From a virus (lineage: Duplodnaviria > Heunggongvirae > Uroviricota > Caudoviricetes): 39,288 nucleotides of DNA. This document shows positions 1 through 39,288 of this stretch, piece after piece; within the stretch, counting starts at the first letter, position 1, and each line of letters starts with the position of its first letter. The stretch is taken from the IMG/VR virus record IMGVR_UViG_2740892273_000013. The stretch is one strand, 5' to 3'. Made by a program: the position numbers and the translations under genes. The notes under the pieces were generated by a model. That model did not search any database. It saw nothing but the letters and a program-made list of their open reading frames with translations, and was not told the origin of the DNA.

Positions 1-573
1 ATGTTTTGCGAAGAAAAAGTAGCTCAAATGGCTGCATACCTACTTCTTAAGCGAGGTGGGCGCATGGCATATCTGAAATTGATGAAGCTGCTCTATCTGT
101 CTAACCGCAAGTCGATTTTGAAGCATGGCAGGATGATCGGCGAAGATAGCCTTTACTCTATGAAATTTGGTCCAGTCATGTCGAATACGCTGAACTTGAT
201 TCGTGGTAAGGCTGAAGGTATTGGTGACTACTGGTACAACCTGATAGAGACGAACGGGCATGATGTGTTGTTGCGTTCAGATCCGAGGGAAATGGATGCA
301 GACGAGGTCTTTGATGAGTTGAGCCGTGCAGATATCCGGATTTTAGATGAAATCTATTCTCTGTATGGGCATATGAACCGATTTGATCTCGCAAACATGA
401 CGCATTTAGAAAGCGTTTGTCCAGAGTGGCACAATCCTGGCAATTCTCGTAAGCCTATAGACCTGAAAGAAATGCTGATCAGTGAGGGTAAAAGCGAGGA
501 TGAGGCTAATCGTATAATTGGCAAAATGGAAGAATCTCAGAAACTTAAGGAATTTTCTTTGCAATTATCATGA
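1..573 (+). CDS. Panacea/DUF4065-like protein (SocA/GepA-type antitoxin-like domain); may be 5' truncated by the window edge
   Basis: ORF starts at base 1; translation has a K/L-rich helix (AYLKLMKLLYLSN) and GPV motif recalled as typical of DUF4065; stop overlaps the next ORF start (ATGA at 570-573). Confidence 0.45.
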   Translation: MFCEEKVAQMAAYLLLKRGGRMAYLKLMKLLYLSNRKSILKHGRMIGEDSLYSMKFGPVMSNTLNLIRGKAEGIGDYWYNLIETNGHDVLLRSDPREMDADEVFDELSRADIRILDEIYSLYGHMNRFDLANMTHLESVCPEWHNPGNSRKPIDLKEMLISEGKSEDEANRIIGKMEESQKLKEFSLQLS

Positions 574-989
574 CGGATTATCAGCCATACAGGAAAGGAA
601 CTGTGCTTGCCCCAACTGGGCCATGCAATCATCTTCATGTGATTTGTAATGATCCTGTTTATTACCCCGTTAACGATTGTTATTGTGTTTTAGTTGTTAA
701 TATTTCTAGTATCAAGGATGGTGTCCCCCACGATCCGTCTTGCGTCTTGAATTCTGGTGATCATCGCTTTATCAAGCATCCAAGTTATGTTGTTTACGCT
801 GAAGCTATAATTTGGCGAGTGGATAACATGGTTAGAAAGCAGCGATCGGGTGAGATTTCCGTTCATGATGATATGCCAGAAGCTACATTCAATAGAATTC
901 TGGACGGTTTTGATATATCTGATGAAGTTACGCCAAAGAACCTTAAATTTAAAAATAAATATTGCGTATCATCTATTGATGATGAGTAA
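570..989 (+). CDS. Hypothetical 139-aa protein translationally coupled to the DUF4065-like gene; candidate toxin/effector partner
   Basis: ATGA start/stop overlap with upstream ORF; no family recognised from the translation. Confidence 0.4.
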   Translation: MTDYQPYRKGTVLAPTGPCNHLHVICNDPVYYPVNDCYCVLVVNISSIKDGVPHDPSCVLNSGDHRFIKHPSYVVYAEAIIWRVDNMVRKQRSGEISVHDDMPEATFNRILDGFDISDEVTPKNLKFKNKYCVSSIDDE

Positions 990-1028
990 ACAACAGGAAT
1001 TGTTTCGGTATAGCTTCTGGAGTTTTCT

Positions 1029-1202
1029 ATGGAAGATCAAAAAGCAACCAAGCCACAGGTTAAGTTCGACACAATGAAAGCATTCGCAGGTATGGGTGCT
1101 GCTGTTGAAGTTCTGATGAAGGCTGCTCCTAATGCGTTCACTCACGCTACTGTCTCTGGTAAAGAGCAGCAGGGTAAGCTTCGTCGTCGCAAAGCAGCAT
1201 GA
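1029..1202 (+). CDS. Small hypothetical protein (57 aa), last gene of the plus-strand cassette
   Basis: ATG at 1029 with GGAG upstream, in-frame stop at 1200-1202, terminator hairpin immediately downstream; below the 60-aa cut-off of the ORF track. Confidence 0.3.
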   Translation: MEDQKATKPQVKFDTMKAFAGMGAAVEVLMKAAPNAFTHATVSGKEQQGKLRRRKAA

Positions 1203-1223
1203 TCATAGCTGGTGCTTTTTGAA

Positions 1224-1250
1224 AACCCGCCTTTAGGCGGGTTTTTTCTT
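1224..1250. terminator. Bidirectional intrinsic terminator between convergent genes
   Basis: Stem AACCCGCC / GGCGGGTT with loop TTTA followed by a T-run on the plus strand; A-run precedes it, so it also reads as hairpin plus U-tract on the minus strand. Confidence 0.6.
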
Positions 1251-1531
1251 TAGTGATGTTCTTTGCCCTTCTGTTTGCCTGTTCTGACCTGTTCCCACTC
1301 GATACGTCCTTCTTCTCGTCTTTTGTCTATGTATTCCGCAAGATCCTGAATATTGATGCAACGTTTTGCTTTTTGTGATGTACCGATGCGATATGTAGGT
1401 ACAGGCAACTTACAAGCGTTTGCTTTTGCTTCTGCTGTGGCTGGACTCATACCAAAGTATTTTTGACTAACTGCTGAGAGTTCAATGTTTGGGGTATTGA
1501 ATTCAGCCATCAGTAAAAACAAGGTATTCAT
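1250..1531 (-). CDS. Small DNA-binding protein, excisionase/PrtN/AlpA-like (putative Xis)
   Basis: 93-aa ORF with GGAG 7 nt upstream of ATG at 1531; basic HTH-like translation; sits where xis is expected in the leftward operon. Confidence 0.45.
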   Translation of the reverse strand: MNTLFLLMAEFNTPNIELSAVSQKYFGMSPATAEAKANACKLPVPTYRIGTSQKAKRCINIQDLAEYIDKRREEGRIEWEQVRTGKQKGKEHH

Positions 1532-1567
1532 ATCATTTCTCCATCATAACCGGCTGCACCCGGTGAG

Positions 1568-2350
1568 TTACTTATTCATTTCAATAATATTATTTTCTAT
1601 CATTGATTTATTTAAAACCAAAGAAGGAGCAAGATGGTTGTCTATTTTAAACAATGCATAACTTTTAAACTGTTGGTGATATCCGTAACTAATAAGGATG
1701 CTAGAAAAATCTCTTAATTCATCTTCTTTTAAAAAATTAAAATGAAATGGGTTGTCACCATTTATGAACAATGAAACATCTATTATGCAGTATTTCTCTC
1801 CGTTGTCATTTGCATAGAAAAAAATATAAGACATTCTGTTTGTTAAGACAATGCCATTAAATTTTCTTATGTCTGTAGCTATTTTGTTTTCCATGTTTGG
1901 TGCTACATATTTATTTTCAGAAATACATTTAATTTCATCTCCAGATGTCGTGATTATATAAAAATGAAACTTATCAGAAATATCTAACTTAACTACGCCA
2001 TCATTATTGTAAAGGCTGCTAAATTTTGGTGGTTCAACTTTTAAAGAATCATAGTTCTTTAAAAGAAGAGGGGAGTCAAATTTAATAACTTGTAGTATCC
2101 CTTTACCTTCAACCTCCATATTGATTGAAGATATAGCAATTGCATTATCTCTTTTATTATTCAGGATTATGGTTGATATATGCATGTCATATATTCTACT
2201 TGCATTTGCTGAATACGACACTGTCACCTTTTTTGATATTTTTTGCACGCCAAAATATATAGTGAAGGCAGCGGCAAGAATAGATAAGAATTTAATGTCA
2301 AATAAGGACCATAGCCACATTAGTTGCTCAATTGCTTCAGAGTTAATCAT
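1568..2350 (-). CDS. AT-rich accessory gene encoding a membrane-anchored protein of unknown function; start uncertain (ATG candidates at 2383, 2362, 2350; track ORF begins at an alternative TTG at 2401)
   Basis: Long minus-strand ORF in a visibly AT-rich segment; N-terminal hydrophobic helix (LMWLWSLFDIKFLSILAAAFTIYFGV); promoter-like TTGCAA-N15-TATATA just upstream on the minus strand. Confidence 0.5.
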   Translation of the reverse strand: MINSEAIEQLMWLWSLFDIKFLSILAAAFTIYFGVQKISKKVTVSYSANASRIYDMHISTIILNNKRDNAIAISSINMEVEGKGILQVIKFDSPLLLKNYDSLKVEPPKFSSLYNNDGVVKLDISDKFHFYIITTSGDEIKCISENKYVAPNMENKIATDIRKFNGIVLTNRMSYIFFYANDNGEKYCIIDVSLFINGDNPFHFNFLKEDELRDFSSILISYGYHQQFKSYALFKIDNHLAPSLVLNKSMIENNIIEMNK

Positions 2351-2538
2351 TTGCTTTACCATTATCGCTGTAATACAACACATGTGTGTATATATACGCA
2401 ATGCAATTATTTTGCAAGTGCTTCATTTACTATCAATAGCTACGTCACGTTATTGTTTAATGGTTCTTTATAGGGGCGGCAATAGTTAAAATTATCGCTT
2501 CCGTAAATGCCCCCGCAGGGGCATTTGCAGTAATGAAA

Positions 2539-3363
2539 TCAGGCGGTGAAAGTACCAATAAAGGTTTCTACTTTGCTGTCTTTGAATTTCTCAACAAGCA
2601 GATCACGAAATTCGTTAGCCATTTCTTCCTGTACCGCTTCCAGCTGAATAATGCGCAGAACCAGTACAGGACGATCGCCAGTGATAATGCTGAGGCGTAA
2701 TTTAAACGGACGTTCTTTCAGACCTTCAAACGGAACGCATTTAAATTCAAATGCCACTGGCATAATGTCTTTGGTCTTCGCTTCGACAGACTCCATCAGG
2801 GAGCGTTTGCCGCTGAAGTCATTATCTTCAAAATCAGCGGTCTGGTTCGCTTCAATTGTGATTTTACGGATCGCCGCAGCCGCTTTGGTTGCCTGAATGG
2901 CGTCACCATTAGCATCAAAGCCCACAAGGTAGTCGGCCCAGTCTTCAATCCATTCTGCCAGTGACTTCTGGGAGTTACGCTCGCCATTAACAGACAACAG
3001 AGCAGAGAACGGAGCTGTCTTTTTCAGTTTGAGAGTGGCGGTGTTATCTGCGTGACCTGGTTCATCAATAGTACCCAGGTTAAGAACACTGACGGCACGC
3101 ATATTATCAGCATCGATAAAGCAGCGGGTGCCTTCATCTGCAAGATCTTTAGAATAACGAGTAAAGTCATCGATGCTGGCAGTGGAAAGCGCACCACGGA
3201 AACGGAAACGATTTAAATTTAATTTTTCCAGATCATGAATGCGGAAATTCTCAGGCAATGCCACAGCATCGGCACCAATCTTACTGATAATTTCATTAAC
3301 ACCCTGAGCAGAAATAAGGGCATGGATTTGATTAATTGCGGTTGCGTCTAAGTTCTGAGACAT
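2539..3363 (-). CDS. DUF2303-like (YfdQ-family) phage protein
   Basis: 274-aa ORF with GAGGA 9 nt upstream of ATG; family assignment recalled from memory (length matches YfdQ), unverified. Confidence 0.55.
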
Positions 3364-3428
3364 AATAAGTCCTCACTATATAAAGATATTCAGTGATGAG
3401 ATAAATAATCGGTTAATTAAGAACGATA

Positions 3429-3791
3429 TTAATGACCTGCTGCGCGGAGTTTTCCGTCAGGTTCACCGGCAAGAGTCAGTAATTGTCCCTGGTCTTCCTG
3501 CAGAATAGTCAGGCGACCACCGCGATTGACATACATCGGCGTTTCGGTGGTGTCTTCTTCGGAAATTTTCCCGCGGTTAGTCGGGCGAACATATGAGAGT
3601 TTGTGTTTGATTTTCACACGGTTCTCATCAAATGGTTCGATTTCCAGGTTGAGTGAGACCTTACCTTTGGTTTTCGTGTTCATCACACCGGAAGCGACTT
3701 CACTGAGAACTGCGCCGATTTTGGTTTCAAATACGCCGCCGTCCAGCTCCCCAATAAATGCCTGCACATCAGTACTGCGTTCGCTAGCCAT
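3429..3791 (-). CDS. Hypothetical 120-aa protein (possibly YfdP-like), first gene of the leftward early operon
   Basis: ATG at 3791 (MASERS...) with AGGAG 8 nt upstream; the longer track ORF to 3977 crosses a structured leader and is unlikely to be translated. Confidence 0.5.
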   Translation of the reverse strand: MASERSTDVQAFIGELDGGVFETKIGAVLSEVASGVMNTKTKGKVSLNLEIEPFDENRVKIKHKLSYVRPTNRGKISEEDTTETPMYVNRGGRLTILQEDQGQLLTLAGEPDGKLRAAGH

Positions 3792-3840
3792 TTTGCTGCT
3801 CCTAATCATATCGACCCTGCAAGGTCGGTTGGTTTCTCCA

Positions 3841-3938
3841 CAAAACAGAGAAGAACACCTGCGGTGGCAGCCGCCCGGATGGATTTGGTTATGAGCCCGT
3901 CGTCCGGTGATGCTCTTCTCTGTTTTGTAAAAAGAGCG
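3841..3938 (-). promoter_or_regulatory. Structured leader element: boxA-like motif followed by a large stem-loop formed by a 14-bp perfect inverted repeat; candidate nut-like or attenuator site
   Basis: Minus-strand CGCTCTTTTTACAA (3925-3938); arms CAAAACAGAGAAGA (3841-3854) and TCTTCTCTGTTTTG (3914-3927) are exact reverse complements. Confidence 0.35.
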
Positions 3939-4411
3939 GTACCAGCCGGAAGCAAGTGTACAAACTGGTACCGCCAAAGCAGTGGCTGTTGTGGTGACCG
4001 GTGCTGATCTCCGGCTTGCGGTTATTTCAGACTCTCACGGGCGTTTAATTGCCCCGCCGAACAGCTCTTTTCCGCATTAGCTGCAATGTCTTTCGCGCAT
4101 CAGCCTGCGCATTCACCACAACGCTGAGAGCACTTAGCCAGTTACGGCACCACACTTTGTCGCGGTTCCATAAATGTCCTCATCGTTGCACCCTGGTCTC
4201 TTCCCAGGCGTCAAACCGAATCGCCACGCTGGTTAGGCGTCTTATCAGCATCATCATTGACTTGCACATTCCGGCTACCTGGTTTGTTTGCCCGAGCAAG
4301 GAGTGGATTGTCCCCTTTAACGTCCCCAGACCGCTAACGACGCATGTGCCATACGCCGTGTTACAACCAAATTTTGTTTAATCTTGCCTGTGCTGTGTTT
4401 CTTTTAGATAC

Positions 4412-4439
4412 ATTATGTATCCCAAAGGTACATTGTCAA
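4412..4439 (-). promoter_or_regulatory. PL-like early-left promoter with overlapping OL-like operator
   Basis: Minus strand reads TTGACA (4434-4439), 16-bp spacer, CATAAT (4412-4417); spacer carries ATGTATCCCAAAGGTACAT (4415-4433), related to the operators at the cI-cro interval. Confidence 0.5.
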
Positions 4440-4442
4440 GTA

Positions 4443-4464
4443 TAAAAAAACCTGCCGAAGCAGG
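4443..4464 (-). terminator. Intrinsic terminator downstream of the repressor gene
   Basis: Hairpin CCTGC-CGAA-GCAGG (4451-4464) followed on the minus strand by a run of U (complement of A-run 4444-4450). Confidence 0.55.
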
Positions 4465-4477
4465 TTATAAATATTGA

Positions 4478-5152
4478 TTAGGCCTTTATTATGTATCTTC
4501 TTGGTTTTCCTGAGAAAATCACTGTACCAATTATAGAGCAATTACCGTTAATCTTAATGTAAGGCTCAGGCCAGTTTGGGTTTAATGCTTTGAGATAACG
4601 CTGTGTTCCATCTTCTATCAACCGCTTGAAGGTGGTTTCGCCTGTATCGTGCATCAATGCAATAACGTCGTCACCGTGGCAGGCAGGGACTTCAGGATCA
4701 ACAAAAATCATGTCTCCCGGGCGGTACTCATCAATCATTGAATCACCAATCACCCGCAAGATATAAGTCATTTCGCCACAGGGTACAGGGCAGGGATAAG
4801 TTTCTGCTGTGCTCAAATCAACCTCAGAATAGCCAACTTCTTTCCATGCTCCGGCCTGTACCCATGATATGACAGGGACTAACGTTATTTGTTTGTTAGT
4901 GATTGAAACGTCAGGTTTTTTTGTGATGTTCGTTGTCTGGTGTTCTTGATCAAGCCATCCGACAGGCAGGTCGAAACATTTTTCGATGTGCCGTGCCATG
5001 CTGTCACCGATATTTTTAGTTGCACCATCTCCCATAAACCTGCTGGTCTGGGTTGGCTCGCGATCAATCATGGTGGCAAAGGAAGAATTCCCGCCAACAC
5101 CATCTCTCAGTTTTCTGGCGTTAGACCGCCGGATGTCATGGACTGTTTTCAT
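4478..5152 (-). CDS. cI: CI-type prophage repressor (N-terminal HTH, C-terminal LexA-like S24 peptidase domain)
   Basis: 224-aa translation with GDSM serine motif and downstream Lys; divergent from a cro-like gene; no SD before the ATG, consistent with a leaderless PRM-type transcript. Confidence 0.85.
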   Translation of the reverse strand: MKTVHDIRRSNARKLRDGVGGNSSFATMIDREPTQTSRFMGDGATKNIGDSMARHIEKCFDLPVGWLDQEHQTTNITKKPDVSITNKQITLVPVISWVQAGAWKEVGYSEVDLSTAETYPCPVPCGEMTYILRVIGDSMIDEYRPGDMIFVDPEVPACHGDDVIALMHDTGETTFKRLIEDGTQRYLKALNPNWPEPYIKINGNCSIIGTVIFSGKPRRYIIKA

Positions 5153-5158
5153 AAAGAA

Positions 5159-5187
5159 ATTAAAACCTTTGTACCGATAAGGTACAA
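5159..5187 (-). promoter_or_regulatory. PRM-like promoter for leaderless cI with overlapping operator
   Basis: Minus strand TTGTAC (5182-5187), 17-bp spacer, TTTAAT (5159-5164), placing the start about 7 nt downstream at the cI ATG; operator TTGTACCgataaGGTACAA at 5169-5187. Confidence 0.45.
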
Positions 5188-5192
5188 GTATC

Positions 5193-5238
5193 TTGAAGGT
5201 TCATCTCAATCATGTAATATGTATACCGGAGGTACATA
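5193..5238 (+). promoter_or_regulatory. PR-like promoter for cro with a second operator-like palindrome over the cro RBS
   Basis: TTGAAG (5193-5198), 16-bp spacer, TAATAT (5215-5220); TGTATACC-GGA-GGTACATA at 5220-5238. Confidence 0.45.
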
Positions 5239-5242
5239 TTGT

Positions 5243-5443
5243 ATGAAAGCGTATTGGGACTCTTTAACCAAAGAACAGCAGGGTGAGTTGGCCGGAAAAG
5301 TTGGCTCAACACCAGGCTACTTACGGCTGGTTTTCAATGGTTATAAAAAAGCCAGTTTTGTGCTGGCTAAAAAACTTGAGCAATGCACGTCAGGTGCAAT
5401 TACGAAATCTGACTTAAGACCGGATATCTATCCGAAAGATTAA
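5243..5443 (+). CDS. Cro/YdaS-like small HTH regulator
   Basis: 66-aa ORF with GGAGG 9 nt upstream; position divergent from cI. Confidence 0.7.
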   Translation: MKAYWDSLTKEQQGELAGKVGSTPGYLRLVFNGYKKASFVLAKKLEQCTSGAITKSDLRPDIYPKD

Positions 5444-5474
5444 CAGAACACCTTCAATTTTTAACCACAGAACG

Positions 5475-6038
5475 ATGAGGCTAACCGTGGGTAAGCATCA
5501 CTGGAAAGTAGAAAAACAGCCTGAGTGGTACGTGAAAGCTGTCAGAAAAACTATCGCGGCGTTGCCGGGGGGTTACGCTGAAGCTGCTGAGTGGCTGGAT
5601 GTAACAGAGAACGCTTTATTCAACCGCCTTCGTGCAGATGGCGATCAGATTTTCCCGCTGGGATGGGCAATGATTTTACAGCGCGCGGCTGGCACTCACT
5701 ACATTGCGGATGCTGTCGCACAGTCTGCTGGTGGGGTGTTTGTATCGCTTCCTGAAATTGAGGAAGTAGAGAACGCCGATATAAACCAGCGCCTGCTGGA
5801 AGTCATCGAACAGATCGGGAGTTACTCAAAGCAGATTCGTTCGGCAATCGAAGATGGGGTAGTGGAGCCACACGAGCAGACAGCAATTAATGATGAGTTG
5901 TATCTGTCAATTTCGAAGCTCCAGGAGCATGCAGCACTGGTCTACAAAATCTTTTGCGCTCCAGAAAAGAGTGACGCCCGCGAGTGTGCAGCTCCGGGCG
6001 TCGTGGCGTTTTGTGTCTGTGGAGAAACTAACGCATGA
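5475..6038 (+). CDS. YdaT-like or CII-position early regulator (hypothetical)
   Basis: 187-aa ORF directly after cro; family name recalled from memory and unverified. Confidence 0.4.
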   Translation: MRLTVGKHHWKVEKQPEWYVKAVRKTIAALPGGYAEAAEWLDVTENALFNRLRADGDQIFPLGWAMILQRAAGTHYIADAVAQSAGGVFVSLPEIEEVENADINQRLLEVIEQIGSYSKQIRSAIEDGVVEPHEQTAINDELYLSISKLQEHAALVYKIFCAPEKSDARECAAPGVVAFCVCGETNA

Positions 6039-6871
6039 ACAGTTTAACGGCAAATAACCGTTTGTCGCAACAGCTGGTGGTCAGCGTCGCTGAACACCTG
6101 TTGTTACGGCATGAATGCAGATTACCAAATCACCTGGCTGTAAGTAACCACAGAGAACTTTACCTGACTGTGGGGGGCGAGTTGTGCAGGAACTTAACCG
6201 CTGGTTTCGTGACGGAAGAGGACTTTATGTTCATGTTATTCGTTGGGAGCCAGAAACACAGCGCGTTATCTATCTTCGCAAAGACTACCCGCATGAGTGC
6301 TTTAGTCCTTTGTGGAAATTCAGGCGTGATTTTGTTGAGTGTGAAGGACCACCAGCACATTGATTCTGCCATTCCGGGACGTTACACTGTTCAGGCACCT
6401 TATAAAGCGGGTGCCGGGATTGGCGTCCTGGAATTGATCAAGGCGATATATGACGCGCCAGCGTCTTTTTTATCGTCCGCATTTGCTCACATCAAAGTTA
6501 TGGTGGGCTGGGCGGGGGCATCGAAAGATGCGCCGGTTTCCTTGATCACCGGTTACGCCAACCCCGTTCAGTTCACCACCAGCGAAATTGGCGTTTCCGG
6601 TGGTGGAAGTATTTCACCGATCAAGGAGGCTGCCATCATGGCTACTGTCCCAGCCCTCACTCGTCTGAATGATGAAGACTTACATAAACTCAGTTATGTA
6701 ACAACTGCACTACGTGCTCTGCGCAAGGTAACTCTTTCGGATCCGCAGGCACATCAGGTTCTGGTAGAAACCCTTCTTAACTTGCAAGCTGAACGTATTC
6801 GTCTGGCGGATAAGGCTAATTTTCATATTCACCGTCTCCTGAATATCAGCGGAGGGCATCGTCATGCTTAA
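6035..6871 (+). CDS. Hypothetical protein (278 aa)
   Basis: ATGA overlap with upstream gene suggests translational coupling; no recognisable motif. Confidence 0.4.
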   Translation: MNSLTANNRLSQQLVVSVAEHLLLRHECRLPNHLAVSNHRELYLTVGGELCRNLTAGFVTEEDFMFMLFVGSQKHSALSIFAKTTRMSALVLCGNSGVILLSVKDHQHIDSAIPGRYTVQAPYKAGAGIGVLELIKAIYDAPASFLSSAFAHIKVMVGWAGASKDAPVSLITGYANPVQFTTSEIGVSGGGSISPIKEAAIMATVPALTRLNDEDLHKLSYVTTALRALRKVTLSDPQAHQVLVETLLNLQAERIRLADKANFHIHRLLNISGGHRHA

Positions 6872-7100
6872 TCCGTTGATCCTCAATATTTGCCGTTTGC
6901 TTCAGCGTAAAAAAATATCAATTCCTACAGTTGGGCAGTGGTACACCACGCCTGCAGGGCATGTTCTACGTGTTAGCCTGGTTGACCGTGAATGCCAGAA
7001 GGTGATTTGTGAACCGCTGGGCCGTAATTACCGCGTCAGTATGCCGCTTATAGCCTTTCGCTCCGGAAAAAACATGAAGCATCTCGGAGGTGCAGCATGA
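6864..7100 (+). CDS. Hypothetical small protein (78 aa)
   Basis: Start overlaps upstream stop (ATGCTTAA) and its stop overlaps the next start; coupled chain of genes. Confidence 0.35.
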   Translation: MLNPLILNICRLLQRKKISIPTVGQWYTTPAGHVLRVSLVDRECQKVICEPLGRNYRVSMPLIAFRSGKNMKHLGGAA

Positions 7101-7915
7101 GTATGGAGCTGATGGTTAAAGCGATGAAAATTCGAGTGGGTAATCCATTGCGAAAACTGGTTCTGATCAAGCTGGCTGATAATGCCAGCGATCAGGGTGA
7201 GTGCTGGCCCAGCTACCAGCATATTGCTGACCAGTGCGAAATTAGCAAACGTTCTGTGATGAATCATATTGCGGCCCTTTGTGAGTCCGGGCTGGTAAAA
7301 AAAGTCACCCGGAAAGGTGAAAAAGGTAACTCAAGTAATATCTATCTCCTTCATCTGGATGGTGCAGGAGATTCACTAGGGGGTAGTGCAAATAATTCAC
7401 TATCTGGTGCAGCAAATTCACCAGGTAGTGCAGGAGTTGCACCAGGGGGTAGTGCAGGAGATTCACCCAGAACCAGTCACTCTTTTGAACCAGTCAAAGA
7501 ACCAGTCAATGAACCAATAGCTGTTGGTGCATCAGTTGATGAGTCCGTGCGAGTTCGTTCAAACCGACCGGAATACTCTCCGGAGTTTGAGCAGGCATGG
7601 CTGGCATATCCCAAACGTGCTGGTGGCAATTCAAAATCTGCAGCCTTCAAAGCCTGGAAAGCCCGTTTGAATGAGGGAGTAAACCCCGAAACCATGCTGG
7701 AAGGTGTGAAACGCTACGCGGGATGGGTATCTGCGATGGGTAACAGCGGCACACAATTTGTGAAACAGGCTGTCACGTTCTTTGGTCCGGATCGTCATTT
7801 CGAAGAATTCTGGGAAGTTCCTGCGGTATCTGCAGCCAGACGCGAGGACCCGTACTTCAAAGCCAGTTACGACAACGTGGACTACAGCCAGATCCCGGCA
7901 GGATTCAGGGGGTGA
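7097..7915 (+). CDS. Replication initiator-like protein with N-terminal winged-helix/HTH domain; iteron-like repeats lie inside the gene
   Basis: N-terminal translation resembles the HTH domain of phage replication initiators; central Gly/Ser/Ala-rich linker encoded by direct DNA repeats; position equivalent to lambda O. Confidence 0.5.
   Translation: MSMELMVKAMKIRVGNPLRKLVLIKLADNASDQGECWPSYQHIADQCEISKRSVMNHIAALCESGLVKKVTRKGEKGNSSNIYLLHLDGAGDSLGGSANNSLSGAANSPGSAGVAPGGSAGDSPRTSHSFEPVKEPVNEPIAVGASVDESVRVRSNRPEYSPEFEQAWLAYPKRAGGNSKSAAFKAWKARLNEGVNPETMLEGVKRYAGWVSAMGNSGTQFVKQAVTFFGPDRHFEEFWEVPAVSAARREDPYFKASYDNVDYSQIPAGFRG
7362..7520 (+). repeat. Direct repeats (iteron-like) inside the initiator gene; candidate origin
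   Basis: GTGCAGGAGATTCAC at 7363-7377 and 7453-7467; AATTCAC at 7393-7399 and 7424-7430; GAACCAGTCA at 7487-7496 and 7499-7508 with near copies at 7470-7479 and 7511-7520. Confidence 0.45.
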
Positions 7916-8406
7916 TCATGAGTCTTTTGAATGAAGTTCAGAAATTCATTGAAGCCCATCCGGGGTGTACTTCCGGAGACATTGCGGATGCTTTTGCAGG
8001 TTACTCACGGCAGCGCGTTCTGCAGTCAGCAAGCAAGTTACGTCAGAGTGGGCGTGTGGCTCACCGTTATGAAGGAGATACACGCAGACATTTCCCACGC
8101 CTGACTGAGAGAGCGCAGGAGCCGGAACCACAACCAGTTCGTGAAACCAGACCTGTGCGCAATTTCTATGTCGGCACTAACGATCCCCGGGTGATTTTGT
8201 GCCTGACCCGCCAGGCGGAAGAACTGGAGTCCAGGGGCTTATACCGTCGTGCTGCAACGGTGTGGATGGCGGCATTCCGTGAAAGCCACTCCCAGCCAGA
8301 ACGAAACAATTTTCTGGCGCGTCGTGAGCGGTGCTTACGGAAAAGCAGCAAGCGCGCTGCATCGGGTGAAGAGTGGTATCTGTCAGGGAATTACGTGGGG
8401 GCTTAA
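7912..8406 (+). CDS. PerC-like transcriptional regulator with N-terminal winged-helix domain
   Basis: C-terminal EELESRGLYRRAATVWMAA...RRERCL resembles the PerC signature recalled from memory; ATGA coupling to upstream gene. Confidence 0.45.
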   Translation: MIMSLLNEVQKFIEAHPGCTSGDIADAFAGYSRQRVLQSASKLRQSGRVAHRYEGDTRRHFPRLTERAQEPEPQPVRETRPVRNFYVGTNDPRVILCLTRQAEELESRGLYRRAATVWMAAFRESHSQPERNNFLARRERCLRKSSKRAASGEEWYLSGNYVGA

Positions 8407-9059
8407 TGAGTAATAAATATTGCCAGGCGCTGGTGGAGCTGCGGAACAAACCAGCCCATGAACTGAAGGAAGTGGGCGATCAGTGGCGCACGCCGGATAA
8501 CATTTTCTGGGGAATTAACACCCTGTTTGGCCCGTTTGTTCTGGATCTGTTCACTGATGGTGATAACGCCAAATGTGCCGCTTATTACACTGCGGAAGAC
8601 AACGCGCTGGCGCATGACTGGTCTGAACGTCTTGCGGAGCTTAAAGGTGCTGCCTTTGGTAATCCCCCGTACAGCCGCGCCAGTCAGCATGAAGGGCAAT
8701 ACATCACCGGCATGCGTTACATCATGAAACATGCCAGTGCCATGCGTGATAAGGGCGGACGCTATGTTTTCCTGATCAAAGCTGCCACCAGCGAAGTGTG
8801 GTGGCCGGAAGATGCAGATCATATTGCTTTTATTCGCGGGCGTATTGGTTTTGAACTGCCTGCCTGGTTTATCCCGAAGGACGAGAAGCAGGTGCCGACA
8901 GGCGCTTTCTTCGCTGGTGCTATTGCTGTTTTCGACAAGACCTGGAAGGGACCGGCAATCAGCTACATCGGGCGCGATGAACTTGAGGCATGTGGTGAGG
9001 CGTTTCTGGCGCAGGTTCGCCAGCAGGCGGAAAAACTGGTCAGGGAGATGGCGGCATGA
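8406..9059 (+). CDS. Phage Dam-family N6-adenine DNA methyltransferase (orphan)
   Basis: NPPY motif (GNPPYS) in the translation; no adjacent restriction endonuclease gene. Confidence 0.65.
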   Translation: MSNKYCQALVELRNKPAHELKEVGDQWRTPDNIFWGINTLFGPFVLDLFTDGDNAKCAAYYTAEDNALAHDWSERLAELKGAAFGNPPYSRASQHEGQYITGMRYIMKHASAMRDKGGRYVFLIKAATSEVWWPEDADHIAFIRGRIGFELPAWFIPKDEKQVPTGAFFAGAIAVFDKTWKGPAISYIGRDELEACGEAFLAQVRQQAEKLVREMAA

Positions 9060-9382
9060 CGACGTTAACTCAATGCCAGCAGCAGGTGCTGGATATGCTG
9101 ATTTCTTACCAGAAAGAACGTGGCTTCCCGCCAACCAATCAGGAGGTGGCAACCATGCTGGGATACCGTTCAGTGAATGCAGCGGTGGAACATCTTCGCG
9201 CACTGGAGAAAAAAGGCGTCATCACGATAAAGCGTGGCATGGCCCGGGGTATCACTCTTCATACCGCGGTGAAGGACGACGACAGCGAGGCGGTCGGGAT
9301 TATCCGCTCACTGCTTGCCGGTGAGGAAAACGCCAGGCTGCGTGCAACCCACTGGTTACATGAGAGAGGCCTGAAAGTATGA
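9056..9382 (+). CDS. LexA DNA-binding-domain-like protein lacking a peptidase domain
   Basis: 108-aa translation resembles the LexA N-terminal winged helix (QQQVLDMLISYQKERGFPPTNQEVA); ATGA overlap with upstream gene. Confidence 0.5.
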   Translation: MTTLTQCQQQVLDMLISYQKERGFPPTNQEVATMLGYRSVNAAVEHLRALEKKGVITIKRGMARGITLHTAVKDDDSEAVGIIRSLLAGEENARLRATHWLHERGLKV

Positions 9383-9768
9383 AGCTGATCCTGCCTTTCC
9401 CGCCCAGCGTGAACACGTACTGGCGACACCCCAACAAAGGGGCATTTGCTGGTAAGAGCCTGATAAGCGCGGCGGGGCGAAAATTTCAGAGCGCGGCGTG
9501 CGCAGCAATAGTTGAGCAGTTACGTCGTCTGCCAAAACCAACGTCGGCACCTGCTTCAGTGGAGATCGTGTTGTTTCCTCCGGATAACCGGATCCGCGAT
9601 CTGGACAACTATAACAAGGCGCTGTTTGACGCCCTGACCCACGCGGGGGTGTGGGAAGACGACAGCCAGGTGAAAAGAATGCTGGTGGAGTGGGGACCGG
9701 TTATCCAGAAAGGGAAGGTCGAGATCACTATCAGTAAGTATGAGAAACCGGCGGGTGCAGCCGCCTGA
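9379..9768 (+). CDS. rusA: RusA-family Holliday junction resolvase
   Basis: Translation shares N-terminal LPxPPSVNxYW and RDLDN...FDALT..G.W.DD.QV motifs with E. coli RusA. Confidence 0.8.
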   Translation: MKLILPFPPSVNTYWRHPNKGAFAGKSLISAAGRKFQSAACAAIVEQLRRLPKPTSAPASVEIVLFPPDNRIRDLDNYNKALFDALTHAGVWEDDSQVKRMLVEWGPVIQKGKVEITISKYEKPAGAAA

Positions 9769-9787
9769 TCAAGAGGAGAAACGAAGT

Positions 9788-10597
9788 ATGAATAATCTGA
9801 TGGTCATTGATGGTATTGAAGTTCGTCGTGATGCTTATGGGCGTTACAGCCTGAACGATCTGCACAGGGCAGCCGGGGGAGAACAAAAAAACCGCCCGAA
9901 ATACTGGCTCTCCAATAAGCAAACCTGTGAATTGATTGAACAACTTTTCACCGAGGGTGGAATTCCGCCTCTGGAACAAAATCAACCAGTTAGCGTCATT
10001 AATGGCGGAAATAACCAGGGGACGTATGTCTGCAAAGAACTGGTGTATGCCTATGCAATGTGGATCAGCCCGTCATTCCATCTGAAGGTGATCCGTACTT
10101 TCGACATGGTAACCAGCGCACCGGAAAAATTATCCGGACAGGCTGCTGACAAGATGCAGGCTGGCGTGATCCTGCTGGACTTTATGCGCCGGGAATTAAA
10201 TCTGTCTAACTCATCAGTGCTTGGAGCCTGTCAGAAGCTTCAGGAGGCTGTTGGCTTACCGAATCTGGCACCGCGCTATGCCATTGATGCTCCTGCTGAC
10301 GCGCCTGATGGCTCAAGTCGCCCCACGCTGTCGCTGAGTGCACTGCTGAAGCAGTATGGTATCCGCCTGACGGCTAATCAGGCATATCACCAGATGGTGA
10401 AGCTGGGGATCGTTGAACAACGCGAACGATACAGCCGTACCGCGATTAACAACATCAAAAAATTCTGGTCGCTGACGGCGAAAGGCTGCATGTTCGGCAA
10501 GAACATCACCAGTCCTGCAAATCCGCGCGAGACGCAGCCGCATTTCTTCGAATCCCGATTCCCTGAGCTGTTAAAGCTGCTCGATACCGTTCATTGA
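9788..10597 (+). CDS. KilA-N domain protein
   Basis: N-terminal YSLNDLHRAAGG...KNRPKYWL motif; GAGGAG upstream of ATG at 9788. Confidence 0.65.
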   Translation: MNNLMVIDGIEVRRDAYGRYSLNDLHRAAGGEQKNRPKYWLSNKQTCELIEQLFTEGGIPPLEQNQPVSVINGGNNQGTYVCKELVYAYAMWISPSFHLKVIRTFDMVTSAPEKLSGQAADKMQAGVILLDFMRRELNLSNSSVLGACQKLQEAVGLPNLAPRYAIDAPADAPDGSSRPTLSLSALLKQYGIRLTANQAYHQMVKLGIVEQRERYSRTAINNIKKFWSLTAKGCMFGKNITSPANPRETQPHFFESRFPELLKLLDTVH

Positions 10598-10598
10598 G

Positions 10599-11594
10599 GT
10601 GACCGTGAGAGCACTACTGACCCCTGAAATTGCCCCGCGTATGGGGATCGTATTGTTCAGGCCAGGTTCAGAGCTGATGCCCCTGTTTATGCAGGGGCGT
10701 GTTCTGCTGGAGCCTGAGCCGGAACGTTATTCATCTTTCGCCAGTGGTGCCGTTCCGGCGGCATCACAACCGCTGGCGGATGATCCTGCCGTTCGGGCCG
10801 TGTTCCGCAATGAGGCAGTGATCCGTCGTGCTGGTGGCGTGGAATGTCTTGAAAGCTGGTTACTTCGTGAAAAAGGCTGCCAGTGGCCTCATTCCGACTG
10901 GCACAGCGAGAACATGACCACAATGCGACACGCTCCGGGCGCAATCCGTCTGTGCTGGCACTGCGATAACCAGCTGCGCGATCAGTTCACGGAACGGCTG
11001 GAATCAATGGCAACGGATAACTGTGCCCGCTGGGTGTTGTCTGTTGTGCGTCGGGATCTCGGTTTTGATGATAGTCACGTTGTGACAATGCCGGAACTGT
11101 GCTGGTGGCTGATTCGTAATGACCTGGCGGATGCCTTACCGGAAAGTGCAGCCCGTAAGGCACTGAGATTACCAAAGCCTGTTGTGCCGTCTGTCACCCG
11201 GGAAAGTGACCTTGTGCCTTCGGTTCCTGCCACCAGCATCATCCAGGATAAGGCAAAAAAGGTGCTGGCGCTGAAAGTGGATCCGGAGTCGCCGGAGTCT
11301 TTTATGTTACGCCCAAAACGCCGCCGCTGGGTTAATGAAAAGTACACGCGCTGGGTTAAGACACAGCCGTGTGCATGTTGTGGAAAGCCTGCTGATGATC
11401 CCCACCACCTGATAGGCCACGGTCAGGGTGGAATGGGTACAAAAGCGCATGACCTCTTTGTGTTGCCTTTGTGCAGAAAGCATCACGACGAGCTGCATGC
11501 GGATACCGTGGCATTTGAAGAGAAGTATGGCTCCCAGCTGGAGCTGATATTTCGTTTTATCGATCGTGCGCTGGCAATTGGCGTATTGGCGTAA
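10599..11594 (+). CDS. DUF968-like protein with C-terminal Cys/His zinc-binding (HNH-like) motif
   Basis: GTG start abutting upstream stop; C-terminal CACCGK...HH...CRKHH pattern. Confidence 0.5.
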   Translation: MTVRALLTPEIAPRMGIVLFRPGSELMPLFMQGRVLLEPEPERYSSFASGAVPAASQPLADDPAVRAVFRNEAVIRRAGGVECLESWLLREKGCQWPHSDWHSENMTTMRHAPGAIRLCWHCDNQLRDQFTERLESMATDNCARWVLSVVRRDLGFDDSHVVTMPELCWWLIRNDLADALPESAARKALRLPKPVVPSVTRESDLVPSVPATSIIQDKAKKVLALKVDPESPESFMLRPKRRRWVNEKYTRWVKTQPCACCGKPADDPHHLIGHGQGGMGTKAHDLFVLPLCRKHHDELHADTVAFEEKYGSQLELIFRFIDRALAIGVLA

Positions 11595-11607
11595 GTGGAG
11601 AACGAGC

Positions 11608-12360
11608 ATGAACCTTGAAGCCTTACCAAAATATTACTCCCCAAAATCTCCAAAATTGAGCGATGACGCACCGGCGACAGGCTCAGGTGGTTTAACGATT
11701 ACGGATGTGATGGCTGCGCAGGGGATGGTGCAGTCGAAAGCACCGCTTGGGTTTGCCTTATTCCTGGCAAAAGTTGGTGTTCAGGATCCTCAATTTGCGA
11801 TTGAAGGTCTGCTCAATTACGCGATGGCACTGGATAACCCGACATTGAACAAATTGAGTGAAGAAACCCGGTTACAGATCATCCCTTACCTTGTGAATTT
11901 TGCCTTTGCTGATTATTCCAGGTCTGCGGCAAGTAAGGCTCGCTGTGAGCATTGTGCTGGTACTGGATTTCATAATGTATTGCGCGAAGTGGTGAAACAC
12001 TCCAGAAGCGGGGAATCTGTTATCAAGGAAGAGTGGGTGAAGGAACTATGTCAGCATTGCCATGGTAAGGGAGAAGTCAGCACAGCGTGCAGAGGGTGTA
12101 AGGGTAAAGGTATTGTCCTGGATGAAAAAAGAACCCGGCTTCATGGTGTGCCTGTTTATAAGATTTGTGGGCGTTGCAATGGCAACCGGTTTAGCCGTTT
12201 ACCAACCACACTGGCGCGGCATCATGTCCAGAAACTGGTACCGGACCTGACGGATTATCAGTGGTACAAAGGATATGCAGACGTTATTAATAAACTGGTT
12301 ACAAAGTGCTGGCAGGAAGAAGCGTATGCTGAATCGCAATTGAGAAAAGTGACAAGATAG
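11608..12360 (+). CDS. Q: Late-gene antiterminator Q
   Basis: 250-aa translation with multiple CxxC zinc-finger motifs; located directly before a late promoter and short terminated transcript. Confidence 0.75.
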   Translation: MNLEALPKYYSPKSPKLSDDAPATGSGGLTITDVMAAQGMVQSKAPLGFALFLAKVGVQDPQFAIEGLLNYAMALDNPTLNKLSEETRLQIIPYLVNFAFADYSRSAASKARCEHCAGTGFHNVLREVVKHSRSGESVIKEEWVKELCQHCHGKGEVSTACRGCKGKGIVLDEKRTRLHGVPVYKICGRCNGNRFSRLPTTLARHHVQKLVPDLTDYQWYKGYADVINKLVTKCWQEEAYAESQLRKVTR

Positions 12361-12391
12361 ATAATTTTCGCCGAAGATGTCGACGTGATAC

Positions 12392-12420
12392 TTGCATTTT
12401 TCAAAAAATATGGATAAGAT
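12392..12420 (+). promoter_or_regulatory. PR'-like late promoter (qut region expected here)
   Basis: TTGCAT (12392-12397), 17-bp spacer, TAAGAT (12415-12420), about 60 nt upstream of a strong terminator. Confidence 0.5.
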
Positions 12421-12467
12421 TTTCTCAACGATGGGCCTTGTATGTCTACCGTTGGTAAATGTCAAAA

Positions 12468-12490
12468 ACCCGCCGCTGAGCGGGTTTTTT
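12468..12490 (+). terminator. tR'-like intrinsic terminator
   Basis: Stem ACCCGC / GCGGGT with loop CGCTGA followed by TTTTTT. Confidence 0.7.
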
Positions 12491-12648
12491 GTGCCTGATG
12501 TCTCATGAAACTATGAAATGGATTGGTGCGTTAAACATTTTTTCTTATTATCTTTTAGATTTTGGAGAGATGGTTAACGTCTGTATTCCAGAAACTCGAT
12601 GGTTATTTAATAAATTAGTTTCAATGATGCTTCTAGGTTATGACTGTA

Positions 12649-13065
12649 ATGAAAAAGGTATTAATAGCAGCGATAGGTTTTTGTTTAGTTGGTTGTGCAG
12701 GTATGAAATTACCTGAGTATTCGCAAGTTAAAGCAAGTCCGTATTATACAGATTGCCGTGCGTTTGCCATGGATGTTTATAAAAATGATGGATACAGCAA
12801 AATTGCGAAAACTACTATCCTTAGCATGGATGATGTGAAAGCTAGATATATTGTGACAGGGTGTGTAGTTGCTATGGGGAAAAACACTGTAGAGGAAATC
12901 AAAGCTGATCTCTCTGCTAAAGGGAGTTCTTTTGGGCTTATCAGTGGAGCTTGTTCTAGTGCGGCATGTCGGGTTGATGTAGAGCAGCAAATGAACGCTT
13001 ATGTACTTGGTAGTTATTATGCTGCAAATAAAAAATTCCCGGATAAAATGAAAGCAGAGTTTTAA
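12649..13065 (+). CDS. Lipoprotein of unknown function encoded by an AT-rich inserted gene
   Basis: Signal peptide with lipobox LVGC (MKKVLIAAIGFCLVGCAG); AT-rich codon usage; flanked by two near-identical terminators. Confidence 0.6.
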   Translation: MKKVLIAAIGFCLVGCAGMKLPEYSQVKASPYYTDCRAFAMDVYKNDGYSKIAKTTILSMDDVKARYIVTGCVVAMGKNTVEEIKADLSAKGSSFGLISGACSSAACRVDVEQQMNAYVLGSYYAANKKFPDKMKAEF

Positions 13066-13143
13066 GCAAACCTTGTTTTCGATTATATGTCGAAGATAAA
13101 TGTTAGTAACGGCATAATAAGTAAATATATAGCTGTGATAGCA

Positions 13144-13166
13144 ACCCGCCACTGAGCGGGTTTTTT
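13144..13166 (+). terminator. Second copy of the tR'-like terminator
   Basis: ACCCGCCACTGAGCGGGTTTTTTGT, near-identical to 12468-12490. Confidence 0.65.
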
Positions 13167-13288
13167 GTACCCGTAAACTTGGTGCAGTACAGTAAACACG
13201 CTGGTGGTCGTGAATACTGACTTTTTATCTTGCTGGCTTTTTAGACAAGAGTTATTGGTATGTCATGTTAACCAGAAGGGAAAAAGAC

Positions 13289-13492
13289 ATGCTAAAACAG
13301 CAAGATATGACAGAAACCGCCGCCGCAGTCCTTCATTTCTTACCTGCTGACAAGTGGGTAACGCCACGCATGATGACGAGAACTACCGGAGTAAGCGAAG
13401 CCCGGTGCCAGTTAATACTGACTCAGTTAGTTCTGGCGGGTCTGGCGAAGGATAACGGCGGGTACGGGAATAAATTCAGACGCTGCCAGTAA
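13289..13492 (+). CDS. Small putative winged-helix DNA-binding protein (67 aa); alternative start at 13265
   Basis: AAGGG before ATG at 13289; helix-rich translation; lies upstream of the methyltransferase gene. Confidence 0.35.
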   Translation: MLKQQDMTETAAAVLHFLPADKWVTPRMMTRTTGVSEARCQLILTQLVLAGLAKDNGGYGNKFRRCQ

Positions 13493-13642
13493 TGGCGGTT
13501 TCCTGCTGTGAAAATGGGCGGCTGGTGGGTGTTGGTAGCACCTGCCAGCCATTCGCTCATGCTTACTGGTCACAAGCGAACCACGGCCCACTGCTTTAGC
13601 GCAAAAGCAGAGTGAGCCTACCAGAGTTACGCTTACTGATCC

Positions 13643-14695
13643 ATGAAAAATACTGTAAAAATAAACAGTGTTGATTTAATCAACGCTGATTGCCTGCATT
13701 TTATTCAGTCCCTGCCTGATGATTCCATTGACCTGATTGTTACCGATCCGCCTTACTTCAAGGTGAAACCCAACGGTTGGGACAATCAGTGGAAAGGGGA
13801 CGAAGATTACCTTAAGTGGCTGGACCACTGTCTGGCCCAGTTCTGGCGGGTGTTGAAACCTGCCGGAAGCCTTTACCTGTTCTGTGGGCATCGCCTGGCA
13901 TCTGATATTGAGATCATGATGCGTGAACGTTTCAACGTGCTTAACCATATCATCTGGGCGAAGCCGTCCGGACGTTGGAATGGGTGTAATAAAGAAAGTC
14001 TGCGCGCATATTTTCCTGCCACAGAGCGCGTTCTGTTTGCTGAACATTACCAGGGGCCATATCGCGGCAAAAGTGACGGCTATGCGGCAAAAGAAAGGGA
14101 ACTCAAACAGCACATAATGGCACCGCTGATATCGTATTTCAGGGATGCTCGTGCCGAACTGGGTATAACGGCAAAACAAATTGCCGAAGCCACAGGTAAG
14201 AAAAATATGGTTTCCCACTGGTTTGGTGCCAGTCAGTGGCAGTTGCCGAATGAGGCTGACTATCGGAAGTTACAGGCACTGTTTTCCCGTATAGCGGCAG
14301 AGAAGTTTCAGGAACAACAACTGGAACAACCACACCACCAGCTGGTGGCATCTTATGATTCACTGAATCGTAAATATTCTGAATTGCTGGATGAGTTTAA
14401 ATCTCTCCGGCGCTATTTCTCCGTATCAGTCTCCGTGCCTTATACCGATGTCTGGATGCATAAACCCGTTCAGTTCTACCCGGGGAAACATCCGTGTGAG
14501 AAACCGGCGGATATGCTCAGGCAAATAATCAATGCCAGTAGTCGACCAGGTGATCTGGTTGCTGATTTTTTTATGGGATCCGGTTCCACAATAAAAGCAG
14601 CAATGGCGCTGGGGCGTCGGGCCTTAGGTGTTGAGCTTGAGTCAGAGCGGTTTAATCAGACAGTGAAAGAGATAAACGAGCTGGTGGGGAAATAA
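13643..14695 (+). CDS. DNA methyltransferase, N6-adenine/N4-cytosine type with motif order IV then I (orphan)
   Basis: DPPY near the N-terminus and FxGxG (FFMGSGST) near the C-terminus; no adjacent endonuclease. Confidence 0.7.
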
Positions 14696-14701
14696 TCTGG
14701 T

Positions 14702-14727
14702 GGCCACGTCAGGTGGCCTTTTTATTT
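14702..14727 (+). terminator. Intrinsic terminator after the methyltransferase gene
   Basis: GGCCAC-GTCAG-GTGGCC followed by TTTTTATTT. Confidence 0.6.
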
Positions 14728-14762
14728 CCATTACACAGCACCCGCATCTGCGAGGTGGGGTT

Positions 14763-14978
14763 ATGAAATCCATGGATAAGTTAACAACGGGTGTCGCCTA
14801 TGGCACCTCAGCAGGTAGTGCCGGGTACTGGTTTTTACAGTTGCTCGATAAAGTCACGCCCTCACAGTGGGCGGCAATAGGTGTGCTGGGTAGTCTGGTA
14901 TTTGGCTTGCTGACGTATCTGACAAACCTTTATTTCAAGATTAAAGAAGACAAGCGTAAGGCTGCACGGGGAGAGTAA
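14763..14978 (+). CDS. S: Pinholin (phage 21 S21-like), 71 aa with dual-start M-K-S-M
   Basis: Translation [31 protein letters not shown]... closely matches S21 as recalled from memory. Confidence 0.85.
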
Positions 14979-14982
14979 TTCA

Positions 14983-15333
14983 ATGACTCAAAACTATGAA
15001 CTGATTGTGAAAGGGATCCGCAATTTTGAGAATAAAGTTACGGTAACTTTAGCGTTACGGGACAAAAAACGCTTTGACGGTGAAATTTTTGACCTGGACA
15101 TCTCGCTGGACCGTGTTGAAGGTGCCGCGCTGGAGTTTTATGAGGCAGCAGCCAGAAGGAGCATCAGACAGGTCTTCCTGGATGTTGCTGCCGGGTTATG
15201 TGAAGGGGATGAGCAGTCGCCGGAAAAGCGCCCCGTAATTTTAGATGCGCAGAATGTTTGGATAACCTACAAAGGAAAGCTACCAGGAAGAATTACTGGT
15301 TCTCTGAAGACTCCTCCGGAATCACAACCTTAA
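14983..15333 (+). CDS. Hypothetical 116-aa protein inserted between holin and endolysin
   Basis: ATG with GGAG upstream; no TM segment or signal peptide visible; phage 21 has S directly followed by R (from memory). Confidence 0.5.
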   Translation: MTQNYELIVKGIRNFENKVTVTLALRDKKRFDGEIFDLDISLDRVEGAALEFYEAAARRSIRQVFLDVAAGLCEGDEQSPEKRPVILDAQNVWITYKGKLPGRITGSLKTPPESQP

Positions 15334-15396
15334 GTCACTGACCGGAACAGATAAACCTGTCCGTGGGCAGAAACCGATAAATCCTGATAAATATCC

Positions 15397-15930
15397 ATGA
15401 ACGCAAAAATCAGATACGGCCTGTCGGCTGCCGTTCTGGCACTGATTGCCGTCGGTGCGCCCGCGCCTGATATTCTCGACCAGTTTCTGGATGAAAAAGA
15501 AGGTAACCACACAACGGCATACCGCGATGGGTCCGGCATCTGGACCATCTGTCGGGGTGCCACGATGGTGGATGGAAAACCCGTTTTTCCCGGTATGAAA
15601 CTGTCGAAGGAAAAATGCGACCAGGTCAACGCCATTGAGCGTGATAAGGCGCTGGCATGGGTGGAGCGCAATATTAAAGTACCACTGACCGAGCCACAAA
15701 AAGCGGGTATCGCGTCATTTTGTCCCTATAACATTGGCCCCGGTAAGTGTTTTCCGTCGACGTTTTATAAGCGGCTGAATGCTGGTGATCGTAAAGGTGC
15801 ATGCGAGGCGATTCGCTGGTGGATAAAAGATGGTGGGCGCGATTGCCGCATACGTTCAAATAACTGCTATGGACAGGTTATTCGTCGTGACCAGGAAAGC
15901 GCATTAGCCTGTTGGGGGATAGATCAGTGA
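15397..15930 (+). CDS. R: SAR endolysin (phage 21 R21-like lysozyme)
   Basis: N-terminal Gly/Ala-rich signal-anchor ([16 protein letters not shown]) followed by lysozyme catalytic region ([13 protein letters not shown]). Confidence 0.85.
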
Positions 15931-16394
15931 GCAGAGTCGCCGCGATTATTTATGCTCTGGTTATCTGCATCATCGTCTGCCTGTCGTGGGCGGTCAATCA
16001 TTACCGTGATAACGCCATCGCCTACAAAGAACAGCGTGATAAAAAAGTCAGTGAGCTGAAGCAGGCGACCGCCACCATTACTGACATGCAGCAACGCCAG
16101 CGTGCTGCTGATGTACTCGATGCTAAATACACGAAGGAGTTGGCTGATGCGAAAGCTGAAAATGATGCTCTTCGGCGCAAGCTTGATAATGGTGGTCGGG
16201 TGCTCGTCAAAGGAAAATGCTCTGTGCCATCCTCAGCCGAAACCTCCAGCGCCTCCGGCATGGGCAATGATGCCACCGTCGAACTCTCTCCAGTTGCTGG
16301 ACGAAACGTTCTCGGTATCCGGGACGGAATCATCAGAGACCAGACAGCACTGAGAACGCTTCAGGAATATATCAGGACGCAATGCCTTCGATGA
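15927..16394 (+). CDS. Rz: Rz i-spanin; GTG start overlapping endolysin stop
   Basis: N-terminal TM helix then coiled-coil-like sequence; GTGAGCAGAGTCGCC matches the lambda Rz start with GTG in place of ATG. Confidence 0.75.
16147..16353 (+). CDS. Rz1: Rz1 o-spanin lipoprotein embedded in +1 frame within Rz
   Basis: Lipobox VVGC followed by Pro-rich sequence ([11 protein letters not shown]); entirely inside Rz. Confidence 0.7.
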
Positions 16395-16568
16395 TAGCGA
16401 TAATTTTACTCATCATCCTTCACATTTGGCTCTGTAGACAGGGTGGTGATCACTTCTGGAGTGAATCCAGATTAAACATCTCATTGCTGATGCTTGAAGT
16501 TGAGCATCTGGCGCGCGGTAAGGGGCTGCGTTGAAATAAGAGCCAGTCATTAAAAATACCTGGATTTA

Positions 16569-16593
16569 GCCTCGCATTCGCGGGGCTTTTTAT
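16569..16593 (+). terminator. Terminator-like hairpin in the Rz-cos interval
   Basis: GCCTCGC-ATTC-GCGGGGC (one G-U pair) followed by TTTTTATT; a second hairpin AAGCCACTC / GAGTGGCTT follows at 16603-16629. Confidence 0.4.
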
Positions 16594-17023
16594 TGCCATT
16601 ACAAAAGCCACTCCCTACAGAGTGGCTTTGATAATGGCTTATACCCTACACGGGATAACTTAACTGATATCCCTTTTAACGGATAAAGGTATTCAAGCCT
16701 GACACATCATGCGCTGTATCGTCGCCGTATTCCCGTATTAACAGAGACCGTAGCCCGACGGGGAACTCCTTCTGCGAGAGTGTGCGGGAATAATCAAAAA
16801 CGATGCACACCGGGTTTTTACCGCGTTTATGGTTCGCGGGTTTGTCCCTCATGCTCGCCAGTCCTGTGCGGGGGTGGAAGAAACAGGATACTCACACAGA
16901 TTCTTGTGGGCACGATGCTATTCCTTTCTGGATTATCCCGATGCCATTCATGCAAGGCGCTGTATCAGACGTTCGTCATGTCTGTCAGGCTGACGGGTCC
17001 TCCCGGTGGAGTGGCCTGCCACG

Positions 17024-17035
17024 GGGCGGGAGCGT
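17024..17035 (+). other. cosN-like cohesive-end site with flanking cosQ/cosB
   Basis: ACG-GGGCGGGAGCGT-CGCGG aligns to lambda ACG-GGGCGGCGACCT-CGCGG recalled from memory; about 175 bp upstream of terminase small subunit, as in lambda. Confidence 0.5.
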
Positions 17036-17077
17036 CGCGGAAAAAGGCTAGTTTTTGAAATTTCATTCGTCATCACC

Positions 17078-17108
17078 ACCACTGTAATAGATTGATATTA
17101 CAGTGGTT
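17078..17108. repeat. Perfect 12-bp inverted repeat in cosB region
   Basis: ACCACTGTAATA-gattgat-TATTACAGTGGT followed by a T-rich tract. Confidence 0.6.
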
Positions 17109-17209
17109 TTGTTTTTATGGTGTCGATTTTGATTGTTTTTTGTTCATCACTAACACCGTTTGCCTAAAGTTGTTCGCGAGATGCATGTTTAAAACATTCT
17201 GGAGCGGGT

Positions 17210-17704
17210 ATGGATCGAGAGTTAAAAAATCTGACGCTGAATATCAGTCAACTGGCGGCACTGTCAGGTGTACATCGCCAGACTGCTGCGGCAAGGCTGC
17301 AAAATCTACCCGTTGCAGGGGGGCATGAAAGCAACCTCAAGCTTTATCGGGTGGTTGATATTGTGTCGGCATTTCTGGCATTGCCACCGCCGGTTGCAGA
17401 AGGCGAAATGGACGCGCATGAGCGCAAAGCCTGGTATCAGTCTGAACGTGAGCGTCTTAAGTTCGAACAGGAAACGGCACAACTCATTCCGGCCAGTGAT
17501 GTCAGACGGGAGTTTGCCATCTGGGCAAAAGCGGTCGTGCAGGTGCTGGAGACATTACCGGATATTCTGGAACGTGACTGCGGTCTGCAGCCTGCCGCTG
17601 TGAGCCGTGTTCAGTCCATTATTGATGATCTGCGCGATCAGATAGCCCTGCGGGTGACTGAAGCAGGTGCGGATGATGAGGAGGAATTACAGCAGGAGGA
17701 GTAA
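17210..17704 (+). CDS. Terminase small subunit (Nu1 position)
   Basis: First ORF downstream of cos; 164 aa with acidic C-terminus; abuts large subunit. Confidence 0.7.
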   Translation: MDRELKNLTLNISQLAALSGVHRQTAAARLQNLPVAGGHESNLKLYRVVDIVSAFLALPPPVAEGEMDAHERKAWYQSERERLKFEQETAQLIPASDVRREFAIWAKAVVQVLETLPDILERDCGLQPAAVSRVQSIIDDLRDQIALRVTEAGADDEEELQQEE

Positions 17705-19806
17705 TGCTGAATCAGGAAACCGCAAAGGCAGCACGAACCGATTCAGGTTATATCCTTCGCGCACCGAGACGAATGCGGGTTGCTGATGCCGTTGCTCAGT
17801 ATATGCGGGTGCCCATGGGGGCAGGGAACTCAGTCCCGTGGGATCCGCTGGTGGCACCGTATGTTATTGAGCCGATGAACTGCCTGGCCTCGCGTGAATA
17901 CGACGCAGTGATATTTGTTGGCCCGGCACGAACCGGCAAGACTATCGGCCTGATTGACGGCTGGGTGATTTACAACGTGATTTGCGATCCTGCTGATATG
18001 CTGATCATTCAGATGACGGAGGAAAAAGCCCGCGAACACTCCAAAAAACGACTCGCCAGAACGTTTCGCGTCAGCCCGGAAGTGGTCAGTCGCCTGAGTC
18101 CGAACAAAAATGACAACAACGTTTATGACAGAACATTCCTTGCTGGTAACTACCTGAAAATCGGCTGGCCGTCAGTCAATATCATGTCCTCATCAGATTA
18201 TAAATGCGTCGCGCTGACGGATTATGACCGTTTTCCGGAAGATATTGATGGCGAGGGGGATGCTTTCTCTCTTGCCTCAAAACGTACCACAACATTTATG
18301 TCCAGTGGTATGACGCTTGTGGAGAGTTCCCCCGGCAGGGATGTGAAGGATGTGAAATGGCGACGGACTTCACCGCATGAGGCTCCACCAACCACGGGGA
18401 TACTGTCGCTCTATAACCGTGGCGATCGCCGTCGCTGGTACTGGCCCTGTCCACACTGTGGTGAGTATTTTCAGCCCTGCGGCGATGTGGTTGCTGGTTT
18501 CCGTGATATTGCCGATCCCGTGCTGGCAAGTGAGGCGGCTTATATTCAGTGTCCTTCCTGTTCAGGACGGATTATGCCTGAACACAAACGTGAGCTGAAC
18601 GGACGTGGGGTCTGGTTGCGGGATGGTGAATCCATCAATGCGGATGGCAGTCGTTATGGTGATCCCCGACGCTCACGTATTGCGTCATTCTGGATGGAGG
18701 GTCCGGCAGCTGCTTACCAGACACTCTCGCAACTCGTTTACAAACTGCTTACTGCAGAACAGGAATACGAGACAACCGGAAGTGAAGAAACACTCAAGAC
18801 GGTTATCAATACCGACTGGGGATTACCTTATCTTCCCCGCGCCAGCATGGAGCAACGAAAAAGTGAACTGCTTGAGCAGCGGGCAGAGCCAGTTCCTTCC
18901 CGCAGTGTGCCGGATGGCGTTAATTTCCTTGTGGCGACAGTGGATGTGCAGGCGGGACGTCATCGCCGTTTTGTGGTTCAGGTAACGGGCTATGGCAGCC
19001 GTGGCGAACGCTGGATTATTGATCGTTACAACATCACGCAGTCATTGCGCGGTGACAGCGACGGGGAGAGCCAGCGAATTGATCCGGCCAGCTATCCGGA
19101 AGACTGGGATGTCCTGCTGACGGATGTTTTTCATAAAAGCTGGCCGCTGGCCTCCGATCCTTCTCAACAAATGCGACTGATGGCAATGGCGGTGGACTCC
19201 GGCGGTGAAGACGGGGTCACTGATAATGCCTATAAATTCTGGCGTCGTTGCCGTCGTGATGGCCTTGGTAAACGTATTTACCTGTTTAAGGGCGACAGCA
19301 TCCGGCGCGCAAAACTGATCACCCGTACATTCCCTGATAACACCGGACGAACGGGCCGACGGGCGCAGGCCGCAGGTGATGTGCCGCTCTGGCTTCTTCA
19401 GACGGATGCACTGAAAGACCGGGTGAATAACGCGTTATGGCGTGACTCGCCAGGTCCCGGCTATGTGCATTTCCCTGACTGGCTGGGGAGCTGGTTTTAC
19501 GACGAACTGACGTATGAAGAGCGGAGCAGTGACGGGAAATGGAGTAAGCCGGGTCGCGGTGCCAACGAAGCTTTTGACCTGATGGTGTATGCCGAGGCTC
19601 TGGTCATTCTGCATGGATACGAAAAGATCCGCTGGCCGGATGCACCGGAGTGGGCGAGCCGGGAAACCTGGCTGGAGTGTGTCCCGGACAGTACCGAACC
19701 GTCACCCTCACCGGAACCGGTATCCACGCCTGTTAAAAAACAAAAACGGAAGAAAACAGTAACTGACGATGTTAACCCCTGGCTGACTTCCGGAGGATGG
19801 TTATGA
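17704..19806 (+). CDS. A: Terminase large subunit (lambda gpA-like)
   Basis: 700-aa translation; WPCPHCGEYFQ aligns with lambda A VACPHCGEEQ region recalled from memory. Confidence 0.85.
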   Translation: MLNQETAKAARTDSGYILRAPRRMRVADAVAQYMRVPMGAGNSVPWDPLVAPYVIEPMNCLASREYDAVIFVGPARTGKTIGLIDGWVIYNVICDPADMLIIQMTEEKAREHSKKRLARTFRVSPEVVSRLSPNKNDNNVYDRTFLAGNYLKIGWPSVNIMSSSDYKCVALTDYDRFPEDIDGEGDAFSLASKRTTTFMSSGMTLVESSPGRDVKDVKWRRTSPHEAPPTTGILSLYNRGDRRRWYWPCPHCGEYFQPCGDVVAGFRDIADPVLASEAAYIQCPSCSGRIMPEHKRELNGRGVWLRDGESINADGSRYGDPRRSRIASFWMEGPAAAYQTLSQLVYKLLTAEQEYETTGSEETLKTVINTDWGLPYLPRASMEQRKSELLEQRAEPVPSRSVPDGVNFLVATVDVQAGRHRRFVVQVTGYGSRGERWIIDRYNITQSLRGDSDGESQRIDPASYPEDWDVLLTDVFHKSWPLASDPSQQMRLMAMAVDSGGEDGVTDNAYKFWRRCRRDGLGKRIYLFKGDSIRRAKLITRTFPDNTGRTGRRAQAAGDVPLWLLQTDALKDRVNNALWRDSPGPGYVHFPDWLGSWFYDELTYEERSSDGKWSKPGRGANEAFDLMVYAEALVILHGYEKIRWPDAPEWASRETWLECVPDSTEPSPSPEPVSTPVKKQKRKKTVTDDVNPWLTSGGWL

Positions 19807-20015
19807 ACCAGAATGATATTGAAGCCATGATTCAGCGTTATACGGAAGCTGAAATGGCGGTGCTGGACGGAAAATCCGTCACCTTTAATGGTCAGCAGAT
19901 GACCATGGAAAACTTATCTGAGATCCGGCAGGGACGGCAGGAGTGGGAGCGCCGCCTTGCGGCTCTGATTACACGACGACGGGGGCATCCCGGGTACCGG
20001 CTGGCGAGGTTCTGA
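19803..20015 (+). CDS. W: gpW-like head-tail connector protein (alternative start 19797)
   Basis: C-terminal RRRGHPGY resembles lambda W RRRGPAGF; overlaps terminase stop and portal start. Confidence 0.65.
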   Translation: MNQNDIEAMIQRYTEAEMAVLDGKSVTFNGQQMTMENLSEIRQGRQEWERRLAALITRRRGHPGYRLARF

Positions 20016-21523
20016 TGGCAATTCTTGATGATGTGATTGGCGTTTTTTCACCAGGATGGAAAGCGGCAAGGCTGCGTTCCCGTGCGGTGATCCAGGCTTA
20101 TGAGGCCGTAAAAACGACGCGGACACACAAAGGCCGGCGGGAAAACCGAACTGCCGACCAGTTAAGCCAGTACGGGGCCGTGTCGTTACGTGAGCAGGCC
20201 CGTTACCTTGATAACAACCACGATCTGGTTATTGGTGTATTTGACAAGCTGGAAGAACGGGTGGTGGGGAAAAACGGGATTATTGTCGAGCCACATCCGG
20301 TATTACGCAATGGGGCCATTGCCCGTGACCTGGCTGCGGAGATTCGCACCCGATGGAGTGAATGGTCTGTCAGCCCGGAAGTCACCGGGCAGTTTACCCG
20401 TCCGATGCTGGAACGTCTGATGCTGCGTACCTGGCTGCGCGATGGTGAGGTGTTTGCCCAGATGGTTTCCGGGCGCATAAACAGCCTGACGCCTTCTGCC
20501 GGTGTTCATTTCTGGCTGGAGGCGCTCGAGCCGGACTTTATTCCCATGACCAGTGATGAGAGCAACAGGCTGAATCAGGGCGTGTTTGTTGATGACTGGG
20601 GGCGTCCCGAAAAATATCTGGTGTATAAAAGCCGTCCCGTATCCGGACGGCAGATGGAAACCAAAGAAGTGGATGCAGAGCGAATGCTGCATCTTAAATT
20701 TGTTCGCCGTCTGCACCAGATGCGCGGGACGTCTTTGTTGTCCGGTGTGCTGATCCGCCTCAGTGCCCTGAAAGATTATGAAGATTATGAGCTGACTGCA
20801 GCAAGGATCGCCGCTGCTCTGGGGATGTACATCCGCAAAGGCGACGGGCAGAGCTATGAACCGGATGGTAATGGCAGCAAGGATAAGGAACGCGAGCTTA
20901 CCATTCAGCCAGGCATTATTTACGACGATCTGAAACCCGGCGAAGAAATCGGAATGGTGAAGTCGGATCGCCCCAATCCTAACCTTGAAACTTTTCGTAA
21001 TGGTCAGTTGCGTGCCGTGGCGGCGGGCAGTCGTCTGAGTTTTTCCAGTACAGCGCGCAACTATAACGGCACTTACAGCGCCCAGCGTCAGGAGCTGGTT
21101 GAATCTACTGATGGCTACCTGATCCTGCAGGACTGGTTTATTGGTGCCGTCACCCGCCCGATGTATCGTGCATGGCTGAAACAGGCTGTGGCATCCGGTG
21201 TTATCAGGCTACCCCGCGATCTTGACCGTTCTTCACTGTATACCGCGGTGTATTCCGGACCGGTGATGCCGTGGATTGACCCTGTTAAGGAGGCTGAGGC
21301 CTGGAAAATCCAGATTCGTGGTGGAGCGGCGACAGAATCAGACTGGGTACGTGCAGGTGGTCGTAATCCGGATGATGTCAAACGTCGGCGCAAGGCCGAA
21401 ATTGATGAAAACCGCAAGCTGGATCTGGTATTTGATACCGATCCGGCCAGTGATAAAGGAGGCAGCAGTGCCGCAACGAAACGACAGGAGCCGCAGCACA
21501 CCGACGACCAGTCCGAAGAATAA
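20015..21523 (+). CDS. B: Portal protein (lambda gpB position)
   Basis: 502-aa ORF after W; start ATG overlaps W stop (TGATG). Confidence 0.75.
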   Translation: MAILDDVIGVFSPGWKAARLRSRAVIQAYEAVKTTRTHKGRRENRTADQLSQYGAVSLREQARYLDNNHDLVIGVFDKLEERVVGKNGIIVEPHPVLRNGAIARDLAAEIRTRWSEWSVSPEVTGQFTRPMLERLMLRTWLRDGEVFAQMVSGRINSLTPSAGVHFWLEALEPDFIPMTSDESNRLNQGVFVDDWGRPEKYLVYKSRPVSGRQMETKEVDAERMLHLKFVRRLHQMRGTSLLSGVLIRLSALKDYEDYELTAARIAAALGMYIRKGDGQSYEPDGNGSKDKERELTIQPGIIYDDLKPGEEIGMVKSDRPNPNLETFRNGQLRAVAAGSRLSFSSTARNYNGTYSAQRQELVESTDGYLILQDWFIGAVTRPMYRAWLKQAVASGVIRLPRDLDRSSLYTAVYSGPVMPWIDPVKEAEAWKIQIRGGAATESDWVRAGGRNPDDVKRRRKAEIDENRKLDLVFDTDPASDKGGSSAATKRQEPQHTDDQSEE

Positions 21524-21536
21524 TTCCTGGTTCAGG

Positions 21537-23495
21537 ATGCAGGCTGGTCACCAGAGTGACGCGGATATTTATATTTATGACGAGATTGGTTTCTGGGGTG
21601 TTACAGCGAAGCAGTTTATCAGTGATCTGAATGCACTGGGCGATATCACCCACATTAATCTCCATATTAATTCACCGGGTGGCGATGTCTTTGAAGGCAT
21701 CGCCATTTTTAATGCGCTGAAAACACATGGTGCGTCCATTACCGTTTATGTCGACGGTGTGGCGGCGTCAATGGCGTCGGTCATTGCGATGGTGGGAAAC
21801 CCGGTCATTATGCCGGAAAACACCTTCATGATGATTCATAAACCATTTGGCTTTACGGGCGGTGATGCGGAGGACATGCGCACCTATGCCGACCTGCTCG
21901 ATAAGGTTGAGGCGGTTCTGTTACCCGCTTATGCACAGAAAACCGGGAAAACCACCGATGAAATTGCTGCCATGCTGGCGGATGAGACCTGGATGTCCGG
22001 TGCCGAATGTCTGGCACAGGGATTTGCTGATCAGGTGACGCCAGCCGTTAAGGCAATGGCATGTATTCAGTCAAAACGTACAGAGGAATTTAAAAAGATG
22101 CCGGAATCCATTCGAAACATGATTACTCCGCCACGCAACAGTGCTCCACGCGTACAGGATGATGAACCTGCAGCCTCCCGGACGCCAGTGCAGGCAGCAG
22201 CACCCGTGGTGGATGAAAACAGTATCCGTGCGCAGGTACTGGCAGAGCAAAAAGCGCGTGTAAACGGTATTAATGATCTGTTTGCCATGTTTGGCGGGCG
22301 TTATCAGACGCTGCAGGCTCAGTGTCTTGCCGATCCTGAATGTTCGCTGGAGCAGGCCCGCGAAAAGCTGTTGAACGAGATGGGGCGCGAGTCCACGCCA
22401 TCCAATAAAAATACCCCGGCTCATATTTATGCCGGAAACGGTAATTTTGTGGGGGACGGGATCCGCCAGGCGCTGATGGCGCGTGCCGGATTTGAAAAAA
22501 CCGAACGTGATAATGTCTACAACGGGATGACCCTGCGTGAATATGCCCGTATGTCACTGACTGAACGGGGTATTGGGGTTTCCAGTTATAACCCGATGCA
22601 GATGGTCGGTGCGGCGTTCACACACAGTACGTCTGACTTCGGTAATATTCTGCTGGATGTTGCGAACAAAGCCATTCTGCAGGGCTGGGAAGATGCCCCT
22701 GAAACCTATGAACAGTGGACGCGGAAAGGTCAGTTGTCTGATTTTAAAATTGCCCATCGTGTGGGTATGGGGGGCTTCAGTGCTCTGCGTCAGGTGCGTG
22801 AAGGGGCGGAATATAAATACGTCACCACCGGAGATAAACAGGCCACTATTGCACTGGCGACCTATGGCGAGCTGTTCAGTATCACCCGTCAGGCCATTAT
22901 CAATGATGATCTGAATATGCTGACCGATGTCCCGATGAAACTGGGCCGTGCGGCGAAATCCACTATTGCCGATCTGGTTTATGCCATTCTGACGTCTAAC
23001 CCGAAAATCTCCACAGATAATGTAAGTCTGTTCGATAAAGCGAAACATGCAAACGTACTGGATAGCGCTGCAATGGACGTGGCATCGCTGGATAAAGCCC
23101 GCCAGTTGATGCGCGTTCAGAAAGAGGGGGAGCGTCATCTGAATATTCGTCCTGCGTTCGTACTGGTACCGACGGCGATGGAGTCTGTTGCTAACCAGGT
23201 CATTCGCTCCTCAAGTGTCAAGGGGGCCGACATTAACGCCGGTATTATTAACCCGGTGAAAGATTTTGCGACCGTTATTGCAGAGCCTCGTCTTGATGAT
23301 AACAGCCAGACCACCTTCTACCTGGCTGCGTCAAAAGGCTCCGATACGATTGAAGTGGCTTATCTCAACGGTGTGGATACGCCATATATTGATCAGATGG
23401 AGGGCTTCAGTGTGGATGGCGTGACAACGAAAGTGCGTATTGACGCCGGTGTCGCGCCAGTTGATCACCGCGGTCTGGTGAAATGTACGGCGTAA
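21537..23495 (+). CDS. Fused prohead protease (ClpP/S49-like), scaffold linker and major capsid protein; start codon uncertain
   Basis: N-terminal IYIYDEIGFWG and INSPGGDV protease-type motifs, central low-complexity linker, C-terminal ~350 aa capsid-like; one continuous frame. Confidence 0.7.
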   Translation: MQAGHQSDADIYIYDEIGFWGVTAKQFISDLNALGDITHINLHINSPGGDVFEGIAIFNALKTHGASITVYVDGVAASMASVIAMVGNPVIMPENTFMMIHKPFGFTGGDAEDMRTYADLLDKVEAVLLPAYAQKTGKTTDEIAAMLADETWMSGAECLAQGFADQVTPAVKAMACIQSKRTEEFKKMPESIRNMITPPRNSAPRVQDDEPAASRTPVQAAAPVVDENSIRAQVLAEQKARVNGINDLFAMFGGRYQTLQAQCLADPECSLEQAREKLLNEMGRESTPSNKNTPAHIYAGNGNFVGDGIRQALMARAGFEKTERDNVYNGMTLREYARMSLTERGIGVSSYNPMQMVGAAFTHSTSDFGNILLDVANKAILQGWEDAPETYEQWTRKGQLSDFKIAHRVGMGGFSALRQVREGAEYKYVTTGDKQATIALATYGELFSITRQAIINDDLNMLTDVPMKLGRAAKSTIADLVYAILTSNPKISTDNVSLFDKAKHANVLDSAAMDVASLDKARQLMRVQKEGERHLNIRPAFVLVPTAMESVANQVIRSSSVKGADINAGIINPVKDFATVIAEPRLDDNSQTTFYLAASKGSDTIEVAYLNGVDTPYIDQMEGFSVDGVTTKVRIDAGVAPVDHRGLVKCTA

Positions 23496-23518
23496 ACGTC
23501 GCAGACAACAACTCTGAT

Positions 23519-23538
23519 GGCCCGTAAGGGCTTTTTTT
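23519..23538 (+). terminator. Weak terminator-like hairpin after capsid gene, followed by a second stem-loop at 23550-23568
   Basis: GGCCC-GTAA-GGGC then TTTTTTT; CAGCCCC-TGAAC-GGGGCTG without T-run. Confidence 0.35.
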
Positions 23539-23581
23539 GTACCTGAAATCAGCCCCTGAACGGGGCTGTGCGGAGACAGTT

Positions 23582-23905
23582 ATGGCAAAGAATTTTGTAG
23601 AAGAAGGAAAAACGGTGGCGATTGTTGCCAGTGCAGCCATCAGCAGCGGAGATCTGGTGCAGGTGGGTGATGTTTTTGCGGTGGCACTGACCGATATTCC
23701 ACAGGGTGAAACAGGCGACGGCCTGACCGAAGGTGTGTTTATGCTGCCTAAGCTGAAAACGGATGACATGAAAACGGGTAAGAAGGTTTATCTGAAGTCC
23801 GGAAAAGTTCAGCTGACTAACAGCGGCTCTGATCCGCTGGTCGGGGTTGTCTGGGCAGATGCCGGAACCAGTGCAGAAGAAGTGCCGGTAAAACTCAATG
23901 TCTGA
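23582..23905 (+). CDS. Small head/neck structural protein (107 aa), possibly decoration or DUF2190-like
   Basis: GGAG-preceded ATG directly after capsid gene; family call is a guess. Confidence 0.4.
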   Translation: MAKNFVEEGKTVAIVASAAISSGDLVQVGDVFAVALTDIPQGETGDGLTEGVFMLPKLKTDDMKTGKKVYLKSGKVQLTNSGSDPLVGVVWADAGTSAEEVPVKLNV

Positions 23906-24173
23906 TCCCTTTTCCCGGCTGGCAGCGCGTATGGATGCGATCACGGTCAGAAAGATGGGAAAGACAGCCTCGATTAATGATGTCGATATGACTGTGATCC
24001 CGGGAGAAACACTGGCAGAGCTGAATGCTCTGTCCGGACCTGCGGTCTCTCTGGTGGTGTTTTCTTCGGGATACCGCCCACGGCGCGGGGATCGCGTTGT
24101 TTATGACGGACAACAATGGACGGTCACACGGCATGAACGCTTTAACGGTAAGCCAATGATCTTTATTGAGTAA
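23898..24173 (+). CDS. Small head-tail joining protein (91 aa)
   Basis: 8-nt overlap with upstream gene; position between capsid module and gpZ homologue. Confidence 0.45.
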   Translation: MSDPFSRLAARMDAITVRKMGKTASINDVDMTVIPGETLAELNALSGPAVSLVVFSSGYRPRRGDRVVYDGQQWTVTRHERFNGKPMIFIE

Positions 24174-24184
24174 AGAGGTGTGGG

Positions 24185-24763
24185 ATGAAGGGGCTTGAGA
24201 ATGCCATCCGCAATCTGAACAGCCTTGATACCCGTATGGTGCCACAGGCCAGCGCATGGGCGATAAACCGTGTGGCACAGAAAGCGGTCTCGGTTGCCAC
24301 CCGGCAGGTTGCCGGGAATACCGTTGCGGGAGATAACCAGGTGAAAGGGATCCCCCTGAAACTGGTACGTCAGCGTGTCCGGGTGTTTAAAGCCAGTCCG
24401 TCAGGAAAAATGACGGCCAGGATCCGCGTTAACCGGGGCAATCTGCCCGCCATTAAGCTGGGGACAGCCCGGGTCAGACTGGCCCGGCGTGGTGGAAAAC
24501 TGCAGTACCGTGGCAGTGTGCTGAAGGTGGGTAAATATCTTTTCCGGGATGCGTTTATTCAGCAACTGGCGAATGGTCGCTGGCATGTGATGCGGCGTAT
24601 TGATGGCAAAAATCGTTACCCCATTGATGTGGTGAAAATCCCGCTGTCCGGACCGCTGACACAGGCATTTGAAGATGCCCGCGACCGCATCATTGCTGCG
24701 GAAATGCCGAAACAGCTGGGGTATGCACTGAAACAACAACTGAGGTTATGGCTGACCCGATGA
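24185..24763 (+). CDS. Z: Tail completion protein gpZ homologue
   Basis: 192 aa; FIQQLxNGRWHVMxRxxGKNRYPIDVVKIP matches lambda Z as recalled. Confidence 0.85.
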   Translation: MKGLENAIRNLNSLDTRMVPQASAWAINRVAQKAVSVATRQVAGNTVAGDNQVKGIPLKLVRQRVRVFKASPSGKMTARIRVNRGNLPAIKLGTARVRLARRGGKLQYRGSVLKVGKYLFRDAFIQQLANGRWHVMRRIDGKNRYPIDVVKIPLSGPLTQAFEDARDRIIAAEMPKQLGYALKQQLRLWLTR

Positions 24764-25161
24764 ACCGACATACACAAATCCGCCAGGTCGTACTGGCACG
24801 CCTTCGGGAACAGTGTGGAGACAGCGCCACGTTTTTTGACGGGCTTCCGGCATTTGTTGATGCGCAGGAACTGCCTGCCGTGGCGGTGTGGCTGAGTGAT
24901 GCTCAGTACACCGGAAAAATGACGGATGAAGATGACTGGCAGGCTGTTCTGCATATTGCTGTCTTCATCCGGGCACAGGCACCGGATTCAGAGCTGGATA
25001 TGTGGATGGAGAGCACCATTTTCCCGGCCTTGAATGATGTACCAGCACTTTCCGGACTCATCGACACCCTGATCCCACTCGGTTTTAACTATCAACGTGA
25101 TAATGAGATGGCCACCTGGGCGATGGCGGAAATCACGTACCAGATCACGTACACGAATTAA
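24748..25161 (+). CDS. U: Tail terminator protein gpU homologue
   Basis: ATFFDG, PAVAVWL, AQYTG and PDSELDMWMES motifs match lambda U. Confidence 0.85.
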   Translation: MADPMNRHTQIRQVVLARLREQCGDSATFFDGLPAFVDAQELPAVAVWLSDAQYTGKMTDEDDWQAVLHIAVFIRAQAPDSELDMWMESTIFPALNDVPALSGLIDTLIPLGFNYQRDNEMATWAMAEITYQITYTN

Positions 25162-25171
25162 GGAGGTGGTA

Positions 25172-25915
25172 ATGACCACACCAAATCCACTGGCAAAAAC
25201 GAAAGGTGCGGGAACGACGTTCTGGATGTATACCGGCAAGGGCGATGCGTTTGCGAACCCTTTATCGGACACTGACTGGCTGCGTCTTGCGATGGTGAAG
25301 GATCTGCAACCTGGCGAAATGACCGCTGATGCAGAAGATGACACTTATCTCGATGATGAAGATGCAGACTGGAAAACGACAACCCAGGGGCAGAAATCCG
25401 TTGGTGATACTTCGGCGACGCTGGCCTGGCGTCCGGGTGACAGCGGGCAGAAAAAACTGGTTCAGTTGTTCGACTCCGGTGAAGTCTGCGCGTTTCGTAT
25501 CAAATATCCCAACGGTACTGTTGATGTTTTCCGTGGCTGGCTGAGTTCACTGGGTAAAACCATTGCCTCAAAAGACGTGATGACCCGCACAGTGAAAATC
25601 AGCGGTGTGGGGCGTCCGTATCTGGCAGAGGAAGGCACTGAAACAGTGAGCGTTACCGGGCTGACGGTGGCACCGGCATCTGCCAGTGTAAAAGTGGGAG
25701 CAACCACCACGCTGACCTTTACAGTAAAACCTGACGGAGCCAGTGACAAAGCGATCAGTGTGCATTCGACAGATCCACAGACTGCCACGGTGACCCTGAA
25801 CGGGCTTGTGGCCACGGTGAAAGGCGTGAAGCAGGGCAGTGTCAGCATTGTGGGCATGACCGCTGACGGGAATTTTGTGGCAGTGGCTACGGTGACTGTC
25901 AGCGCAGCAGGTTAA
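25172..25915 (+). CDS. V: Major tail tube protein gpV homologue with C-terminal Ig-like domain
   Basis: AAGGAGGTG RBS; translation collinear with lambda V (KGAGTT.W.Y.G.GD..ANPLSD.DW, YLDDEDADW, FPNGTVDVFRGW). Confidence 0.9.
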   Translation: MTTPNPLAKTKGAGTTFWMYTGKGDAFANPLSDTDWLRLAMVKDLQPGEMTADAEDDTYLDDEDADWKTTTQGQKSVGDTSATLAWRPGDSGQKKLVQLFDSGEVCAFRIKYPNGTVDVFRGWLSSLGKTIASKDVMTRTVKISGVGRPYLAEEGTETVSVTGLTVAPASASVKVGATTTLTFTVKPDGASDKAISVHSTDPQTATVTLNGLVATVKGVKQGSVSIVGMTADGNFVAVATVTVSAAG

Positions 25916-25935
25916 CAGGACGATACTCATCATTT

Positions 25936-25959
25936 GCCCCGGTTATTCGGGGCTTTTTT
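25936..25959 (+). terminator. Intrinsic terminator after V
   Basis: GCCCCG-GTTATT-CGGGGC followed by TTTTTT. Confidence 0.65.
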
Positions 25960-25972
25960 ACAGGTGGAGAAC

Positions 25973-26362
25973 ATGATGTTTCTGAAACAGGACACGTTTA
26001 ATTATGAAAAACAGTCCGTGGTGCTCAGTGAGCTGTCCGGGCTGCAGAGAATTGAATATCTGACGTTTGTTCAGCAGCGAACGGCAAAGTTTGATGCCGG
26101 GGAGGGAGAACTGCCGGAGGCTGAACGACAGATTGCTTTTCTGCGGATGGGGATGGATATCAATGCCTGGCTGGTTTCCCGCTCACTGTGGAATGCGGAA
26201 CAGTCTCAGGATGTTGAGACGCTTTACGCATCCGTTATTACAACATGGTCGTATGATGCCCTGGGTGCGGGGGCGGAGATGGTTCTGTCGCTGAGCGGTA
26301 TGGGGGCCATTGATAATGCCGGGGATTTGGAGCATGAGGGGCTGACGCCGGAAAAGTCCTGA
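25973..26362 (+). CDS. G: Tail assembly chaperone gpG homologue
   Basis: Translation MMFLKQDTFNYEKQSVVLSELSGLQRIEYL resembles lambda G N-terminus. Confidence 0.8.
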   Translation: MMFLKQDTFNYEKQSVVLSELSGLQRIEYLTFVQQRTAKFDAGEGELPEAERQIAFLRMGMDINAWLVSRSLWNAEQSQDVETLYASVITTWSYDALGAGAEMVLSLSGMGAIDNAGDLEHEGLTPEKS

Positions 26363-26700
26363 CGCGGGAAATGCAGTTTGTCATGCGGCTTGCCCGGGAG
26401 TTCCGGCGGGCAGACTGGCGGCGGATGCTGTCGGAAATGTCGGCCACTGAGCTTGGTCAGTGGGGCGATTATTTCCGGATGCAGAGCTTCAGTGATGTGT
26501 GGATGGATGCGCAGTTTGCCTCGCTGAAGGCATTGATCGTGAGAATGGTGTCCGGCAGCAGTGATGCTGCGGTGGCTGATTTCAGCCTTTTACCGGAAGA
26601 GAACGGGATACCGGAGCGAACGGACGAAGAACTGATGCATCTTGGGGAAGGTATTTCCGGAGGTGTGCGTTATGGACCAGATAGCCAACCTGGTCATTGA
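25973..26700 (+). CDS. gpG-T fusion product made by programmed -1 frameshift near the end of G
   Basis: T-frame (26338-26700) is -1 relative to G and open across the last 8 codons of G; A-rich stretch CCGGAAAAG at 26348-26356. Confidence 0.55.
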
Positions 26701-29700
26701 TTTGGGGATTGATGCGGCAGAGTTTAAAAATGAAATTCCCCGTATCAAAAACCTTCTGAATGGTGCAGCCAGCGATGCAGAACGGTCTTCTGCCCGTATG
26801 CAGCGTTTTATGGAGCGTCAGACTCAGGCCGCCCGGCAGACAACGCAGGCGGCTTCTTCGGCTGCAACAGCCGCATCCGTCCATGCGCAGACGGTGGAGA
26901 AGAACGCACAGGCTCATGAACGCATGTCCCGCGAGGTGGAGAAAACCCGCCAGCGCATGGAGGCACTGAGCCAGAAAATGCGCGAGGAACAGGCGCAGGC
27001 CATGGCTCTGGCGGAGGCTCAGGATAAAGCGGCTGCTGCGTTTTATCGTCAGATTGACAGTGTGAAACAGGCCAGTGCGGGGCTGCAGGAATTACAGCGT
27101 ATTCAGCAGCAGATCCGACAGGCCAGAAACAGTGGCGGGATTGGTCAGCAGGATTATCTGGCGCTGATTTCTGAGGTTACGGCGAAAACCCGTGTTCTTA
27201 CACAGGCTGAGGAAGAGGCTACCCGACAGAAAGTGGCGTTTATCCGTCAGCTTAAAGAGCAGGCAACCCGCCAGAATCTTTCATCTTCTGAGTTGCTTCG
27301 TGCTAAGGCTGCCCAGCTGGGGGTAAGCAGTGCTGCAGAAGTGTATATCCGCAAAATGGAGCAGGCAGGAAAAGCCACGCATTCGCTGGGTCTGAAAAGT
27401 GCAGCAGCCCGCCAGGAGATAGGCGTTCTGATAGGTGAACTGGCCCGCGGCAATTTAGGGGCGCTGAGGGGGTCCGGAATAACGCTGGCTAACCGTGCCG
27501 GATGGATAGACACACTGATGTCACCGAAAGGCATGATGCTGGGCGGGGTTATTGGCGGTATTGCCGCGGCTGTCTATGGTCTGGGTAAAGCCTGGTATGA
27601 CGGTCAGAAGGAGGGGGAAGAATTTAACCGCCAGTTGTCGCTGACGGGGCATTATGCCGGAGTCACTGCCGGGCAGCTGTGGACGCTCAGTCGTGCTATT
27701 TCCGGGAATGGTATTACGCAACATGCTGCAGCCGGTGCGCTGGCTCAGGTGGTGGGGAGTGGTGCATTTCGTGGAAACGATATCGGTATGGTGGCGAGAG
27801 CTGCCGCACAGATGGAGCGATCGGTTGGCCAGTCGGTCAGCGATACCATAAATCAGTTTAAGCGGCTGAAGGATGATCCTGTAAATGCCGCGAAGGCTCT
27901 GGACAATGAGCTGCATTTTCTTACTGCCACTCAGCTTGAGCAGATACGCGTCCTTGGGGAACAGGGGCGGTCCAGTGATGCGGCACGGATAGCCATGTCT
28001 GCACTGGCAGAGGAAACCGGTCGGCGTACTGCGGATATTGATAATAACCTCAATGCGCTGGGCAGTACGCTGAAGTATCTGTCTGATTTATGGAGTCGTT
28101 TCTGGGATGCGGCCATGAATATTGGTCGTGAAGACTCGCTGGATGAACAGATTTCCGCTTTACAGGAGAAAGTGTCGCGGGCGAAAAGACTCCCCTGGAC
28201 GGCATCATCTTCTCAGGTTGAGTACGATCAGCAGCGTCTTAACGAGCTTCAGGAGAAAAAACGCCAGAAGGATTTGCAGGATGCAAAAGAGCAGGCAGAG
28301 CGGAATTATCAGGAGCAACAGAAACGCCGTAATGCTGAAAATGCTGCACTGAACCGGATGAATGAAACGGAAGCAGCACGACATCAGCGTGAAATTGCGC
28401 GTATTAATTCCATGCAGTACGCCGATCAGGCTGTCAGGGATGCGGCGATACAACGTGAAAATGAACGTTACGAGAAAGCCCTGGCATCCGGTAAGAAAAA
28501 AACACGCGAACCCCGTAATGATGAGGCCACCCGGTTATTGCTGCAGTACAGTCAGCAACAGGCACAGGTGGAAGGACAGATTGCTGCTGCCAGACAGTCA
28601 GCAGGCATTGCCACGGAAAGGATGACAGAAGCGCATAAACAGCTTCTGGCTCTGCAGCAGCGCATCAGCGACCTGGACGGGAAAAAACTGACGGCAGATG
28701 AAAAGAGTGTGCTGGCCCGTAAAGATGAACTGATTCAGGCACTGACGCTGCTGGATGTAAAACAGCAGGAGCTTCAGAAACAGACGGCACTCAACGAGCT
28801 GAAGAAAAAAACAATTCAGCTGACCAGTCAACTGGCTGAAGAAGAGCGCGCTCAGCGTCAGCAACATGACCTGGATATCGCCACGGTGGGTATGGGTGAT
28901 CAGCAGCGGCAGCGATATCAGGTACAACTGAGTCTTCGCCAGAAATACCAGCAACAGCTGGAGCAGTTGAGGCGGGATAGTGAGCAGAAAGGAACATATA
29001 ACACGGATGACTACAGAAAGGCCGAGCAGGCGCTGACGGAGAGCCTGAACCGACAACTGAATGAGAATCGCCGTTACTGGCAACAGCTTGAAGTTGTGCA
29101 GGGTAACTGGAAAAACGGAGTCCTGCGTGCATTTCAGGATTTTACCGTGGATGCAGATAATACGGCAGGAACAGCAGAACAGGTGTTCTCGTCAGCCTTC
29201 AGCAACATGGGAAATGGCCTGGCAACTTTTGTCACTACCGGCAAACTCAATTTCAAATCCTTCACCTCTTCTGTGCTGTCAGATATGGCGAAAATCCTGG
29301 CGCAGGCAACCATGATGAAATCGATAAAAGGGATTGGCAGTGTACTGGGATTTGATCTCAGCAGCCTTTCCCTGAATGCCAATGGGGGGATTTATCAGTC
29401 TGCTGATTTGAGTCGTTACAGTGGCACGGTGGTTAACCGTCCGACGTTTTTTGCTTTTGCAAAAGGCGCGGGTGTGATGGGGGAAGCGGGACCTGAAGCC
29501 ATTCTGCCACTGCGTCGTGGTGCTGACGGTAAGCTGGGGGTTGTGGCGGATATTGGTGGTTCAGGTATGGCGATGTTTGCCCCGCAGTACAACATCGAGA
29601 TCAATAACGATGGCACGAACGGGCAGATAGGTCCGGCTGCCCTGAAGGTGGTTTATGACCTTGGGAAAAAAGCGGCAGCGGACTTTATGCAACAGCAGGC

Positions 29701-29737
29701 CCGTGATGGTGGTCGGTTAAGTGGAGCATATCGGTAA
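26672..29737 (+). CDS. H: Tail tape measure protein gpH homologue
   Basis: GGAGGTG RBS; N-terminus (DLVIDLGIDAAEF) and C-terminus (NNDGTNGQIGPAALK.VYD) match lambda H; coiled-coil-rich middle. Confidence 0.9.
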   Translation: MDQIANLVIDLGIDAAEFKNEIPRIKNLLNGAASDAERSSARMQRFMERQTQAARQTTQAASSAATAASVHAQTVEKNAQAHERMSREVEKTRQRMEALSQKMREEQAQAMALAEAQDKAAAAFYRQIDSVKQASAGLQELQRIQQQIRQARNSGGIGQQDYLALISEVTAKTRVLTQAEEEATRQKVAFIRQLKEQATRQNLSSSELLRAKAAQLGVSSAAEVYIRKMEQAGKATHSLGLKSAAARQEIGVLIGELARGNLGALRGSGITLANRAGWIDTLMSPKGMMLGGVIGGIAAAVYGLGKAWYDGQKEGEEFNRQLSLTGHYAGVTAGQLWTLSRAISGNGITQHAAAGALAQVVGSGAFRGNDIGMVARAAAQMERSVGQSVSDTINQFKRLKDDPVNAAKALDNELHFLTATQLEQIRVLGEQGRSSDAARIAMSALAEETGRRTADIDNNLNALGSTLKYLSDLWSRFWDAAMNIGREDSLDEQISALQEKVSRAKRLPWTASSSQVEYDQQRLNELQEKKRQKDLQDAKEQAERNYQEQQKRRNAENAALNRMNETEAARHQREIARINSMQYADQAVRDAAIQRENERYEKALASGKKKTREPRNDEATRLLLQYSQQQAQVEGQIAAARQSAGIATERMTEAHKQLLALQQRISDLDGKKLTADEKSVLARKDELIQALTLLDVKQQELQKQTALNELKKKTIQLTSQLAEEERAQRQQHDLDIATVGMGDQQRQRYQVQLSLRQKYQQQLEQLRRDSEQKGTYNTDDYRKAEQALTESLNRQLNENRRYWQQLEVVQGNWKNGVLRAFQDFTVDADNTAGTAEQVFSSAFSNMGNGLATFVTTGKLNFKSFTSSVLSDMAKILAQATMMKSIKGIGSVLGFDLSSLSLNANGGIYQSADLSRYSGTVVNRPTFFAFAKGAGVMGEAGPEAILPLRRGADGKLGVVADIGGSGMAMFAPQYNIEINNDGTNGQIGPAALKVVYDLGKKAAADFMQQQARDGGRLSGAYR

Positions 29738-30066
29738 TGGAGACGTTTCACTGGAAAGTGCGCCCGGATATGAATGTGGTATCAGAGCCGAAAGTGGTGA
29801 CAGTGAAGCTGGGCGATGGTTATGAACAGCGTCGTGCGGCGGGACTGAATAACCAGTTGTCGACTTACAGCGTGACGATACGTGTTCGTAAATGTGAACA
29901 CCCATCTTTAAAAGCCTTTCTGGAACGGCACGGTGGCGTCCGCGCATTTCAGTGGACGCCACCTTATGACTGGAAGCCGATCAGGGTGGTTTGTCGTAAA
30001 TGGTCGGCAAGCGTGGGGGCGTTGTGGGTAACCATAACGGCAGATTTTGAACAGGTCGTGGCATAG
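29737..30066 (+). CDS. M: Minor tail protein gpM homologue
   Basis: 109 aa; F.WKV.P.M, GDGY.QR, LKTYSV, EFEQVV motifs as in lambda M. Confidence 0.85.
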   Translation: METFHWKVRPDMNVVSEPKVVTVKLGDGYEQRRAAGLNNQLSTYSVTIRVRKCEHPSLKAFLERHGGVRAFQWTPPYDWKPIRVVCRKWSASVGALWVTITADFEQVVA

Positions 30067-30075
30067 GAGTCTCTG

Positions 30076-30774
30076 ATGCAGGATATTCCACAGGAAACAC
30101 ATCATGAGACGACACGCCTCACTCAGTCAGCCCAGGTGGTGCTCTGGGAAATCGATCTGACAGAGGTCGGTGGAGAACGTTATTTTTTCTGTAATGAGCA
30201 GAACGAAAAAGGTGAGCCGGTCACCTGGCAGGGGCGACAGTATCAGGCGTATCCCATTCAGGGGACGGGATTTGAACTGAACGGCAAGGGCAGTGCTGCC
30301 CGTCCGACACTGACGGTTTCTAACCTGCACGGCATGGTCACCGGGATGGCGGAAGATCTGCAGAGTCTGGTCGGCGGAACGGTGGTCCGGCGTAAGGTTT
30401 ACGCCCGTTTTCTGGATGCGGTGAACTTCGTCAACGGAAACAGTGACGCCGATCCGGAGCAGGAGGTGATCAGCCGCTGGCGCATCGAGCAGTGCAGCGA
30501 ACTGAGCGCGGTGAGTGCCTCTTTTGTACTGTCCACGCCGACGGAAACGGACGGTGCCGTTTTTCCGGGACGTATCATGCTGGCCAACACCTGCACCTGG
30601 ACCTATCGCGGCGATGAGTGCGGTTATCACGGTCCGGCGGTCGCGGATGAATATGATCAGCCGACGTCCGATATCACGAAGGATAAATGCAGCAAATGCC
30701 TGAGCGGCTGTAAGTTTCGCAATAACGTCGGCAACTTTGGCGGCTTCCTTTCCATTAACAAACTTTCGCAGTAA
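30076..30774 (+). CDS. L: Minor tail protein gpL homologue
   Basis: 232 aa with conserved cysteine cluster near C-terminus. Confidence 0.85.
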   Translation: MQDIPQETHHETTRLTQSAQVVLWEIDLTEVGGERYFFCNEQNEKGEPVTWQGRQYQAYPIQGTGFELNGKGSAARPTLTVSNLHGMVTGMAEDLQSLVGGTVVRRKVYARFLDAVNFVNGNSDADPEQEVISRWRIEQCSELSAVSASFVLSTPTETDGAVFPGRIMLANTCTWTYRGDECGYHGPAVADEYDQPTSDITKDKCSKCLSGCKFRNNVGNFGGFLSINKLSQ

Positions 30775-30779
30775 ATCCC

Positions 30780-31523
30780 ATGACAGAGACAGAATCAGCG
30801 ATTCTGGCGCACGCCCGGCGATGTGCGCCAGCGGAGTCGTGCGGCTTCGTGGTGAGAACACCGGAGGGGGAAAGATATTTTCCCTGCGTGAATATCTCCG
30901 GTGAGCCGGAGGAGTATTTCCGGATGTCGCCGGAGGACTGGCTGCGGGCAGAGATGCAGGGTGAGATTGTGGCACTGGTCCACAGCCACCCCGGTGGTCT
31001 GCCCTGGCTGAGTGAGGCCGACCGGCGGCTGCAGGTGCAGAGTGATTTGCCGTGGTGGCTGGTCTGCCGGGGGGCGATTCACAAGTTCCGCTGTGTGCCA
31101 CATCTTACCGGGCGGCGCTTTGAGCACGGGGTGACGGACTGTTACACGCTGTTCCGGGATGCTTACCATCTGGCGGGGATTGAGATGCCGGATTTTCATC
31201 GTGAGGATGACTGGTGGCGTCACGGTCAGAATCTCTATCTGGATAATCTGGAGGCCACAGGGCTGTATCAGGTGCCGTTGTCAGCGGCGCAGCCGGGCGA
31301 TGTGCTGCTGTGCTGTTTTGGTTCATCGGTGCCGAATCATGCCGCCATTTACTGTGGTGACGGCGAGCTGCTGCACCATATTCCTGAACAACTGAGCAAA
31401 CGAGAGAGGTATACCGACAAATGGCAGCGACGCACACACTCCCTCTGGCGTCACCGGGCATGGCACGCATCTGCCTTTACGGGGATTTACAACGATTTGG
31501 CCGCCGCATCGACCTTCGAGTGA
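30780..31523 (+). CDS. K: Tail assembly protein gpK homologue (MPN/JAMM plus NlpC/P60-like)
   Basis: HSHP metalloprotease-like motif and C-terminal Cys/His region. Confidence 0.85.
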   Translation: MTETESAILAHARRCAPAESCGFVVRTPEGERYFPCVNISGEPEEYFRMSPEDWLRAEMQGEIVALVHSHPGGLPWLSEADRRLQVQSDLPWWLVCRGAIHKFRCVPHLTGRRFEHGVTDCYTLFRDAYHLAGIEMPDFHREDDWWRHGQNLYLDNLEATGLYQVPLSAAQPGDVLLCCFGSSVPNHAAIYCGDGELLHHIPEQLSKRERYTDKWQRRTHSLWRHRAWHASAFTGIYNDLAAASTFE

Positions 31524-32068
31524 AAACGGGGTCCGAAGCCATCCGGGCGCTGGCCATGCAGATCCCGGCGTTTCGTCAGAAACTGAATGAGGGCTGGTAT
31601 CAGGTGCGCATTGCCGGGCGTGATGCAGGCGAAAATGAATTATCTGCCCGTCTTAATGAGCCGCTGGCAAATGGTGCCGTGATCCACATCGTGCCGCGTC
31701 TGGCGGGAGCTAAAAGTGGCGGTGTGTTTCAGGTGGTGCTTGGGGCGGCGCTGATTGCGGTGGCATGGTGGAACCCTGTGGGCTGGCTGGGGGCCGCGGC
31801 TGTATCGGGCATGTATGCGGCAGGGGCCAGTATGATCCTGGGCGGAGTGGCGCAGATGCTGGCACCGAAAGCCAGGACGCCCACGGCAGCCAGTACAGAT
31901 AACGGCAAACAGAACACCTATTTCTCCTCACTGGATAACATGGTTGCCCAGGGCAATGTTCTGCCTGTTCTGTACGGTGAAATGCGCGTGGGGTCACGTG
32001 TGGTTTCTCAGGAGATCAGCACGGCAGACGAAGGGGATGGTGGTCAGGTTGTGGTGATTGGTCGCTGA
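31421..32068 (+). CDS. I: Tail assembly protein gpI homologue
   Basis: Translation MAATHTLPLASPGMARICLYGDLQRFGRRIDL... matches lambda I; overlaps the 3' end of K. Confidence 0.85.
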   Translation: MAATHTLPLASPGMARICLYGDLQRFGRRIDLRVKTGSEAIRALAMQIPAFRQKLNEGWYQVRIAGRDAGENELSARLNEPLANGAVIHIVPRLAGAKSGGVFQVVLGAALIAVAWWNPVGWLGAAAVSGMYAAGASMILGGVAQMLAPKARTPTAASTDNGKQNTYFSSLDNMVAQGNVLPVLYGEMRVGSRVVSQEISTADEGDGGQVVVIGR

Positions 32069-32128
32069 TGCAAAATGTTTTATGTGAAACCGCCTCCGGG
32101 CGGTTTTGTCGTTTATGGAGCGTGAGGA

Positions 32129-35100
32129 ATGGGTAAAGGCAGCAGTAAGGGGCATACCCCGCGCGAAGCAAAGGACAACCTGAAGTCCACGCAGTTGCTG
32201 AGTGTGATCGATACCATCAGCGAAGGGCCGGTTGAAGGTCCGGTGGATGGATTAAAAAGCGTGCTGCTGAACAGTACACCGGTGCTGGACAGTGAGGGGA
32301 ATACCAACATCTCTGGTGTCACGGTGGTGTTCCGGGCAGGTGAGCAGGAACAGACACCGCCGGAGGGATTTGAATCATCAGGTTCCGAGACGGTACTGGG
32401 TACGGAAGTGAAATACGACACGCCGATCACCCGGACCATCACGTCGGCAAACATTGACCGTCTGCGCTTTACCTTCGGTGTGCAGGCACTGGTGGAAACC
32501 ACCTCAAAGGGGGACAGGAATCCGTCGGAAGTCCGCCTGCTGGTTCAGATACAACGTAATGGTGGCTGGGTGACGGAAAAAGACATCACCATTAAGGGCA
32601 AAACCACCTCGCAGTATCTGGCCTCGGTGGTGGTGNNNNNNNNNNNNNNNNNNNNNNNNNNNNNNNNNNNNNNNNNNNNNNNNNNNNNNNNNNNNNNNNN
32701 NNNNNNNNNNNNNNNNNNNNNNNNNNNNNNNNNNNNNNNNNNNNNNNNNNNNNNNNNNNNNNNNNNNNNNNNNNNNNNNNNNNNNNNNNNNNNNNNNNNN
32801 NNNNNNNNNNNNNNNNNNNACAGCGGTATCTGGGACGGAACGTTTAAGCCAGCATACAGCAACAACATGGCCTGGTGTCTGTGGGATATGCTGACCCATC
32901 CGCGCTACGGCATGGGGAAACGTCTTGGTGCGGCGGATGTGGACAAATGGGCGCTGTATGTCATCGGCCAGCATTGCGATCAGTCGGTGCCGGACGGTTT
33001 TGGCGGCACGGAGCCGCGCATCACCTGTAATGCGTACCTGACCACACAGCGCAAGGCGTGGGATGTGCTCAGTGATTTCTGCTCGGCGATGCGCTGTATG
33101 CCGGTATGGAACGGGCAGACGCTGACGTTCGTGCAGGACCGACCATCAGATAAGGTGTGGACCTATAACCGCAGTAATGTGGTGATGCCGGATGATGGTG
33201 CGCCGTTCCGCTACAGCTTCAGCGCCCTGAAGGACCGCCATAATGCCGTTGAGGTGAACTGGATTGACCCGAATAACGGCTGGGAGACGGCGACAGAGCT
33301 TGTGGAGGACACGCAGGCCATTGCCCGTTACGGTCGTAACGTCACGAAGATGGATGCTTTTGGCTGTACCAGCCGGGGGCAGGCACACCGCGCCGGGCTG
33401 TGGCTGATTAAAACAGAACTGCTGGAAACGCAGACCGTGGACTTCAGCGTGGGTGCCGAAGGGCTTCGCCATGTACCGGGCGATGTCATTGAAATCTGCG
33501 ATGATGACTATGCCGGTATCCGCACCGGCGGGCGCGTGCTGGCGGTAAACAGCCAGACCCGGACGCTGACGCTCGACCGTGAAATCACGCTGCCATCTTC
33601 CGGCACCACGCTGATAAGCCTGGTTGACGGGCAGGGGAGTCCGGTCAGCGTGGAGGTTCAGTCCGTCACCGACGGCGTGAAGGTGAAAGTGAGCCGTGTT
33701 CCTGACGGCGTTGCTGAATACAGCGTATGGGGGCTGAAGCTGCCGACGCTGCGCCAGCGCCTGTTCCGCTGCGTGAGTATCCGTGAGAACGACGACGGCA
33801 CGTATGCCATCACTGCCGTGCAGCATGTACCGGAAAAAGAGGCCATCGTGGATAACGGGGCGCACTTTGACGGCGACCAGAGCGGCACGGTAAATGGTGT
33901 CACGCCGCCAGCGGTGCAGCACCTGACCGCAGAAGTCACCGCAGACAGCGGGGAATACCAGGTGCTGGCCCGCTGGGACACGCCGAAGGTGGTGAAGGGC
34001 GTGAGCTTCCTGCTTCGCCTGACCGTGGCAGCGGATGACGGCCGTGAGCGGCTGGTCAGCACGGCCCGGACGACGGAAACCACTTACCGCTTCACACAAC
34101 TGGCGCTGGGGAACTACAGGCTGACAGTCCGGGCAGTAAATGCGTGGGGGCAGCAGGGCGATCCGGCGTCGGTATCGTTCCGGATTGCCGCACCGGCAGC
34201 GCCGTCGCGGATTGAGCTGACGCCGGGCTATTTTCAGATAACCGCCACGCCGCATCTTGCGGTTTATGACCCGACGGTACAGTTTGAGTTCTGGTTCTCG
34301 GAAAAACGGATTGCGGATATCAGGCAGGTTGAAACCACAGCCCGCTACCTTGGCACGGGGCTGTACTGGATAGCCGCCAGTATCAATATTAAGCCGGGCC
34401 ATGATTATTACTTTTATATCCGCAGTGTGAACACCGTCGGCAAATCAGCATTCGTGGAGGCTGTCGGTCGGGCGAGCGATGATGCGGAAGGTTACCTGGA
34501 TTTTTTCAAAGGCCAGATAACCGAATCCCATCTCGGCCAGGAGCTGCTGGAAAAAGTCGACCTGACGGAGGATAACGCCAGCAGACTGGAGGAGTTTTCG
34601 AAAGAGTGGAAGGACGCCAACGATAAGTGGAATGCCATGTGGGGCGTCAAAATTGAGCAGACCAAAGACGGCAAACATTATGTCGCGGGTATTGGCCTCA
34701 GCATGGAGGACACGGAGGAAGGCAAACTGAGCCAGTTTCTGGTTGCCGCTAACCGTATCGCGTTTATTGACCCGGCAAACGGGAATGAAACGCCGATGTT
34801 TGTGGCGCAGGGCAACCAGATATTCATGAATGACGTGTTCCTGAAACGCCTGACGGCTCCCACCATTACCAGCGGTGGAAATCCGCCGGCATTTTCCCTG
34901 ACACCAGACGGAAAGCTGACCGCTAAAAATGCGGATATCAGCGGTAATGTGAATGCAAATTCAGGGACGCTCAACAATGTCACGATTAACCAGAACTGTA
35001 CGATTAAGGGCATGCTGGAGGCGACCCAGGTCAGAGGAGATTTCGTTAAAGCTGTATCAAAAGCCTTCCCGAAAAAAGTCGGTACGTGGGGTAACACGGA

Positions 35101-35467
35101 AACACCAAACGGTACGGTTACAGTCACCATCAGCGATGATCATAACTTTGACCGCCAGATTATTATTCCGCCCATTATTTTTAACGGTATAGCGTATGAC
35201 GATCCGGGGAGCGGAAATAACCCAGGAGGCACGCGATACACGGGTTATGGTTTTGAAGTTCGCAAAAACGGCGTATTAATCGCATCCAGAGAAACTAAAG
35301 GTGCCATTCCCGGTAGTTACAGTGCAGTTATTGATATGCCGAGTGGCAGGGGAAGCGTCACTCTGGAGTTTAAGATTTTCCAGAAAGGCAATCAGGGGGC
35401 AGGCAATATCACCGACTGTACGGTGATTGTGACCAAAAAAGCCGCTTCCGGCATCAGTATTCGTTGA
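32129..35467 (+). CDS. J: Central tail fibre / host specificity protein gpJ homologue (interrupted by assembly gap 32636-32819)
   Basis: N-terminus [28 protein letters not shown] matches lambda J; long collinear ORF; last ~150 aa differ from lambda J as recalled. Confidence 0.9.
32636..32819. other. Assembly gap (N-run) inside J
   Basis: 184 consecutive N. Confidence 0.99.
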
Positions 35468-35485
35468 AATATTTATAACCCCAAT

Positions 35486-35514
35486 AAAGGGCGTCAGGAA
35501 TGACGCCTTTTTTA
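35486..35514 (+). terminator. Intrinsic terminator after J
   Basis: 10-bp stem AAAGGCGTCA / TGACGCCTTT with loop GGAA followed by TTTTATT. Confidence 0.7.
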
Positions 35515-35537
35515 TTGCAGAAAAGCGAGAGGTAATT

Positions 35538-36137
35538 ATGCGTAAACTTTATGCCGCCATTTTGTCCGCAGCCATTTGTCTGGCCGTATCCGGTGCGCCT
35601 GCATGGGCGTCTGAACATCAGTCCACGCTGAGCGCGGGGTATCTTCATGCCTCGACGAACGTCCCCGGCAGTGATGATCTGAACGGGATTAACGTGAAAT
35701 ACCGTTATGAGTTTACGGACACACTGGGGATGGTGACGTCGTTCAGCTATGCAGGAGACAAGAATCGCCAGCTGACCCGTTACAGCGATACCCGCTGGCA
35801 TGAAGATTCCGTTCGTAACCGCTGGTTCAGCGTAATGGCGGGGCCGTCTGTGCGCGTGAATGAATGGTTCAGCGCGTATGCGATGGCGGGTGTGGCTTAC
35901 AGCCGTGTGTCGACTTTCTCCGGGGATTATCTTCGCGTAACTGACAACAAGGGGAAAACGCACGATGTGCTGACCGGAAGTGATGACGGTCGCCACAGCA
36001 ACACGTCTCTGGCGTGGGGAGCTGGCGTGCAGTTTAACCCGACCGAATCCGTGGCCATTGATATTGCTTATGAAGGCTCCGGCAGTGGCGACTGGCGCAC
36101 TGACGGTTTCATCGTGGGTGTCGGTTATAAATTCTGA
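35538..36137 (+). CDS. lom: Lom/Ail/PagC-family outer-membrane beta-barrel protein
   Basis: Signal peptide (AVSGAPAWA), alternating beta-strand pattern and C-terminal aromatic residue (GVGYKF); position between J and stf as in lambda. Confidence 0.8.
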   Translation: MRKLYAAILSAAICLAVSGAPAWASEHQSTLSAGYLHASTNVPGSDDLNGINVKYRYEFTDTLGMVTSFSYAGDKNRQLTRYSDTRWHEDSVRNRWFSVMAGPSVRVNEWFSAYAMAGVAYSRVSTFSGDYLRVTDNKGKTHDVLTGSDDGRHSNTSLAWGAGVQFNPTESVAIDIAYEGSGSGDWRTDGFIVGVGYKF

Positions 36138-36163
36138 TTAGCCAGGTAACACAGTGTTATGAC

Positions 36164-36191
36164 AGCCCGCCGGTTCAGGCGGGCTTTTTTG
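36164..36191 (+). terminator. Intrinsic terminator after lom
   Basis: AGCCCGCC-GGTTCA-GGCGGGCT followed by TTTTTT. Confidence 0.7.
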
Positions 36192-36195
36192 TGGG

Positions 36196-39100
36196 GTGAA
36201 TATGGCAGTAAAGATTTCAGGTGTACTGAAAGACGGCACAGGAAAACCGGTACAGAACTGCACAATCCAGCTGAAAGCAAAACGTAACAGCACCACGGTG
36301 GTGGTGAACACGCTGGCCTCAGAAAATCCGGATGAAGCCGGGCGTTACAGCATGGACGTTGAGTACGGTCAGTACAGCGTTATTCTGTTGGTGGAAGGAT
36401 TCCCGCCGTCACATGCCGGGACCATCACCGTGTATGAAGATTCCCGACCCGGTACGCTGAATGATTTTCTCGGTGCCATGACGGAGGATGATGCCCGTCC
36501 GGAGGCNNNNNNNNNNNNNNNNNNNNNNNNNNNNNNNNNNNNNNNNNNNNNNNNNNNNNNNNNNNNNNNNNNNNNNNNNNNNNNNNNNNNNNNNNNNNNN
36601 NNNNNNNNNNNNNNNNNNNNNNNNNNNNNNNNNNNNNNNNNNNNNNNNNNNNNNNNNNNNNNNNNNNNNNNNNNNNNNNNNNNNNNNNNNNNNNNNNNNN
36701 NNNNNNNNNNNNNNNNNNNNNNNNNNNNNNNNNNNNNNNNNNNNNNNNNNNNNNNNNNNNNNNNNNNNNNNNNNNNNNNNNNNNNNNNNNNNNNNNNNNN
36801 NNNNNNNNNNNNNNNNNNNNNNNNNNNNNNNNNNNNNNNNNNNNNNNNNNNNNNNNNNNNNNNNNNNNNCGTCGGCTCAGGAGGCTTTTTCCAGCGCAGG
36901 AACGGCATCAGCAAAAGCCTCTGAGGCATCAAAAAGTGCTGCCGCTGCAGAGTCCTCAAAAAGCGCGGCGGCCACCAGTGCCGGTGCGGCGAAAACGTCA
37001 GAAACGAATGCGGCAGCGTCACAACAATCAGCTGCCACTTCTGCATCCACCGCGACCACGAAAGCGTCAGAAGCAGCCACCTCAGCCAGAGATGCGTCGG
37101 CTTCAAAAGAGGCGGCAAAATTATCAGAAACGAGCGCAGCTTCGAGCGCCAGTAATGCCGCTTCCTCGGCAACGGCGGCAGGAAATTCCGCGAAGGCGGC
37201 AAAGACGTCTGAGACAAACGCTAAGTCCTCTGAAACGGCAGCAGCACAGAGTGCCTCCGCAGCAGCAGGCTCAAAAACAGCGGCTGCGTCGTCTGCCAGT
37301 GCAGCGTCAACAAGTGCCGGGCAGGCCTCAGCCAGTGCTAGCGCCGCCGGAAAATCGGCAGAAAGCGCCGCATCGTCCGCTTCAACAGCCACAACGAAGG
37401 CTGGCGAAGCCACTGAACAGGCCAGTGCAGCAGCGAGGTCTGCTTCCGCAGCGAAGACATCGGAGACGAACGCGAAAGCGTCGGAGACCAGCGCAGAATC
37501 CTCAAAAACGGCTGCCGCATCGTCCGCCAGTTCGGCGGCGTCATCGGCATCATCGGCGTCTGCTTCAAAAGATGAGGCGACCAGACAAGCGTCCGCAGCG
37601 AAGGGCAGCGCCACGACAGCATCCACGAAGGCGACAGAGGCTGCTGGCAGTGCGACGGCGGCAGCACAGAGCAAAAGTACGNNNNNNNNNNNNNNNNNNN
37701 NNNNNNNNNNNNNNNNNNNNNNNNNNNNNNNNNNNNNNNNNNNNNNNNNNNNNNNNNNNNNNNNNNNNNNNNNNNNNNNNNNNNNNNNNNNNNNNNNNNN
37801 NNNNNNNNNNNNNNNNNNNNNNNNNNNNNNNNNNNNNNNNNNNNNNNNNNNNNNNNNNNNNNNNNNNNNNNNNNNNNNNNNNNNNNNNNNNNNNNNNNNN
37901 NNNNNNNNNNNNNNNNNNNNNNNNNGAACAACATTAACGCGGTCAGTAAAACAGACTTTGCTGATAAGCGTGGTATGCGTTATGTGCGGGTTAACGCTCC
38001 TGCAGGTGCAACATCTGGAAAATATTACCCTGTTGTTGTTATGCGTTCTGCTGGCTCAGTAAGCGAACTGGCATCAAGGGTCATTATCACCACGGCAACG
38101 CGAATCGCAGGCGATCCGATGAATAACTGCGAGTTTAACGGATTTGTTATGCCTGGTGGCTGGACTGACAGGGGGCGTTATGCTTATGGAATGTTCTGGC
38201 AATATCAAAACAATGAACGAGCCATCCACTCAATAATGATGAGTAATAAGGGCGATGATTTGCGCTCTGTGTTCTATGTTGATGGCGCTGCTTTCCCTGT
38301 TTTTGCGTTTCTCGAAGATGGCCTGTCAATATCCGCACCTGGTGCTGATCTCGTTGTTAATGATACGACCTATAAGTTTGGGGCAACAAATCCGGCGACT
38401 GAATGTATCGCGGCGGACGTTATCCTTGATTTTAAGAGTGGGCGTGGTTTTTATGAGTCTCATTCGTTAATCGTTAACGATAACTTGTCGTGCAAAAAAC
38501 TTTTTGCCACAGACGAAATTGTAGCGCGTGGTGGTAATCAGATTCGAATGATAGGTGGGGAGTATGGTGCATTATGGCGTAATGATGGCGCTAAAACTTA
38601 CCTGCTGCTTACCAATCAAGGTGATGTTTATGGTGGCTGGAATACATTAAGACCGTTTGTTATTGATAACGCAACCGGCGAACTGGTTATTGGAACCAAA
38701 CTGTCTGCAAGTCTGAACGGTAACGCATTGACAGCAACAAAGCTGCAAACGCCAAGACTGGTTTCTGGTGTTGAGTTTGATGGTTCCAAAGATATTACTT
38801 TAACCGCCGCGCATGTGGCTGCTTTTGCCAGAAGGGCAACGGATACATATGCCGATGCGGATGGTGGCGTTCCATGGAATGCCGAATCAGGCGCTTACAA
38901 TGTCACCCGCTCTGGCAACAGCTATATTCTGGTTAACTTCTATACCGGAGTCGGAAGTTGCCGGACCTTGCAGATGAAGGCGCATTACAGAAATGGTGGT
39001 CTGTTCTACCGTTCTTCAAGAGACGGTTATGGTTTTGAGGAAGACTGGGCAGAAGTTTATACCTCGAAAAATCTTCCACCAGAAAGCTACCCAGTCGGTG

Positions 39101-39288
39101 CACCAATCCCGTGGCCATCAGATACCGTTCCGTCTGGTTATGCCCTGATGCAGGGACAGACTTTTGACAAATCTGCTTACCCGAAACTTGCAGCCGTTTA
39201 TCCGTCAGGTGTGATCCCTGATATGCGTGGCTGGACGATTAAGGGCAAACCTGCCAGTGGTCGGGCCGTATTGTCTCAGGAACAGGAC
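36196..39288 (+). CDS. stf: Side tail fibre protein Stf homologue, 3' partial (runs off the window); two assembly gaps shift the apparent frame
   Basis: N-terminus [37 protein letters not shown] matches lambda Stf; Ala/Ser-rich repeats 36870-37681 read in another frame; frame open from 37927 to window end with lambda-like C-terminal motif [27 protein letters not shown]. Confidence 0.8.
36507..36869. other. Assembly gap (N-run) inside stf
   Basis: 363 consecutive N. Confidence 0.99.
37682..37925. other. Assembly gap (N-run) inside stf
   Basis: 244 consecutive N. Confidence 0.99.

Follow-up and report, generated by a model that had tools for sequence, protein, structure and literature searches.

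A probable T6-class PanA-PanT toxin-antitoxin module in a swappable slot of an Escherichia coli prophage

The first two genes of the window (the whole stretch of 39,288 nucleotides of Caudoviricetes DNA analysed here, IMG/VR record IMGVR_UViG_2740892273_000013) are probably a type II toxin-antitoxin pair, PanA-PanT, of the T6 class described in the literature, with ORF1 as the antitoxin (PanA) and ORF2 as the toxin (PanT). This assignment is based on the domain identity of ORF1, the fold of ORF2, homology to T6 toxins, the conserved pairing of the two genes and the boundaries of the cassette that carries them. That the toxin is toxic and inhibits translation, and that the antitoxin binds and neutralises it, is ascribed to the pair by analogy with a homologue from the literature. 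The features of the locus are compiled in Table 1; the ORF coordinates, the plus-strand orientation, the four-nucleotide overlap and the terminator are all present as a preliminary description of this DNA had reported them.

Table 1. Features at the left end of the window and their assignment
Feature	Coordinates	Strand	Description
panA (ORF1)	1..573	+	190 aa, full length; predicted antitoxin, Panacea domain
panT (ORF2)	570..989	+	139 aa; putative toxin of the published T6 cluster
ATGA start/stop overlap	570..573	+	ORF2 ATG 570-572, ORF1 TGA 571-573; read from the sequence
ORF3	1029..1202	+	57 aa; phrog_2741, E 8e-36; prophage backbone
Intrinsic terminator	1221..1250	+	11-bp stem with 6 G-C pairs, 4-nt loop, T-run; backbone
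xis	1250-1531	minus	excisionase, PrtN family; convergent with ORF3
PanAT cassette, portion within the window	1..1015	+	boundary from blastn against the alternative allele

Both ORF1 and ORF2 are real genes and not chance ORFs, since dN is low relative to dS and both are under strong purifying selection. Compared with the Pluralibacter copy, dN is 0.084 and dS 2.7 for ORF1, and dN is 0.089 with saturated dS for ORF2; in the comparison with phage Lys8385Vzw, ORF1 has a dN/dS of 0.12 and ORF2 shows no non-synonymous changes at all. The terminator is located between ORF3 and xis and ends the rightward transcript.

ORF1 had been suspected to be a Panacea/DUF4065 protein, and the Pfam search bore this out: PF13274 (SocA_Panacea) matches residues 27-137 with an E value of 1.8e-18 and 67.9 bits (gathering cut-off, 25.7 bits). 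The same domain is present in all 120 ORF1 homologues among the matches listed. The preliminary description had also considered that ORF1 might be truncated, with its true partner upstream. This can be ruled out, as the RefSeq entry (WP_000458583.1, "Panacea domain-containing protein", 190 aa) starts at base 1 as well, the homologues are of similar length (183-192 aa) and share the N-terminus MF.EEKVAQ, and extension in the 5' direction reveals 253 bp of intergenic DNA followed by the dusA attachment site (dusA' attL). The AlphaFold2 model of PanA (pLDDT 93.1) possesses, beyond the Panacea core, a conserved loop E-W-x-D-P-x-G-S-S-x-P-I (residues 142-153) and two C-terminal helices (155-161 and 166-189); neither a helix-turn-helix (HTH) nor any other N-terminal domain is present. 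A Foldseek comparison of this model with the PDB gave no meaningful neighbour.

The two genes belong together. A panA homologue lies directly 5' of the ORF2 homologue and on the same strand in 47 of 49 loci, the other two being cut by contig ends, and in this respect the two-gene toxin-antitoxin architecture proposed earlier for the pair holds. The distance between panA and panT ranges from -4 to +62 nt. The ATGA overlap, which 27 of 44 homologous loci share, indicates that the translation of the two genes is coupled. Furthermore, the pairwise identities of PanA and PanT are correlated (r = 0.89). No conserved third gene accompanies them: the 76 nearest neighbours fall into 79 Pfam families, each with no more than two occurrences.

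ORF2 has no match in Pfam, NCBIfam or PADLOC. The earlier reading as a possibly novel toxin is nevertheless ruled out by homology to the T6 toxins, a cluster with an experimentally validated member. Cluster T6 was described by Kurata et al. (2022, PNAS) as a group of PanT toxins that are MazF/PemK-like according to HHpred (PMC8832971). Its validated representative is the pair from Pseudomonas moraviensis (PanA WP_083354365.1, PanT WP_083201923.1): this PanT is toxic and specifically inhibits the incorporation of 35S-Met but not DNA synthesis, and PanA neutralises it and is pulled down with it (PMC8832971).

Two lines of sequence evidence show that ORF2 is a homologue of the published T6 toxins and link it indirectly to the P. 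moraviensis PanT. One is cluster membership. Homologues of ORF2 with 49-56% identity are encoded in Pantoea septica LMG 5345, Chimaeribacter coloradensis 2016-Iso4 and Salinivibrio socompensis S35, and in Dataset S1 each of these strains (C. coloradensis as "Yersiniaceae bacterium 2016Iso4") occurs once, under T6 (PMC8832971). The antitoxin-toxin gaps that we computed for the three strains (-4, -1 and +1) are the same as those tabulated there. The other line is a close Pseudomonas relative, PanA P0414, which is 43% identical to ORF1 (E 4e-46). Its 90% cluster includes WP_092267218.1, the P. reinekei PanA that the published list places under T6, and its N-terminus, MIFSEQKVAQ, is that reported for the validated P. 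moraviensis PanA (PMC8832971). The gene 3' of it, with a 1-nt overlap, encodes a product 37% identical to ORF2 (E 2e-30), and hhalign of this Pseudomonas T6-type toxin against the ORF2 family profile gave 99.95%. The organisation agrees as well: the antitoxin gene comes first and overlaps the toxin gene (-4 in the window), as in the T6 table, where the order is A|T and the gap mostly -4 or -1 (PMC8832971); the antitoxin consists of a Panacea domain only, without an N-terminal domain; and the toxin is about 130-140 aa long, lacks Pfam/CDD matches and has a predicted MazF/PemK-like fold. The E. coli copy differs in belonging to a distinct Enterobacterales sub-branch with the additional motif H-L-H-V-I-C-N-D-P (H23 and C26 are conserved only there) and in being prophage-borne, whereas the validated P. 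moraviensis pair is scored "NotPhage" (PMC8832971). It is absent from the available part of the published dataset. Clustering at 50% identity divides the T6 PanT family, for which Pfam has no model, into at least 3043 clusters. In our literature search, neither a paper on the E. coli pair nor later work on the biochemistry of T6 toxins came up.

RefSeq/PGAP places the start of ORF2 at GTG 603 (128 aa). However, the N-terminal motif M-x-x-Y-x-P-Y-R-K-G-T is kept in 35 homologues, and ATG 570, with its 4-nt overlap, is therefore the preferred start. The high-confidence structure model of PanT resembles MazF/Kid by two methods, and the protein is thus modelled as having a MazF/Kid/CcdB-type fold with an extra C-terminal helix (residues 122-131) that MazF, Kid (PemK) and EndoA do not have. 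The putative MazF link comes only from this fold comparison, as the tests at the sequence level were all negative. Identity to MazF, Kid and EndoA is only 8-17%; PF02452 (PemK_toxin) does not match ORF2 at E <= 1 in Pfam; phmmer and hmmsearch of PDB sequences, run with the single ORF2 protein and two family profiles, found no MazF among the matches; and hhalign of the family profiles gave no signal of kinship with MazF or Kid when each of these was used as a single sequence. Against a six-sequence MazF profile (with EndoA and S. aureus MazF among its rows, Kid identical to 1m1f and E. coli MazF confirmed over residues 9-96) the PanT family profile reached a probability of 0.4%.

The conserved residues differ as well. 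The catalytic pair of MazF is an Arg that opens strand 2 and a Thr/Ser that closes strand 3 (R29 and T52 in E. coli). In the PanT family, H21, L22, D55, C58, G63, H65, F67, S72, Y76, G113 and S117 are invariant or near-invariant, and position 47 is Ser or Thr. Judged by the register of secondary structure only, His21 falls near the beginning of strand 19-25, whose counterpart Ser/Thr47 ends strand 37-47; these two residues may be the positional equivalents of the MazF Arg and Thr. As the invariant residues (His21, Asp55, Cys58, His65, Ser72 and Tyr76) differ from the Arg/Thr pair of MazF, RNase chemistry is uncertain for PanT. In addition, its partner is a Panacea protein, whereas the MazF-type toxins are paired with MazE, Kis or PemI antitoxins.

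The Panacea domain also links the pair to SocAB of Caulobacter, a type VI toxin-antitoxin system whose antitoxin SocA is the founding Panacea protein. The resemblance is confined to that domain: the NCBIfam SocA equivalog NF047745 scores 13.5 bits on ORF1 (cut-off, 190), and ORF2, with its predicted MazF-like fold, is unrelated to SocB. SocA is a ClpXP adaptor. The PanAs studied so far, in contrast, bind their toxins directly and neutralise them (PMC8832971).

The pair is carried by a self-contained piece of accessory cargo of about 1.2 kb. In a blastn comparison of the PanAT allele with an alternative allele, homology ends at window position -193 and returns at 1016. The left end of the cassette falls outside the window, 192 bp 5' of base 1, and the cassette has its own upstream region there. 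At the same site the alternative allele carries a single unrelated gene for a hypothetical protein of 177 aa; the terminator is kept in it. The slot is bounded by the dusA attachment site on one side and by the excisionase end of a lambdoid E. coli prophage on the other, and the PanAT cargo has a GC content of 38-44%. Of 5426 complete E. coli genomes, 208 (~4%) contain PanAT, as do two phage genomes, SKA5 and Lys8385Vzw. ORF3 was found in 562 of the 5426 genomes, about 354 of them without PanAT, and in mEp460 the 57-aa ORF is likewise present with PanAT absent. The three-ORF cassette with its own terminator, as first described, has to be redrawn accordingly: its right boundary is at 1015/1016, and both the 57-aa ORF and the terminator are part of the backbone. 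ORF3 is probably co-transcribed with whichever cargo sits 5' of it.

If the pair works like its T6 homologue, PanA would be made first and the translation of panT would be coupled to it through the ATGA overlap. PanA would neutralise PanT by direct protein-protein binding, for which the stand-alone Panacea domain, the C-terminal helices or both may be used. Free PanT, with its MazF-like fold, would block translation and so arrest growth, an endoribonuclease activity being the likeliest means. Such a module could serve in abortive infection or in defence against superinfection, or it could stabilise the prophage.

A primarily anti-phage function (abortive infection or superinfection exclusion), with the Panacea domain sensing a cue from an incoming phage and releasing or activating the toxin, so that the population of lysogens and with it the prophage would be protected, is compatible with this mechanism, and we regard it as possible, if only tentatively. 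It fits the occurrence of the cassette in SKA5 and Lys8385Vzw and its location in a variable cargo slot next to a temperate phage's attachment site; besides, a retron-type reverse transcriptase (PADLOC RT_VI, E 7e-73) is encoded ~700 bp away from the Pseudomonas homologue, and Ernits et al. (2023) hypothesised Panacea sensing and tied toxin-antitoxin networks to defence systems (PMC10440598). However, PADLOC-DB v2.0 contains no family matching ORF1, ORF2 or ORF3 at E <= 1 or the Pseudomonas T6-type toxin at E <= 0.01, the neighbours of panAT in ~40 genomes are mostly housekeeping or miscellaneous genes with no enrichment of defence islands, and the literature search gave no phage-protection data for any T6 PanAT. 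A bolder proposal, which we consider unlikely, is that T6 PanT uses a MazF-shaped scaffold for different chemistry and that Panacea acts as a superinfection sensor freeing the toxin, which would make the pair an unrecognised abortive-infection system in about 4% of E. coli. His21, Asp55, Cys58 and His65 (with Ser72 and Tyr76) could then make up a metal site, or an active site that relies on His, with a new substrate. It is somewhat doubtful that the pair is an addiction module which stabilises the prophage by post-segregational killing, or by arrest, of cells that lose or excise it and has no part in defence. Type II toxin-antitoxin systems on mobile elements classically play this role (reviewed in PMC8832971), and the cassette adjoins attL and xis and would therefore leave with the phage on excision, yet many related prophages keep the site without the module (backbone in 562 genomes versus PanAT in 208).

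The remaining alternatives question the nature of the pair itself. ORF2 might be non-toxic in E. coli, the two genes being a conserved phage accessory unit with some other, harmless function in which the Panacea partner is no antitoxin. Indeed, some predicted PanA pairs proved non-toxic when assayed; at least one such entry, the phage-borne pair of cluster T1 from E. coli MOD1, is given as "not Toxic" (PMC8832971), and ten NetFlax candidates showed no toxicity (PMC10440598). A prediction is therefore no guarantee of toxicity. Nevertheless, a member of the T6 cluster itself is toxic and neutralised in experiments (PMC8832971), and the strict pairing, the conserved 4-nt coupling and the purifying selection on both genes make a harmless ORF2 quite improbable. 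That ORF2 is a CcdB-like gyrase poison which blocks replication, rather than a MazF-like RNase, is very improbable: the model matches CcdB less well than MazF, the better structural matches all being MazF or Kid, and the homologous validated T6 toxin hits protein synthesis and not DNA synthesis (PMC8832971). Hardly credible is a single system of all three plus-strand ORFs in which the 57-aa ORF would regulate the pair or be its third member. The ORFs share the strand, short gaps (39 nt between ORF2 and ORF3) and a single terminator; ORF3 and the terminator, however, lie beyond the cassette boundary and occur without PanAT in the E. coli genomes counted above and in mEp460, and PanAT loci of other taxa have no conserved downstream gene. 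The T6-class PanA-PanT module remains the preferred reading.

The pair is an ordinary member of a catalogued toxin-antitoxin family that combines a Panacea antitoxin with a toxin predicted to be MazF-shaped. Taken alone, this has limited weight: a "hypothetical protein" that roughly 4% of complete E. coli genomes encode, as do at least two temperate phages, is now placed in a validated toxin-antitoxin family, and the RefSeq start codon of panT is corrected. The wider value lies in the toxins, a very large family without a Pfam model whose invariant His/Asp/Cys/His residues are unlike the catalytic residues of MazF. Furthermore, with PanAT defence and Panacea sensing left as an open question by Ernits et al. 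(2023; PMC10440598), the slot that separates the dusA attachment site from xis, a site of cargo swapping, offers a convenient natural test bed for both.

The left end of this lambdoid prophage, which is inserted at dusA, carries three plus-strand ORFs followed by a hairpin terminator, all of which lie where the preliminary description had placed them. Over its first 25 kb, the part covered by the comparison, the window shows no difference from the chromosome of E. coli A14 (NZ_CP028760.1), where the match begins at position 336412. The DNA directly 5' of base 1 is intergenic over 253 bp and preceded by a 5' dusA fragment, the attL remnant; therefore, ORF1 is not truncated, as had been considered possible. 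Furthermore, RefSeq also starts the protein (WP_000458583.1, 190 aa) at base 1, and its N-terminus is common to homologues of 183-192 aa. In the circular genome of phage Lys8385Vzw, the integrase gene is located upstream on the opposite strand.

Features of the prophage and of compared genome regions (L052, L054, L056); other coordinates are those of the window
Feature	Coordinates	Strand	Remarks
ORF1 (panA), 190 aa	1-573	+	
ORF2 (panT), 139 aa	570-989	+	
ORF3, 57 aa	1029-1202	+	
Hairpin terminator	1221-1250		11-bp stem, 6 G-C pairs, 4-nt loop, T-run
Excisionase (xis), PrtN family	1250-1531	-	Convergent with plus-strand ORFs and terminator
AT-rich ORF	1568-2401	-	GC ~28% (nearby 42-50%); directly downstream of xis, early-left operon
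Two DNA methyltransferases	8373-9059, 13643-14695	+	RefSeq annotation of identical A14 region
Alternative allele, 177-aa protein (WP_000956557.1 / mEp460 gp23)	L054 2695-3497, L052 2284-2817		Slot = window -192 to 1015
Retron-type reverse transcriptase (PADLOC RT_VI, E 7e-73)	L056 4174-5211 (P. fluorescens CP025542)		~700 bp downstream of PanAT homologue

The assignment of ORF1 to the Panacea domain was confirmed by a profile search with Pfam SocA_Panacea (PF13274), which matched residues 27-137 with 67.9 bits (E 1.8e-18), above the gathering score of 25.7. ORF1 shares this domain with SocA but falls below the SocA equivalog cut-off (NF047745, 13.5 bits against 190), and its identity as SocA was rejected. 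In the AlphaFold2 model (48 homologues as input, pLDDT 93.1), the Panacea core is joined by a conserved loop, E-W-x-D-P-x-G-S-S-x-P-I, at residues 142-153 and by two C-terminal helices (155-161 and 166-189); a helix-turn-helix or any other N-terminal domain is absent. As Foldseek found no fold neighbour of this model among solved structures (best E-value 1.9), the searched PDB copy appears to contain no experimentally solved Panacea fold.

For ORF2, RefSeq (PGAP) gives a GTG start at 603 (CDS 603-989, 128 aa, WP_014640052.1), which drops 11 family-conserved residues. The N-terminal motif M-x-x-Y-x-P-Y-R-K-G-T recurs in homologues of Enterobacterales, Vibrio and Shewanella, 35 in all, and the GenBank record of Lys8385Vzw starts the gene at ATG 570. 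Judged from the sequences, ATG 570, with its 4-nt ATGA overlap (ORF2 ATG, 570-572; ORF1 TGA, 571-573), is the better start call. The protein has no match in Pfam, NCBIfam or PADLOC, and matches only PHROG 19071 (function not assigned). With the AlphaFold2 model (pLDDT 92.8, pTM 0.86), the best 39 Foldseek matches were all MazF or MazF-type endoribonucleases (probability 0.97-1.00, target-normalised TM 0.54-0.66). Two methods, Foldseek among them, agree on a MazF-type fold; MazF kinship was not detected at the sequence level. By its fold, PanT may be an RNase.

An exhaustive HMMER search retrieved 3043 clusters at 50% identity (E <= 1e-3; 1345 at E <= 1e-10), a large toxin family for which neither Pfam nor NCBIfam holds a model. 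In 124 representatives (25-43% identity to ORF2), His21, Leu22, Asp55, Cys58, Gly63, His65, Phe67, Ser72, Tyr76, Gly113 and Ser117 are invariant or nearly so, and Ser or Thr occupies position 47. Conservation of His23 and Cys26 is confined to the Enterobacterales-Vibrio branch. MazF possesses a catalytic Arg at the start of strand 2 and a Thr at the end of strand 3; by secondary-structure register alone, His21 would sit at the place of the Arg and Ser47 at that of the Thr. Since His, Asp, Cys and His are classical zinc ligands, PanT may also contain a metal site.

The two genes travel together. When one genome was scanned for each species, 49 loci with ORF2 relatives emerged, and in 47 of them an ORF1 homologue (28-87% identity) is located directly upstream on the same strand, in agreement with the proposed two-gene architecture; the remaining two loci are cut at that point by contig ends. 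The ATGA overlap is kept in 27 of the 44 complete pairs. Pairwise identities of ORF1 and ORF2 correlate across 41 pairs (r = 0.89), as expected of a co-inherited unit, though alone this is no proof of interaction. No conserved third gene was found among the 76 nearest flanking ORFs (79 different Pfam families matched, each at most twice). Both genes are under strong purifying selection: dN against the Pluralibacter copy is 0.084 for ORF1 (dS 2.7) and 0.089 for ORF2 (dS saturated), and against Lys8385Vzw ORF1 has a dN/dS of 0.12 and ORF2 no amino-acid changes.

The preliminary description had considered a novel toxin, whereas ORF2 ties to toxin cluster T6 of Kurata et al. 2022 (PMC8832971). T6 toxins have no CDD hit and are EndoA/PemK/MazF-like by HHpred (PMC8832971); ORF2 likewise lacks a database domain match yet is MazF-like in fold. 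The 49 loci include Pantoea septica LMG 5345, Chimaeribacter coloradensis 2016-Iso4 (named 'Yersiniaceae bacterium 2016Iso4' in PMC8832971) and Salinivibrio socompensis S35, each of which has one entry, assigned to T6, in the available portion of Dataset S1 (PMC8832971); the antitoxin-toxin gaps computed here (-4, -1 and +1) are the same as the values in that portion. Furthermore, the ORF1 search retrieved Pseudomonas PanA proteins starting with MIFSEQKVAQ, the N-terminus reported for the validated P. moraviensis PanA (PMC8832971). One of these Pseudomonas proteins, P0414 (43% identity to ORF1, E 4e-46), has in its 90% cluster the P. reinekei PanA WP_092267218.1, listed under T6 in the same portion. 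In P. fluorescens CP025542, P0414 is followed, with a one-base overlap, by a gene for a 133-aa protein with 37% identity to ORF2 (125 ungapped residues, E 2e-30; hhalign against the ORF2 family profile, 99.95%). These two independent lines place ORF2, as a predicted toxin, with T6, the step to the P. moraviensis toxin resting on published clustering. The P. moraviensis pair (PanT WP_083201923.1, PanA WP_083354365.1) is the validated one: PanT is toxic in E. coli, is neutralised by its own PanA, co-purifies with it and specifically inhibits protein synthesis (PMC8832971).

By homology to this pair, free PanT would most likely block translation and PanA would neutralise it by direct binding; translational coupling would ensure that the antitoxin is made together with the toxin. 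Ernits et al. 2023 (PMC10440598) show two modes of neutralisation, either of which may apply to this pair: a Panacea domain on its own can bind the toxin directly, and other PanAs neutralise through additional elements at their termini.

The third ORF, proposed as a component, proved to lie outside the module. Of 5426 complete E. coli genomes, 208 contain the PanAT segment (1-1000) and 562 the ORF3-terminator segment, so that ~354 carry the backbone without PanAT. A single 177-aa hypothetical gene, unrelated to PanAT and without a Pfam or PADLOC match, occupies the slot in mEp460 and in numerous O157 and poultry strains; it was present in all three backbone examples examined (two E. coli strains and mEp460). 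In the alignment, the two alleles are homologous up to 193 bp 5' of base 1 and again from base 1016 on, before ORF3; the swappable cassette is therefore ~1.2 kb long (window -192 to 1015; GC 38-44%) and includes its own upstream region, and ORF3 and the terminator are prophage backbone. A weak sigma-70-like site (TTGACC-17-TAAACT, 154-126 bp 5' of base 1) is no better than chance.

The AT-rich ORF (in RefSeq 1568-2350, 260 aa, WP_047654657.1) matches phrog_14996 (function not assigned) and has no significant Pfam and no PADLOC hit; as exonuclease and DUF551 genes take its place in related prophages, it looks like cargo in a second slot. The methyltransferases are labelled phage N-6-adenine methyltransferase and 'DNA-methyltransferase'. 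Just right of the prophage in A14, outside the window and directly beyond the tail-fibre end, a reverse-transcriptase gene is followed by a SLATT-domain gene (region L053, 43459-44989).

Its place in a prophage cargo slot, its presence in phages SKA5 and Lys8385Vzw and the retron-type reverse transcriptase near the Pseudomonas homologue make phage defence a possible role of PanAT. However, PADLOC does not match its proteins, in other genomes it is flanked mostly by unrelated housekeeping genes, and a literature search did not find phage-protection data for T6; stabilisation of the prophage by addiction would be a no less conventional explanation.

What stands of the preliminary description is thus the toxin-antitoxin module, whereas the novel toxin, the truncation and the third component fall away: PanAT is a new, predicted pair of the known T6 kind, validated in another member. 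What keeps the pair of interest is its toxin family, which is very large, lacks a Pfam model and has a chemistry still to be characterised, and the natural allelic swap at the PanAT slot offers a clean setting for testing a role in defence.

Follow-up and report, generated by a model that had tools for sequence, protein, structure and literature searches.

Results

An AT-rich cassette between xis and yfdQ

The window analysed here is the whole 39,288-nt stretch of IMG/VR record IMGVR_UViG_2740892273_000013, and the host element is a dusA-integrating lambdoid prophage of E. coli. A cassette with one open reading frame (ORF) lies between xis and yfdQ, in the place of the usual early-left genes (yfdR to exo). 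The features of this locus, ordered by position, are as follows.

1250..1531, minus strand: xis (PrtN-family excisionase), 36 nt downstream of the ORF and on the same strand
1549..1564: small inverted repeat ACCGG-N6-CCGGT within the xis leader, at the left recombination joint
1564..2488: AT-rich replacement cassette, comprising the ORF and 138 nt of upstream non-coding DNA, which moves as a single unit
1568..2350, minus strand: coding sequence of a 260-aa membrane-anchored protein (phrog_14996), TAA stop included
1571..1885, minus strand: C-terminal alpha/beta domain, residues 156-260
1916..2227, minus strand: Ig-like beta-sandwich domain, residues 42-145
2237..2296, minus strand: membrane helix, residues 19-38, IKFLSILAAAFTIYFGVQKI (AlphaFold and hydropathy)
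2389..2417, minus strand: candidate sigma-70-like promoter TTGCAA-N15/N17-TATATA(TA), read from the sequence, with TTGCAA at 2417-2412
2505..2526: GC-rich hairpin, 14 nt past the yfdQ stop codon, in the conserved yfdQ flank
2539..3363, minus strand: yfdQ (DUF2303), the upstream neighbour, in the early-left operon

The ORF is co-directional with yfdP, yfdQ and xis, and an AT-rich spacer of 188 nt holding the conserved hairpin separates it from yfdQ. In E. coli this slot is ordinarily filled by lytic early-left genes and not by defence systems. A PanA/PanT-type toxin-antitoxin pair is found ~600 bp away and is the sole such neighbour of the window copy. The same window also contains a Lom gene (35538-36137).

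The original prediction described the segment as strikingly AT-rich compared with its flanks, and a sliding GC calculation agrees. Positions 1564-2488 (925 bp) have a GC content of 29.8%, against 51.1 ± 5.6% for the window (standard deviation over N-free 925-bp windows, z = -3.8), and both flanks are higher. This is the GC minimum of the whole window, the second-lowest value being 37.7% at ~12.3 kb. The ORF itself has a GC content of 29.0% and a GC3 of 26%. A second, still more AT-rich region at ~36.4 kb was rejected as an artefact of masked N runs.

Comparison with other phages reveals that homology ends at position 1563 and returns at ~2489-2496. PhiR47_1, mEp460 and SKA5 are identical to the window up to 1563 and unrelated past it, giving sharp joints at a position where related phages hold other genes. 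The sister prophage KE51, which occupies the same site and encodes an identical Xis protein, contains yfdR to exo instead of the cassette. The cassette is a replacement of ~2.5 kb and not a simple insertion, and the displaced genes include ea22, eaE and exo types. A search of Rfam returned no match in or around it.

The whole 925 bp was found in 99 of 5,426 complete E. coli genomes, each time at 100% coverage and as a single chromosomal copy. Its flanks, in contrast, occur in ~2,750 of these genomes and in many phages. The cassette gene was absent from all 50,697 deposited phage genomes searched. As with a moron, therefore, the cassette is present or absent among otherwise collinear relatives, and its composition departs from that of the surrounding genome; the downstream terminator of its own that a moron would carry is missing. 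Horizontal acquisition, as originally proposed, is well supported by the sharp joints, the restriction to 99 genomes and the low GC content of all homologues in all hosts (see below).

Between E. coli alleles dN/dS ranges from 0.24 to 0.46, and the reading frame is unbroken in every allele examined for this measure. Separately, strain E89 has an IS1 inserted in the gene, and a truncated 108-aa product is annotated in strain B19374.

Reading frame and expression signals

The open frame at 1568-2401 opens with TTG. The true start is the ATG at 2350 (MINSE...), because phrog_14996 and all homologues begin there. The AT-rich segment therefore encodes one minus-strand ORF of 260 aa, in line with the ~260-aa protein first predicted, which RefSeq annotates as a hypothetical protein (WP_047654657). 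Its Shine-Dalgarno sequence is weak.

The sigma70-like promoter of the original prediction exists as a motif, and is kept in a 96%-identical allele, but it is no better than chance. The candidate matches 8 of 12 consensus positions. A promoter scan of positions 1000-5500 returned 10 promoter-like sites where chance alone predicts 9.5, and the TTGCAA/TATATA candidate was not among them. Moreover, no promoter motif is common to the upstream regions of the homologues. The 138-nt leader is 97.8-98.6% identical across alleles, compared with 95.4-95.9% for the ORF. This was rejected as a sign of a promoter: the flanking genes show the same level of conservation, and the difference reflects an ORF that evolves faster rather than constraint on a promoter.

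The GC-rich hairpin was also predicted and does exist, ending at 2526 rather than 2525. Its stem is 9 bp long and shows a compensatory C:G to A:T change in PhiR47_1; the 81 nt around it have a folding energy of -21.5 kcal/mol (z = -2.5). It is a conserved piece of the yfdQ module, inside the flank common to other phages, and not an insulator brought in with the gene. The hairpin is without a T-run on either strand and was not called as a terminator. Nor was a terminator called between the ORF and xis, where the 36 nt hold a 5-bp inverted repeat and no T-run. Consequently, a constitutive promoter would transcribe xis too, and expression from pL as an early-left gene is an equally possible arrangement. 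A strong pL-like promoter (11 of 12 positions matched) is located at 4439-4412, ~2 kb upstream of the ORF. DNA of 29% GC is a typical target of H-NS silencing in E. coli, and the gene may for this reason be silent in the lysogen.

Protein family and predicted structure

The protein gave a full-length profile match to PHROG 14996 (E = 2.4e-178, positions 1-260 of 260), a family without an assigned function. The family comprises ~221 clusters at 50% identity across Gammaproteobacteria, with hosts that include Pseudomonas, Acinetobacter, Vibrio and E. coli. All members are ~250 aa long, share the same architecture and have a low GC content (28-37%, vs 30-59% for their flanks). The homologue is below both flanks at every locus, with a margin of only 2-4 points to one flank on two Acinetobacter plasmids that are already AT-rich. 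A family scan of the genome contigs identified one locus.

No match was found in Pfam for the window protein or for 100 family members, in NCBIfam for the protein, or in a profile search of the PDB. PADLOC-DB v2.0.0 likewise gave no match to the window protein at E <= 0.1, or to the Pseudomonas and Acinetobacter relatives at E <= 0.01. The protein has no homology to SieB or RexB, whose genes in lambda served the original prediction as an analogy, or to any PADLOC family. Searches for the protein accession and the PHROG identifier, and of the DefensePredictor supplements, found no mention in the literature.

In the AlphaFold model (pLDDT 94, pTM 0.82) a short N-tail leads into a membrane helix, which is followed by an Ig-like beta-sandwich and then by an alpha/beta domain. 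The N-tail contains an amphipathic helix (residues 4-16). The Kyte-Doolittle maximum of 1.68 falls at residues 13-31 and the modelled membrane helix at residues 19-38, in agreement with the single N-terminal helix originally predicted; a second strongly hydrophobic stretch was seen in 1 of 100 aligned family members. The large unrecognised domain of that prediction is modelled as two domains, and Pfam, NCBIfam, PADLOC and the PDB all lack a match. Most of the residues conserved family-wide are in the beta-sandwich (N65, K/R67, D68, P94, K98, S111 and C142), and the membrane helix is conserved to the same degree as this domain. The alpha/beta domain is the fastest-diverging part of the protein and has no recognisable relative. 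No catalytic motif is conserved in the family, and the fold gives no clue to an effector chemistry. The mean net charge is +2.0 past the membrane helix vs -0.9 before it, a bias present in 94 of 100 relatives, and from this the globular part is predicted to be cytoplasmic. Taken together, the ~221 clusters of the same architecture, the dN/dS values and the AlphaFold model establish that the gene is real and under selection.

Genomic context of the homologues

The relatives sit on several kinds of mobile element. A P2-like prophage of Providencia has the homologue between its portal gpQ/Ogr and GpA, and the gpQ-gpA slot is the main defence hotspot of P2 (PMC13586616). In P2-like prophages of Pseudomonas it abuts the portal gene; a STAND-like ATPase, which weakly matches PADLOC candidate family PDC-S59, comes before it, and RnlAB is close by. 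One IMG/VR prophage contains a complete RosmerTA system directly upstream of the homologue. On an Acinetobacter plasmid it is accompanied by MazEF and an HNH protein, and on a Vibrio conjugative plasmid it is found near a PDC-S48-like gene, coming after a type IV secretion gene cluster. Homologues were also found on small Acinetobacter plasmids and CP4-like islands, and in several satellites or islands they adjoin xis and integrase. In Klebsiella and Raoultella prophages the gene is part of the early-right replication/nin region, with a gap of ~50-85 nt to the upstream gene.

A conserved two-gene system was considered and rejected, the neighbours being unrelated to one another across hosts. 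They include the STAND-like ATPase in Pseudomonas, HNH proteins in Acinetobacter and Buttiauxella, a 477-aa protein of unknown function in Citrobacter, and 361-aa and 338-aa proteins in Providencia and Vibrio. At a handful of loci (P2 gpQ-gpA, the portal gene with STAND-like ATPase and RnlAB, and RosmerTA) the relatives are placed as defence-hotspot cargo would be. That plasmids carry them too favours a function independent of the phage lytic cycle.

Discussion

The best explanation of the cassette is a cargo gene that stands alone and is exchanged horizontally among mobile elements. As to what this gene does, the association with defence genes at a handful of loci suggests, with a likelihood that we would put a little short of even, a stand-alone membrane-tethered protein of phage exclusion or abortive infection. 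The original prediction had proposed superinfection exclusion or abortive infection; the genomic context of the relatives supports that idea, and the protein has no homology to SieB or RexB.

The product would be an inner-membrane protein with a periplasmic N-tail of ~18 residues, one membrane helix and two globular domains in the cytoplasm, and exclusion of phages would take place at the cytoplasmic face of the membrane. The cytoplasmic domains may bind a phage component during or shortly after genome entry. Such binding is the most likely mode, given the lack of a conserved catalytic motif and a degree of conservation in the helix equal to that of the sandwich. Two outcomes are conceivable. 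In the one slightly favoured, the helices would assemble and permeabilise the membrane, leading to abortive infection (cf. PdpSau and RexB); in the other, entry or early development would be blocked directly (cf. SieA, HK97 gp15 and SNIPE-type targeting). It is possible, although we hold it only tentatively, that the protein is the first of an anti-phage family that has so far escaped recognition, a single-gene system without enzymatic activity carried across Gammaproteobacteria by prophages, satellites and plasmids. Its product, fixed in the inner membrane, would sense a phage component at genome entry with its Ig-like and alpha/beta domains on the cytoplasmic side and either block entry or collapse the membrane.

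The locus itself offers a different explanation, namely that this is a pL-driven early-left accessory gene serving the phage's own lytic growth (for example in host takeover, lytic-cycle exclusion of competitors or counter-defence) and not expressed in the lysogen. The ORF is inside the early-left transcription unit, ~2 kb past the pL-like promoter at 4439-4412, reads in the same direction as yfdP, yfdQ and xis with no terminator before xis, and substitutes for ea22, eaE and exo-type genes; the Klebsiella and Raoultella copies are likewise in an early region. However, we consider this unlikely given the homologues on non-phage elements (Acinetobacter plasmids, the Vibrio conjugative plasmid and CP4-like islands) and in the P2 hotspot, whose cargo acts in the lysogen (PMC13586616). 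The 188-nt AT-rich spacer with its conserved hairpin after yfdQ also speaks against it.

The remaining explanations seek the function outside phage biology or deny it altogether. A membrane protein with an Ig-like domain could be a lysogenic-conversion or fitness factor unrelated to phages, acting in envelope stress tolerance, colonisation or conjugation entry exclusion. Morons of such a kind are frequent at prophage ends, as with the Lom gene at 35538-36137, and the Vibrio copy follows a type IV secretion gene cluster. Yet globular domains predicted to be cytoplasmic are ill-suited to a role at the surface or in colonisation, the neighbours are defence and toxin-antitoxin genes rather than virulence genes, and the spread of the family over Pseudomonas, Acinetobacter, Vibrio and E. 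coli counts against a factor tied to one niche, which leaves this reading distinctly improbable. A silenced or decaying passenger ORF, functionless in the present prophage, would be consistent with 29% GC DNA that is likely to be bound by H-NS, with the weak Shine-Dalgarno sequence, and with the IS1 in the E89 copy and the truncated product of B19374. This appears very improbable, since every allele examined has an unbroken frame and dN/dS is below 0.5, and both length and a confidently predicted fold are kept over ~221 clusters.

If the phage-exclusion or abortive-infection reading is correct and the gene is protective, a compact one-gene system missed by PADLOC, Pfam and NCBIfam would be added to the defence repertoire. 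The combination of domains in its product is without a solved relative. A conserved helix joined to cytoplasmic binding domains and no enzyme would, if true, be a simple model for the detection or block of phage at the inner membrane. Should there be no protective effect, it would be one further orphan prophage gene. The early-left 'ea' region of dusA-type lambdoid prophages is exchangeable wholesale for cargo, which is relevant to reading the prophage content of clinical E. coli such as O25b:H4.

Comparison with known systems

Lambda SieB and RexB and P22 SieA are prophage-encoded inner-membrane proteins that exclude other phages. The sieB gene lies inside the pL operon with its own promoter, the arrangement proposed for the window gene with its candidate promoter. 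RexB has four membrane helices and requires RexA, whereas the window protein has one helix and no partner gene. Lambda lom and HK97 gp15 are phage morons, which the cassette resembles as an extra gene of deviating composition amid the conserved genes of collinear phages; it differs in being a ~2.5-kb replacement with a candidate promoter and no downstream terminator.

The P2 gpA-gpQ hotspot carries old, tin and many newer systems as cargo, and in P4 hotspots 6 of the 8 unknown genes tested proved protective (PMC13586616). Distant homologues of the window gene occupy this exact slot in Providencia, or abut the portal gene in P2-like prophages of Pseudomonas. The window gene itself, however, is in a lambdoid prophage, in a slot usual for lytic early genes.

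PdpSau is a membrane-anchored abortive-infection protein of S. aureus prophages that kills infected cells via membrane depolarisation (PMC10127798). Similarly to the window gene, it is a single prophage accessory gene that replaces other cargo, and the arrangement of its product, with a membrane helix at the N-terminus and the C-terminal part in the cytoplasm, is the one predicted for the window protein. It comes from another phylum and another locus, adjoining lysis genes.

SNIPE (PD-lambda-1) of E. coli is a membrane-bound nuclease whose topology was shown by PhoA/LacZ-alpha fusions (PMC13190303). It is also a single gene on mobile DNA, and in its product one membrane helix joins a short periplasmic N-terminus to a cytoplasmic body, the topology predicted for the window protein. 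Its site of action is the inner membrane, at the point of phage DNA entry. In contrast, the window protein, at ~260 aa with a beta-sandwich and an alpha/beta domain, has no DUF4041, GIY-YIG nuclease or other catalytic domain by Pfam and PADLOC and is not a homologue. A non-enzymatic family of the kind tentatively suggested above would be a nuclease-free counterpart to SNIPE-type surveillance of the injection site.

The prophage and its left arm

The lambdoid E. coli prophage appears intact, with head, tail and lysis genes all in the window, whose right end falls within a tail-fibre gene. The part compared with complete genomes, 1200-2600, is 100% identical in E. coli O25b:H4 (NZ_CP015085) and nine other complete genomes, and in NZ_CP015085 zur lies ~470 bp from the window's first gene. 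The circular order in phage SKA5 runs int, dusA fragment (attP), Panacea gene and, further on, xis; the window phage is therefore dusA-integrating, with its integrase at the prophage's far end. The left arm is arranged as follows.

1-573 (+): PanA-like (Panacea-domain) antitoxin gene, extreme left end of the prophage
570-989 (+): putative toxin gene, 139 aa, phrog_19071 (no assigned function), 4-nt overlap with the antitoxin gene
After the putative toxin gene: 57-aa ORF
1221-1246: strong bidirectional terminator, after the 57-aa ORF
1250-1531 (-): xis
1568-2350 (-): target ORF
2539-3363 (-): yfdQ
3429-3791 (-): yfdP
4439-4412 (-): pL-like promoter, TTGACA-N16-CATAAT, 11/12 match, pointing into the early-left operon
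4466-4449 (-): terminator-like hairpin, directly after the repressor gene and before the pL-like promoter
4478-5152: LexA-type repressor gene

The counterpart of the 1-989 gene pair in PhiR47_1 is annotated PanA/PanT. Between the pL-like promoter and yfdP are ~600 nt without an annotated gene.

An AT-rich replacement cassette

The AT-rich island of the original prediction is borne out by composition: 1564-2488 has 29.8% GC against 51.1 +/- 5.6% for 925-bp windows free of N (z = -3.8), which makes it the window's GC minimum. GC3 is 26% in the target ORF, compared with 43-54% in neighbouring genes. A stretch near 36.4 kb, seemingly lower in GC, was rejected as an artefact of runs of N. Such runs (791 bases in total, at 32636-32819, 36507-36869 and 37682-37925, within tail and tail-fibre genes) imitate extreme AT-richness when a composition scan keeps N in the denominator.

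On the left, homology to related phages stops exactly at 1563, just past a short inverted repeat, ACCGG-N6-CCGGT, that lies within the xis leader; on the right it resumes at ~2489-2496. The 925-bp cassette was found in 99 of 5,426 complete E. coli genomes, always chromosomal and in single copy, at 100% coverage and 95.7-100% identity; its flanks are present in ~2,750. Ordinary early-left genes fill the slot in the relatives sampled (PhiR47_1, SKA5, mEp460 and four E. coli genomes), namely yfdR (an HD 5'-deoxynucleotidase), an eaE-like gene, ea22 or DUF551, a 3'-5' exonuclease and, in some, a PAPS reductase. In strain KE51 a prophage occupying this site encodes an identical Xis protein but lacks the target gene. 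The cassette is therefore a ~2.5 kb replacement, and simple insertion was rejected. Two further cassette-bearing genomes inspected have the same dusA-type prophage and a different PanAT allele (157 + 182 aa).

Among E. coli alleles, the target ORF has a dN/dS of 0.24-0.46 and a divergence of about 4%, somewhat above its flanks (2-3%). In strain E89 (NZ_CP121157) an IS1X2 element interrupts the cassette, and in strain B19374 (NZ_CP142915) the annotation shows three short hypothetical proteins in its place, one a 108-aa fragment. Among the 99 carriers, such inactivations are occasional.

The hairpin and candidate promoter

A stable hairpin is indeed present at 2505-2526, where one had been proposed to separate the gene from its upstream neighbour (folding energy of the 81 nt around it -21.5 kcal/mol, z = -2.5). 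However, it sits just after the yfdQ stop codon, in a conserved flank common to SfV, mEp460 and PhiR47_1, and is retained above unrelated downstream contexts in the latter two. Its stem shows a compensatory C:G to A:T change in PhiR47_1, so it is a maintained feature of the yfdQ module and was not brought in by the cassette. Lacking a T-run, it is not a canonical terminator and was not called as one; it may serve in RNA stability, processing or attenuation. The motif proposed as the gene's own promoter, TTGCAA-N15 (or N17)-TATATA, is likewise present, but only 8/12 consensus positions match and promoter-like sites occur at chance frequency in this AT-rich DNA (10 found, 9.5 expected). No upstream motif is common to homologues in other contexts. 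Its role as promoter of the target ORF is unproven.

A widespread protein family

The predicted length of ~260 aa and the single hydrophobic helix near the N-terminus were both confirmed, the protein having 260 aa from an ATG at 2350, where the PHROG profile and all homologues also start. It matches phrog_14996, a family without assigned function, over its full length. No match was found in Pfam, PADLOC or NCBIfam, no meaningful Pfam match for any of 100 relatives, and none between the family profile and PDB sequences. A word-indexed search yielded just 11 clusters, all from E. coli/Shigella, Citrobacter or Klebsiella; an exhaustive profile search returned 221 representatives at 50% identity. 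Most of the representatives listed have 230-280 aa and the same architecture, with named members in Buttiauxella, Pantoea, Raoultella, Providencia, Vibrio, Marinomonas, Pseudomonas and Acinetobacter. The gene is absent from 50,697 deposited phage genome records. The AlphaFold model, built from a 100-sequence alignment, is confident (pLDDT 94, pTM 0.82) and predicts the following parts.

Residues 4-16: helix
Residues 19-38: membrane helix
Residues 42-145: beta-sandwich
Between the two domains: poorly ordered linker
Residues 156-260: alpha/beta domain

Residues conserved across the family (K37, N65, K/R67, D68, P94, K98, S111, C142, Y179) make no recognisable catalytic set. Mean column identity is 0.43 in the membrane helix, 0.42 in the sandwich and 0.32 in the C-terminal domain; conservation of the helix at the level of the sandwich, and above that of the C-terminal domain, suggests that its role goes beyond anchoring. 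In 94/100 relatives the residues following the helix carry more positive charge than those preceding it (mean +2.0 vs -0.9), and by the positive-inside rule the globular domains are predicted to be cytoplasmic.

Genomic contexts of homologues

Homologues have 28-37% GC in surroundings of 30-59%, much lower at every locus, Pseudomonas included; only on the two AT-rich Acinetobacter plasmids is the gap slight, at 2-4 points relative to one flank. No neighbour gene is conserved among the homologue loci compared, and the contexts are diverse.

Citrobacter, IMG/VR contigs: immediately upstream of xis and integrase, at the ends of prophages, of a P4-like satellite and of CP4-like islands
Klebsiella, Raoultella: replication-nin region of lambdoid and podovirus-like prophages
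One IMG/VR prophage: complete RosmerTA system immediately upstream of the homologue (RmrT E = 9e-26, RmrA E = 6e-107)
Providencia P2-like prophages: homologue flanked by portal gpQ/Ogr and replication protein GpA
Pseudomonas P2-like prophages: directly beside the portal gene, a 455-aa STAND-like ATPase before the homologue
Small Acinetobacter plasmid: adjoining an HNH protein and MazEF
Vibrio conjugative plasmid: cargo region, near a PDC-S48-like exonuclease

The position upstream of xis and integrase parallels the window. The Pseudomonas ATPase weakly matches PDC-S59, a PADLOC candidate family, and one Pseudomonas P2-like prophage with a homologue also has RnlAB. The gpQ-GpA slot is the main P2 defence hotspot, and in P4 hotspots 6 of 8 randomly chosen unknown loci protected against phages (PMC13586616); the window protein resembles none of the new systems named in that study.

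Four Citrobacter loci (L004-L007) share a fixed module (locus 6015-11011) in which the 260-aa homologue lies between an uncharacterised 477-aa protein and a 68-aa protein, followed by an integrase and a 270-aa protein. It is joined to quite different left-hand elements (P4-like satellite, CP4-like islands with CbtA/CbeA, others), pointing either to a compact integrative element of its own or to integrations in tandem at a single att site.

Other features of the prophage

Tandem Rfam matches above gathering score to isrK (6395-6471 (+), 64 bits) and C4 antisense RNA (6496-6583 (+), 82 bits) both lie within a long 278-aa ORF, 6035-6871. The annotated ash-family/transcriptional-regulator gene is shorter, starting ~40 nt downstream of isrK, and only C4 overlaps it. 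The tandem suggests a P1/P7-type c4-like antisense immunity element in a lambdoid prophage. The region with the second-lowest GC in the window (12250-13200 (+), ~37.7%), flanked by a Q-like antiterminator (11566-12360) and a DNA methyltransferase (13643-14695), occupies the slot that houses toxin genes in Stx phages. It is likely another moron, containing a 141-aa ORF (12640-13065 (+), phrog_4748, no assigned function). Between tail and tail-fibre genes, a Lom/Ail/OmpX-family outer-membrane protein gene (35538-36137 (+), phrog_108), the classical lambda lom moron, is flanked on each side by hairpin-plus-T-run sequences, read directly from the DNA.

Possible roles of the target gene

The target gene is genuine mobile cargo and is under selection. 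It recurs in variable slots across phages, satellites, islands and plasmids; two unrelated P2-like lineages carry it in an established defence hotspot, and at some loci it adjoins known defence and toxin-antitoxin modules. It is low in GC, patchily distributed and evolves somewhat faster than its flanks. Together these features point towards a part in mobile-element conflicts, most simply phage defence, although the association comes from a handful of loci without a statistical background. A defence or exclusion role for the window protein is thus a serious if tentative possibility, with the caveat that in E. coli the local slot is normally filled by lytic genes.

Because the target ORF is part of the pL operon and no terminator separates it from xis, it may be no more than an early gene with an accessory lytic function; its homologues on plasmids argue against a function tied to lytic development, and we consider this unlikely. 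A conversion factor unrelated to phages is somewhat less probable still. H-NS typically targets DNA this AT-rich; a silent passenger gene would be the most improbable case.

Under a defence or exclusion role, the conserved membrane helix and predicted cytoplasmic binding-type domains, lacking an enzyme signature, would fit a membrane-tethered sensor and effector. On sensing infection the protein might permeabilise the membrane; alternatively, it might interfere with genome entry from the cytoplasmic face.

The original prediction was largely right in what it observed. It likened the gene to sieB or rexB; the protein belongs to neither family, nor to SNIPE or any PADLOC family tested, and the exclusion reading itself is reasonable but unproven. 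The protein is a good candidate for a new single-gene membrane defence family, and not a surprising one in kind. Permeabilisation would liken it to PdpSau (PMC10127798) and RexB. Action on genome entry would share the cytoplasmic face with SNIPE, whose N-out/C-in topology was shown experimentally and whose nuclease targets the genome-entry site (PMC13190303). In all three cases the analogy is functional only.

Follow-up and report, generated by a model that had tools for sequence, protein, structure and literature searches.

On the early-left leader transcript of an Escherichia coli prophage we find a chain of independently conserved, swappable structured-RNA modules, all carried by one repressor-controlled PL transcript. 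The first of them, module A, is an RNA family without an Rfam match, in which four helices are combined with a loop-to-junction pseudoknot and invariant single-stranded segments. Our preferred reading, to which we give a probability of roughly 40%, is that module A would serve as a cis-acting read-through RNA, put-like in its logic and unrelated to put itself. From 5' to 3' the transcript carries the module A core with domain 2, module B, the hairpin H1, the three-way-junction RNA H2, the small hairpin H3 and the ribosome-binding site (RBS) of the yfdP-like gene, such that a terminator-like signal (H1) precedes the first protein gene. Coordinates refer to the window, the whole 39,288-nt stretch of phage DNA that was analysed, and the RNA elements of the leader all lie on its minus strand.

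The early-left leader

The window represents a lambdoid E. coli prophage of the SfV/mEp460/cdtI type. Its cI-like repressor gene (Peptidase_S24, 224 aa; 4478–5152, minus strand; Pfam PF00717, E = 1.5e-26; phrog_4, transcriptional repressor) is followed by an intrinsic terminator (4449–4466, minus strand) consisting of a 7-bp GC-rich stem and then TTTTTAT. Directly 3' of this terminator lies the PL-like sigma-70 promoter that had been noticed in a sequence-only reading of the same DNA (4412–4439, minus strand); its elements, TTGACA-16-CATAAT, agree with the consensus at 11 of 12 positions, and from them we infer a transcription start near 4405 on the minus strand. Two operator palindromes of the form ATGTAYC-N5-GRTACAT overlap the promoter (OL, 4395–4433, no strand assigned). 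This motif has six sites in the window, as compared to 0.31 expected by chance, two of them at PL and three at PR (5169–5237), where they sit between the repressor and Cro-like genes. The arrangement is the classic OL/OR layout, and PL is repressor-controlled. Rightward of the repressor gene lie Cro-like and CII-like genes; leftward lie the yfdP-like gene, the first of the early-left operon (3429–3803 with its RBS, minus strand; ATG at 3791, AGGAG at 3803–3799; phrog_204, E = 1e-49), and next after it a yfdQ/DUF2303 gene (2539–3363; Pfam). Given this layout of repressor, promoter, operators and yfdP, the interval 3792–4440 is therefore the early-left leader.

For the ∼610 nt downstream of PL, the sequence-only reading had reported no minus-strand ORF of 60 aa or more, and the limit can be lowered: the largest contained minus-strand ORFs have 49, 39, 36, and 26 aa, and the sole longer one (182 aa, from a TTG at 3977) is an in-frame upstream extension of yfdP. 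It had also raised the question of N-like ORFs below 60 aa. The ORF list, Pfam, and PHROG revealed no N-like ORF in the leader; the 36-, 39-, and 49-aa minus-strand ORFs and a 110-aa plus-strand ORF have no Pfam hits, and one small ORF has a PHROG match, to a family of unknown function. Homologues of the small ORFs differ by indels of 1, 2, and 4 nt and by compensatory substitutions, so the leader small ORFs are not coding. On these three grounds (the Pfam and PHROG outcome, the indels, and the compensatory substitutions) we reject hidden small N-like ORFs.

The full 626-nt leader folds unusually well (z = −3.6), and BLAST against phage and E. coli collections resolves it into a mosaic of blocks with differing distributions. 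The first block is immunity-specific and includes PL. The module A block (about 4378–4116) recurs in phages of Klebsiella, Salmonella, and Enterobacter, and both it and the module B block (about 4125–3987) recur on P1-like plasmids; module C (3976–3792), which comprises H1, H2, and H3, usually accompanies yfdP. Rfam 15 yielded no overlap with 3792–4405 at E-values up to 10. Within 3792–4440 the Rfam hits are sub-threshold and fall on promoter and cI-terminator DNA (4403–4476, opposite strand), and a scan of the whole window retrieved isrK and C4 only, both outside the leader.

Module A, a conserved pseudoknotted RNA

The module A core is a pseudoknotted RNA of ∼170 nt (4189–4361, minus strand), which we describe with the covariance model R1. 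It starts about 47 nt past the inferred PL start. Helix P1 is a hairpin (4358–4338); helix P2 (4330–4327 with 4281–4278) encloses a variable hairpin and leads into the invariant GGUAGCCGGAAUGUGCAAG (4279–4261); helix P4 is a second hairpin (4240–4226), the loop of which pairs with the following junction (4234–4231 with 4217–4214) to form the pseudoknot; and helix P5 (4208–4192) is a third. Between the helices run the invariant single-stranded segments UAUGGCACAUG, AGCGGUC, and the aforementioned GGUAGCCGGAAUGUGCAAG. RNAalifold additionally proposes a long-range pairing of GCACAU with AUGUGC, invariant at every pair, that would compete with the top of helix P1; the local P1 stem, by contrast, covaries.

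Compensatory stem changes are already visible when the window copy is aligned with one Klebsiella-type phage and one P1-like plasmid. Pattern scans of viral and genome collections produced more than 250 distinct module A copies, and the structure was assessed on an alignment (A3) of 79 sequences in which the window row spans 4361–4189. The 78 distinct sequences have 98.6% of their cells paired, with changes on both sides at 12 pairs (131 cells); related sequences are included in these covariation counts, to which the pair-type and slid controls are robust. Not one of 500 shuffles attains these values, and slid controls pair at 26–57%. Pair 8:20 of helix P1 may serve as an example, with A-U in 45 sequences and G-C in 32. 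In the pseudoknot, CACC/GGUG is replaced by AACC/GGUU, and by UGGUC/GACCA in one locus (L233). The conserved G-U pairs indicate that the structure exists on the minus-strand transcript only. With R1, the window copy reaches 131 bits (E = 7e-36); run with filters off, the model finds no second copy in the 39-kb window, and thus none 3' of PR; in each of 13 loci it finds exactly one copy per phage.

The core is present in 1833 of 5426 complete E. coli genomes (about a third), in 81 phage records, and in about 20 other Enterobacterales species, and it occurs in many N-less lambdoid prophages. Four non-enterobacterial hits (L262, L266, L272, and L282) were discarded as chance 18-mers with the flanking motifs absent; three of them resemble coding sequence. 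In 10 related loci, no Rfam model overlapped the core. The GenBank and RefSeq entries examined either leave module A unannotated or place a “hypothetical protein” over it, and several such proteins in the phage entries of GenBank look like spurious ORFs. Its invariant strings were not found in the literature searched, and an earlier description may exist outside Rfam and that literature; the RNA-discovery literature examined makes no mention of module A. A preprint on Pas sRNAs was considered as an earlier description and set aside, as it concerns late-region sRNAs. The sequence-only reading did not pick out the conserved RNA at 4361–4189 either, which lies within its own interval. E. coli prophages and P1 rank among the most studied genetic elements, and a pseudoknotted RNA that P1 and about a third of complete E. 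coli genomes carry, with neither an Rfam match nor annotation in the records examined, is a real omission.

Three kinds of genomic context can be told apart. In the first, the core is the first RNA after a cI-like repressor gene and PL, as in the window, mEp460, cdtI, Ayreon, mEp390, and many IMG/VR prophages. The second is the ban-type operon of P1, P7, and D6, with the core between tRNA-Ile and ban or its D6 counterpart; in P1 it lies 2.3 kb into the operon, directly 3' of tRNA-Ile, with no obvious terminator before ban. The third is found in the epsilon15-like phages phiV10, TL-2011b, SPN1S, and Tyrion and in a Klebsiella ST512 phage, where the core sits in a small cassette oriented against the terminase and portal genes and is usually followed by tRNA-Arg(UCU). 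Contexts are not independent, and they reduce to perhaps four or five architectures. As a rule the core opens a repressor-controlled early operon, ahead of terminators that themselves lie 5' of the first protein gene. A promoter-like site lies at most 90 nt upstream of the core in 48 of 171 distinct contexts (controls, 5 and 1), the core in these 48 starting 7–55 nt past the promoter-like −10 element. Further same-strand cargo lies downstream of the core in every context examined, and terminator-like hairpins on the same strand peak 200–400 nt downstream.

Two loci illustrate the arrangement. In phiV10, an operator-like palindrome with TTGACA comes first, then the core with domain 2 and tRNA-Arg, and after them a hairpin and two terminators; an RBS and gene lie only 25 nt past the latter, a gap that leaves no room for a separate promoter. 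In locus L168, PL is followed by an ORF and then by the core; next come a terminator, which faces a convergent inserted gene, and same-strand ORFs that we read as the remainder of the early-left operon. SfV and mEp460_4F5, both sibling phages, retain H1, module C, and yfdP and lack module A, which is therefore not obligatory for the operon, unless a different 5' leader substitutes for it.

From domain 2 to the yfdP ribosome-binding site

Domain 2 (4119–4188, minus strand) is a long helix, CAACGAUGAGgaCAUU...AGUGCUCUCAGCGUUG, around a variable insert. It follows P5 in 160 of 233 distinct contexts (∼70%), the remainder having another module, a terminator, or a gene in this place. Its stem strands are conserved and its inserts differ, some of them bearing a T-arm; the window copy has one G-to-A mismatch. 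Module B (3988–4122, minus strand) is a tRNA-shaped scaffold with a hypervariable insert of 36–148 nt, built from a GUGGUGA/UCACCAC closing stem, a GCGCA-GGCUGA-UGCGC hairpin, and a CCGG-AGAUCAGCA-CCGG hairpin; 34 distinct flank versions show compensatory changes in all three stems. In sister phages the same slot, past the same spacer, is filled by tRNA-Arg. ARAGORN found no tRNA in the window and called only the genuine tRNA-Arg genes in the relatives scanned; we therefore reject the idea that module B and domain 2 are tRNAs or tmRNAs, which they resemble in shape only.

H1 (3929–3975, minus strand) has a 13-bp GC-rich stem followed by a UCUUUUU tract, and folds to −21.2 kcal/mol (z = −4.3). 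Relatives retain a covarying GGCGG...CCGCC stem and the U-run, and the phiV10 homologue was called terminator-like by our scan. The sequence-only reading had taken CGCTCTTTTTACAA (3938–3925) for a boxA-like motif. This string consists of the 3' arm of H1 and its U-tract, and it fails to match the boxA consensus GYTCTTTAANA (PMC5725501) even when one mismatch is tolerated. In relatives the hairpin and U-run persist, with CCGCACUUUUUU, CCGCAAUUUUUU, or CCGCAUUUUUUC at this position, so GCUCUUU is not conserved. With the GC-rich hairpin and U-tract kept through covariation and GCUCUUU lost, H1 is best read as an intrinsic terminator, predicted by the usual hairpin and U-tract criteria; its loop is 15–19 nt in the window, so that it may be a weak one.

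H2 (3837–3931, minus strand) is a three-way-junction RNA of ∼95 nt just upstream of the yfdP RBS. Its 23-bp closing helix (3931–3909 with 3859–3837) holds the 14-bp inverted repeat (3841–3854 and 3914–3927) on which the sequence-only reading had remarked. The repeat is real, and its arms extend to 25 nt with 84% complementarity. Inside the closing helix are two hairpins, H2a (3907–3903/3879–3875) and H2b (3874–3871/3864–3861). Folding of the minus strand, which that reading had proposed as a check, gives −47.9 kcal/mol for the repeat region (z = −7.8), a value that none of 200 shuffles attained. It had also made its case depend on conservation of the repeat in related prophages, and the helix indeed survives in Citrobacter, Kosakonia, Phytobacter, and Pseudescherichia through compensatory changes; across relatives the closing helix is 96% paired. 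A conserved GUGGAGAAAC separates H2 from H3 (3812–3827, minus strand), a small hairpin next to the RBS in which four of five pairs change on both sides in relatives. For H2 and H3 together (18 sequences), 94.1% of cells are paired, a level matched by none of 500 shuffles, and 13 pairs have changes on both sides, nine in H2 and four in H3.

What module A may do

Under the preferred reading, module A would fold on the nascent early transcript and act in cis on the polymerase transcribing it, which would thereby pass H1 and the terminators beyond it and reach the protein genes of the operon; module A would thus stand in for the missing N/nut system. Domain 2 and module B, both tRNA-like in appearance, are suggested to be processing punctuation, for RNase P or RNase E. 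The covariation of modules A and C, the promoter-proximal placement of the core, the terminators downstream of it, and the absence of an N protein all point in this direction, and from them we infer the cis model. Passage of terminators by N-less lambdoid phages (LLS, ST64B, and SfV types) is an open matter in the recent literature, for which module A, with its defined helices, offers a concrete candidate. For the related phage LLS, Casjens and colleagues report that an N homologue is absent and that the mechanism of early antitermination is unexplained, and they only speculate on put (PMC12315714).

Several observations speak against the cis model. SfV and mEp460_4F5 manage H1, module C, and yfdP without module A; each phage has a single copy with none after PR, unlike put; the core in P1 lies 2.3 kb into the ban operon with no obvious terminator ahead of ban; H1 in the window may be a weak terminator; the supporting contexts come down to a few architectures; and the tRNA and tRNA-like neighbors would suit an excised stable RNA at least as well. 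We regard as unlikely, on balance, the broader proposition that module A represents a new class of RNA polymerase-modifying processive antiterminator RNA, structurally unrelated to put, which many N-less temperate enterobacterial phages (lambdoid, P1-like, and epsilon15-like) would use to pass intrinsic terminators and long untranslated arrays of tRNAs and non-coding RNAs.

The put RNA of phage HK022 suppresses termination by binding the zinc-binding domain of the RNA polymerase beta-prime subunit. Like put, module A is a structured RNA located immediately after an early promoter of an N-less lambdoid phage and upstream of terminators, and no dedicated protein factor is apparent in either case. 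The differences are considerable: put has about 70 nt and two stem-loops, as compared to about 170 nt, four helices, and a pseudoknot for module A; put has copies after both PL and PR, unlike module A, which is single in each phage with none after PR; and module A is found also in P1-like and epsilon15-like phages beside tRNAs, its antitermination activity being a prediction. A blastn-short comparison of the PL–nun and cro–cII intervals of HK022 with the window yielded chance 9–14-mers, none significant in the leader, and R1 had no hit in HK022. Lacking sequence similarity, differing in size and fold, and having no PR copy, module A is rejected as a put homologue. The sequence-only reading had offered “a put-like cis-acting RNA, or an attenuator or sRNA” among its options for the leader; the broad direction of this suggestion holds up, and the likeness to HK022 putL and putR does not. 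A looser analogy can be drawn with the Bacillus EAR element and other RNA elements favoring terminator read-through, where likewise a conserved folded RNA begins a long operon or lies within it and has terminators downstream; sequence, host, and structure are unrelated, and the resemblance is one of analogy only.

The main alternative, which we hold to be only slightly less probable than the cis model, is that module A and domain 2 form a stable phage RNA acting in trans, excised in tRNA-like fashion from early transcripts and binding a conserved host or phage factor, for instance to serve as a decoy, to counter defence, or to hijack host machinery. The PL leader would then be a polycistronic stable-RNA precursor, and the terminators would merely end the unit, H1-type terminators supplying defined 3' ends. 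The neighborhood of the core fits well: in P1 and D6 it immediately follows tRNA-Ile, in epsilon15-like phages it immediately precedes tRNA-Arg, tRNA-shaped modules come after it, and the nearby cargo includes a DUF2829 protein, a member of the family of the anti-Thoeris protein Tad2. Its presence or absence among otherwise near-identical operons (it is absent from SfV and mEp460_4F5) is the behavior of an accessory cassette, and the invariant single-stranded segments, kept across phages of many genera, suggest a conserved binding partner. There is precedent in the same phages, the C4 RNA of P1 and P7 being matured by RNase P. More broadly, untranslated structured RNAs co-transcribed with tRNAs from an early promoter are familiar from the T4 tRNA cluster (species 1 and 2 RNAs) and from the P1 ban operon (dicF-like region, tRNAs, and C4 RNA), which itself carries module A; the leader modules differ from these clusters in matching no described stable RNA, and their processing and stability are only proposed. 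Against an excised RNA stand its strong promoter-proximal bias, which a trans-acting RNA does not need, the absence of any case in which module A is the last element of a transcription unit, and the lack of a known partner, target, or processing site. If it were nonetheless correct, module A would add a new member to the RNAs that phages express early, one with a conserved host partner, tied to phage tRNA cassettes and possibly involved in counter-defence. Whether read as a read-through RNA or as a stable RNA, module A can be annotated in thousands of genomes with the R1 covariance model.

We consider it improbable that module A or H2 is a riboswitch-like sensor of a metabolite or ion, acting through H1 or through access to the yfdP RBS. 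Both RNAs lie in a 5' untranslated region, H2 and H3 being immediately 5' of the RBS, and their complex folds, invariant junction nucleotides, and pseudoknot, together with the proposed GCACAU/AUGUGC pairing of module A that would compete with P1, would be in keeping with such a role; yet no ligand was found, the downstream cargo (tRNA, ban, yfdP, and small ORFs) has no common metabolic theme, H1 lies 250 nt from the core with no evident mutually exclusive pairing, and no Rfam riboswitch class was matched.

Hardly credible, lastly, is the nut-like site that the sequence-only reading had entertained, taken here as a boxA with a boxB-like repeat that would serve an unrecognised N-like protein or the host Nus complex: by eye CGCUCUUUUUACAA does look like boxA, but it fails the consensus and is lost from relatives as described earlier, the leader has no N-like ORF, and the repeat, unlike a boxB hairpin, closes a structured junction around 59 nt with no boxB pentaloop. 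Perfect GYTCTTTAANA matches do occur in six distinct related contexts, after a hairpin and 25–30 nt past P5. The match in L168 doubles as the U-tract of an apparent bidirectional terminator facing the convergent gene, so we do not count the six as evidence for Nus recruitment.

The leader occupies the same place as lambda nutL, between PL and the first early-left gene, and differs in having no boxA (CGCUCUUA or GYTCTTTAANA, with one mismatch allowed), no boxB, and no N protein. The lambda N leader has an RNase III-processed hairpin before the N RBS, and here too a long near-perfect duplex, of 23 bp, stands just 5' of the RBS of the first gene, with the difference that it closes a conserved three-way junction. 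H2 has the duplex of ∼20 bp or more, near-perfect, that is expected of an RNase III-processed leader hairpin; judging by this length and by analogy with the lambda N leader, it is likely an RNase III or stability element that remodels the yfdP 5' untranslated region.

Module B and other reusable elements of the leader

Module B (window 3988-4122, minus strand) is built on a tRNA-shaped scaffold in which a hypervariable insert of 36-148 nt stands at the place of an anticodon arm, and the loops of its hairpins, GGCUGAU and AUCAGC, are mutually complementary. It takes the position that tRNA-Arg holds in sister phages, and its flanks come in 34 distinct versions; copies lie at L135 2491-2666 and 2920-3095, L129 691-877, and L131 2159-2334 (L-numbers denote the related loci compared). 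Module B appears to be a separate RNA family, so far undescribed. Two hairpins are additional reusable leader modules: AAUCACGCCUyAGGACCGUGAU, which recurs 3' of tRNA-Arg or module B in many loci (e.g. L127 3316-3345), and ACCACCGAGCCUGAUGUGGUGAAAAGACAGGCA, which stands before the core, the ∼170-nt pseudoknotted RNA of module A, again in many loci. In domain 2, the long helix that directly follows the core, the window reads GAGGACAUU at position 4176 as compared to GAGGGCAUU in most relatives. This variant, found in just a few further sequences among those retrieved, leaves a single A-C mismatch in the helix.

The PL transcripts of SfV and mEp460_4F5, sibling phages without module A, open with a common sequence, ACAGGCAGGACGCCCACGAAGUAGCCG..GG.GUAUGAA (L003 about 2040-2170; L286 1850-1930), followed by an ORF. 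The common sequence can fold as nested hairpins and may be an alternative leader element.

boxA motifs and gene calls over the leader RNAs

Perfect matches to the boxA consensus (e.g. UGCUCUUUAACAA) occur in six distinct contexts (L168 3335-3375; also L145, L152, L221, L224, and L227), immediately after a hairpin and 25-30 nt beyond helix P5 of the core. The background was one match in about 209 kb of the opposite strand, and one over both strands of upstream sequence totalling about 314 kb. At L168, a membrane-protein gene converges on the motif, which looks to double as a bidirectional terminator.

Modules A and C (the latter comprising the hairpins before yfdP) are overlain by ORFs at window 4049-4381 (plus strand), 4180-4299 (minus), and 3806-3955 (minus), labelled as hypothetical proteins (mEp460 gp037, Ayreon SJJBTUD_0037, PHROG 33599). 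Because their homologues vary by frame-breaking indels and compensatory base changes, these ORFs are probably false gene calls.

Upstream motifs and cargo of the epsilon15-like cassettes

In epsilon15-like phages, TTGACA and the palindrome TTACCTTTyAGGTAA (L127 2880-2925; L130 about 1895-1925) precede the core-headed cassette situated between the genes for terminase and portal, and suggest that it is a repressor-controlled early unit. The palindrome also precedes the core in additional unannotated IMG/VR loci, which are not necessarily epsilon15-like. A Klebsiella epsilon15-like phage carries as cargo, behind the core and tRNA-Arg, a protein (L128 3511-4032) of DUF2829, a family to which the anti-Thoeris protein Tad2 belongs; at the same position, sister phages carry Sf6 gp66/N4 gp49-family or DUF551 proteins. 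The position thus resembles a slot for accessory or counter-defence genes.

Non-coding RNAs of the PR and ban-type operons

Within the PR operon of the window, Rfam matches to isrK (6395-6471, plus strand; 64 bits) and to the P1/P7-type C4 antisense RNA (6496-6583, plus strand; 82 bits) adjoin each other. Both are contained in a 278-aa ORF whose homologues in SfV and Ayreon are labelled “immunity region”, suggesting that this lambdoid prophage carries a P1-like immI module made up of C4 and perhaps an antirepressor. This finding is a further link between the prophage and P1.

Upstream of tciA in the ban-type operons of P1, D6, and P1-like elements are STnc100-like matches (L126 1571-1690; L129 1048-1168; L135 3194-3313), sub-threshold at 33-40 bits compared to the gathering score of 47. 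The P1 operon with such a match also holds an annotated dicF-like region, and is thus rich in non-coding RNAs.

Follow-up and report, generated by a model that had tools for sequence, protein, structure and literature searches.

In the present analysis, we describe a 676-bp AT-rich segment (positions 12491 to 13166, plus strand) that, with a probability of about 75%, is a moron, that is, a self-contained foreign cassette, in the late-operon leader of a lambda-like (mEp460/PhiR-type) E. coli prophage. The segment was delimited by alignment and GC content within the 39,288-nucleotide stretch of DNA under study (IMG/VR record IMGVR_UViG_2740892273_000013; the whole stretch is referred to here as the window). 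It spans one period of a terminator repeat, and its register is arbitrary within that repeat. We regard the cassette as mobile and terminator bounded because the corresponding site is empty in SfV and vB_EcoM-720R4, because a related cassette sits behind a different Q gene in Salmonella, and because homology between these versions is limited at the hairpins. In kind, the feature is an ordinary one, a typical phage moron, with an uncharacterised cargo. The moron concept is that of Juhala and Hendrix, and its examples include HK97 gp15 and lambda bor and lom (PMC3594210).

The cassette is preceded by the gene for the late antiterminator Q (11608 to 12360, plus strand), whose product matches the Pfam family Antiterm (PF03589; E = 5e-54), phrog_127 and the solved lambda Q (7UBM; E = 3e-37), and contains a DnaJ_CXXCXGXG stretch. 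By sequence, this protein belongs with lambda Q, except for an inserted zinc finger of the DnaJ type that sets it apart from the lambda system. Next comes a pR'-type late promoter (12392 to 12435, plus strand), which consists of a -35 hexamer TTGCAT (12392 to 12397), a 17-nt spacer, a -10 hexamer TAAGAT (12415 to 12420) and, after a further 6 nt, the pause element AACGATGGG (12427 to 12435). The alignment with lambda pR' (TTGACT-17-TAAATT-TGACTC-AACGATGGG) holds in every column, and the sigma70-dependent pause element is identical, which bears out the PR'-like promoter that the initial annotation had placed upstream of the first terminator. The pR' region is conserved in alignments with Ayreon, SfV and 720R4; transcription probably begins close to 12427.

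About 40 nt downstream of this promoter lies the first terminator copy (12467 to 12495, plus strand; hairpin at 12467 to 12486, T-run to 12490), recognised by the repeat and by folding; a terminator is annotated at the equivalent position in Ayreon and SfV. Copy 1 combines a GC-rich hairpin with a U-run, and it lies close behind both the Q gene and a pR'-type promoter that has a sigma70 pause element; it is the true tR'. The arrangement resembles that of lambda pR', 6S RNA and tR' in its promoter architecture, its pause element, its homologous Q and its close downstream intrinsic terminator. In lysogens, pR' is constitutive and is stopped at tR' (PMC7547250). By analogy, copy 1 would end the pR' transcript of the lysogen after approximately 64 nt, compared with 194 nt in lambda; we infer both this termination and the Q-dependent read-through at tR' from lambda and the Stx phages (PMC7547250). 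The short RNA shows no sequence relationship to StxS (258 nt, processed to 74 nt; PMC7547250, PMC6266700).

A further departure from lambda is a second copy of the terminator 676 bp on. As found by repeat search, the 29-nt hairpin-plus-T-run sequence recurs at 13143 to 13171 (plus strand), with 27 of 29 positions identical; the core sequences are ACCCGCCGCTGAGCGGGTTTTTT (12468 to 12490) and ACCCGCCACTGAGCGGGTTTTTT (13144 to 13166). The hairpins differ once, by a G/A change in the loop (12475 and 13151), and the second mismatch falls directly past the T-run, so that the near-identical pair with a single loop difference reported earlier was recovered at both of its positions. Copies 1 and 2 fold with -13.9 and -13.3 kcal/mol, respectively, each into a GC-rich stem of 7 to 10 bp with a 6-nt loop, followed by U6. 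Copy 2 (recognised, like copy 1, by repeat and folding; hairpin and T6 to 13166) forms the end of the cassette and lies directly upstream of the module containing an orf47-like gene and a methylase gene. A search with the terminator 26-mer, allowing up to 3 mismatches, returned exactly two occurrences in the 39-kb window, and none of 100 dinucleotide-preserving shuffles contained any match; the likeness of the copies is therefore significant beyond that of a generic hairpin.

Between the two terminators lies the lipoprotein gene (12649 to 13065, plus strand), the product of which (138 aa) is identical to mEp460 gp51. The reading frame is open from 12640, where there is an in-frame ATG that is not conserved; the ATG at 12649 is the start kept across homologues. 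The predicted signal peptide, MKKVLIAAIGFCLVG|C, has a positive n-region, a hydrophobic h-region and the lipobox LVGC (MKK-VLIAAIGFCLV-G-C), which fits the pattern [LVI][ASTVI][GAS]C. The Gly and Cys of the lipobox are the same in all 8 homologues, the most divergent of them at 55% identity, while positions -3 and -2 vary (S-T in one); the lipobox that had been read from the sequence is thus confirmed, both directly and by homology search. The mature protein (123 aa) has four further Cys, also invariant across the homologues. The residue at +2 is Ala (Ser in one homologue) and not Asp, and on the +2 rule the protein is predicted to be sorted to the outer membrane. Compared with its Salmonella homologue, the gene has a dN/dS of 0.075 (pS, 0.68; pN, 0.12) and, on this sequence evidence, is a genuine gene under purifying selection. 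An AF2 model of the 138-aa protein (pLDDT, 84) is confident and all-alpha, the predicted fold being a bundle with two likely disulfides.

The base composition of the cassette is distinct. Its GC content is 36.0% (38.6% in the lipoprotein coding sequence), against 50.3% for the window, 47.3% for the Q gene and 47.9% for the methylase gene; in 200-nt windows, it is 31 to 43% between the terminator copies and 45 to 58% on both sides. The AT-rich segment with a lipoprotein gene, as initially described, is therefore real. Within its leader, we note a single candidate sigma70 promoter (12523 to 12551, plus strand; TTGGTG-17-TATTAT), which matches the consensus at 8 of 12 positions. AT-rich DNA readily yields promoter-like matches of this quality, and in the window itself the candidate was not among the hits of the promoter scan; its Salmonella counterpart (TTGGTA-18-TATCAT; 9 of 12) was listed. 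Between E. coli and Salmonella, the leader contains conserved islands, which include both hexamers, and is 60% identical elsewhere. No promoter motif was common to the upstream regions of all lipoprotein homologues, the contexts of which are independent, and an Rfam search of positions 12300 to 13300 returned nothing above chance. Two other open frames were rejected as genes: a 75-aa ORF (12489 to 12716; phrog_37626), which crosses the leader and is broken by frame-shifting indels in the E. coli/Salmonella alignment, and a 147-aa ORF (12709 to 13152) that runs antisense to the selected coding sequence.

Downstream of the cassette, the resident module begins with a small winged-helix-like ORF (13265 to 13492, plus strand; phrog_331, with weak MarR/TrmB matches), a homologue of SfV orf47 that is present in empty-site and filled-site phages alike. 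It is followed by an N6/N4 DNA methyltransferase gene (13643 to 14695, plus strand; PF01555, E = 2e-42; PADLOC MTase_II, E = 3e-152), a homologue of SfV orf48. A terminator scan found a third terminator-like hairpin of the late leader (14702 to 14718, plus strand), for which Ayreon and SfV have annotated terminators at the equivalent place. It lies just 5' of the gene for a phage-21-type pinholin S (14763 to 14978, plus strand; 71 aa with an MKSM dual start; PF04971 Phage_holin_2_1, E = 4e-35), where the lysis cassette starts.

Comparison with collinear relatives supports the reading as a moron. SfV and vB_EcoM-720R4 align with the window on both sides, over Q and pR' on the left and over the orf47-like and methylase genes on the right, but have a single terminator and lack exactly 676 bp. 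The site is filled in mEp460, Ayreon, PhiR47_1, 15 Stx2c phages and one Stx2k phage. In PhiR55_1, a phage approximately 97% identical over 24 kb, the slot is taken by another lipoprotein gene, which is encoded on the opposite strand and flanked by that phage's own tR' and by the copy-2 terminator. The Q-to-lysis junction had been put forward as a cargo site, and this holds: in the Stx2c and Stx2k phages the cassette is located between pR' and stx2, and the PhiR55_1 slot carries other cargo. The cassette occurs in 214 of 5,426 complete E. coli genomes (about 4%), where a count of empty against filled sites is not clean, as halves were joined across filled sites; the exact lipoprotein sequence is present on at least 1,000 contigs. 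Among 42 E. coli-type IMG/VR cassette loci, Q is identical in type in all, and both terminators were matched in those whose contig spans the site, with the exception of 4 loci in which the upstream copy failed the strict pattern that was used. In Salmonella prophages, the cassette follows a different Q and has a lipoprotein 76% identical, the same upstream hairpin and a related hairpin downstream of the gene; homology to the E. coli cassette runs from the upstream hairpin to approximately 12 nt past the downstream one.

The initial annotation had further suggested that the segment was inserted by recombination at a duplicated terminator. The insertion edges stand, given the absence of the 676 bp from SfV and 720R4 and the limits of the Salmonella homology; a refinement concerns the origin of the two copies. 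The right flank of copy 1 resembles the SfV allele, whereas that of copy 2 resembles the allele of 720R4 and PhiR55_1. In both of the latter phages, the copy-2 terminator with an identical right flank precedes the orf47-like gene, in PhiR55_1 behind a different Q and different cargo. By their sequences, the two terminators look like two alleles joined by inter-phage recombination rather than an in-place duplication.

Other explanations of the locus were considered. Intrinsic terminators are alike, some frames of AT-rich DNA contain few stops, and the 147-aa and 75-aa frames are open as well, so that the repeat might be a coincidence of generic GC-rich hairpins and the lipoprotein ORF a chance frame. 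This is already refuted, as the terminator identity includes the loop and 5 nt past the T-run and no shuffle matched it, while the low dN/dS at high pS, the lipobox and Cys residues kept down to 55% identity, and the confident AF2 model speak for a real gene. It might also be argued that the filled, two-terminator state is ancestral, that the single terminator of SfV and 720R4 arose through direct-repeat deletion, and that the repeat records no insertion. Direct repeats of 29 to 37 nt around 650 bp are a classic deletion substrate, what is missing from the empty sites is exactly one repeat period, and from phage to phage the copies carry reshuffled combinations of loop and flank variants. We nevertheless consider this account quite unlikely. 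The cassette is foreign in composition (36% GC, against 47 to 50% for the flanking genes), its gene family occurs in unrelated genomic contexts, and the PhiR55_1 slot has unrelated cargo, which together make acquisition at some point necessary. Loss by deletion is probably also frequent, and acquisition and deletion are not exclusive views; a direct-repeat deletion would recreate the empty state, leaving gain and loss indistinguishable within any given lineage.

A different question is whether the lipoprotein has a dedicated late-lytic function. In that case it would have no promoter of its own and, as the first late gene, would be made only upon Q antitermination of pR', acting during or after lysis, for example by covering the receptor on debris and so preventing the loss of progeny, or by modulating envelope disruption; on this view, the second terminator would be a backup tR'. 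The T5 protein Llp has such a role, masking the phage receptor on cell debris and sparing the progeny. The gene reads in the same direction as the late operon and is placed after pR' and before the lysis genes; the Q-to-lysis interval is also its location in all of the E. coli and Salmonella prophage loci that were examined. The promoter scan found no strong promoter in the leader, and the late leader has further terminators anyway (e.g., at 14702 to 14718). Against this, homologues occur in Serratia chromosomes (emrB-lip-yfiF-trxC) with no phage genes nearby, in the early-left region of a prophage, in phage-plasmid-like elements, and in an element with its lysis genes on the opposite strand. 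Because homologues occur outside late operons, the lipoprotein is not dependent on the late operon, and because the gene is found with at least 3 unrelated lysis cassettes, it is not tied to one lysis system. Moreover, E. coli and Salmonella versions alike have retained a terminator downstream of the gene, despite near-saturated synonymous sites. We therefore judge a purely late-lytic role unlikely, and prefer to view the cassette as a moron; its second terminator could have been kept merely as a tR' backup or a recombination scar, with no internal promoter.

As a moron, the cassette would spread among phage late leaders with the short, conserved sequence of the terminator as the site of recombination. 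In the lysogen, transcription from pR' would stop at copy 1, and the lipoprotein would be made from a weak cassette-internal promoter (possibly the candidate at 12523 to 12551), with copy 2 keeping this transcription out of the lysis genes. Upon induction, Q-modified RNA polymerase would pass both terminators, and the lipoprotein would therefore be the first and most abundant late product; in the Stx2c and Stx2k phages, it would be cotranscribed with stx2. The protein itself would be exported, lipidated at Cys16 and Lol-sorted (Ala at +2) to the inner face of the outer membrane, where its disulfide-stabilised helical bundle may bind an envelope component.

For the lipoprotein, searches of Pfam (E ≤ 1), NCBIfam and PADLOC gave no credible match, and PHROG matches were confined to families of unknown function (phrog_4748). 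A word-indexed search of 5.8 billion proteins yielded 11 clusters, all unnamed, and an exhaustive profile search of 1.84 billion representative proteins yielded 8 matches. The sole profile match among PDB sequences, uL14m (E = 0.04), was dismissed as spurious. No fold relative of the AF2 model was found, nor any fold or sequence likeness to a solved member of the periplasmic immunity or inhibitor proteins (T6SS amidase immunity proteins, lysozyme inhibitors). The lipoprotein in the PhiR55_1 slot, and a 99-aa partner lipoprotein encoded beside distant homologues, resemble the 138-aa protein in the signal peptide only. We found no description of the gene in the literature on mEp460, on morons and lipoproteins, or on Stx2c and pR'. 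A lead from the mEp460 literature, sRNA-17, maps to positions 3936 to 3965 of the window and is unrelated to the cassette. The lysogenic-conversion or exclusion role originally proposed is accordingly only a candidate, with no homology or fold support for a specific function. Our guess, which we would not bet on, is that the lipoprotein protects the lysogen by blocking a receptor or neutralising a periplasm-acting toxin. A fuller and equally tentative proposal is that the 138-aa protein founds a new envelope-acting lysogen-protection family (superinfection exclusion or periplasmic-toxin immunity) with a fold absent from solved structures; its gene would derive from a Serratia-type chromosomal one and have passed between enterobacterial phages by shared-terminator recombination, and in Stx2c and Stx2k phages the protein would be the first product of the stx2 transcript.

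The cassette shares several properties with known lambdoid morons: an extra gene in some phages only, deviating composition, its own terminator, unrelated contexts and a late-operon intergenic slot. Unlike theirs, its own promoter is putative, and both of its edges are the same terminator sequence, one copy doubling as tR', which affords an unusually clean view of the recombination joints. Like the stx cargo of 933W and Sp5 (PMC7547250, PMC6266700), it occupies a slot past pR'/tR' and upstream of the holin gene, where expression by Q read-through is expected on induction, and in the Stx2c and Stx2k phages the two share one junction; however, it encodes a small lipoprotein and not a toxin. As a small phage-borne accessory lipoprotein with a predicted outer-membrane destination, its product recalls Bor (lambda), Cor (phi80/HK022/mEp167) and Llp (T5), a group whose phenotypes are serum resistance or the blockage of a phage receptor such as FhuA, and by analogy a comparable envelope action is plausible. 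It differs from these proteins in having no detectable sequence similarity to them and in its predicted all-alpha bundle with two likely disulfides.

The locus offers a clean example of cargo movement between lambdoid phages, in which filled, empty and differently filled sites can be compared, and in which a terminator of 29 to 37 nt would serve at once as transcription stop, insulator and recombination joint. Its cargo is common and, in toxin-converting phages, immediately precedes stx2c and stx2k, although everywhere it is annotated as hypothetical. If the lipoprotein does nothing measurable, the cassette is a routine moron; should it change susceptibility to phages or the resistance of the envelope, pathogenic E. 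coli would have a new lysogenic-conversion factor in it.

Two near-identical terminators bracket a 676-bp AT-rich cassette at the Q-to-lysis junction of this prophage, and here we establish the anatomy of the interval (pR', tR', cassette and second terminator), its presence/absence polymorphism, its module boundaries and its coding status. A repeat search of the window returned a 29-nt repeat (12467-12495 and 13143-13171) that is identical at 27/29 positions and spaced by 676 bp. The cores, read directly from the window, are ACCCGCCGCTGAGCGGGTTTTTT for copy 1 (12468-12490, plus strand) and ACCCGCCACTGAGCGGGTTTTTT for copy 2 (13144-13166, plus strand), and the G/A mismatch between them lies in the loop. 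As RNA, both copies form a hairpin of a GC-rich stem and 6-nt loop ahead of a U-run, with folding energies of -13.9 (z -2.8) and -13.3 kcal/mol (z -2.3). With up to 3 mismatches allowed, the terminator 26-mer occurs at exactly two sites in the 39-kb window, and at none in 100 dinucleotide-preserving shuffles. GC content is 31-43% between the terminators versus 45-58% on either side (36.0% for the cassette versus 50.3% for the window), and the cassette contains a single long sense ORF (12640-13065). The initial annotation, which had described near-identical terminators one loop base apart and an AT-rich, gene-bearing segment between them, is confirmed on both points.

The cassette is present in some phages and absent from others between the same flanks. 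mEp460, Ayreon and 15 Stx2c-converting phages share the 1-kb region at 97.4% identity; it is approximately 97% identical in phiSTEC1575-Stx2k and PhiR47_1, and represented over at least 80% of its length in 214 complete E. coli genomes out of 5,426. In SfV and vB_EcoM-720R4, which are annotated with Q, a single terminator, orf47, orf48 (methylase) and holin, matches are confined to both ends of the region; in a four-way alignment, these two phages run collinear with the window as far as the hairpin and resume at the T-run, and lack exactly one 676-bp repeat period. Beyond the T-run the sequences of the two copies differ: copy 1 continues into GTGCCTGATGT, which is SfV-like (GTGCCTTGATGT), and copy 2 into GTACCCGTAAACTTGGTGCA, which resembles 720R4 and PhiR55_1. 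Given these flanks, the copies resemble two allelic forms of a single terminator that were joined via inter-phage recombination, rather than an in-place duplication.

Among E. coli-type IMG/VR loci, the cassette lies behind the same Q (96-100% identical) in 42/42, and both terminators are matched where the contig reaches, except at 4 loci where the upstream copy falls outside the strict search pattern. Further downstream come orf47 and methylase, tRNA genes or stx, depending on the locus. Stx2c phages have the order Q, tR', lipoprotein, terminator, orf47, methylase, stx2cAB, and in the Stx2k phage the lipoprotein gene precedes tRNA genes and stx2. PhiR55_1, otherwise ~97% identical to the window, has a different Q (121 aa, lambda-Q family) with its own terminator, followed by an AT-rich gene for a 148-aa lipoprotein (PV340571.1, 1511-1957; lipobox ISGC, phrog_3152) on the minus strand, against the late operon; beyond this gene the copy-2 terminator and its right flank recur as in the window. 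We rejected this protein as a relative of the window lipoprotein, the likeness being limited to the signal peptide. Since the PhiR55_1 slot holds an unrelated minus-strand gene, the segment from tR' to the orf47-associated terminator is, judging by these arrangements, a cargo slot that takes autonomous genes in either orientation.

Salmonella prophages encode a 76% identical lipoprotein, likewise between Q and the lysis genes; their Q is of a different family (DUF1133, plus a weak Phage_antitermQ match), and the lysis genes differ too. Homology between the E. coli and Salmonella versions starts at the upstream hairpin, with the same stem and loop (CCCGCCACTGAGCGGG), and stops ~12 nt past a related downstream hairpin, CCCGCATTGCGCGGG-T5-GTATCCGAAAC. 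Because homology ends there, and because the upstream hairpin is still 88% identical while synonymous sites of the lipoprotein gene are near saturation (pS 0.68), the hairpins are both under selection and the edges of the shared module. In one Salmonella enterica prophage (L005, ~5560-5810), only the methylase 3' part, its protein ~71% identical to the window enzyme, lies downstream of the cassette; the orf47-like gene is deleted there, as is the 5' end of the methylase. The cassette is a moron, i.e., an accessory phage cargo gene, at the classic Q-to-lysis cargo site, and its recombination joints are unusually clear. The junction had been proposed as a cargo site, which the Stx2c and Stx2k gene orders and the alternative lipoprotein of PhiR55_1 bear out. 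The terminator pair had been read as a recombination marker; the empty sites and module edges uphold this, and only in-place duplication gives way to the two alleles indicated by the flanks. The original observation holds in full, and its overall interpretation was essentially right.

The Q antiterminator gene (11608-12360, plus strand) matches Pfam Antiterm (5e-54) and the solved lambda Q (7UBM; E 3e-37). The two ends of its product (residues 1-120 and 160-250) align to lambda Q; the product also carries a CxxCxGxG zinc-finger segment (~residues 146-193), which is scored in Pfam as the central domain of DnaJ. The interval between Q and copy 1 aligns with lambda pR' (-35 TTGCAT, 17-nt spacer, -10 TAAGAT, 6 nt, then AACGATGGG, the same sequence as the lambda sigma70-dependent pause-inducing element), and on this basis we take copy 1 to be tR' of this phage; the predicted terminated pR' RNA would be ~64 nt. 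In lambdoid lysogens, pR' is constitutive and is halted at tR' (PMC7547250). Downstream of copy 2, on the plus strand, lie a small winged-helix-like ORF (13265-13492) and a DNA methyltransferase gene (13643-14695). Because a third terminator-like hairpin (14702-14718, within 14695-14718; plus strand), for which SfV and Ayreon have an annotated terminator, separates the methylase stop from the pinholin gene, Q-modified polymerase would have to pass at least three terminators before the lysis genes. Next come a phage-21-type pinholin (14763-14978, plus strand) with an MKSM dual start as in phage 21 S and, 3' of it, a DUF1327 protein and a 177-aa endolysin, whose homologue is annotated "lysozyme R" and which is read as a signal-anchor (SAR) type from its hydrophobic N-terminus.

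Overall, the window is 97-98% identical over 24 kb to the lambda-like phages PhiR55_1, PhiR40_1, PhiR47_1 and vB_EcoS-569R4, and in its structural genes it matches mEp460 and Ayreon. In the early region, matches to the isrK Hfq-binding RNA (6395-6471, 64 bits) and the C4 antisense RNA (6496-6583, 82 bits) adjoin on the plus strand, both exceeding the Rfam gathering score. As an anti-Q protein is reported to be controlled by IsrK in Gifsy-1 (PMC4825925), this prophage may regulate Q through a similar layer. Positions 3936-3965 (plus strand) exactly match the 5' part of sRNA-17, an ArcA-modulated small RNA of 193 nt from an mEp460-like prophage in E. coli K1 strain RS218 (PMC7719688), with the feature probably continuing to ~4120; it too is located in the early region and has no relation to the cassette.

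The conserved start across homologues is the ATG at 12649, giving a 138-aa lipoprotein with the same sequence as mEp460 gp51 (AFM76088.1) and found exactly on at least 1,000 contigs. The proposal of a lipoprotein gene is supported by a dN/dS of 0.075 (versus the Salmonella homologue) and by eight homologues, with identity down to 55%, that keep the lipobox G-C, Ala/Ser at +2, four more cysteines and a C-terminal K-x-E-F. Under standard sequence rules, the protein would be outer-membrane bound, with a periplasmic disulfide-bonded domain; a confident AlphaFold2 model (pLDDT 84, pTM 0.79) predicts a five-helix bundle plus a short hairpin. The family is small (11 clusters in 5.8 billion proteins; 8 matches in 1.84 billion representatives). 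It had no match in Pfam, NCBIfam or PADLOC, its sole PHROG (4748) is a function-unknown family, and we found no description of it in the published literature.

Homologues also occur away from late operons. Serratia fonticola and related strains have chromosomal versions that are 56-62% identical (2998-3435 in the three S. fonticola and Serratia sp. loci, 2944-3417 in S. bockelmannii), with emrB and yfiF/trxC on either side or pip and ftnA nearby; no phage genes surround them within the 6 kb of each locus, and they may represent a non-phage source of the family. One enterobacterial prophage carries a homologue in its early-left region, near the kilR and exonuclease VIII genes. A Buttiauxella phage-plasmid-like replicon and one IMG/VR phage each have, within ~10 nt downstream of the homologue, an unrelated 99-aa lipoprotein gene (5446-5745 and 3428-3727, respectively; phrog_7666, no Pfam), which suggests a two-lipoprotein module. 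Given the Serratia, early-left and phage-plasmid-like locations, the lipoprotein works without a late operon and must be transcribed from its own promoter at such sites.

In the cassette leader, the only candidate promoter is TTGGTG-17-TATTAT (12523-12551, plus strand). The promoter scan of the window did not list it; the scan did list its Salmonella counterpart, TTGGTA-18-TATCAT, and both hexamers fall within conserved islands, the rest of the leader being 60% identical between E. coli and Salmonella. The strongest promoter-like match of the region, ATGGCA-16-TATAAT (10/12; 12743-12770, minus strand), is antisense within the lipoprotein coding sequence; AT-rich composition probably accounts for it, although it may produce an antisense transcript. 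The main rival explanation is that the lipoprotein has a purely late function and lacks a promoter of its own, which we consider unlikely; the missing scan entry is in keeping with it, and the conserved hexamers and the homologues outside late operons are more in keeping with independent expression. Our preferred, and tentative, guess (probability roughly 0.3) is that the lipoprotein protects the lysogen through receptor masking or toxin immunity. As for how the module most likely works, the cassette would move through recombination within short terminator homology, and the gene would be read in the lysogen from the weak internal promoter, with copy 2 insulating the lysis genes against this transcription. 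Upon induction, Q read-through would make the lipoprotein the first late product, and the mature protein would act at the periplasmic face of the outer membrane. This lipoprotein cargo is widespread and uncharacterized, and it would gain weight if it were shown to be a previously unrecognized factor for exclusion or immunity that Stx2c and Stx2k phages carry.

Follow-up and report, generated by a model that had tools for sequence, protein, structure and literature searches.

A candidate two-state leader RNA before an M.EcoGII-family adenine methyltransferase gene in a lambdoid prophage of E. coli

How is the gene of a toxic DNA methyltransferase held silent in a prophage, and how is it released? 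M.EcoGII, which methylates adenine whatever the sequence around it, is toxic if constitutively expressed and is not expressed in the lysogen (PMC5778455). It is widely used as a tool for footprinting chromatin and RNA, and roughly one E. coli genome in four carries a member of its family, with Stx, cdt and SfV converting phages among the carriers; the silencing and release of this enzyme have not been described so far. The question is posed afresh by a 39,288-nucleotide stretch of DNA ("the window"; Caudoviricetes, IMG/VR record IMGVR_UViG_2740892273_000013), a lambdoid E. coli prophage in which a 67-aa ORF, a 150-nt spacer, a 350-aa methyltransferase gene and a terminator lie together between Q and the holin gene.

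The methyltransferase gene and its late-operon setting

The enzyme is readily placed. The product of the intact gene at 13643-14695 (+ strand) matches PF01555 over residues 29-341 (E=2e-42), with DPPY at residues 35-38 and FMGSGS at 310-315; this is the motif order of the beta-class N6-adenine DNA methyltransferases, and the closest solved relatives are enzymes of that class. A sequence-only reading of this DNA had described a 350-aa methyltransferase with DPPY first and FxGxG second, and had left its subfamily to a profile search. The PF01555 match bears out the description and supplies the class; the M.EcoGII family follows from 81% identity (281 of 349 residues, full length, no large gaps, the reference sequence being that of PMC11551740 Table S1, a machine-read text with a few errors). 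The protein of the cdtI phage is 100% identical to the window's. PADLOC returned generic MTase_II models only, and membership of a known defence system was rejected on that ground.

Non-specificity for adenine is extrapolated to the window's enzyme from M.EcoGII, from M.EcoGI, and from the reconstructed ancestors of the clade, which keep activity and of which Anc291 and SUPREM have been confirmed to be non-specific (PMC11551740). That the enzyme protects phage DNA from restriction, as had been suggested, is plausible because its 81% identity is to a non-specific methyltransferase (PMC5778455): replicating phage DNA would be methylated before packaging, with the consequence that progeny would resist adenine-sensitive restriction enzymes.

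The methyltransferase is an orphan, as the same reading held: no nuclease gene lies near the module, whose neighbours are Q (11608-12360), a 141-aa ORF (12640-13065), the S21-type holin gene (14763-14978), DUF1327 and, downstream, lysozyme and Rz. It is also the second methyltransferase gene of the window, as had been said, the first being a Dam-family gene (PF05869) at 8406-9059. The placement between Q and holin stands, but the 141-aa ORF, which separates Q from the small ORF and has its own terminator, had been missed. The gene order is not a matter of chance, since 1482 of 5426 complete E. coli genomes (27%) share the module, as do phages mEp460, cdtI, Ayreon, SfV and phiP27 and the Stx2c phages; at 27% of complete genomes, the methyltransferase gene itself is of a known kind.

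Rho-independent terminators bound the module. The one that ends the 141-aa ORF cassette and forms the 5' boundary (13143..13170, + strand; stem 13143-13162 followed by TTTTTTGT; -11.2 kcal/mol) is annotated as a terminator in phage Ayreon. The one that closes the module just before the holin gene (14702..14727, + strand; stem 14702-14718, GGCCAC-GTCAG-GTGGCC, followed by the T run TTTTTATTT; -12.2 kcal/mol), annotated in Ayreon and SfV, is the methyltransferase's own, as had been recognized from the sequence. Between them, a hairpin at 13482..13504 (+ strand; -11.9 kcal/mol) spans the stop codon of the small ORF (TAA, 13490-13492) and is followed by UUCCU. In the window this is a weak terminator, which the terminator scan did not call; in most related loci the same site holds a clear terminator with a U run, and in most of the related lineages inspected the hairpin and U run lie directly 5' of the leader described below, a few being without an obvious hairpin.

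Terminators are enriched over expectation (8 found against 2.6 expected). Conversely, a scan for the module's own promoter gave 5 promoter-like sites where 5.0 were expected, and no sigma-70 site above chance. Transcription either with the late genes or from its own promoter had been envisaged; the module does sit in the late operon, and the scan gave no evidence of a promoter of its own. A block upstream of the small ORF (TTGCTG ... AGAGTTA, 13230..13254, + strand) is invariant in six diverged phages whose flanking sequences differ (alignment A7). The promoter scan called no sigma-70 promoter there; the block may belong to an RNA structure, or may be a promoter that is weak or needs an activator. 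The methyltransferase would be made late, from the Q-antiterminated pR' transcript reading through the flanking terminators.

The small winged-helix protein

The 67-aa protein (MLKQQDMTETA..., 13289..13492, + strand) stands alone as a winged-helix domain. (A technical note: an ATG at 13265 would give 75 aa, but the start that is conserved and annotated is 13289, with a Shine-Dalgarno-like AAGGGA upstream.) It matches phrog_331 (E=5e-26) and, weakly, MarR_2, TrmB and DnaD_N; 150 homologues were found. The AlphaFold2 model (pLDDT 87) has an H-H-H-strand-strand fold, for which Foldseek returned winged-helix domains only. About 83% of enteric loci and 68 of 101 diverse loci have the gene upstream of that for the methyltransferase. 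It is, then, a genuine conserved winged-helix protein that accompanies the methyltransferase in most lineages.

Z-alpha domains, which bind Z-DNA or Z-RNA, have two conserved residues in helix 3, Asn and Tyr, and a Trp in the wing. The fold of the small protein is a good match (TM 0.84, rmsd 1.1-1.3 A to 1qbj) but helix 3 (EARCQLILTQLVLAGLA) and the wing (GGYGNKFRRCQ) are without these Asn, Tyr and Trp residues, and Z-alpha identity was rejected.

Is it a controller? The sequence-only reading had seen in the small ORF an HTH-like DNA-binding protein, and in the two genes the arrangement of a controller protein plus methyltransferase. The first of these proposals holds in part: the winged helix is real; an Xre-type HTH it is not, as Xre/HTH_3 gave no match even at E<=10, where only weak winged-helix families appeared. 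The second is not supported. A C-protein-like transcription factor that times methyltransferase transcription from an operator in 13493-13642 would account for a small gene adjoining the methyltransferase upstream and on the same strand, for a fold typical of DNA-binding regulators, for the NCBI name of its relatives ("TrmB family transcriptional regulator") and for its staying with the methyltransferase in 21 of 35 cases in which the RNA leader is missing. However, there is no restriction gene whose expression would have to be delayed, a terminator separates the two genes in most loci, and 27 of 157 enteric loci have leader and methyltransferase but no small ORF. Nor does 13493-13642 contain a C-box-like palindromic operator, which had been put forward as a check: the inverted repeats in 13150-13700 are the helices of an RNA, with G-U pairs and compensatory changes, and one of these helices (P2, below) is fully rewritten in distant relatives. 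Control of this kind is accordingly improbable. The small protein is most likely a nucleic-acid-binding regulator or accessory factor.

The leader RNA and its two predicted folds

The spacer is better described as the structured 5' leader RNA of the methyltransferase gene (13508..13642, + strand; 135 nt before the start codon). It is conserved above neutral expectation: 64-83% identical where 4-fold degenerate sites are 33-46% identical. Its distance from the gene it precedes is nearly fixed, with the methyltransferase ATG at +128 to +132 in 166 of 167 loci. A covariance model finds it in Yersinia phage P840, PhiR46_1 and VHML, where the methyltransferases are only 48-60% identical, and in 66 of 101 diverse viral contigs; its range in front of methyltransferases of this family reaches from E. 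coli to Vibrio phages (distant queries were needed to reach the diverse loci; a search with a 7-sequence methyltransferase alignment yields close relatives only). The leader is not indispensable, since about one third of diverse family members lack it or use others.

Two folds are predicted, their structures set by hand and then refined with covariance models. Fold A is a three-way junction with five helices: P1 (13515-13519 with 13586-13590), P2 (13520-13531 with 13539-13550), P3 (13552-13561 with 13571-13580), P4 (13591-13597 with 13604-13610) and P5 (13612-13617 with 13631-13636), all on the + strand. Its junction nucleotides AAAUGGGC, CAU and AnCnAGGCCCA are invariant; UGAUCCAUG is left unpaired and the start region is free. 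In fold B, also on the + strand, the start region is paired: AUGGGC is taken up by the 5' strand of P3 (13514-13519 with 13555-13560), which frees the P3 loop and 3' strand for the segment that ends at the start codon (13630-13641; helices 13568-13572 with 13637-13641 and 13574-13578 with 13630-13634). The two folds are mutually exclusive and nearly isoenergetic (predicted energies -55.4 kcal/mol for A, -56.9 kcal/mol for B).

Covariation is heavy in fold A and is seen in fold B too. In fold A, 36 of 40 pairs are changed on both sides in alignment A5, a count that is inflated because this alignment was fitted to fold A by a covariance model; the covariation score is 0.364 against 0.127 when shuffled and <=0.073 for slid partners. 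P2, P3 and P4 are rewritten with pairing kept. P1 is almost invariant and has, as a result, little covariation of its own: three of its pairs show rare both-side changes, in 1-2 of 99 sequences each. In the raw MAFFT alignment (46 sequences) the inner helices are misaligned, and RNAalifold therefore recovers only P1 and the outer part of P2 from it. For fold B, 97.8% and 87.6% of cells are paired in a structure-independent alignment, and 4 pairs are changed on both sides. The start-region pairing was also gauged by comparing the duplex energies of cognate and non-cognate partners: none of 20000 permutations, in which related sequences are treated as independent, was equally strong. One lineage (the L357, L371, L375 and P840 type) has a P3 that is weakly complementary to the start region. 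The G-U pairs assign the RNA to the + strand.

Could the spacer work as DNA instead, as promoter, operator or sigma-dependent pause site? A -10-like GAAAAT or TAAAGT stands just 5' of GGGCGG in all lineages (transcription could start at this GAAAAU, just 5' of P1), and a new transcription unit might well begin directly after the terminator that lies just upstream. But there is no conserved -35 element, the spacing of the extended -10 differs between lineages, the promoter scan is without a match in the spacer, and the conservation runs over 130 nt with compensatory changes helix by helix and strand-specific G-U pairs; this reading is very unlikely. That the spacer is instead a small protein gene (ORF 13492-13599 or ORF 13508-13615), or gives rise to a separate small RNA that acts in trans, hardly merits belief. 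Several lineages do have frames open across the element, and the peptide "QGPLL" is met with repeatedly, but the frame differs from lineage to lineage through single-base indels, AACCAAGGCCCA does not vary even where positions are 4-fold degenerate although the neighbouring "codons" of P2 are completely rewritten, no terminator separates the element from the methyltransferase, and its distance to the ATG is fixed.

The RNA is apparently a conserved two-state element that has not been described before. With Rfam (release 15) at gathering thresholds, the module is empty, the sole matches in the whole window being C4 and isrK at 6395-6583; a permissive scan of 13150-13750 (E<=10) gave nothing relevant and four distant loci gave nothing at E<=0.1. 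The spacer holds no tRNA or tmRNA, and no description of an RNA motif upstream of these methyltransferase genes was found in the literature. Several candidates were discarded. A hammerhead-like core was dismissed on inspection, the CUGAnGA and GAAA motifs being absent. The EHEC prophage small RNAs AgvB, AsxR and HnrS differ in size and position. Alphaproteobacterial matches to the hairpin pattern (19-nt gap), which at first seemed to reach across phyla, are a conserved coding gene (MGGW...GASHGIGYILG) or chance.

The leader probably gates translation of the methyltransferase, to judge by its modelled folds. On the base pairing, fold B would block initiation and fold A would permit it. The methyltransferase gene is without a canonical Shine-Dalgarno sequence, and initiation seems to rely on UGAUC(C/U) instead; if fold B does block initiation at such a site, the leader would be a second lock on a dangerous enzyme. 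Candidates for what tips the RNA from one fold to the other are SAM or SAH, a protein of the phage or of its host, the enzyme itself, and the kinetics of co-transcriptional folding. We favor, with some reserve, the view that this relative of M.EcoGII is a late gene whose bistable leader gates translation, that the winged-helix protein is its partner, and that progeny DNA would thereby be methylated against restriction.

What might be sensed is a separate matter. A true riboswitch, with the three-way junction as aptamer and a ligand (SAM and SAH are the obvious candidates) choosing between folds A and B, seems doubtful on balance. The structural features of one are present (an aptamer-like core with covarying helices, invariant junctions set against varying stems, and an alternative, mutually exclusive and near-isoenergetic expression-platform fold), and the gene under control would consume much SAM. 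Against this, the leader is unlike all known SAM/SAH riboswitch families and any other Rfam family, and UGGGC may owe its invariance to its pairing duty in both folds.

Somewhat less doubtful, though still unlikely, is a translational operator bound by a protein (the methyltransferase itself, the winged-helix protein or a host factor), much as Com acts on mom mRNA. M.EcoGII not only binds RNA but also methylates it (PMC5778455, PMC11551740), control of this kind is known for toxic modification genes of phages (PMC3299994, PMC6483171), winged-helix domains, such as those of SelB, can bind RNA hairpins, and in some lineages it is a Com-like ORF that the leader would control. But winged-helix gene and leader each occur without the other, and a non-specific enzyme has no obvious need of an ornate conserved junction.

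A broader proposal is offered tentatively, as one that may well prove wrong: the leader would be a new class of bistable regulatory RNA, possibly sensing a ligand or protein, that lets the methyltransferase be translated only at the right time in lytic growth and in Vibrio myoviruses gates a Com-like activator instead, with the winged-helix protein serving the enzyme as its own partner (perhaps by reading hypermethylated DNA or shielding it) rather than as a transcription factor.

If the two-state model is true, structured RNAs gain a new family, the failure to detect the enzyme in lysogens may have its explanation, and experiments have a direct handle on the timing and the means by which temperate phages hypermethylate DNA against restriction. 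Annotation is affected as well, since spurious ORFs are now called across the leader.

Comparison with known systems

The closest described enzymes are M.EcoGII and M.EcoGI of E. coli O104:H4 prophages (Murray et al. 2018, PMC5778455), which have the same prophage setting and beta-class motif order; M.EcoGII has 349 aa, the window's enzyme 350. An E. albertii homologue 95% identical to M.EcoGII has the leader RNA, as in the window. The published work on M.EcoGII covers the enzyme only, and not the upstream winged-helix gene and leader RNA (PMC5778455).

The position is that of the lambdoid "moron" cassettes downstream of pR' (Juhala et al. 2000; Tree et al. 2014, PMC4104026), terminator-bounded genes between Q/tR' and the lysis genes, in the slot that also takes stx genes and prophage anti-sRNAs. 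The small RNAs described from that slot, 51-66 nt long, come from the 3' side of the moron's coding sequence and not from a leader 5' of it (PMC4104026). Terminators flank morons and this module alike, but morons carry their own promoter and none was detected above chance here, although the conserved TTGCTG ... AGAGTTA block does lie upstream of the small ORF.

C proteins (C.PvuII, C.AhdI and others) are likewise encoded by a small gene for a nucleic-acid-binding protein just upstream of a modification gene; they are, however, Xre-type HTH dimers that act on C-box palindromes to time a nuclease, whereas here there is a winged helix, no C-box and no nuclease. Translational riboswitches and bistable leaders that sequester the ribosome-binding site (SAM-III/SMK box, for example) offer a similar junction core, covarying stems and a fold that exclusively engages the start region, but the leader matches no Rfam family in sequence or structure.

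The closest parallel in logic is with Mu com-mom and the operons of Com with Hia5/Hin1523 (PMC3299994, PMC6483171), in which, too, a temperate phage holds a toxic adenine modification of broad specificity until late. The pairing of Com with a non-specific adenine methyltransferase is documented (PMC3299994). The window's 13493-13642 holds no Com-type zinc-ribbon ORF; distant relatives of the module do share with Mu-like operons a Com-like zinc-ribbon ORF directly before the methyltransferase, which in 14 distant loci lies between leader and methyltransferase (Pfam Zn_ribbon_Com at 19.2 bits, against a threshold of 22.9; BLASTP to Mu Com, E=0.001). The proteins differ in fold: the window's enzyme is a beta-class methyltransferase, while Mom has an acyltransferase fold and Hia5 is Dam-like. 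The leaders differ as well. The window's has a larger three-way junction and an alternative fold, and homology was rejected when the covariance model found nothing at the Mu com-mom leader. In Mu com-mom an RNA structure occludes the start site post-transcriptionally, and predicted fold B would, by analogy, do the same here. If this is true, the two-state leader and the Com-like genes extend the multi-layer control of Mu mom to another enzyme family and another group of phages.

The module and its setting

A lambdoid prophage of E. coli makes up the window; over the stretch queried, identity is 100% to E. coli A14 and 99% to phages Ayreon, mEp460 and cdtI. Along the + strand, antiterminator Q (11608-12360; PF03589) is followed by a tR'-like terminator (near 12455-12498), a 141-aa ORF (12640-13065; phrog_4748) with its terminator (13143-13170), the small ORF (13289-13492), a spacer of 150 nt, the 350-aa methyltransferase (13643-14695; PF01555, E=2e-42) with a 3' terminator (14702-14727), and an S21-type holin (14763-14978), then DUF1327, lysozyme and Rz. 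The sequence-only reading had noticed an orphan methyltransferase, the second of the window, with a small upstream ORF and a terminator but no endonuclease, in the slot between Q and the holin. That observation is confirmed: the parts are in place, no nuclease gene was found in the module neighbourhood, and a Dam-family gene (8406-9059) is the "first" methyltransferase. Two details change: the small ORF has its conserved start at 13289 (giving 67 aa), and a separate ORF cassette intervenes between Q and the module. This cassette, the 141-aa ORF with its own terminator, looks like a separate moron; it is missing from the SfV, Hafnia and Morganella phages, in which the module directly follows tR'. 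(The ORF is without Pfam or NCBIfam match, and its N-terminus, MTVMKKVLIAAIGFCLVGCAG, is lipoprotein-like.)

A promoter scan found none for the module. A block 5' of the small ORF (13230-13254, + strand: TTGCTG, 12 nt, then AGAGTTA) is unchanged across six diverged phages, and the sequence around it varies; as a canonical sigma-70 promoter it does not fit. The holin (+ strand) carries the dual-start motif MKSMDK, with ATG at 14763 and 14772, which is typical of S21-type holin/antiholin pairs; its start is chosen differently in RefSeq and in the Ayreon record. The + strand of the early region has matches to isrK (6395-6471, 64 bits) and C4 antisense RNA (6496-6583, 82 bits), both at Rfam gathering level.

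The methyltransferase gene is of an already known kind. Its motif order is that of the beta class (DPPY at residues 35-38, then FMGSGS at 310-315), and at 81% full-length identity to M.EcoGII (reference sequence from supplementary Table S1 of PMC11551740) its product almost certainly belongs to that family. M.EcoGII methylates adenine in any context; its constitutive expression is deleterious, and it is unexpressed in the lysogen (PMC5778455). Every reconstructed ancestor of its clade methylates both DNA and RNA; profiling of two, Anc291 and SUPREM, revealed no sequence motif (PMC11551740). By kinship we infer that the window enzyme is non-specific as well; that it may protect progeny DNA from restriction, as had been suggested, is a reasonable idea. 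The module is common: 1482 of 5426 complete E. coli genomes carry it, as do SfV, phiP27, Stx2c and Stx2a phages and phages of Hafnia, Morganella, Citrobacter, Yersinia and Vibrio. Many Stx2a-converting phages (among them TL-2011c, ArgO145 and Stx2_716; homologue matches H97-H104) retain only the last ~35 codons of the methyltransferase gene; this fragment (residues 316-350, 66% identity) suggests a deletion remnant in the same slot upstream of stx.

The spacer as a leader RNA

What lies between the two genes? A C-box, as the resemblance to a controller protein plus methyltransferase had suggested, is not supported; the spacer is very probably a conserved structured RNA. Among six diverged phages its length is 138-153 nt and its sequence is conserved above the adjacent small ORF. 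Identity of the spacer to the Hafnia, Morganella, phiP27 and phiNP counterparts is 64-83%, against 33-46% (near saturation) at 4-fold degenerate sites of the methyltransferase. Single-base indels exclude a coding sequence, as does the invariance of positions that would be 4-fold sites of codons. Pattern searches through species-representative genomes and viral contigs place the element in many Enterobacterales, with the methyltransferase ATG 128-132 nt 3' of it in 166 of the 167 loci with enough sequence.

The leader is modelled as a three-way junction of P1 (13515-13519/13586-13590), P2 (13520-13531/13539-13550) and P3 (13552-13561/13571-13580), followed by hairpins P4 (13591-13597/13604-13610) and P5 (13612-13617/13631-13636); the junction nucleotides (RAAAUGGGC, CAU, AnCnAGGCCCA) are almost invariant, and G-U pairs assign the RNA to the + strand. 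A covariance model built on this structure, which was set by hand, matches Yersinia phage P840 (65.9 bits), VHML (39.3) and PhiR46_1 (38.0), whose methyltransferases are 48-61% identical to the window enzyme and in whose leaders the P2 sequence is wholly rewritten with pairing kept. Run against 100 diverse viral contigs, it detects 64 copies of the element, one per contig and every one on the gene's strand, and a refined model adds two. Among 99 non-identical sequences both sides have changed in 36 of 40 pairs, with a covariation score of 0.364 against 0.127 for shuffles (0/500 reach it) and a maximum of 0.073 with slid partners, in an alignment that, being fitted to the model, favours the junction; an earlier MAFFT-only alignment gave 0.117 against 0.077 (again 0/500).

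About a third of diverse family members do not have this leader, and in some of them there is nothing more than a terminator plus a Shine-Dalgarno sequence. In Vibrio-like viral contigs another conserved motif, GCCTTGAGTACCTGAGACC-hairpin-GGAGAGGAAGC, stands 5' of methyltransferase homologues (loci L335-L364, ~1030-1100; L326-L342, L467 and L475, ~830-900), substituting for the leader in some and lying just 5' of it in others; Rfam gave nothing significant for it, with a sub-threshold istR (E=0.015) just upstream. A further group of methyltransferase homologues (L369, L370, L384 and L394, ~1050-1170) has a terminator and then a GC-rich leader (TGCAATATGCCCCGCCGGGCG...), unrecognised by the covariance models, which may be a third type or a diverged variant. 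Matches in Acetobacteraceae and other Alphaproteobacteria (L015, L028, L043, L051 and similar) were rejected as coding coincidence: they show identical hairpin-pattern spacing and lie within a conserved protein-coding gene (MGGW...GASHGIGYILG).

The small ORF

The other half of the controller comparison is not supported either: the small ORF encodes a winged helix and no Xre-type C protein. It matches phrog_331, a family of unknown function (E=5e-26), and weakly the winged-helix families MarR_2, TrmB and DnaD_N; some of the 150 homologues found by database search are NCBI-named "TrmB family transcriptional regulator". An AlphaFold2 model on a 28-sequence alignment (pLDDT 87) has a helix-helix-helix-strand-strand fold, for which Foldseek returned winged-helix domains only, with weak E-values; size-normalised ranking put Z-alpha first (TM 0.84), then IclR, TrmBL2, PefI and SelB. 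A Z-alpha domain was rejected: the fold is alike, but what we take to be the signature residues are missing. Within the family (window 13289-13492, homologues P0020-P0117) sequences look mosaic: there is hardly any variation in the N-terminus (MLKQQDMTETA) or helix 3 (RCQLILTQLV), but two versions exist of the middle segment and two of the C-terminal tail, recombined from lineage to lineage.

Scored with a profile from diverse family members, the gene lies 5' of the methyltransferase in 47 of the 66 diverse loci that carry the leader and in 21 of the 35 that do not. Among enteric loci ~83% have it. The small ORF often accompanies the methyltransferase, but ORF and leader are each found without the other. 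The stop codon of the ORF falls, in enteric lineages, in a hairpin loop with a U run behind the hairpin (window 13482-13504, -11.9 kcal/mol, U-poor). A terminating ribosome would cover this hairpin, and one may speculate that translation of the ORF is thereby coupled to read-through.

Two folds and the comparison with com-mom

The most stable fold computed for 13506-13665 (-56.9 kcal/mol, z=-3.45) differs from the junction. In this alternative, P2 is extended by pairing of AUGGGC (13514-13519) with GCUCAU (13555-13560), the 5' strand of P3. This leaves the loop and 3' strand of P3 (13568-13578) to base-pair with 13630-13641, a segment that ends one base 5' of the ATG. Enforcing the junction (-55.4 kcal/mol) costs 1.5 kcal/mol and leaves 13637-13650 unpaired. 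The alternative fold, too, is conserved, to judge from the alignments. On A2, an alignment made independently of structure, pairing in its helices reaches 97.8% and 87.6%, with four pairs changed on both sides; two P3 positions, which under the junction fold are mismatches in ~70% of sequences, pair in every case under the alternative; and in VHML AUGGGCG:CGCUCAU has become GUGGGCG:CGCUCAC. Across 36 sequence clusters the 3' part of P3 pairs better with its own start region (mean duplex -9.5 kcal/mol) than with those of other lineages (-7.15), 0 of 20000 permutations being as strong by a statistic that ignores relatedness of the clusters; such pairings include GUCAUAAG:CUUAUGAC (Vibrio-type loci) and GGUUAU:AUGACC (VHML). 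The methyltransferase start is without a canonical Shine-Dalgarno sequence; UGAUC(C/U), conserved before the AUG, could presumably pair with GAUCA near the 16S rRNA 3' end.

Two near-equal conserved folds, one of which pairs the start region, lead us to read the leader, on a slender balance of probability, as a bistable translational switch: the junction would be permissive for translation, and the alternative would occlude the methyltransferase start. Any specific trigger is at best an unlikely guess. Rfam 15 holds no family matching the leader, and no description of it was found in the searchable literature; as far as these tools show, this conserved two-state leader is undescribed.

A distant group that includes Vibrio phage Val-yong3 has a zinc-ribbon ORF of 36-51 aa between leader and methyltransferase (L328:1035-1160; L331:1025-1141; L340:1034-1159; L483:2501-2617; e.g., MTKLIELRCYKCGAKLCEFIGTVSIKCKRCKTLVKESAKSA). 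There the P3 part is complementary to the start of the zinc-ribbon ORF, and the methyltransferase has a strong GGAGG, which appears to be sequestered in a hairpin. The best Pfam match of the ORF is Zn_ribbon_Com (E=8e-4, below threshold); in an alignment to Mu Com (E=0.001) its cysteine pairs fall in register. (The Val-yong3 record names this ORF "DNA-directed RNA polymerase subunit P" and places a minus-strand CDS, 2093-2455, over the RNA element; both annotations look wrong.) Com is the translational activator of mom, the toxic adenine-modification gene of Mu, and in Mu-like prophages Com homologues lie 5' of the non-specific adenine methyltransferases Hin1523 and Hia5 (PMC3299994). The window differs in being without a com gene; the likeness to com-mom appears to be one of regulatory logic.

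Follow-up and report, generated by a model that had tools for sequence, protein, structure and literature searches.

The closest described relative of the gene considered here is ydfR of the Qin prophage of E. coli K-12 (b1555, P76160, PF07041), a member of the same family found in the same gene order, essQ-ydfR-rrrQ-rzpQ. Functional work on YdfR was found in one paper only, that of Göpel et al. 2026 on the K-12 protein, in which a two-hybrid screen baited with RNase G yielded a fragment comprising residues 1–72 on three occasions (PMC13232886). With RNase E constructs the 1–72 fragment gave a stronger interaction, including a signal with Rne 1–597, and full-length YdfR, assayed as a short-linker fusion, interacted only with Rne 1–597 (PMC13232886). 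Full-length Strep-YdfR also co-purified Rne1-598-FLAG together with DNase-resistant nucleic acid; overexpression of ydfR changed few transcripts and left growth unaffected, and the gene was essentially silent in uninduced K-12 (PMC13232886). The contact between K-12 YdfR and RNase E, seen by two-hybrid assay and by co-purification from lysates without nuclease treatment, may be RNA-bridged. A link of ydfR to envelope integrity consists of an entry in the supplementary lists of a Keio CPRG screen, without follow-up (PMC3879167), and the mutant phenotype is possibly polar, through read-through from the kan cassette into rrrQ, as we infer.

In the window, the whole stretch of 39,288 nucleotides of phage DNA that was analysed, a gene of this family occupies positions 14983–15333 (+). 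It starts with ATG and encodes a soluble and acidic protein of 116 aa (13.1 kDa, pI 5.5, GRAVY −0.40), assigned to the YdfR/DUF1327 family from the list of open reading frames, Pfam, PHROG and alignment. The ORF is preceded by an S21-type (class II, pinholin-type) holin gene, S, of 71 aa with the dual start MKSM (14763–14978, +; PF04971 Phage_holin_2_1, E=2e-35, and a holin PHROG), and its start stands 4 nt past the TAA stop of S at 14976–14978. The motif GGAG at 14970–14973, inside the last S codons and 9 nt ahead of the ORF ATG, belongs to a Shine-Dalgarno (SD) sequence, GGGGAG (14968–14973, +), whose duplex with the anti-SD is worth −8.5 kcal/mol. Downstream, a 63-nt spacer (15334–15396, +) separates the ORF from the ATG of R (15397–15930, +), a GH24 lysozyme gene of the RrrQ type identified by PF00959 and PDB matches, whose 177-aa product carries a hydrophobic N-terminus and is only distantly related to R21 (E=4e-16 to PDB 3HDE). 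The Rz i-spanin gene follows (15927–16394, +; PF03245, E=8e-29), and translation reveals a proline-rich Rz1-like lipoprotein ORF embedded in its +1 frame (16147–16353, +). A DNA methylase gene with its stop at 14695 lies upstream of S, and a terminator-like hairpin, GGCCACGTCAGGTGGCC, followed by a T-run is present at 14702–14718 (+), between the methylase stop and the S start at 14763. Because of this hairpin, expression of S, the ORF and R would need read-through by late transcription. The earlier note had described a GGAG-preceded 116-aa ORF lacking a TM segment or signal peptide and ending 63 bp before R; coordinates and hydropathy agree with this, the protein displaying no TM segment, signal peptide or hydrophobic stretch (maximum Kyte-Doolittle(19) value 0.69).

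The family assignment leaves little to chance. Pfam PF07041 (DUF1327) matches with 144.3 bits (E=1.4e-42) over model positions 1–92 of 93, against a gathering cut-off of 25 bits, and PHROG 406/2091 (E~1e-67) and PHROG 1085 are matched as well, all labelled 'unknown function', while NCBIfam has no model for the protein. Every invariant and near-invariant column of the family signature, YEL.VKG ... R.EGA.LEFYEA ... GLCEG, is present. Across 40 close alleles dN/dS is 0.31, with 0.41 in the N-domain and 0.24 in the C-terminal part, and over codons 1–74 it is 0.24 against K-12 ydfR (dS 0.40) and 0.33 against PhiR12_5 (dS 1.28). The length of 116 aa is intact in 34 of the 49 distinct alleles. With these Pfam and PHROG matches and a dN/dS below 1, the ORF is a real gene and more than a chance reading frame.

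The gene had been called unrecognised by the earlier note, a description that does not hold: it is Pfam DUF1327, or 'YdfR family protein', and annotations place it here in K-12 Qin, thousands of genomes and about 100 phage records, so that the family and its place between S and R are already catalogued and the gene is not new. RefSeq copies with 100% nucleotide identity to the ORF carry the name 'YdfR family protein', and annotated phage records use this name, 'DUF1327 containing protein' or 'hypothetical protein'. The family is among the most widespread E. coli phage genes, with homologs detected by megablast in 4269 of the 5426 complete E. coli genomes (~79%), with as many as 9 places in one genome. 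A relative is encoded by 101 records of the phage collection, and in the records examined it is placed between holin and lysozyme. Lambdoid phages with the gene in their lysis cassette are many, Stx1- and Stx2c-converting phages among them. The window itself aligns with the inducible phages PhiR55_1 and PhiR40_1 at 98% identity over 88% of 24 kb, and both phages carry the same ORF. The locus is of modest interest, owed to what so common a gene may do and not to its discovery. A pattern scan of one genome per species (185,579 species) found the gene confined to E. coli, E. albertii, E. ruysiae and Shigella, besides two MAG contigs. The latter (loci L009, labelled Veillonella parvula, and L011, labelled Bacillota bacterium) bear a ydfR of the K-12-Qin type, most likely through contamination of the bins with E. 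coli, and are not read as host range. In total, 313 clusters at 90% identity were counted among 5.8 billion proteins, and an exhaustive profile search of 1.84 billion proteins returned 88 representatives at E<=0.001, some of them free-standing proteins of 72–76 aa that consist of the N-domain only.

The family alignment divides into three parts, an N-domain of ~75 aa, the short linker DEQSPEKRP and a near-invariant module, VILEAQNVWITYKGKLPGRITGSLKTPP. The N-domain (aa 1–75, 14983–15207, +), recognised as the family core by AlphaFold2, BLASTP and hhalign, is predicted to fold as beta-beta-beta-alpha; modelled with the family alignment, AlphaFold2 places strand-strand-strand-helix over residues 5–73 with pLDDT 70–88. 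It is acidic (pI 5.0), and its invariant residues include Y53 and E54. AlphaFold2 gives no confident structure for the C-terminal 43 residues (74–116, pLDDT <50), which comprise the linker and an Escherichia-specific C-module (…PEKRPVILDAQNVWITYKGKLPGRITGSLKTPP-ESQP; 15208–15330, +) delimited from the alignment, the low pLDDT, a dN/dS of 0.24 and the occurrence of alternative tails. The C-module is near-invariant within the family and missing from K-12 YdfR and from distant homologs. Beyond it, alleles either stop (ESQP, KW, LA, EF) or enter one of at least 2 alternative helical extensions of ~65 aa, giving forms of 176 and 183 aa. Comparisons with solved and predicted structures, by sequence profile and by structure, returned generic or chance matches only. 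Two proteins of 170–176 aa (P0186 and P0191) display two tandem DUF1327-like N-domains, and a third of 112 aa (P0153) carries the helical 'extension' module ahead of the C-module with no N-domain; the modules of the family therefore recombine independently.

The likeness to K-12 YdfR is concentrated in the N-domain, where residues 1–74 share 81% identity and 96% similarity by BLASTP. Like the ORF, K-12 ydfR follows S at a 4-nt junction and has its SD inside S. In contrast, the two proteins are unrelated past residue 74, a 29-aa helical tail in K-12 YdfR standing in place of the VILDAQNVWITYKGKLPGRITGSLKTPP module of the ORF, and the end of K-12 ydfR runs into the start codon of rrrQ where the window has its 63-nt spacer. 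Longer alleles (176/183 and 268 aa) of E. coli and Shigella prophages and of PhiR12-type phages share the S-proximal junction with the window and are identical in N-domain, linker and C-module up to …SLKTPP. These continue into a helical extension of ~65 aa, in at least 2 versions, and are followed by a small convergent ORF (phrog_2572, 2411 or 1853) before R, whereas the window allele stops at ESQP and has no such partner.

Comparison of S-R junctions defines the ORF as an optional gene. The S/R pair is held by 325 phage records (at least 80% coverage) against 101 with the ORF, which is missing from about two thirds of the phage records with the same pair; the S/R match spans 738 bp without the ORF and 1133–1566 bp with a DUF1327 gene in between. 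Most Stx2a phages, VT1-Sakai and SH2026Stx1 display a 4-nt S-R junction. A natural swap is seen in vB_EcoS-569R4, which matches the window at 98.7% identity up to 14979 and at 98.2% from 15925 on, and in which the block 14980–15924, containing the ORF, the spacer and the 177-aa lysozyme, is swapped for a 165-aa endolysin (locus L100, 2718–3207). The start of this endolysin overlaps the S stop, and its product matches PDB 3HDE at E=4e-109. That entry is the full-length R21 of phage 21 (PMC6024848). By this exact swap at gene boundaries the ORF and the 177-aa lysozyme are exchanged as one block, and the existence of vB_EcoS-569R4 without the ORF, with flanks alike, shows that the ORF is dispensable for such a phage. 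The statement that S of phage 21 is directly followed by R, from which the earlier note started, is borne out by the R21-type endolysin abutting S in vB_EcoS-569R4 and by the 4-nt junctions of the Stx2a type. Absence from close relatives with identical flanks, which the same note held to speak against its proposal, was encountered in part; where present, the ORF is intact and purifying selection acts on it. In Escherichia the gene without exception starts 4 nt past an S21-type holin and precedes a RrrQ-type lysozyme.

Outside Escherichia the position changes. Free-standing N-domain proteins of 72–76 aa from prophages of Yersinia, Pantoea and Cronobacter are homologous to the ORF N-domain (hhalign 99.7%, 79 columns, 25% identity), share the Y-E signature where the helix begins and lie on the late-gene strand. 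They differ in comprising the N-domain only and in being followed, each of them, by an opposite-strand small ORF. The Pantoea homolog lies between Q and a class-3 holin, the Cronobacter homolog after an Rz fragment and before KilA-N and terminase genes, and the homologs of Yersinia and of one metagenomic contig between the tail genes M and L. These locations outside S-R junctions argue against a dedicated lysis regulator, and the conserved N-domain, as judged from its genomic contexts, behaves as a mobile accessory gene of late operons and not as a part of the lysis machinery.

In relatives, DUF1327 genes very often precede a small convergent ORF, which the window allele lacks. Such partner ORFs were located on the − strand at L093 4240–4545, L095 1469–1765, L097 4278–4529, L098 4247–4486, L006 3000–3266, L005 2811–3089 and L091 3317–3631, and they span PHROGs 25324, 6806, 2572, 2411 and 1853, all of unknown function. 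Between Pantoea and Cronobacter the partners share 60% identity, even though the modules occupy different prophage positions. A single conserved convergent partner in the style of a toxin-antitoxin pair was considered and rejected, the partners belonging to at least 5 unrelated PHROG families, with homology between Pantoea and Cronobacter only and none in the window.

Morons are extra genes, of the type described by Hendrix, between conserved neighbours in lambdoid phages. The ORF resembles them in being an optional insertion between genes that adjoin in relatives, and in belonging to a family found at several classic insertion points across genera. Unlike morons, it has neither its own promoter and terminator nor a compositional contrast, and relies on late transcription and on the SD in S. 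A classic moron with its own promoter and terminator was rejected for this locus, no promoter-like or terminator-like site being found between S and R (14979–15396), and so was a compositional island, the GC content of the ORF (46.7%) being close to that of S (48.1%) and R (52.2%).

Taken as a whole, the ORF almost certainly encodes a YdfR/DUF1327-family protein that is cytoplasmic, expressed late and optional, an accessory of Escherichia lambdoid phages outside the core lysis machinery. It is expressed as part of the Q-dependent late message, from the SD at the S 3′ end, and so is made alongside holin and endolysin. The earlier note had proposed either a lysis regulator or cargo exploiting late expression; the former is disfavoured by the optional nature of the gene, the lack of similarity to antiholins and the homologs located elsewhere, while the latter fits better because the ORF has no promoter or terminator of its own, borrows its SD from S and is polymorphic for presence and absence. 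As to what the protein does, the reading we favour, with a probability of roughly 0.35–0.4, is that late in infection the N-domain makes contact with RNase E of the host, with RNA or with both, by transfer from K-12 YdfR. The estimate stays near 0.4 because the reading is carried over from a homolog with 81% identity in the domain concerned. By this analogy the ORF protein would bind RNase E as reported for K-12 YdfR, to the benefit of the phage. The beta3-alpha N-domain of ~75 aa would be the functional core; it would dock on the N-terminal, catalytic half of the host enzyme, either directly or by way of RNA, and would in this way adjust how RNA is degraded or processed at a late stage of infection. 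The variable C-terminal modules may change the partner or the oligomeric state.

Modulators of RNase E are known from phages and hosts, among them T4 Srd, T7 gp0.7 and phiKZ Dip as well as RraA, RraB and RapZ. If the K-12 result transfers, the ORF protein would be a further small contactor of RNase E acting at the N-terminal catalytic half, as T4 Srd and RapZ do (PMC13232886), and would provide a temperate-phage case of late-stage manipulation of host RNA decay. It differs from these modulators in being expressed late, not early. Several observations weigh against the RNase E reading. Among them are the K-12 results given above, namely a contact that may be RNA-bridged and is described for the K-12 homolog only, a full-length fusion interacting with Rne 1–597 alone, and an overexpression that altered very few transcripts and left growth as it was. 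No similarity in sequence or fold was detected to RraA, RraB, RapZ, T4 Srd or phiKZ Dip; the N-domain, with its pI of 5.0, is unlike a typical RNA binder; and the C-module, so strongly conserved here, is absent from the K-12 protein on which the transfer is based. In addition, the constant S-R position in Escherichia is not by itself explained by a role unrelated to lysis.

This constant position speaks for a first alternative, a trans-acting lysis-timing factor. Such a factor would either bind the S21-type pinholin at its charged C-terminal tail or control the release or translation of the lysozyme, and so tune when lysis is triggered, by a logic like that of the cytoplasmic antiholin RIII. 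Besides the invariable location in Escherichia between S21-type holin, at 4 nt, and RrrQ-type lysozyme, a timing role would suit the co-translation of the ORF from an SD inside S, the peculiar conserved SD-less leader of R combined with the RNA pulled down by K-12 YdfR, and the scoring of the Keio ydfR mutant in a screen for envelope leakiness, although this score stands in supplementary lists only and may, as suggested above, reflect polarity of the kan cassette on rrrQ. Against it stand the roughly two thirds of phage records that have the same S/R pair without the ORF, the 98%-identical phage that does without it, and the homologs of other genera, which precede the holin with an opposite-strand gene in between, follow Rz or lie between tail genes M and L. 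An obligate linkage to the holin is thus not observed, most same-S/R cassettes doing without the ORF and homologs occurring in tail operons or apart from the holin. Homology to antiholins (S21-71, T4 RI/RIII, P1 LydB) or to other lysis-category proteins was found neither in Pfam, which returns DUF1327 only, nor in PHROG, where all matches carry 'unknown function', nor in NCBIfam, which returns nothing. An antiholin-type localisation signal (TM, SAR or signal peptide) is absent from the protein as well (maximum KD(19) 0.69), which is not decisive, as cytoplasmic antiholins such as RIII exist. With the gene optional and homologs at non-lysis positions, a lysis-timing role is considered unlikely, and less likely than the RNase E reading.

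A second alternative views the ORF as conflict cargo, serving defence, counter-defence or superinfection exclusion, in other alleles together with the convergent small partner gene. The diverse convergent partner ORFs that relatives often carry would be in keeping with such a role. Neither the ORF nor the 183-aa allele nor either of two partner ORFs matched a PADLOC-DB defence model at E<=1, and this function is regarded as rather improbable.

A third alternative concerns the DNA more than the protein and is best weighed with the leader of R. The last 23 nt of the spacer (15374–15396, CCGATAAATCCTGATAAATATCC) form a conserved A/U-rich leader of R without an SD, which pairs with the anti-SD at +0.3 kcal/mol. 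All 83 of the 83 DUF1327-bearing cassettes examined (survey loci L003–L092) display R behind an invariant A/U-rich, SD-less leader, …ATAAATATC(C/T), kept at gaps between ORF stop and R that range from −4 nt (K-12, ATGA overlap) to 452 nt. An RNA element in the spacer was rejected as a candidate, since the spacer folds without significant RNA structure (z=−0.5) and no Rfam family occurs near the locus. In S-R-adjacent phages the S-embedded SD motif, identical in SH2026Stx1, stands 4 nt before R. The comparison suggests that the ORF takes over the SD that serves R elsewhere, and translation of R may be altered by this as an in-cis side effect, which would make the ORF relevant to the balance of holin and endolysin dose. 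In the stronger form of this idea the ORF would be mainly a cis expression device, removing R from the strong SD of S and setting a low endolysin dose, by coupling in K-12 (ATGA overlap) or by the SD-less leader in the window, with the protein secondary. The SD of −8.5 kcal/mol that precedes R in S-R-adjacent phages does precede the ORF here, R is left with +0.3 kcal/mol and the leader invariant in all 83 cassettes, and the rrrQ start codon overlaps the end of ydfR in K-12. A device acting chiefly in cis is nevertheless hard to reconcile with purifying selection on the amino-acid sequence (dN/dS 0.24–0.33) and with the N-domain being kept as a free-standing protein in other genomic contexts, and coupling is not general, the gap to R reaching from −4 to 452 nt; we consider it very unlikely.

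A combination of these ideas with the RNase E reading, in which YdfR-family adaptors would recruit or block RNase E on the late lysis transcript, particularly at the SD-less lysozyme leader, and so set endolysin dose and lysis timing, is a long shot; if true, it would represent an RNA-decay-based lysis clock, which is not described for any phage. The weakest explanation, a functionless hitch-hiker kept only by linkage to the lysozyme module, could point to the dispensability of the ORF in related phages, to the many truncated, fused and frameshifted variants of the family held in databases and to the overexpression of the K-12 gene without phenotype (PMC13232886), but is rendered highly improbable by a dN/dS well below 1, also at dS=0.40 and 1.28, by 34 of the 49 distinct alleles being intact at 116 aa and by the conservation of the N-domain across genera at 25% identity.

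Both the preferred RNase E reading and the takeover of the SD are directly testable, because the near-identical inducible phages PhiR40_1 and PhiR55_1 exist alongside a natural relative without the ORF. Elsewhere in the window, at 6395–6583 (+), an isrK Hfq-binding RNA (RF01394, 64 bits) adjoins a C4 antisense RNA (RF01695, 82 bits), a pair that is the P1/P7-type c4 antisense immunity element in a lambdoid prophage.
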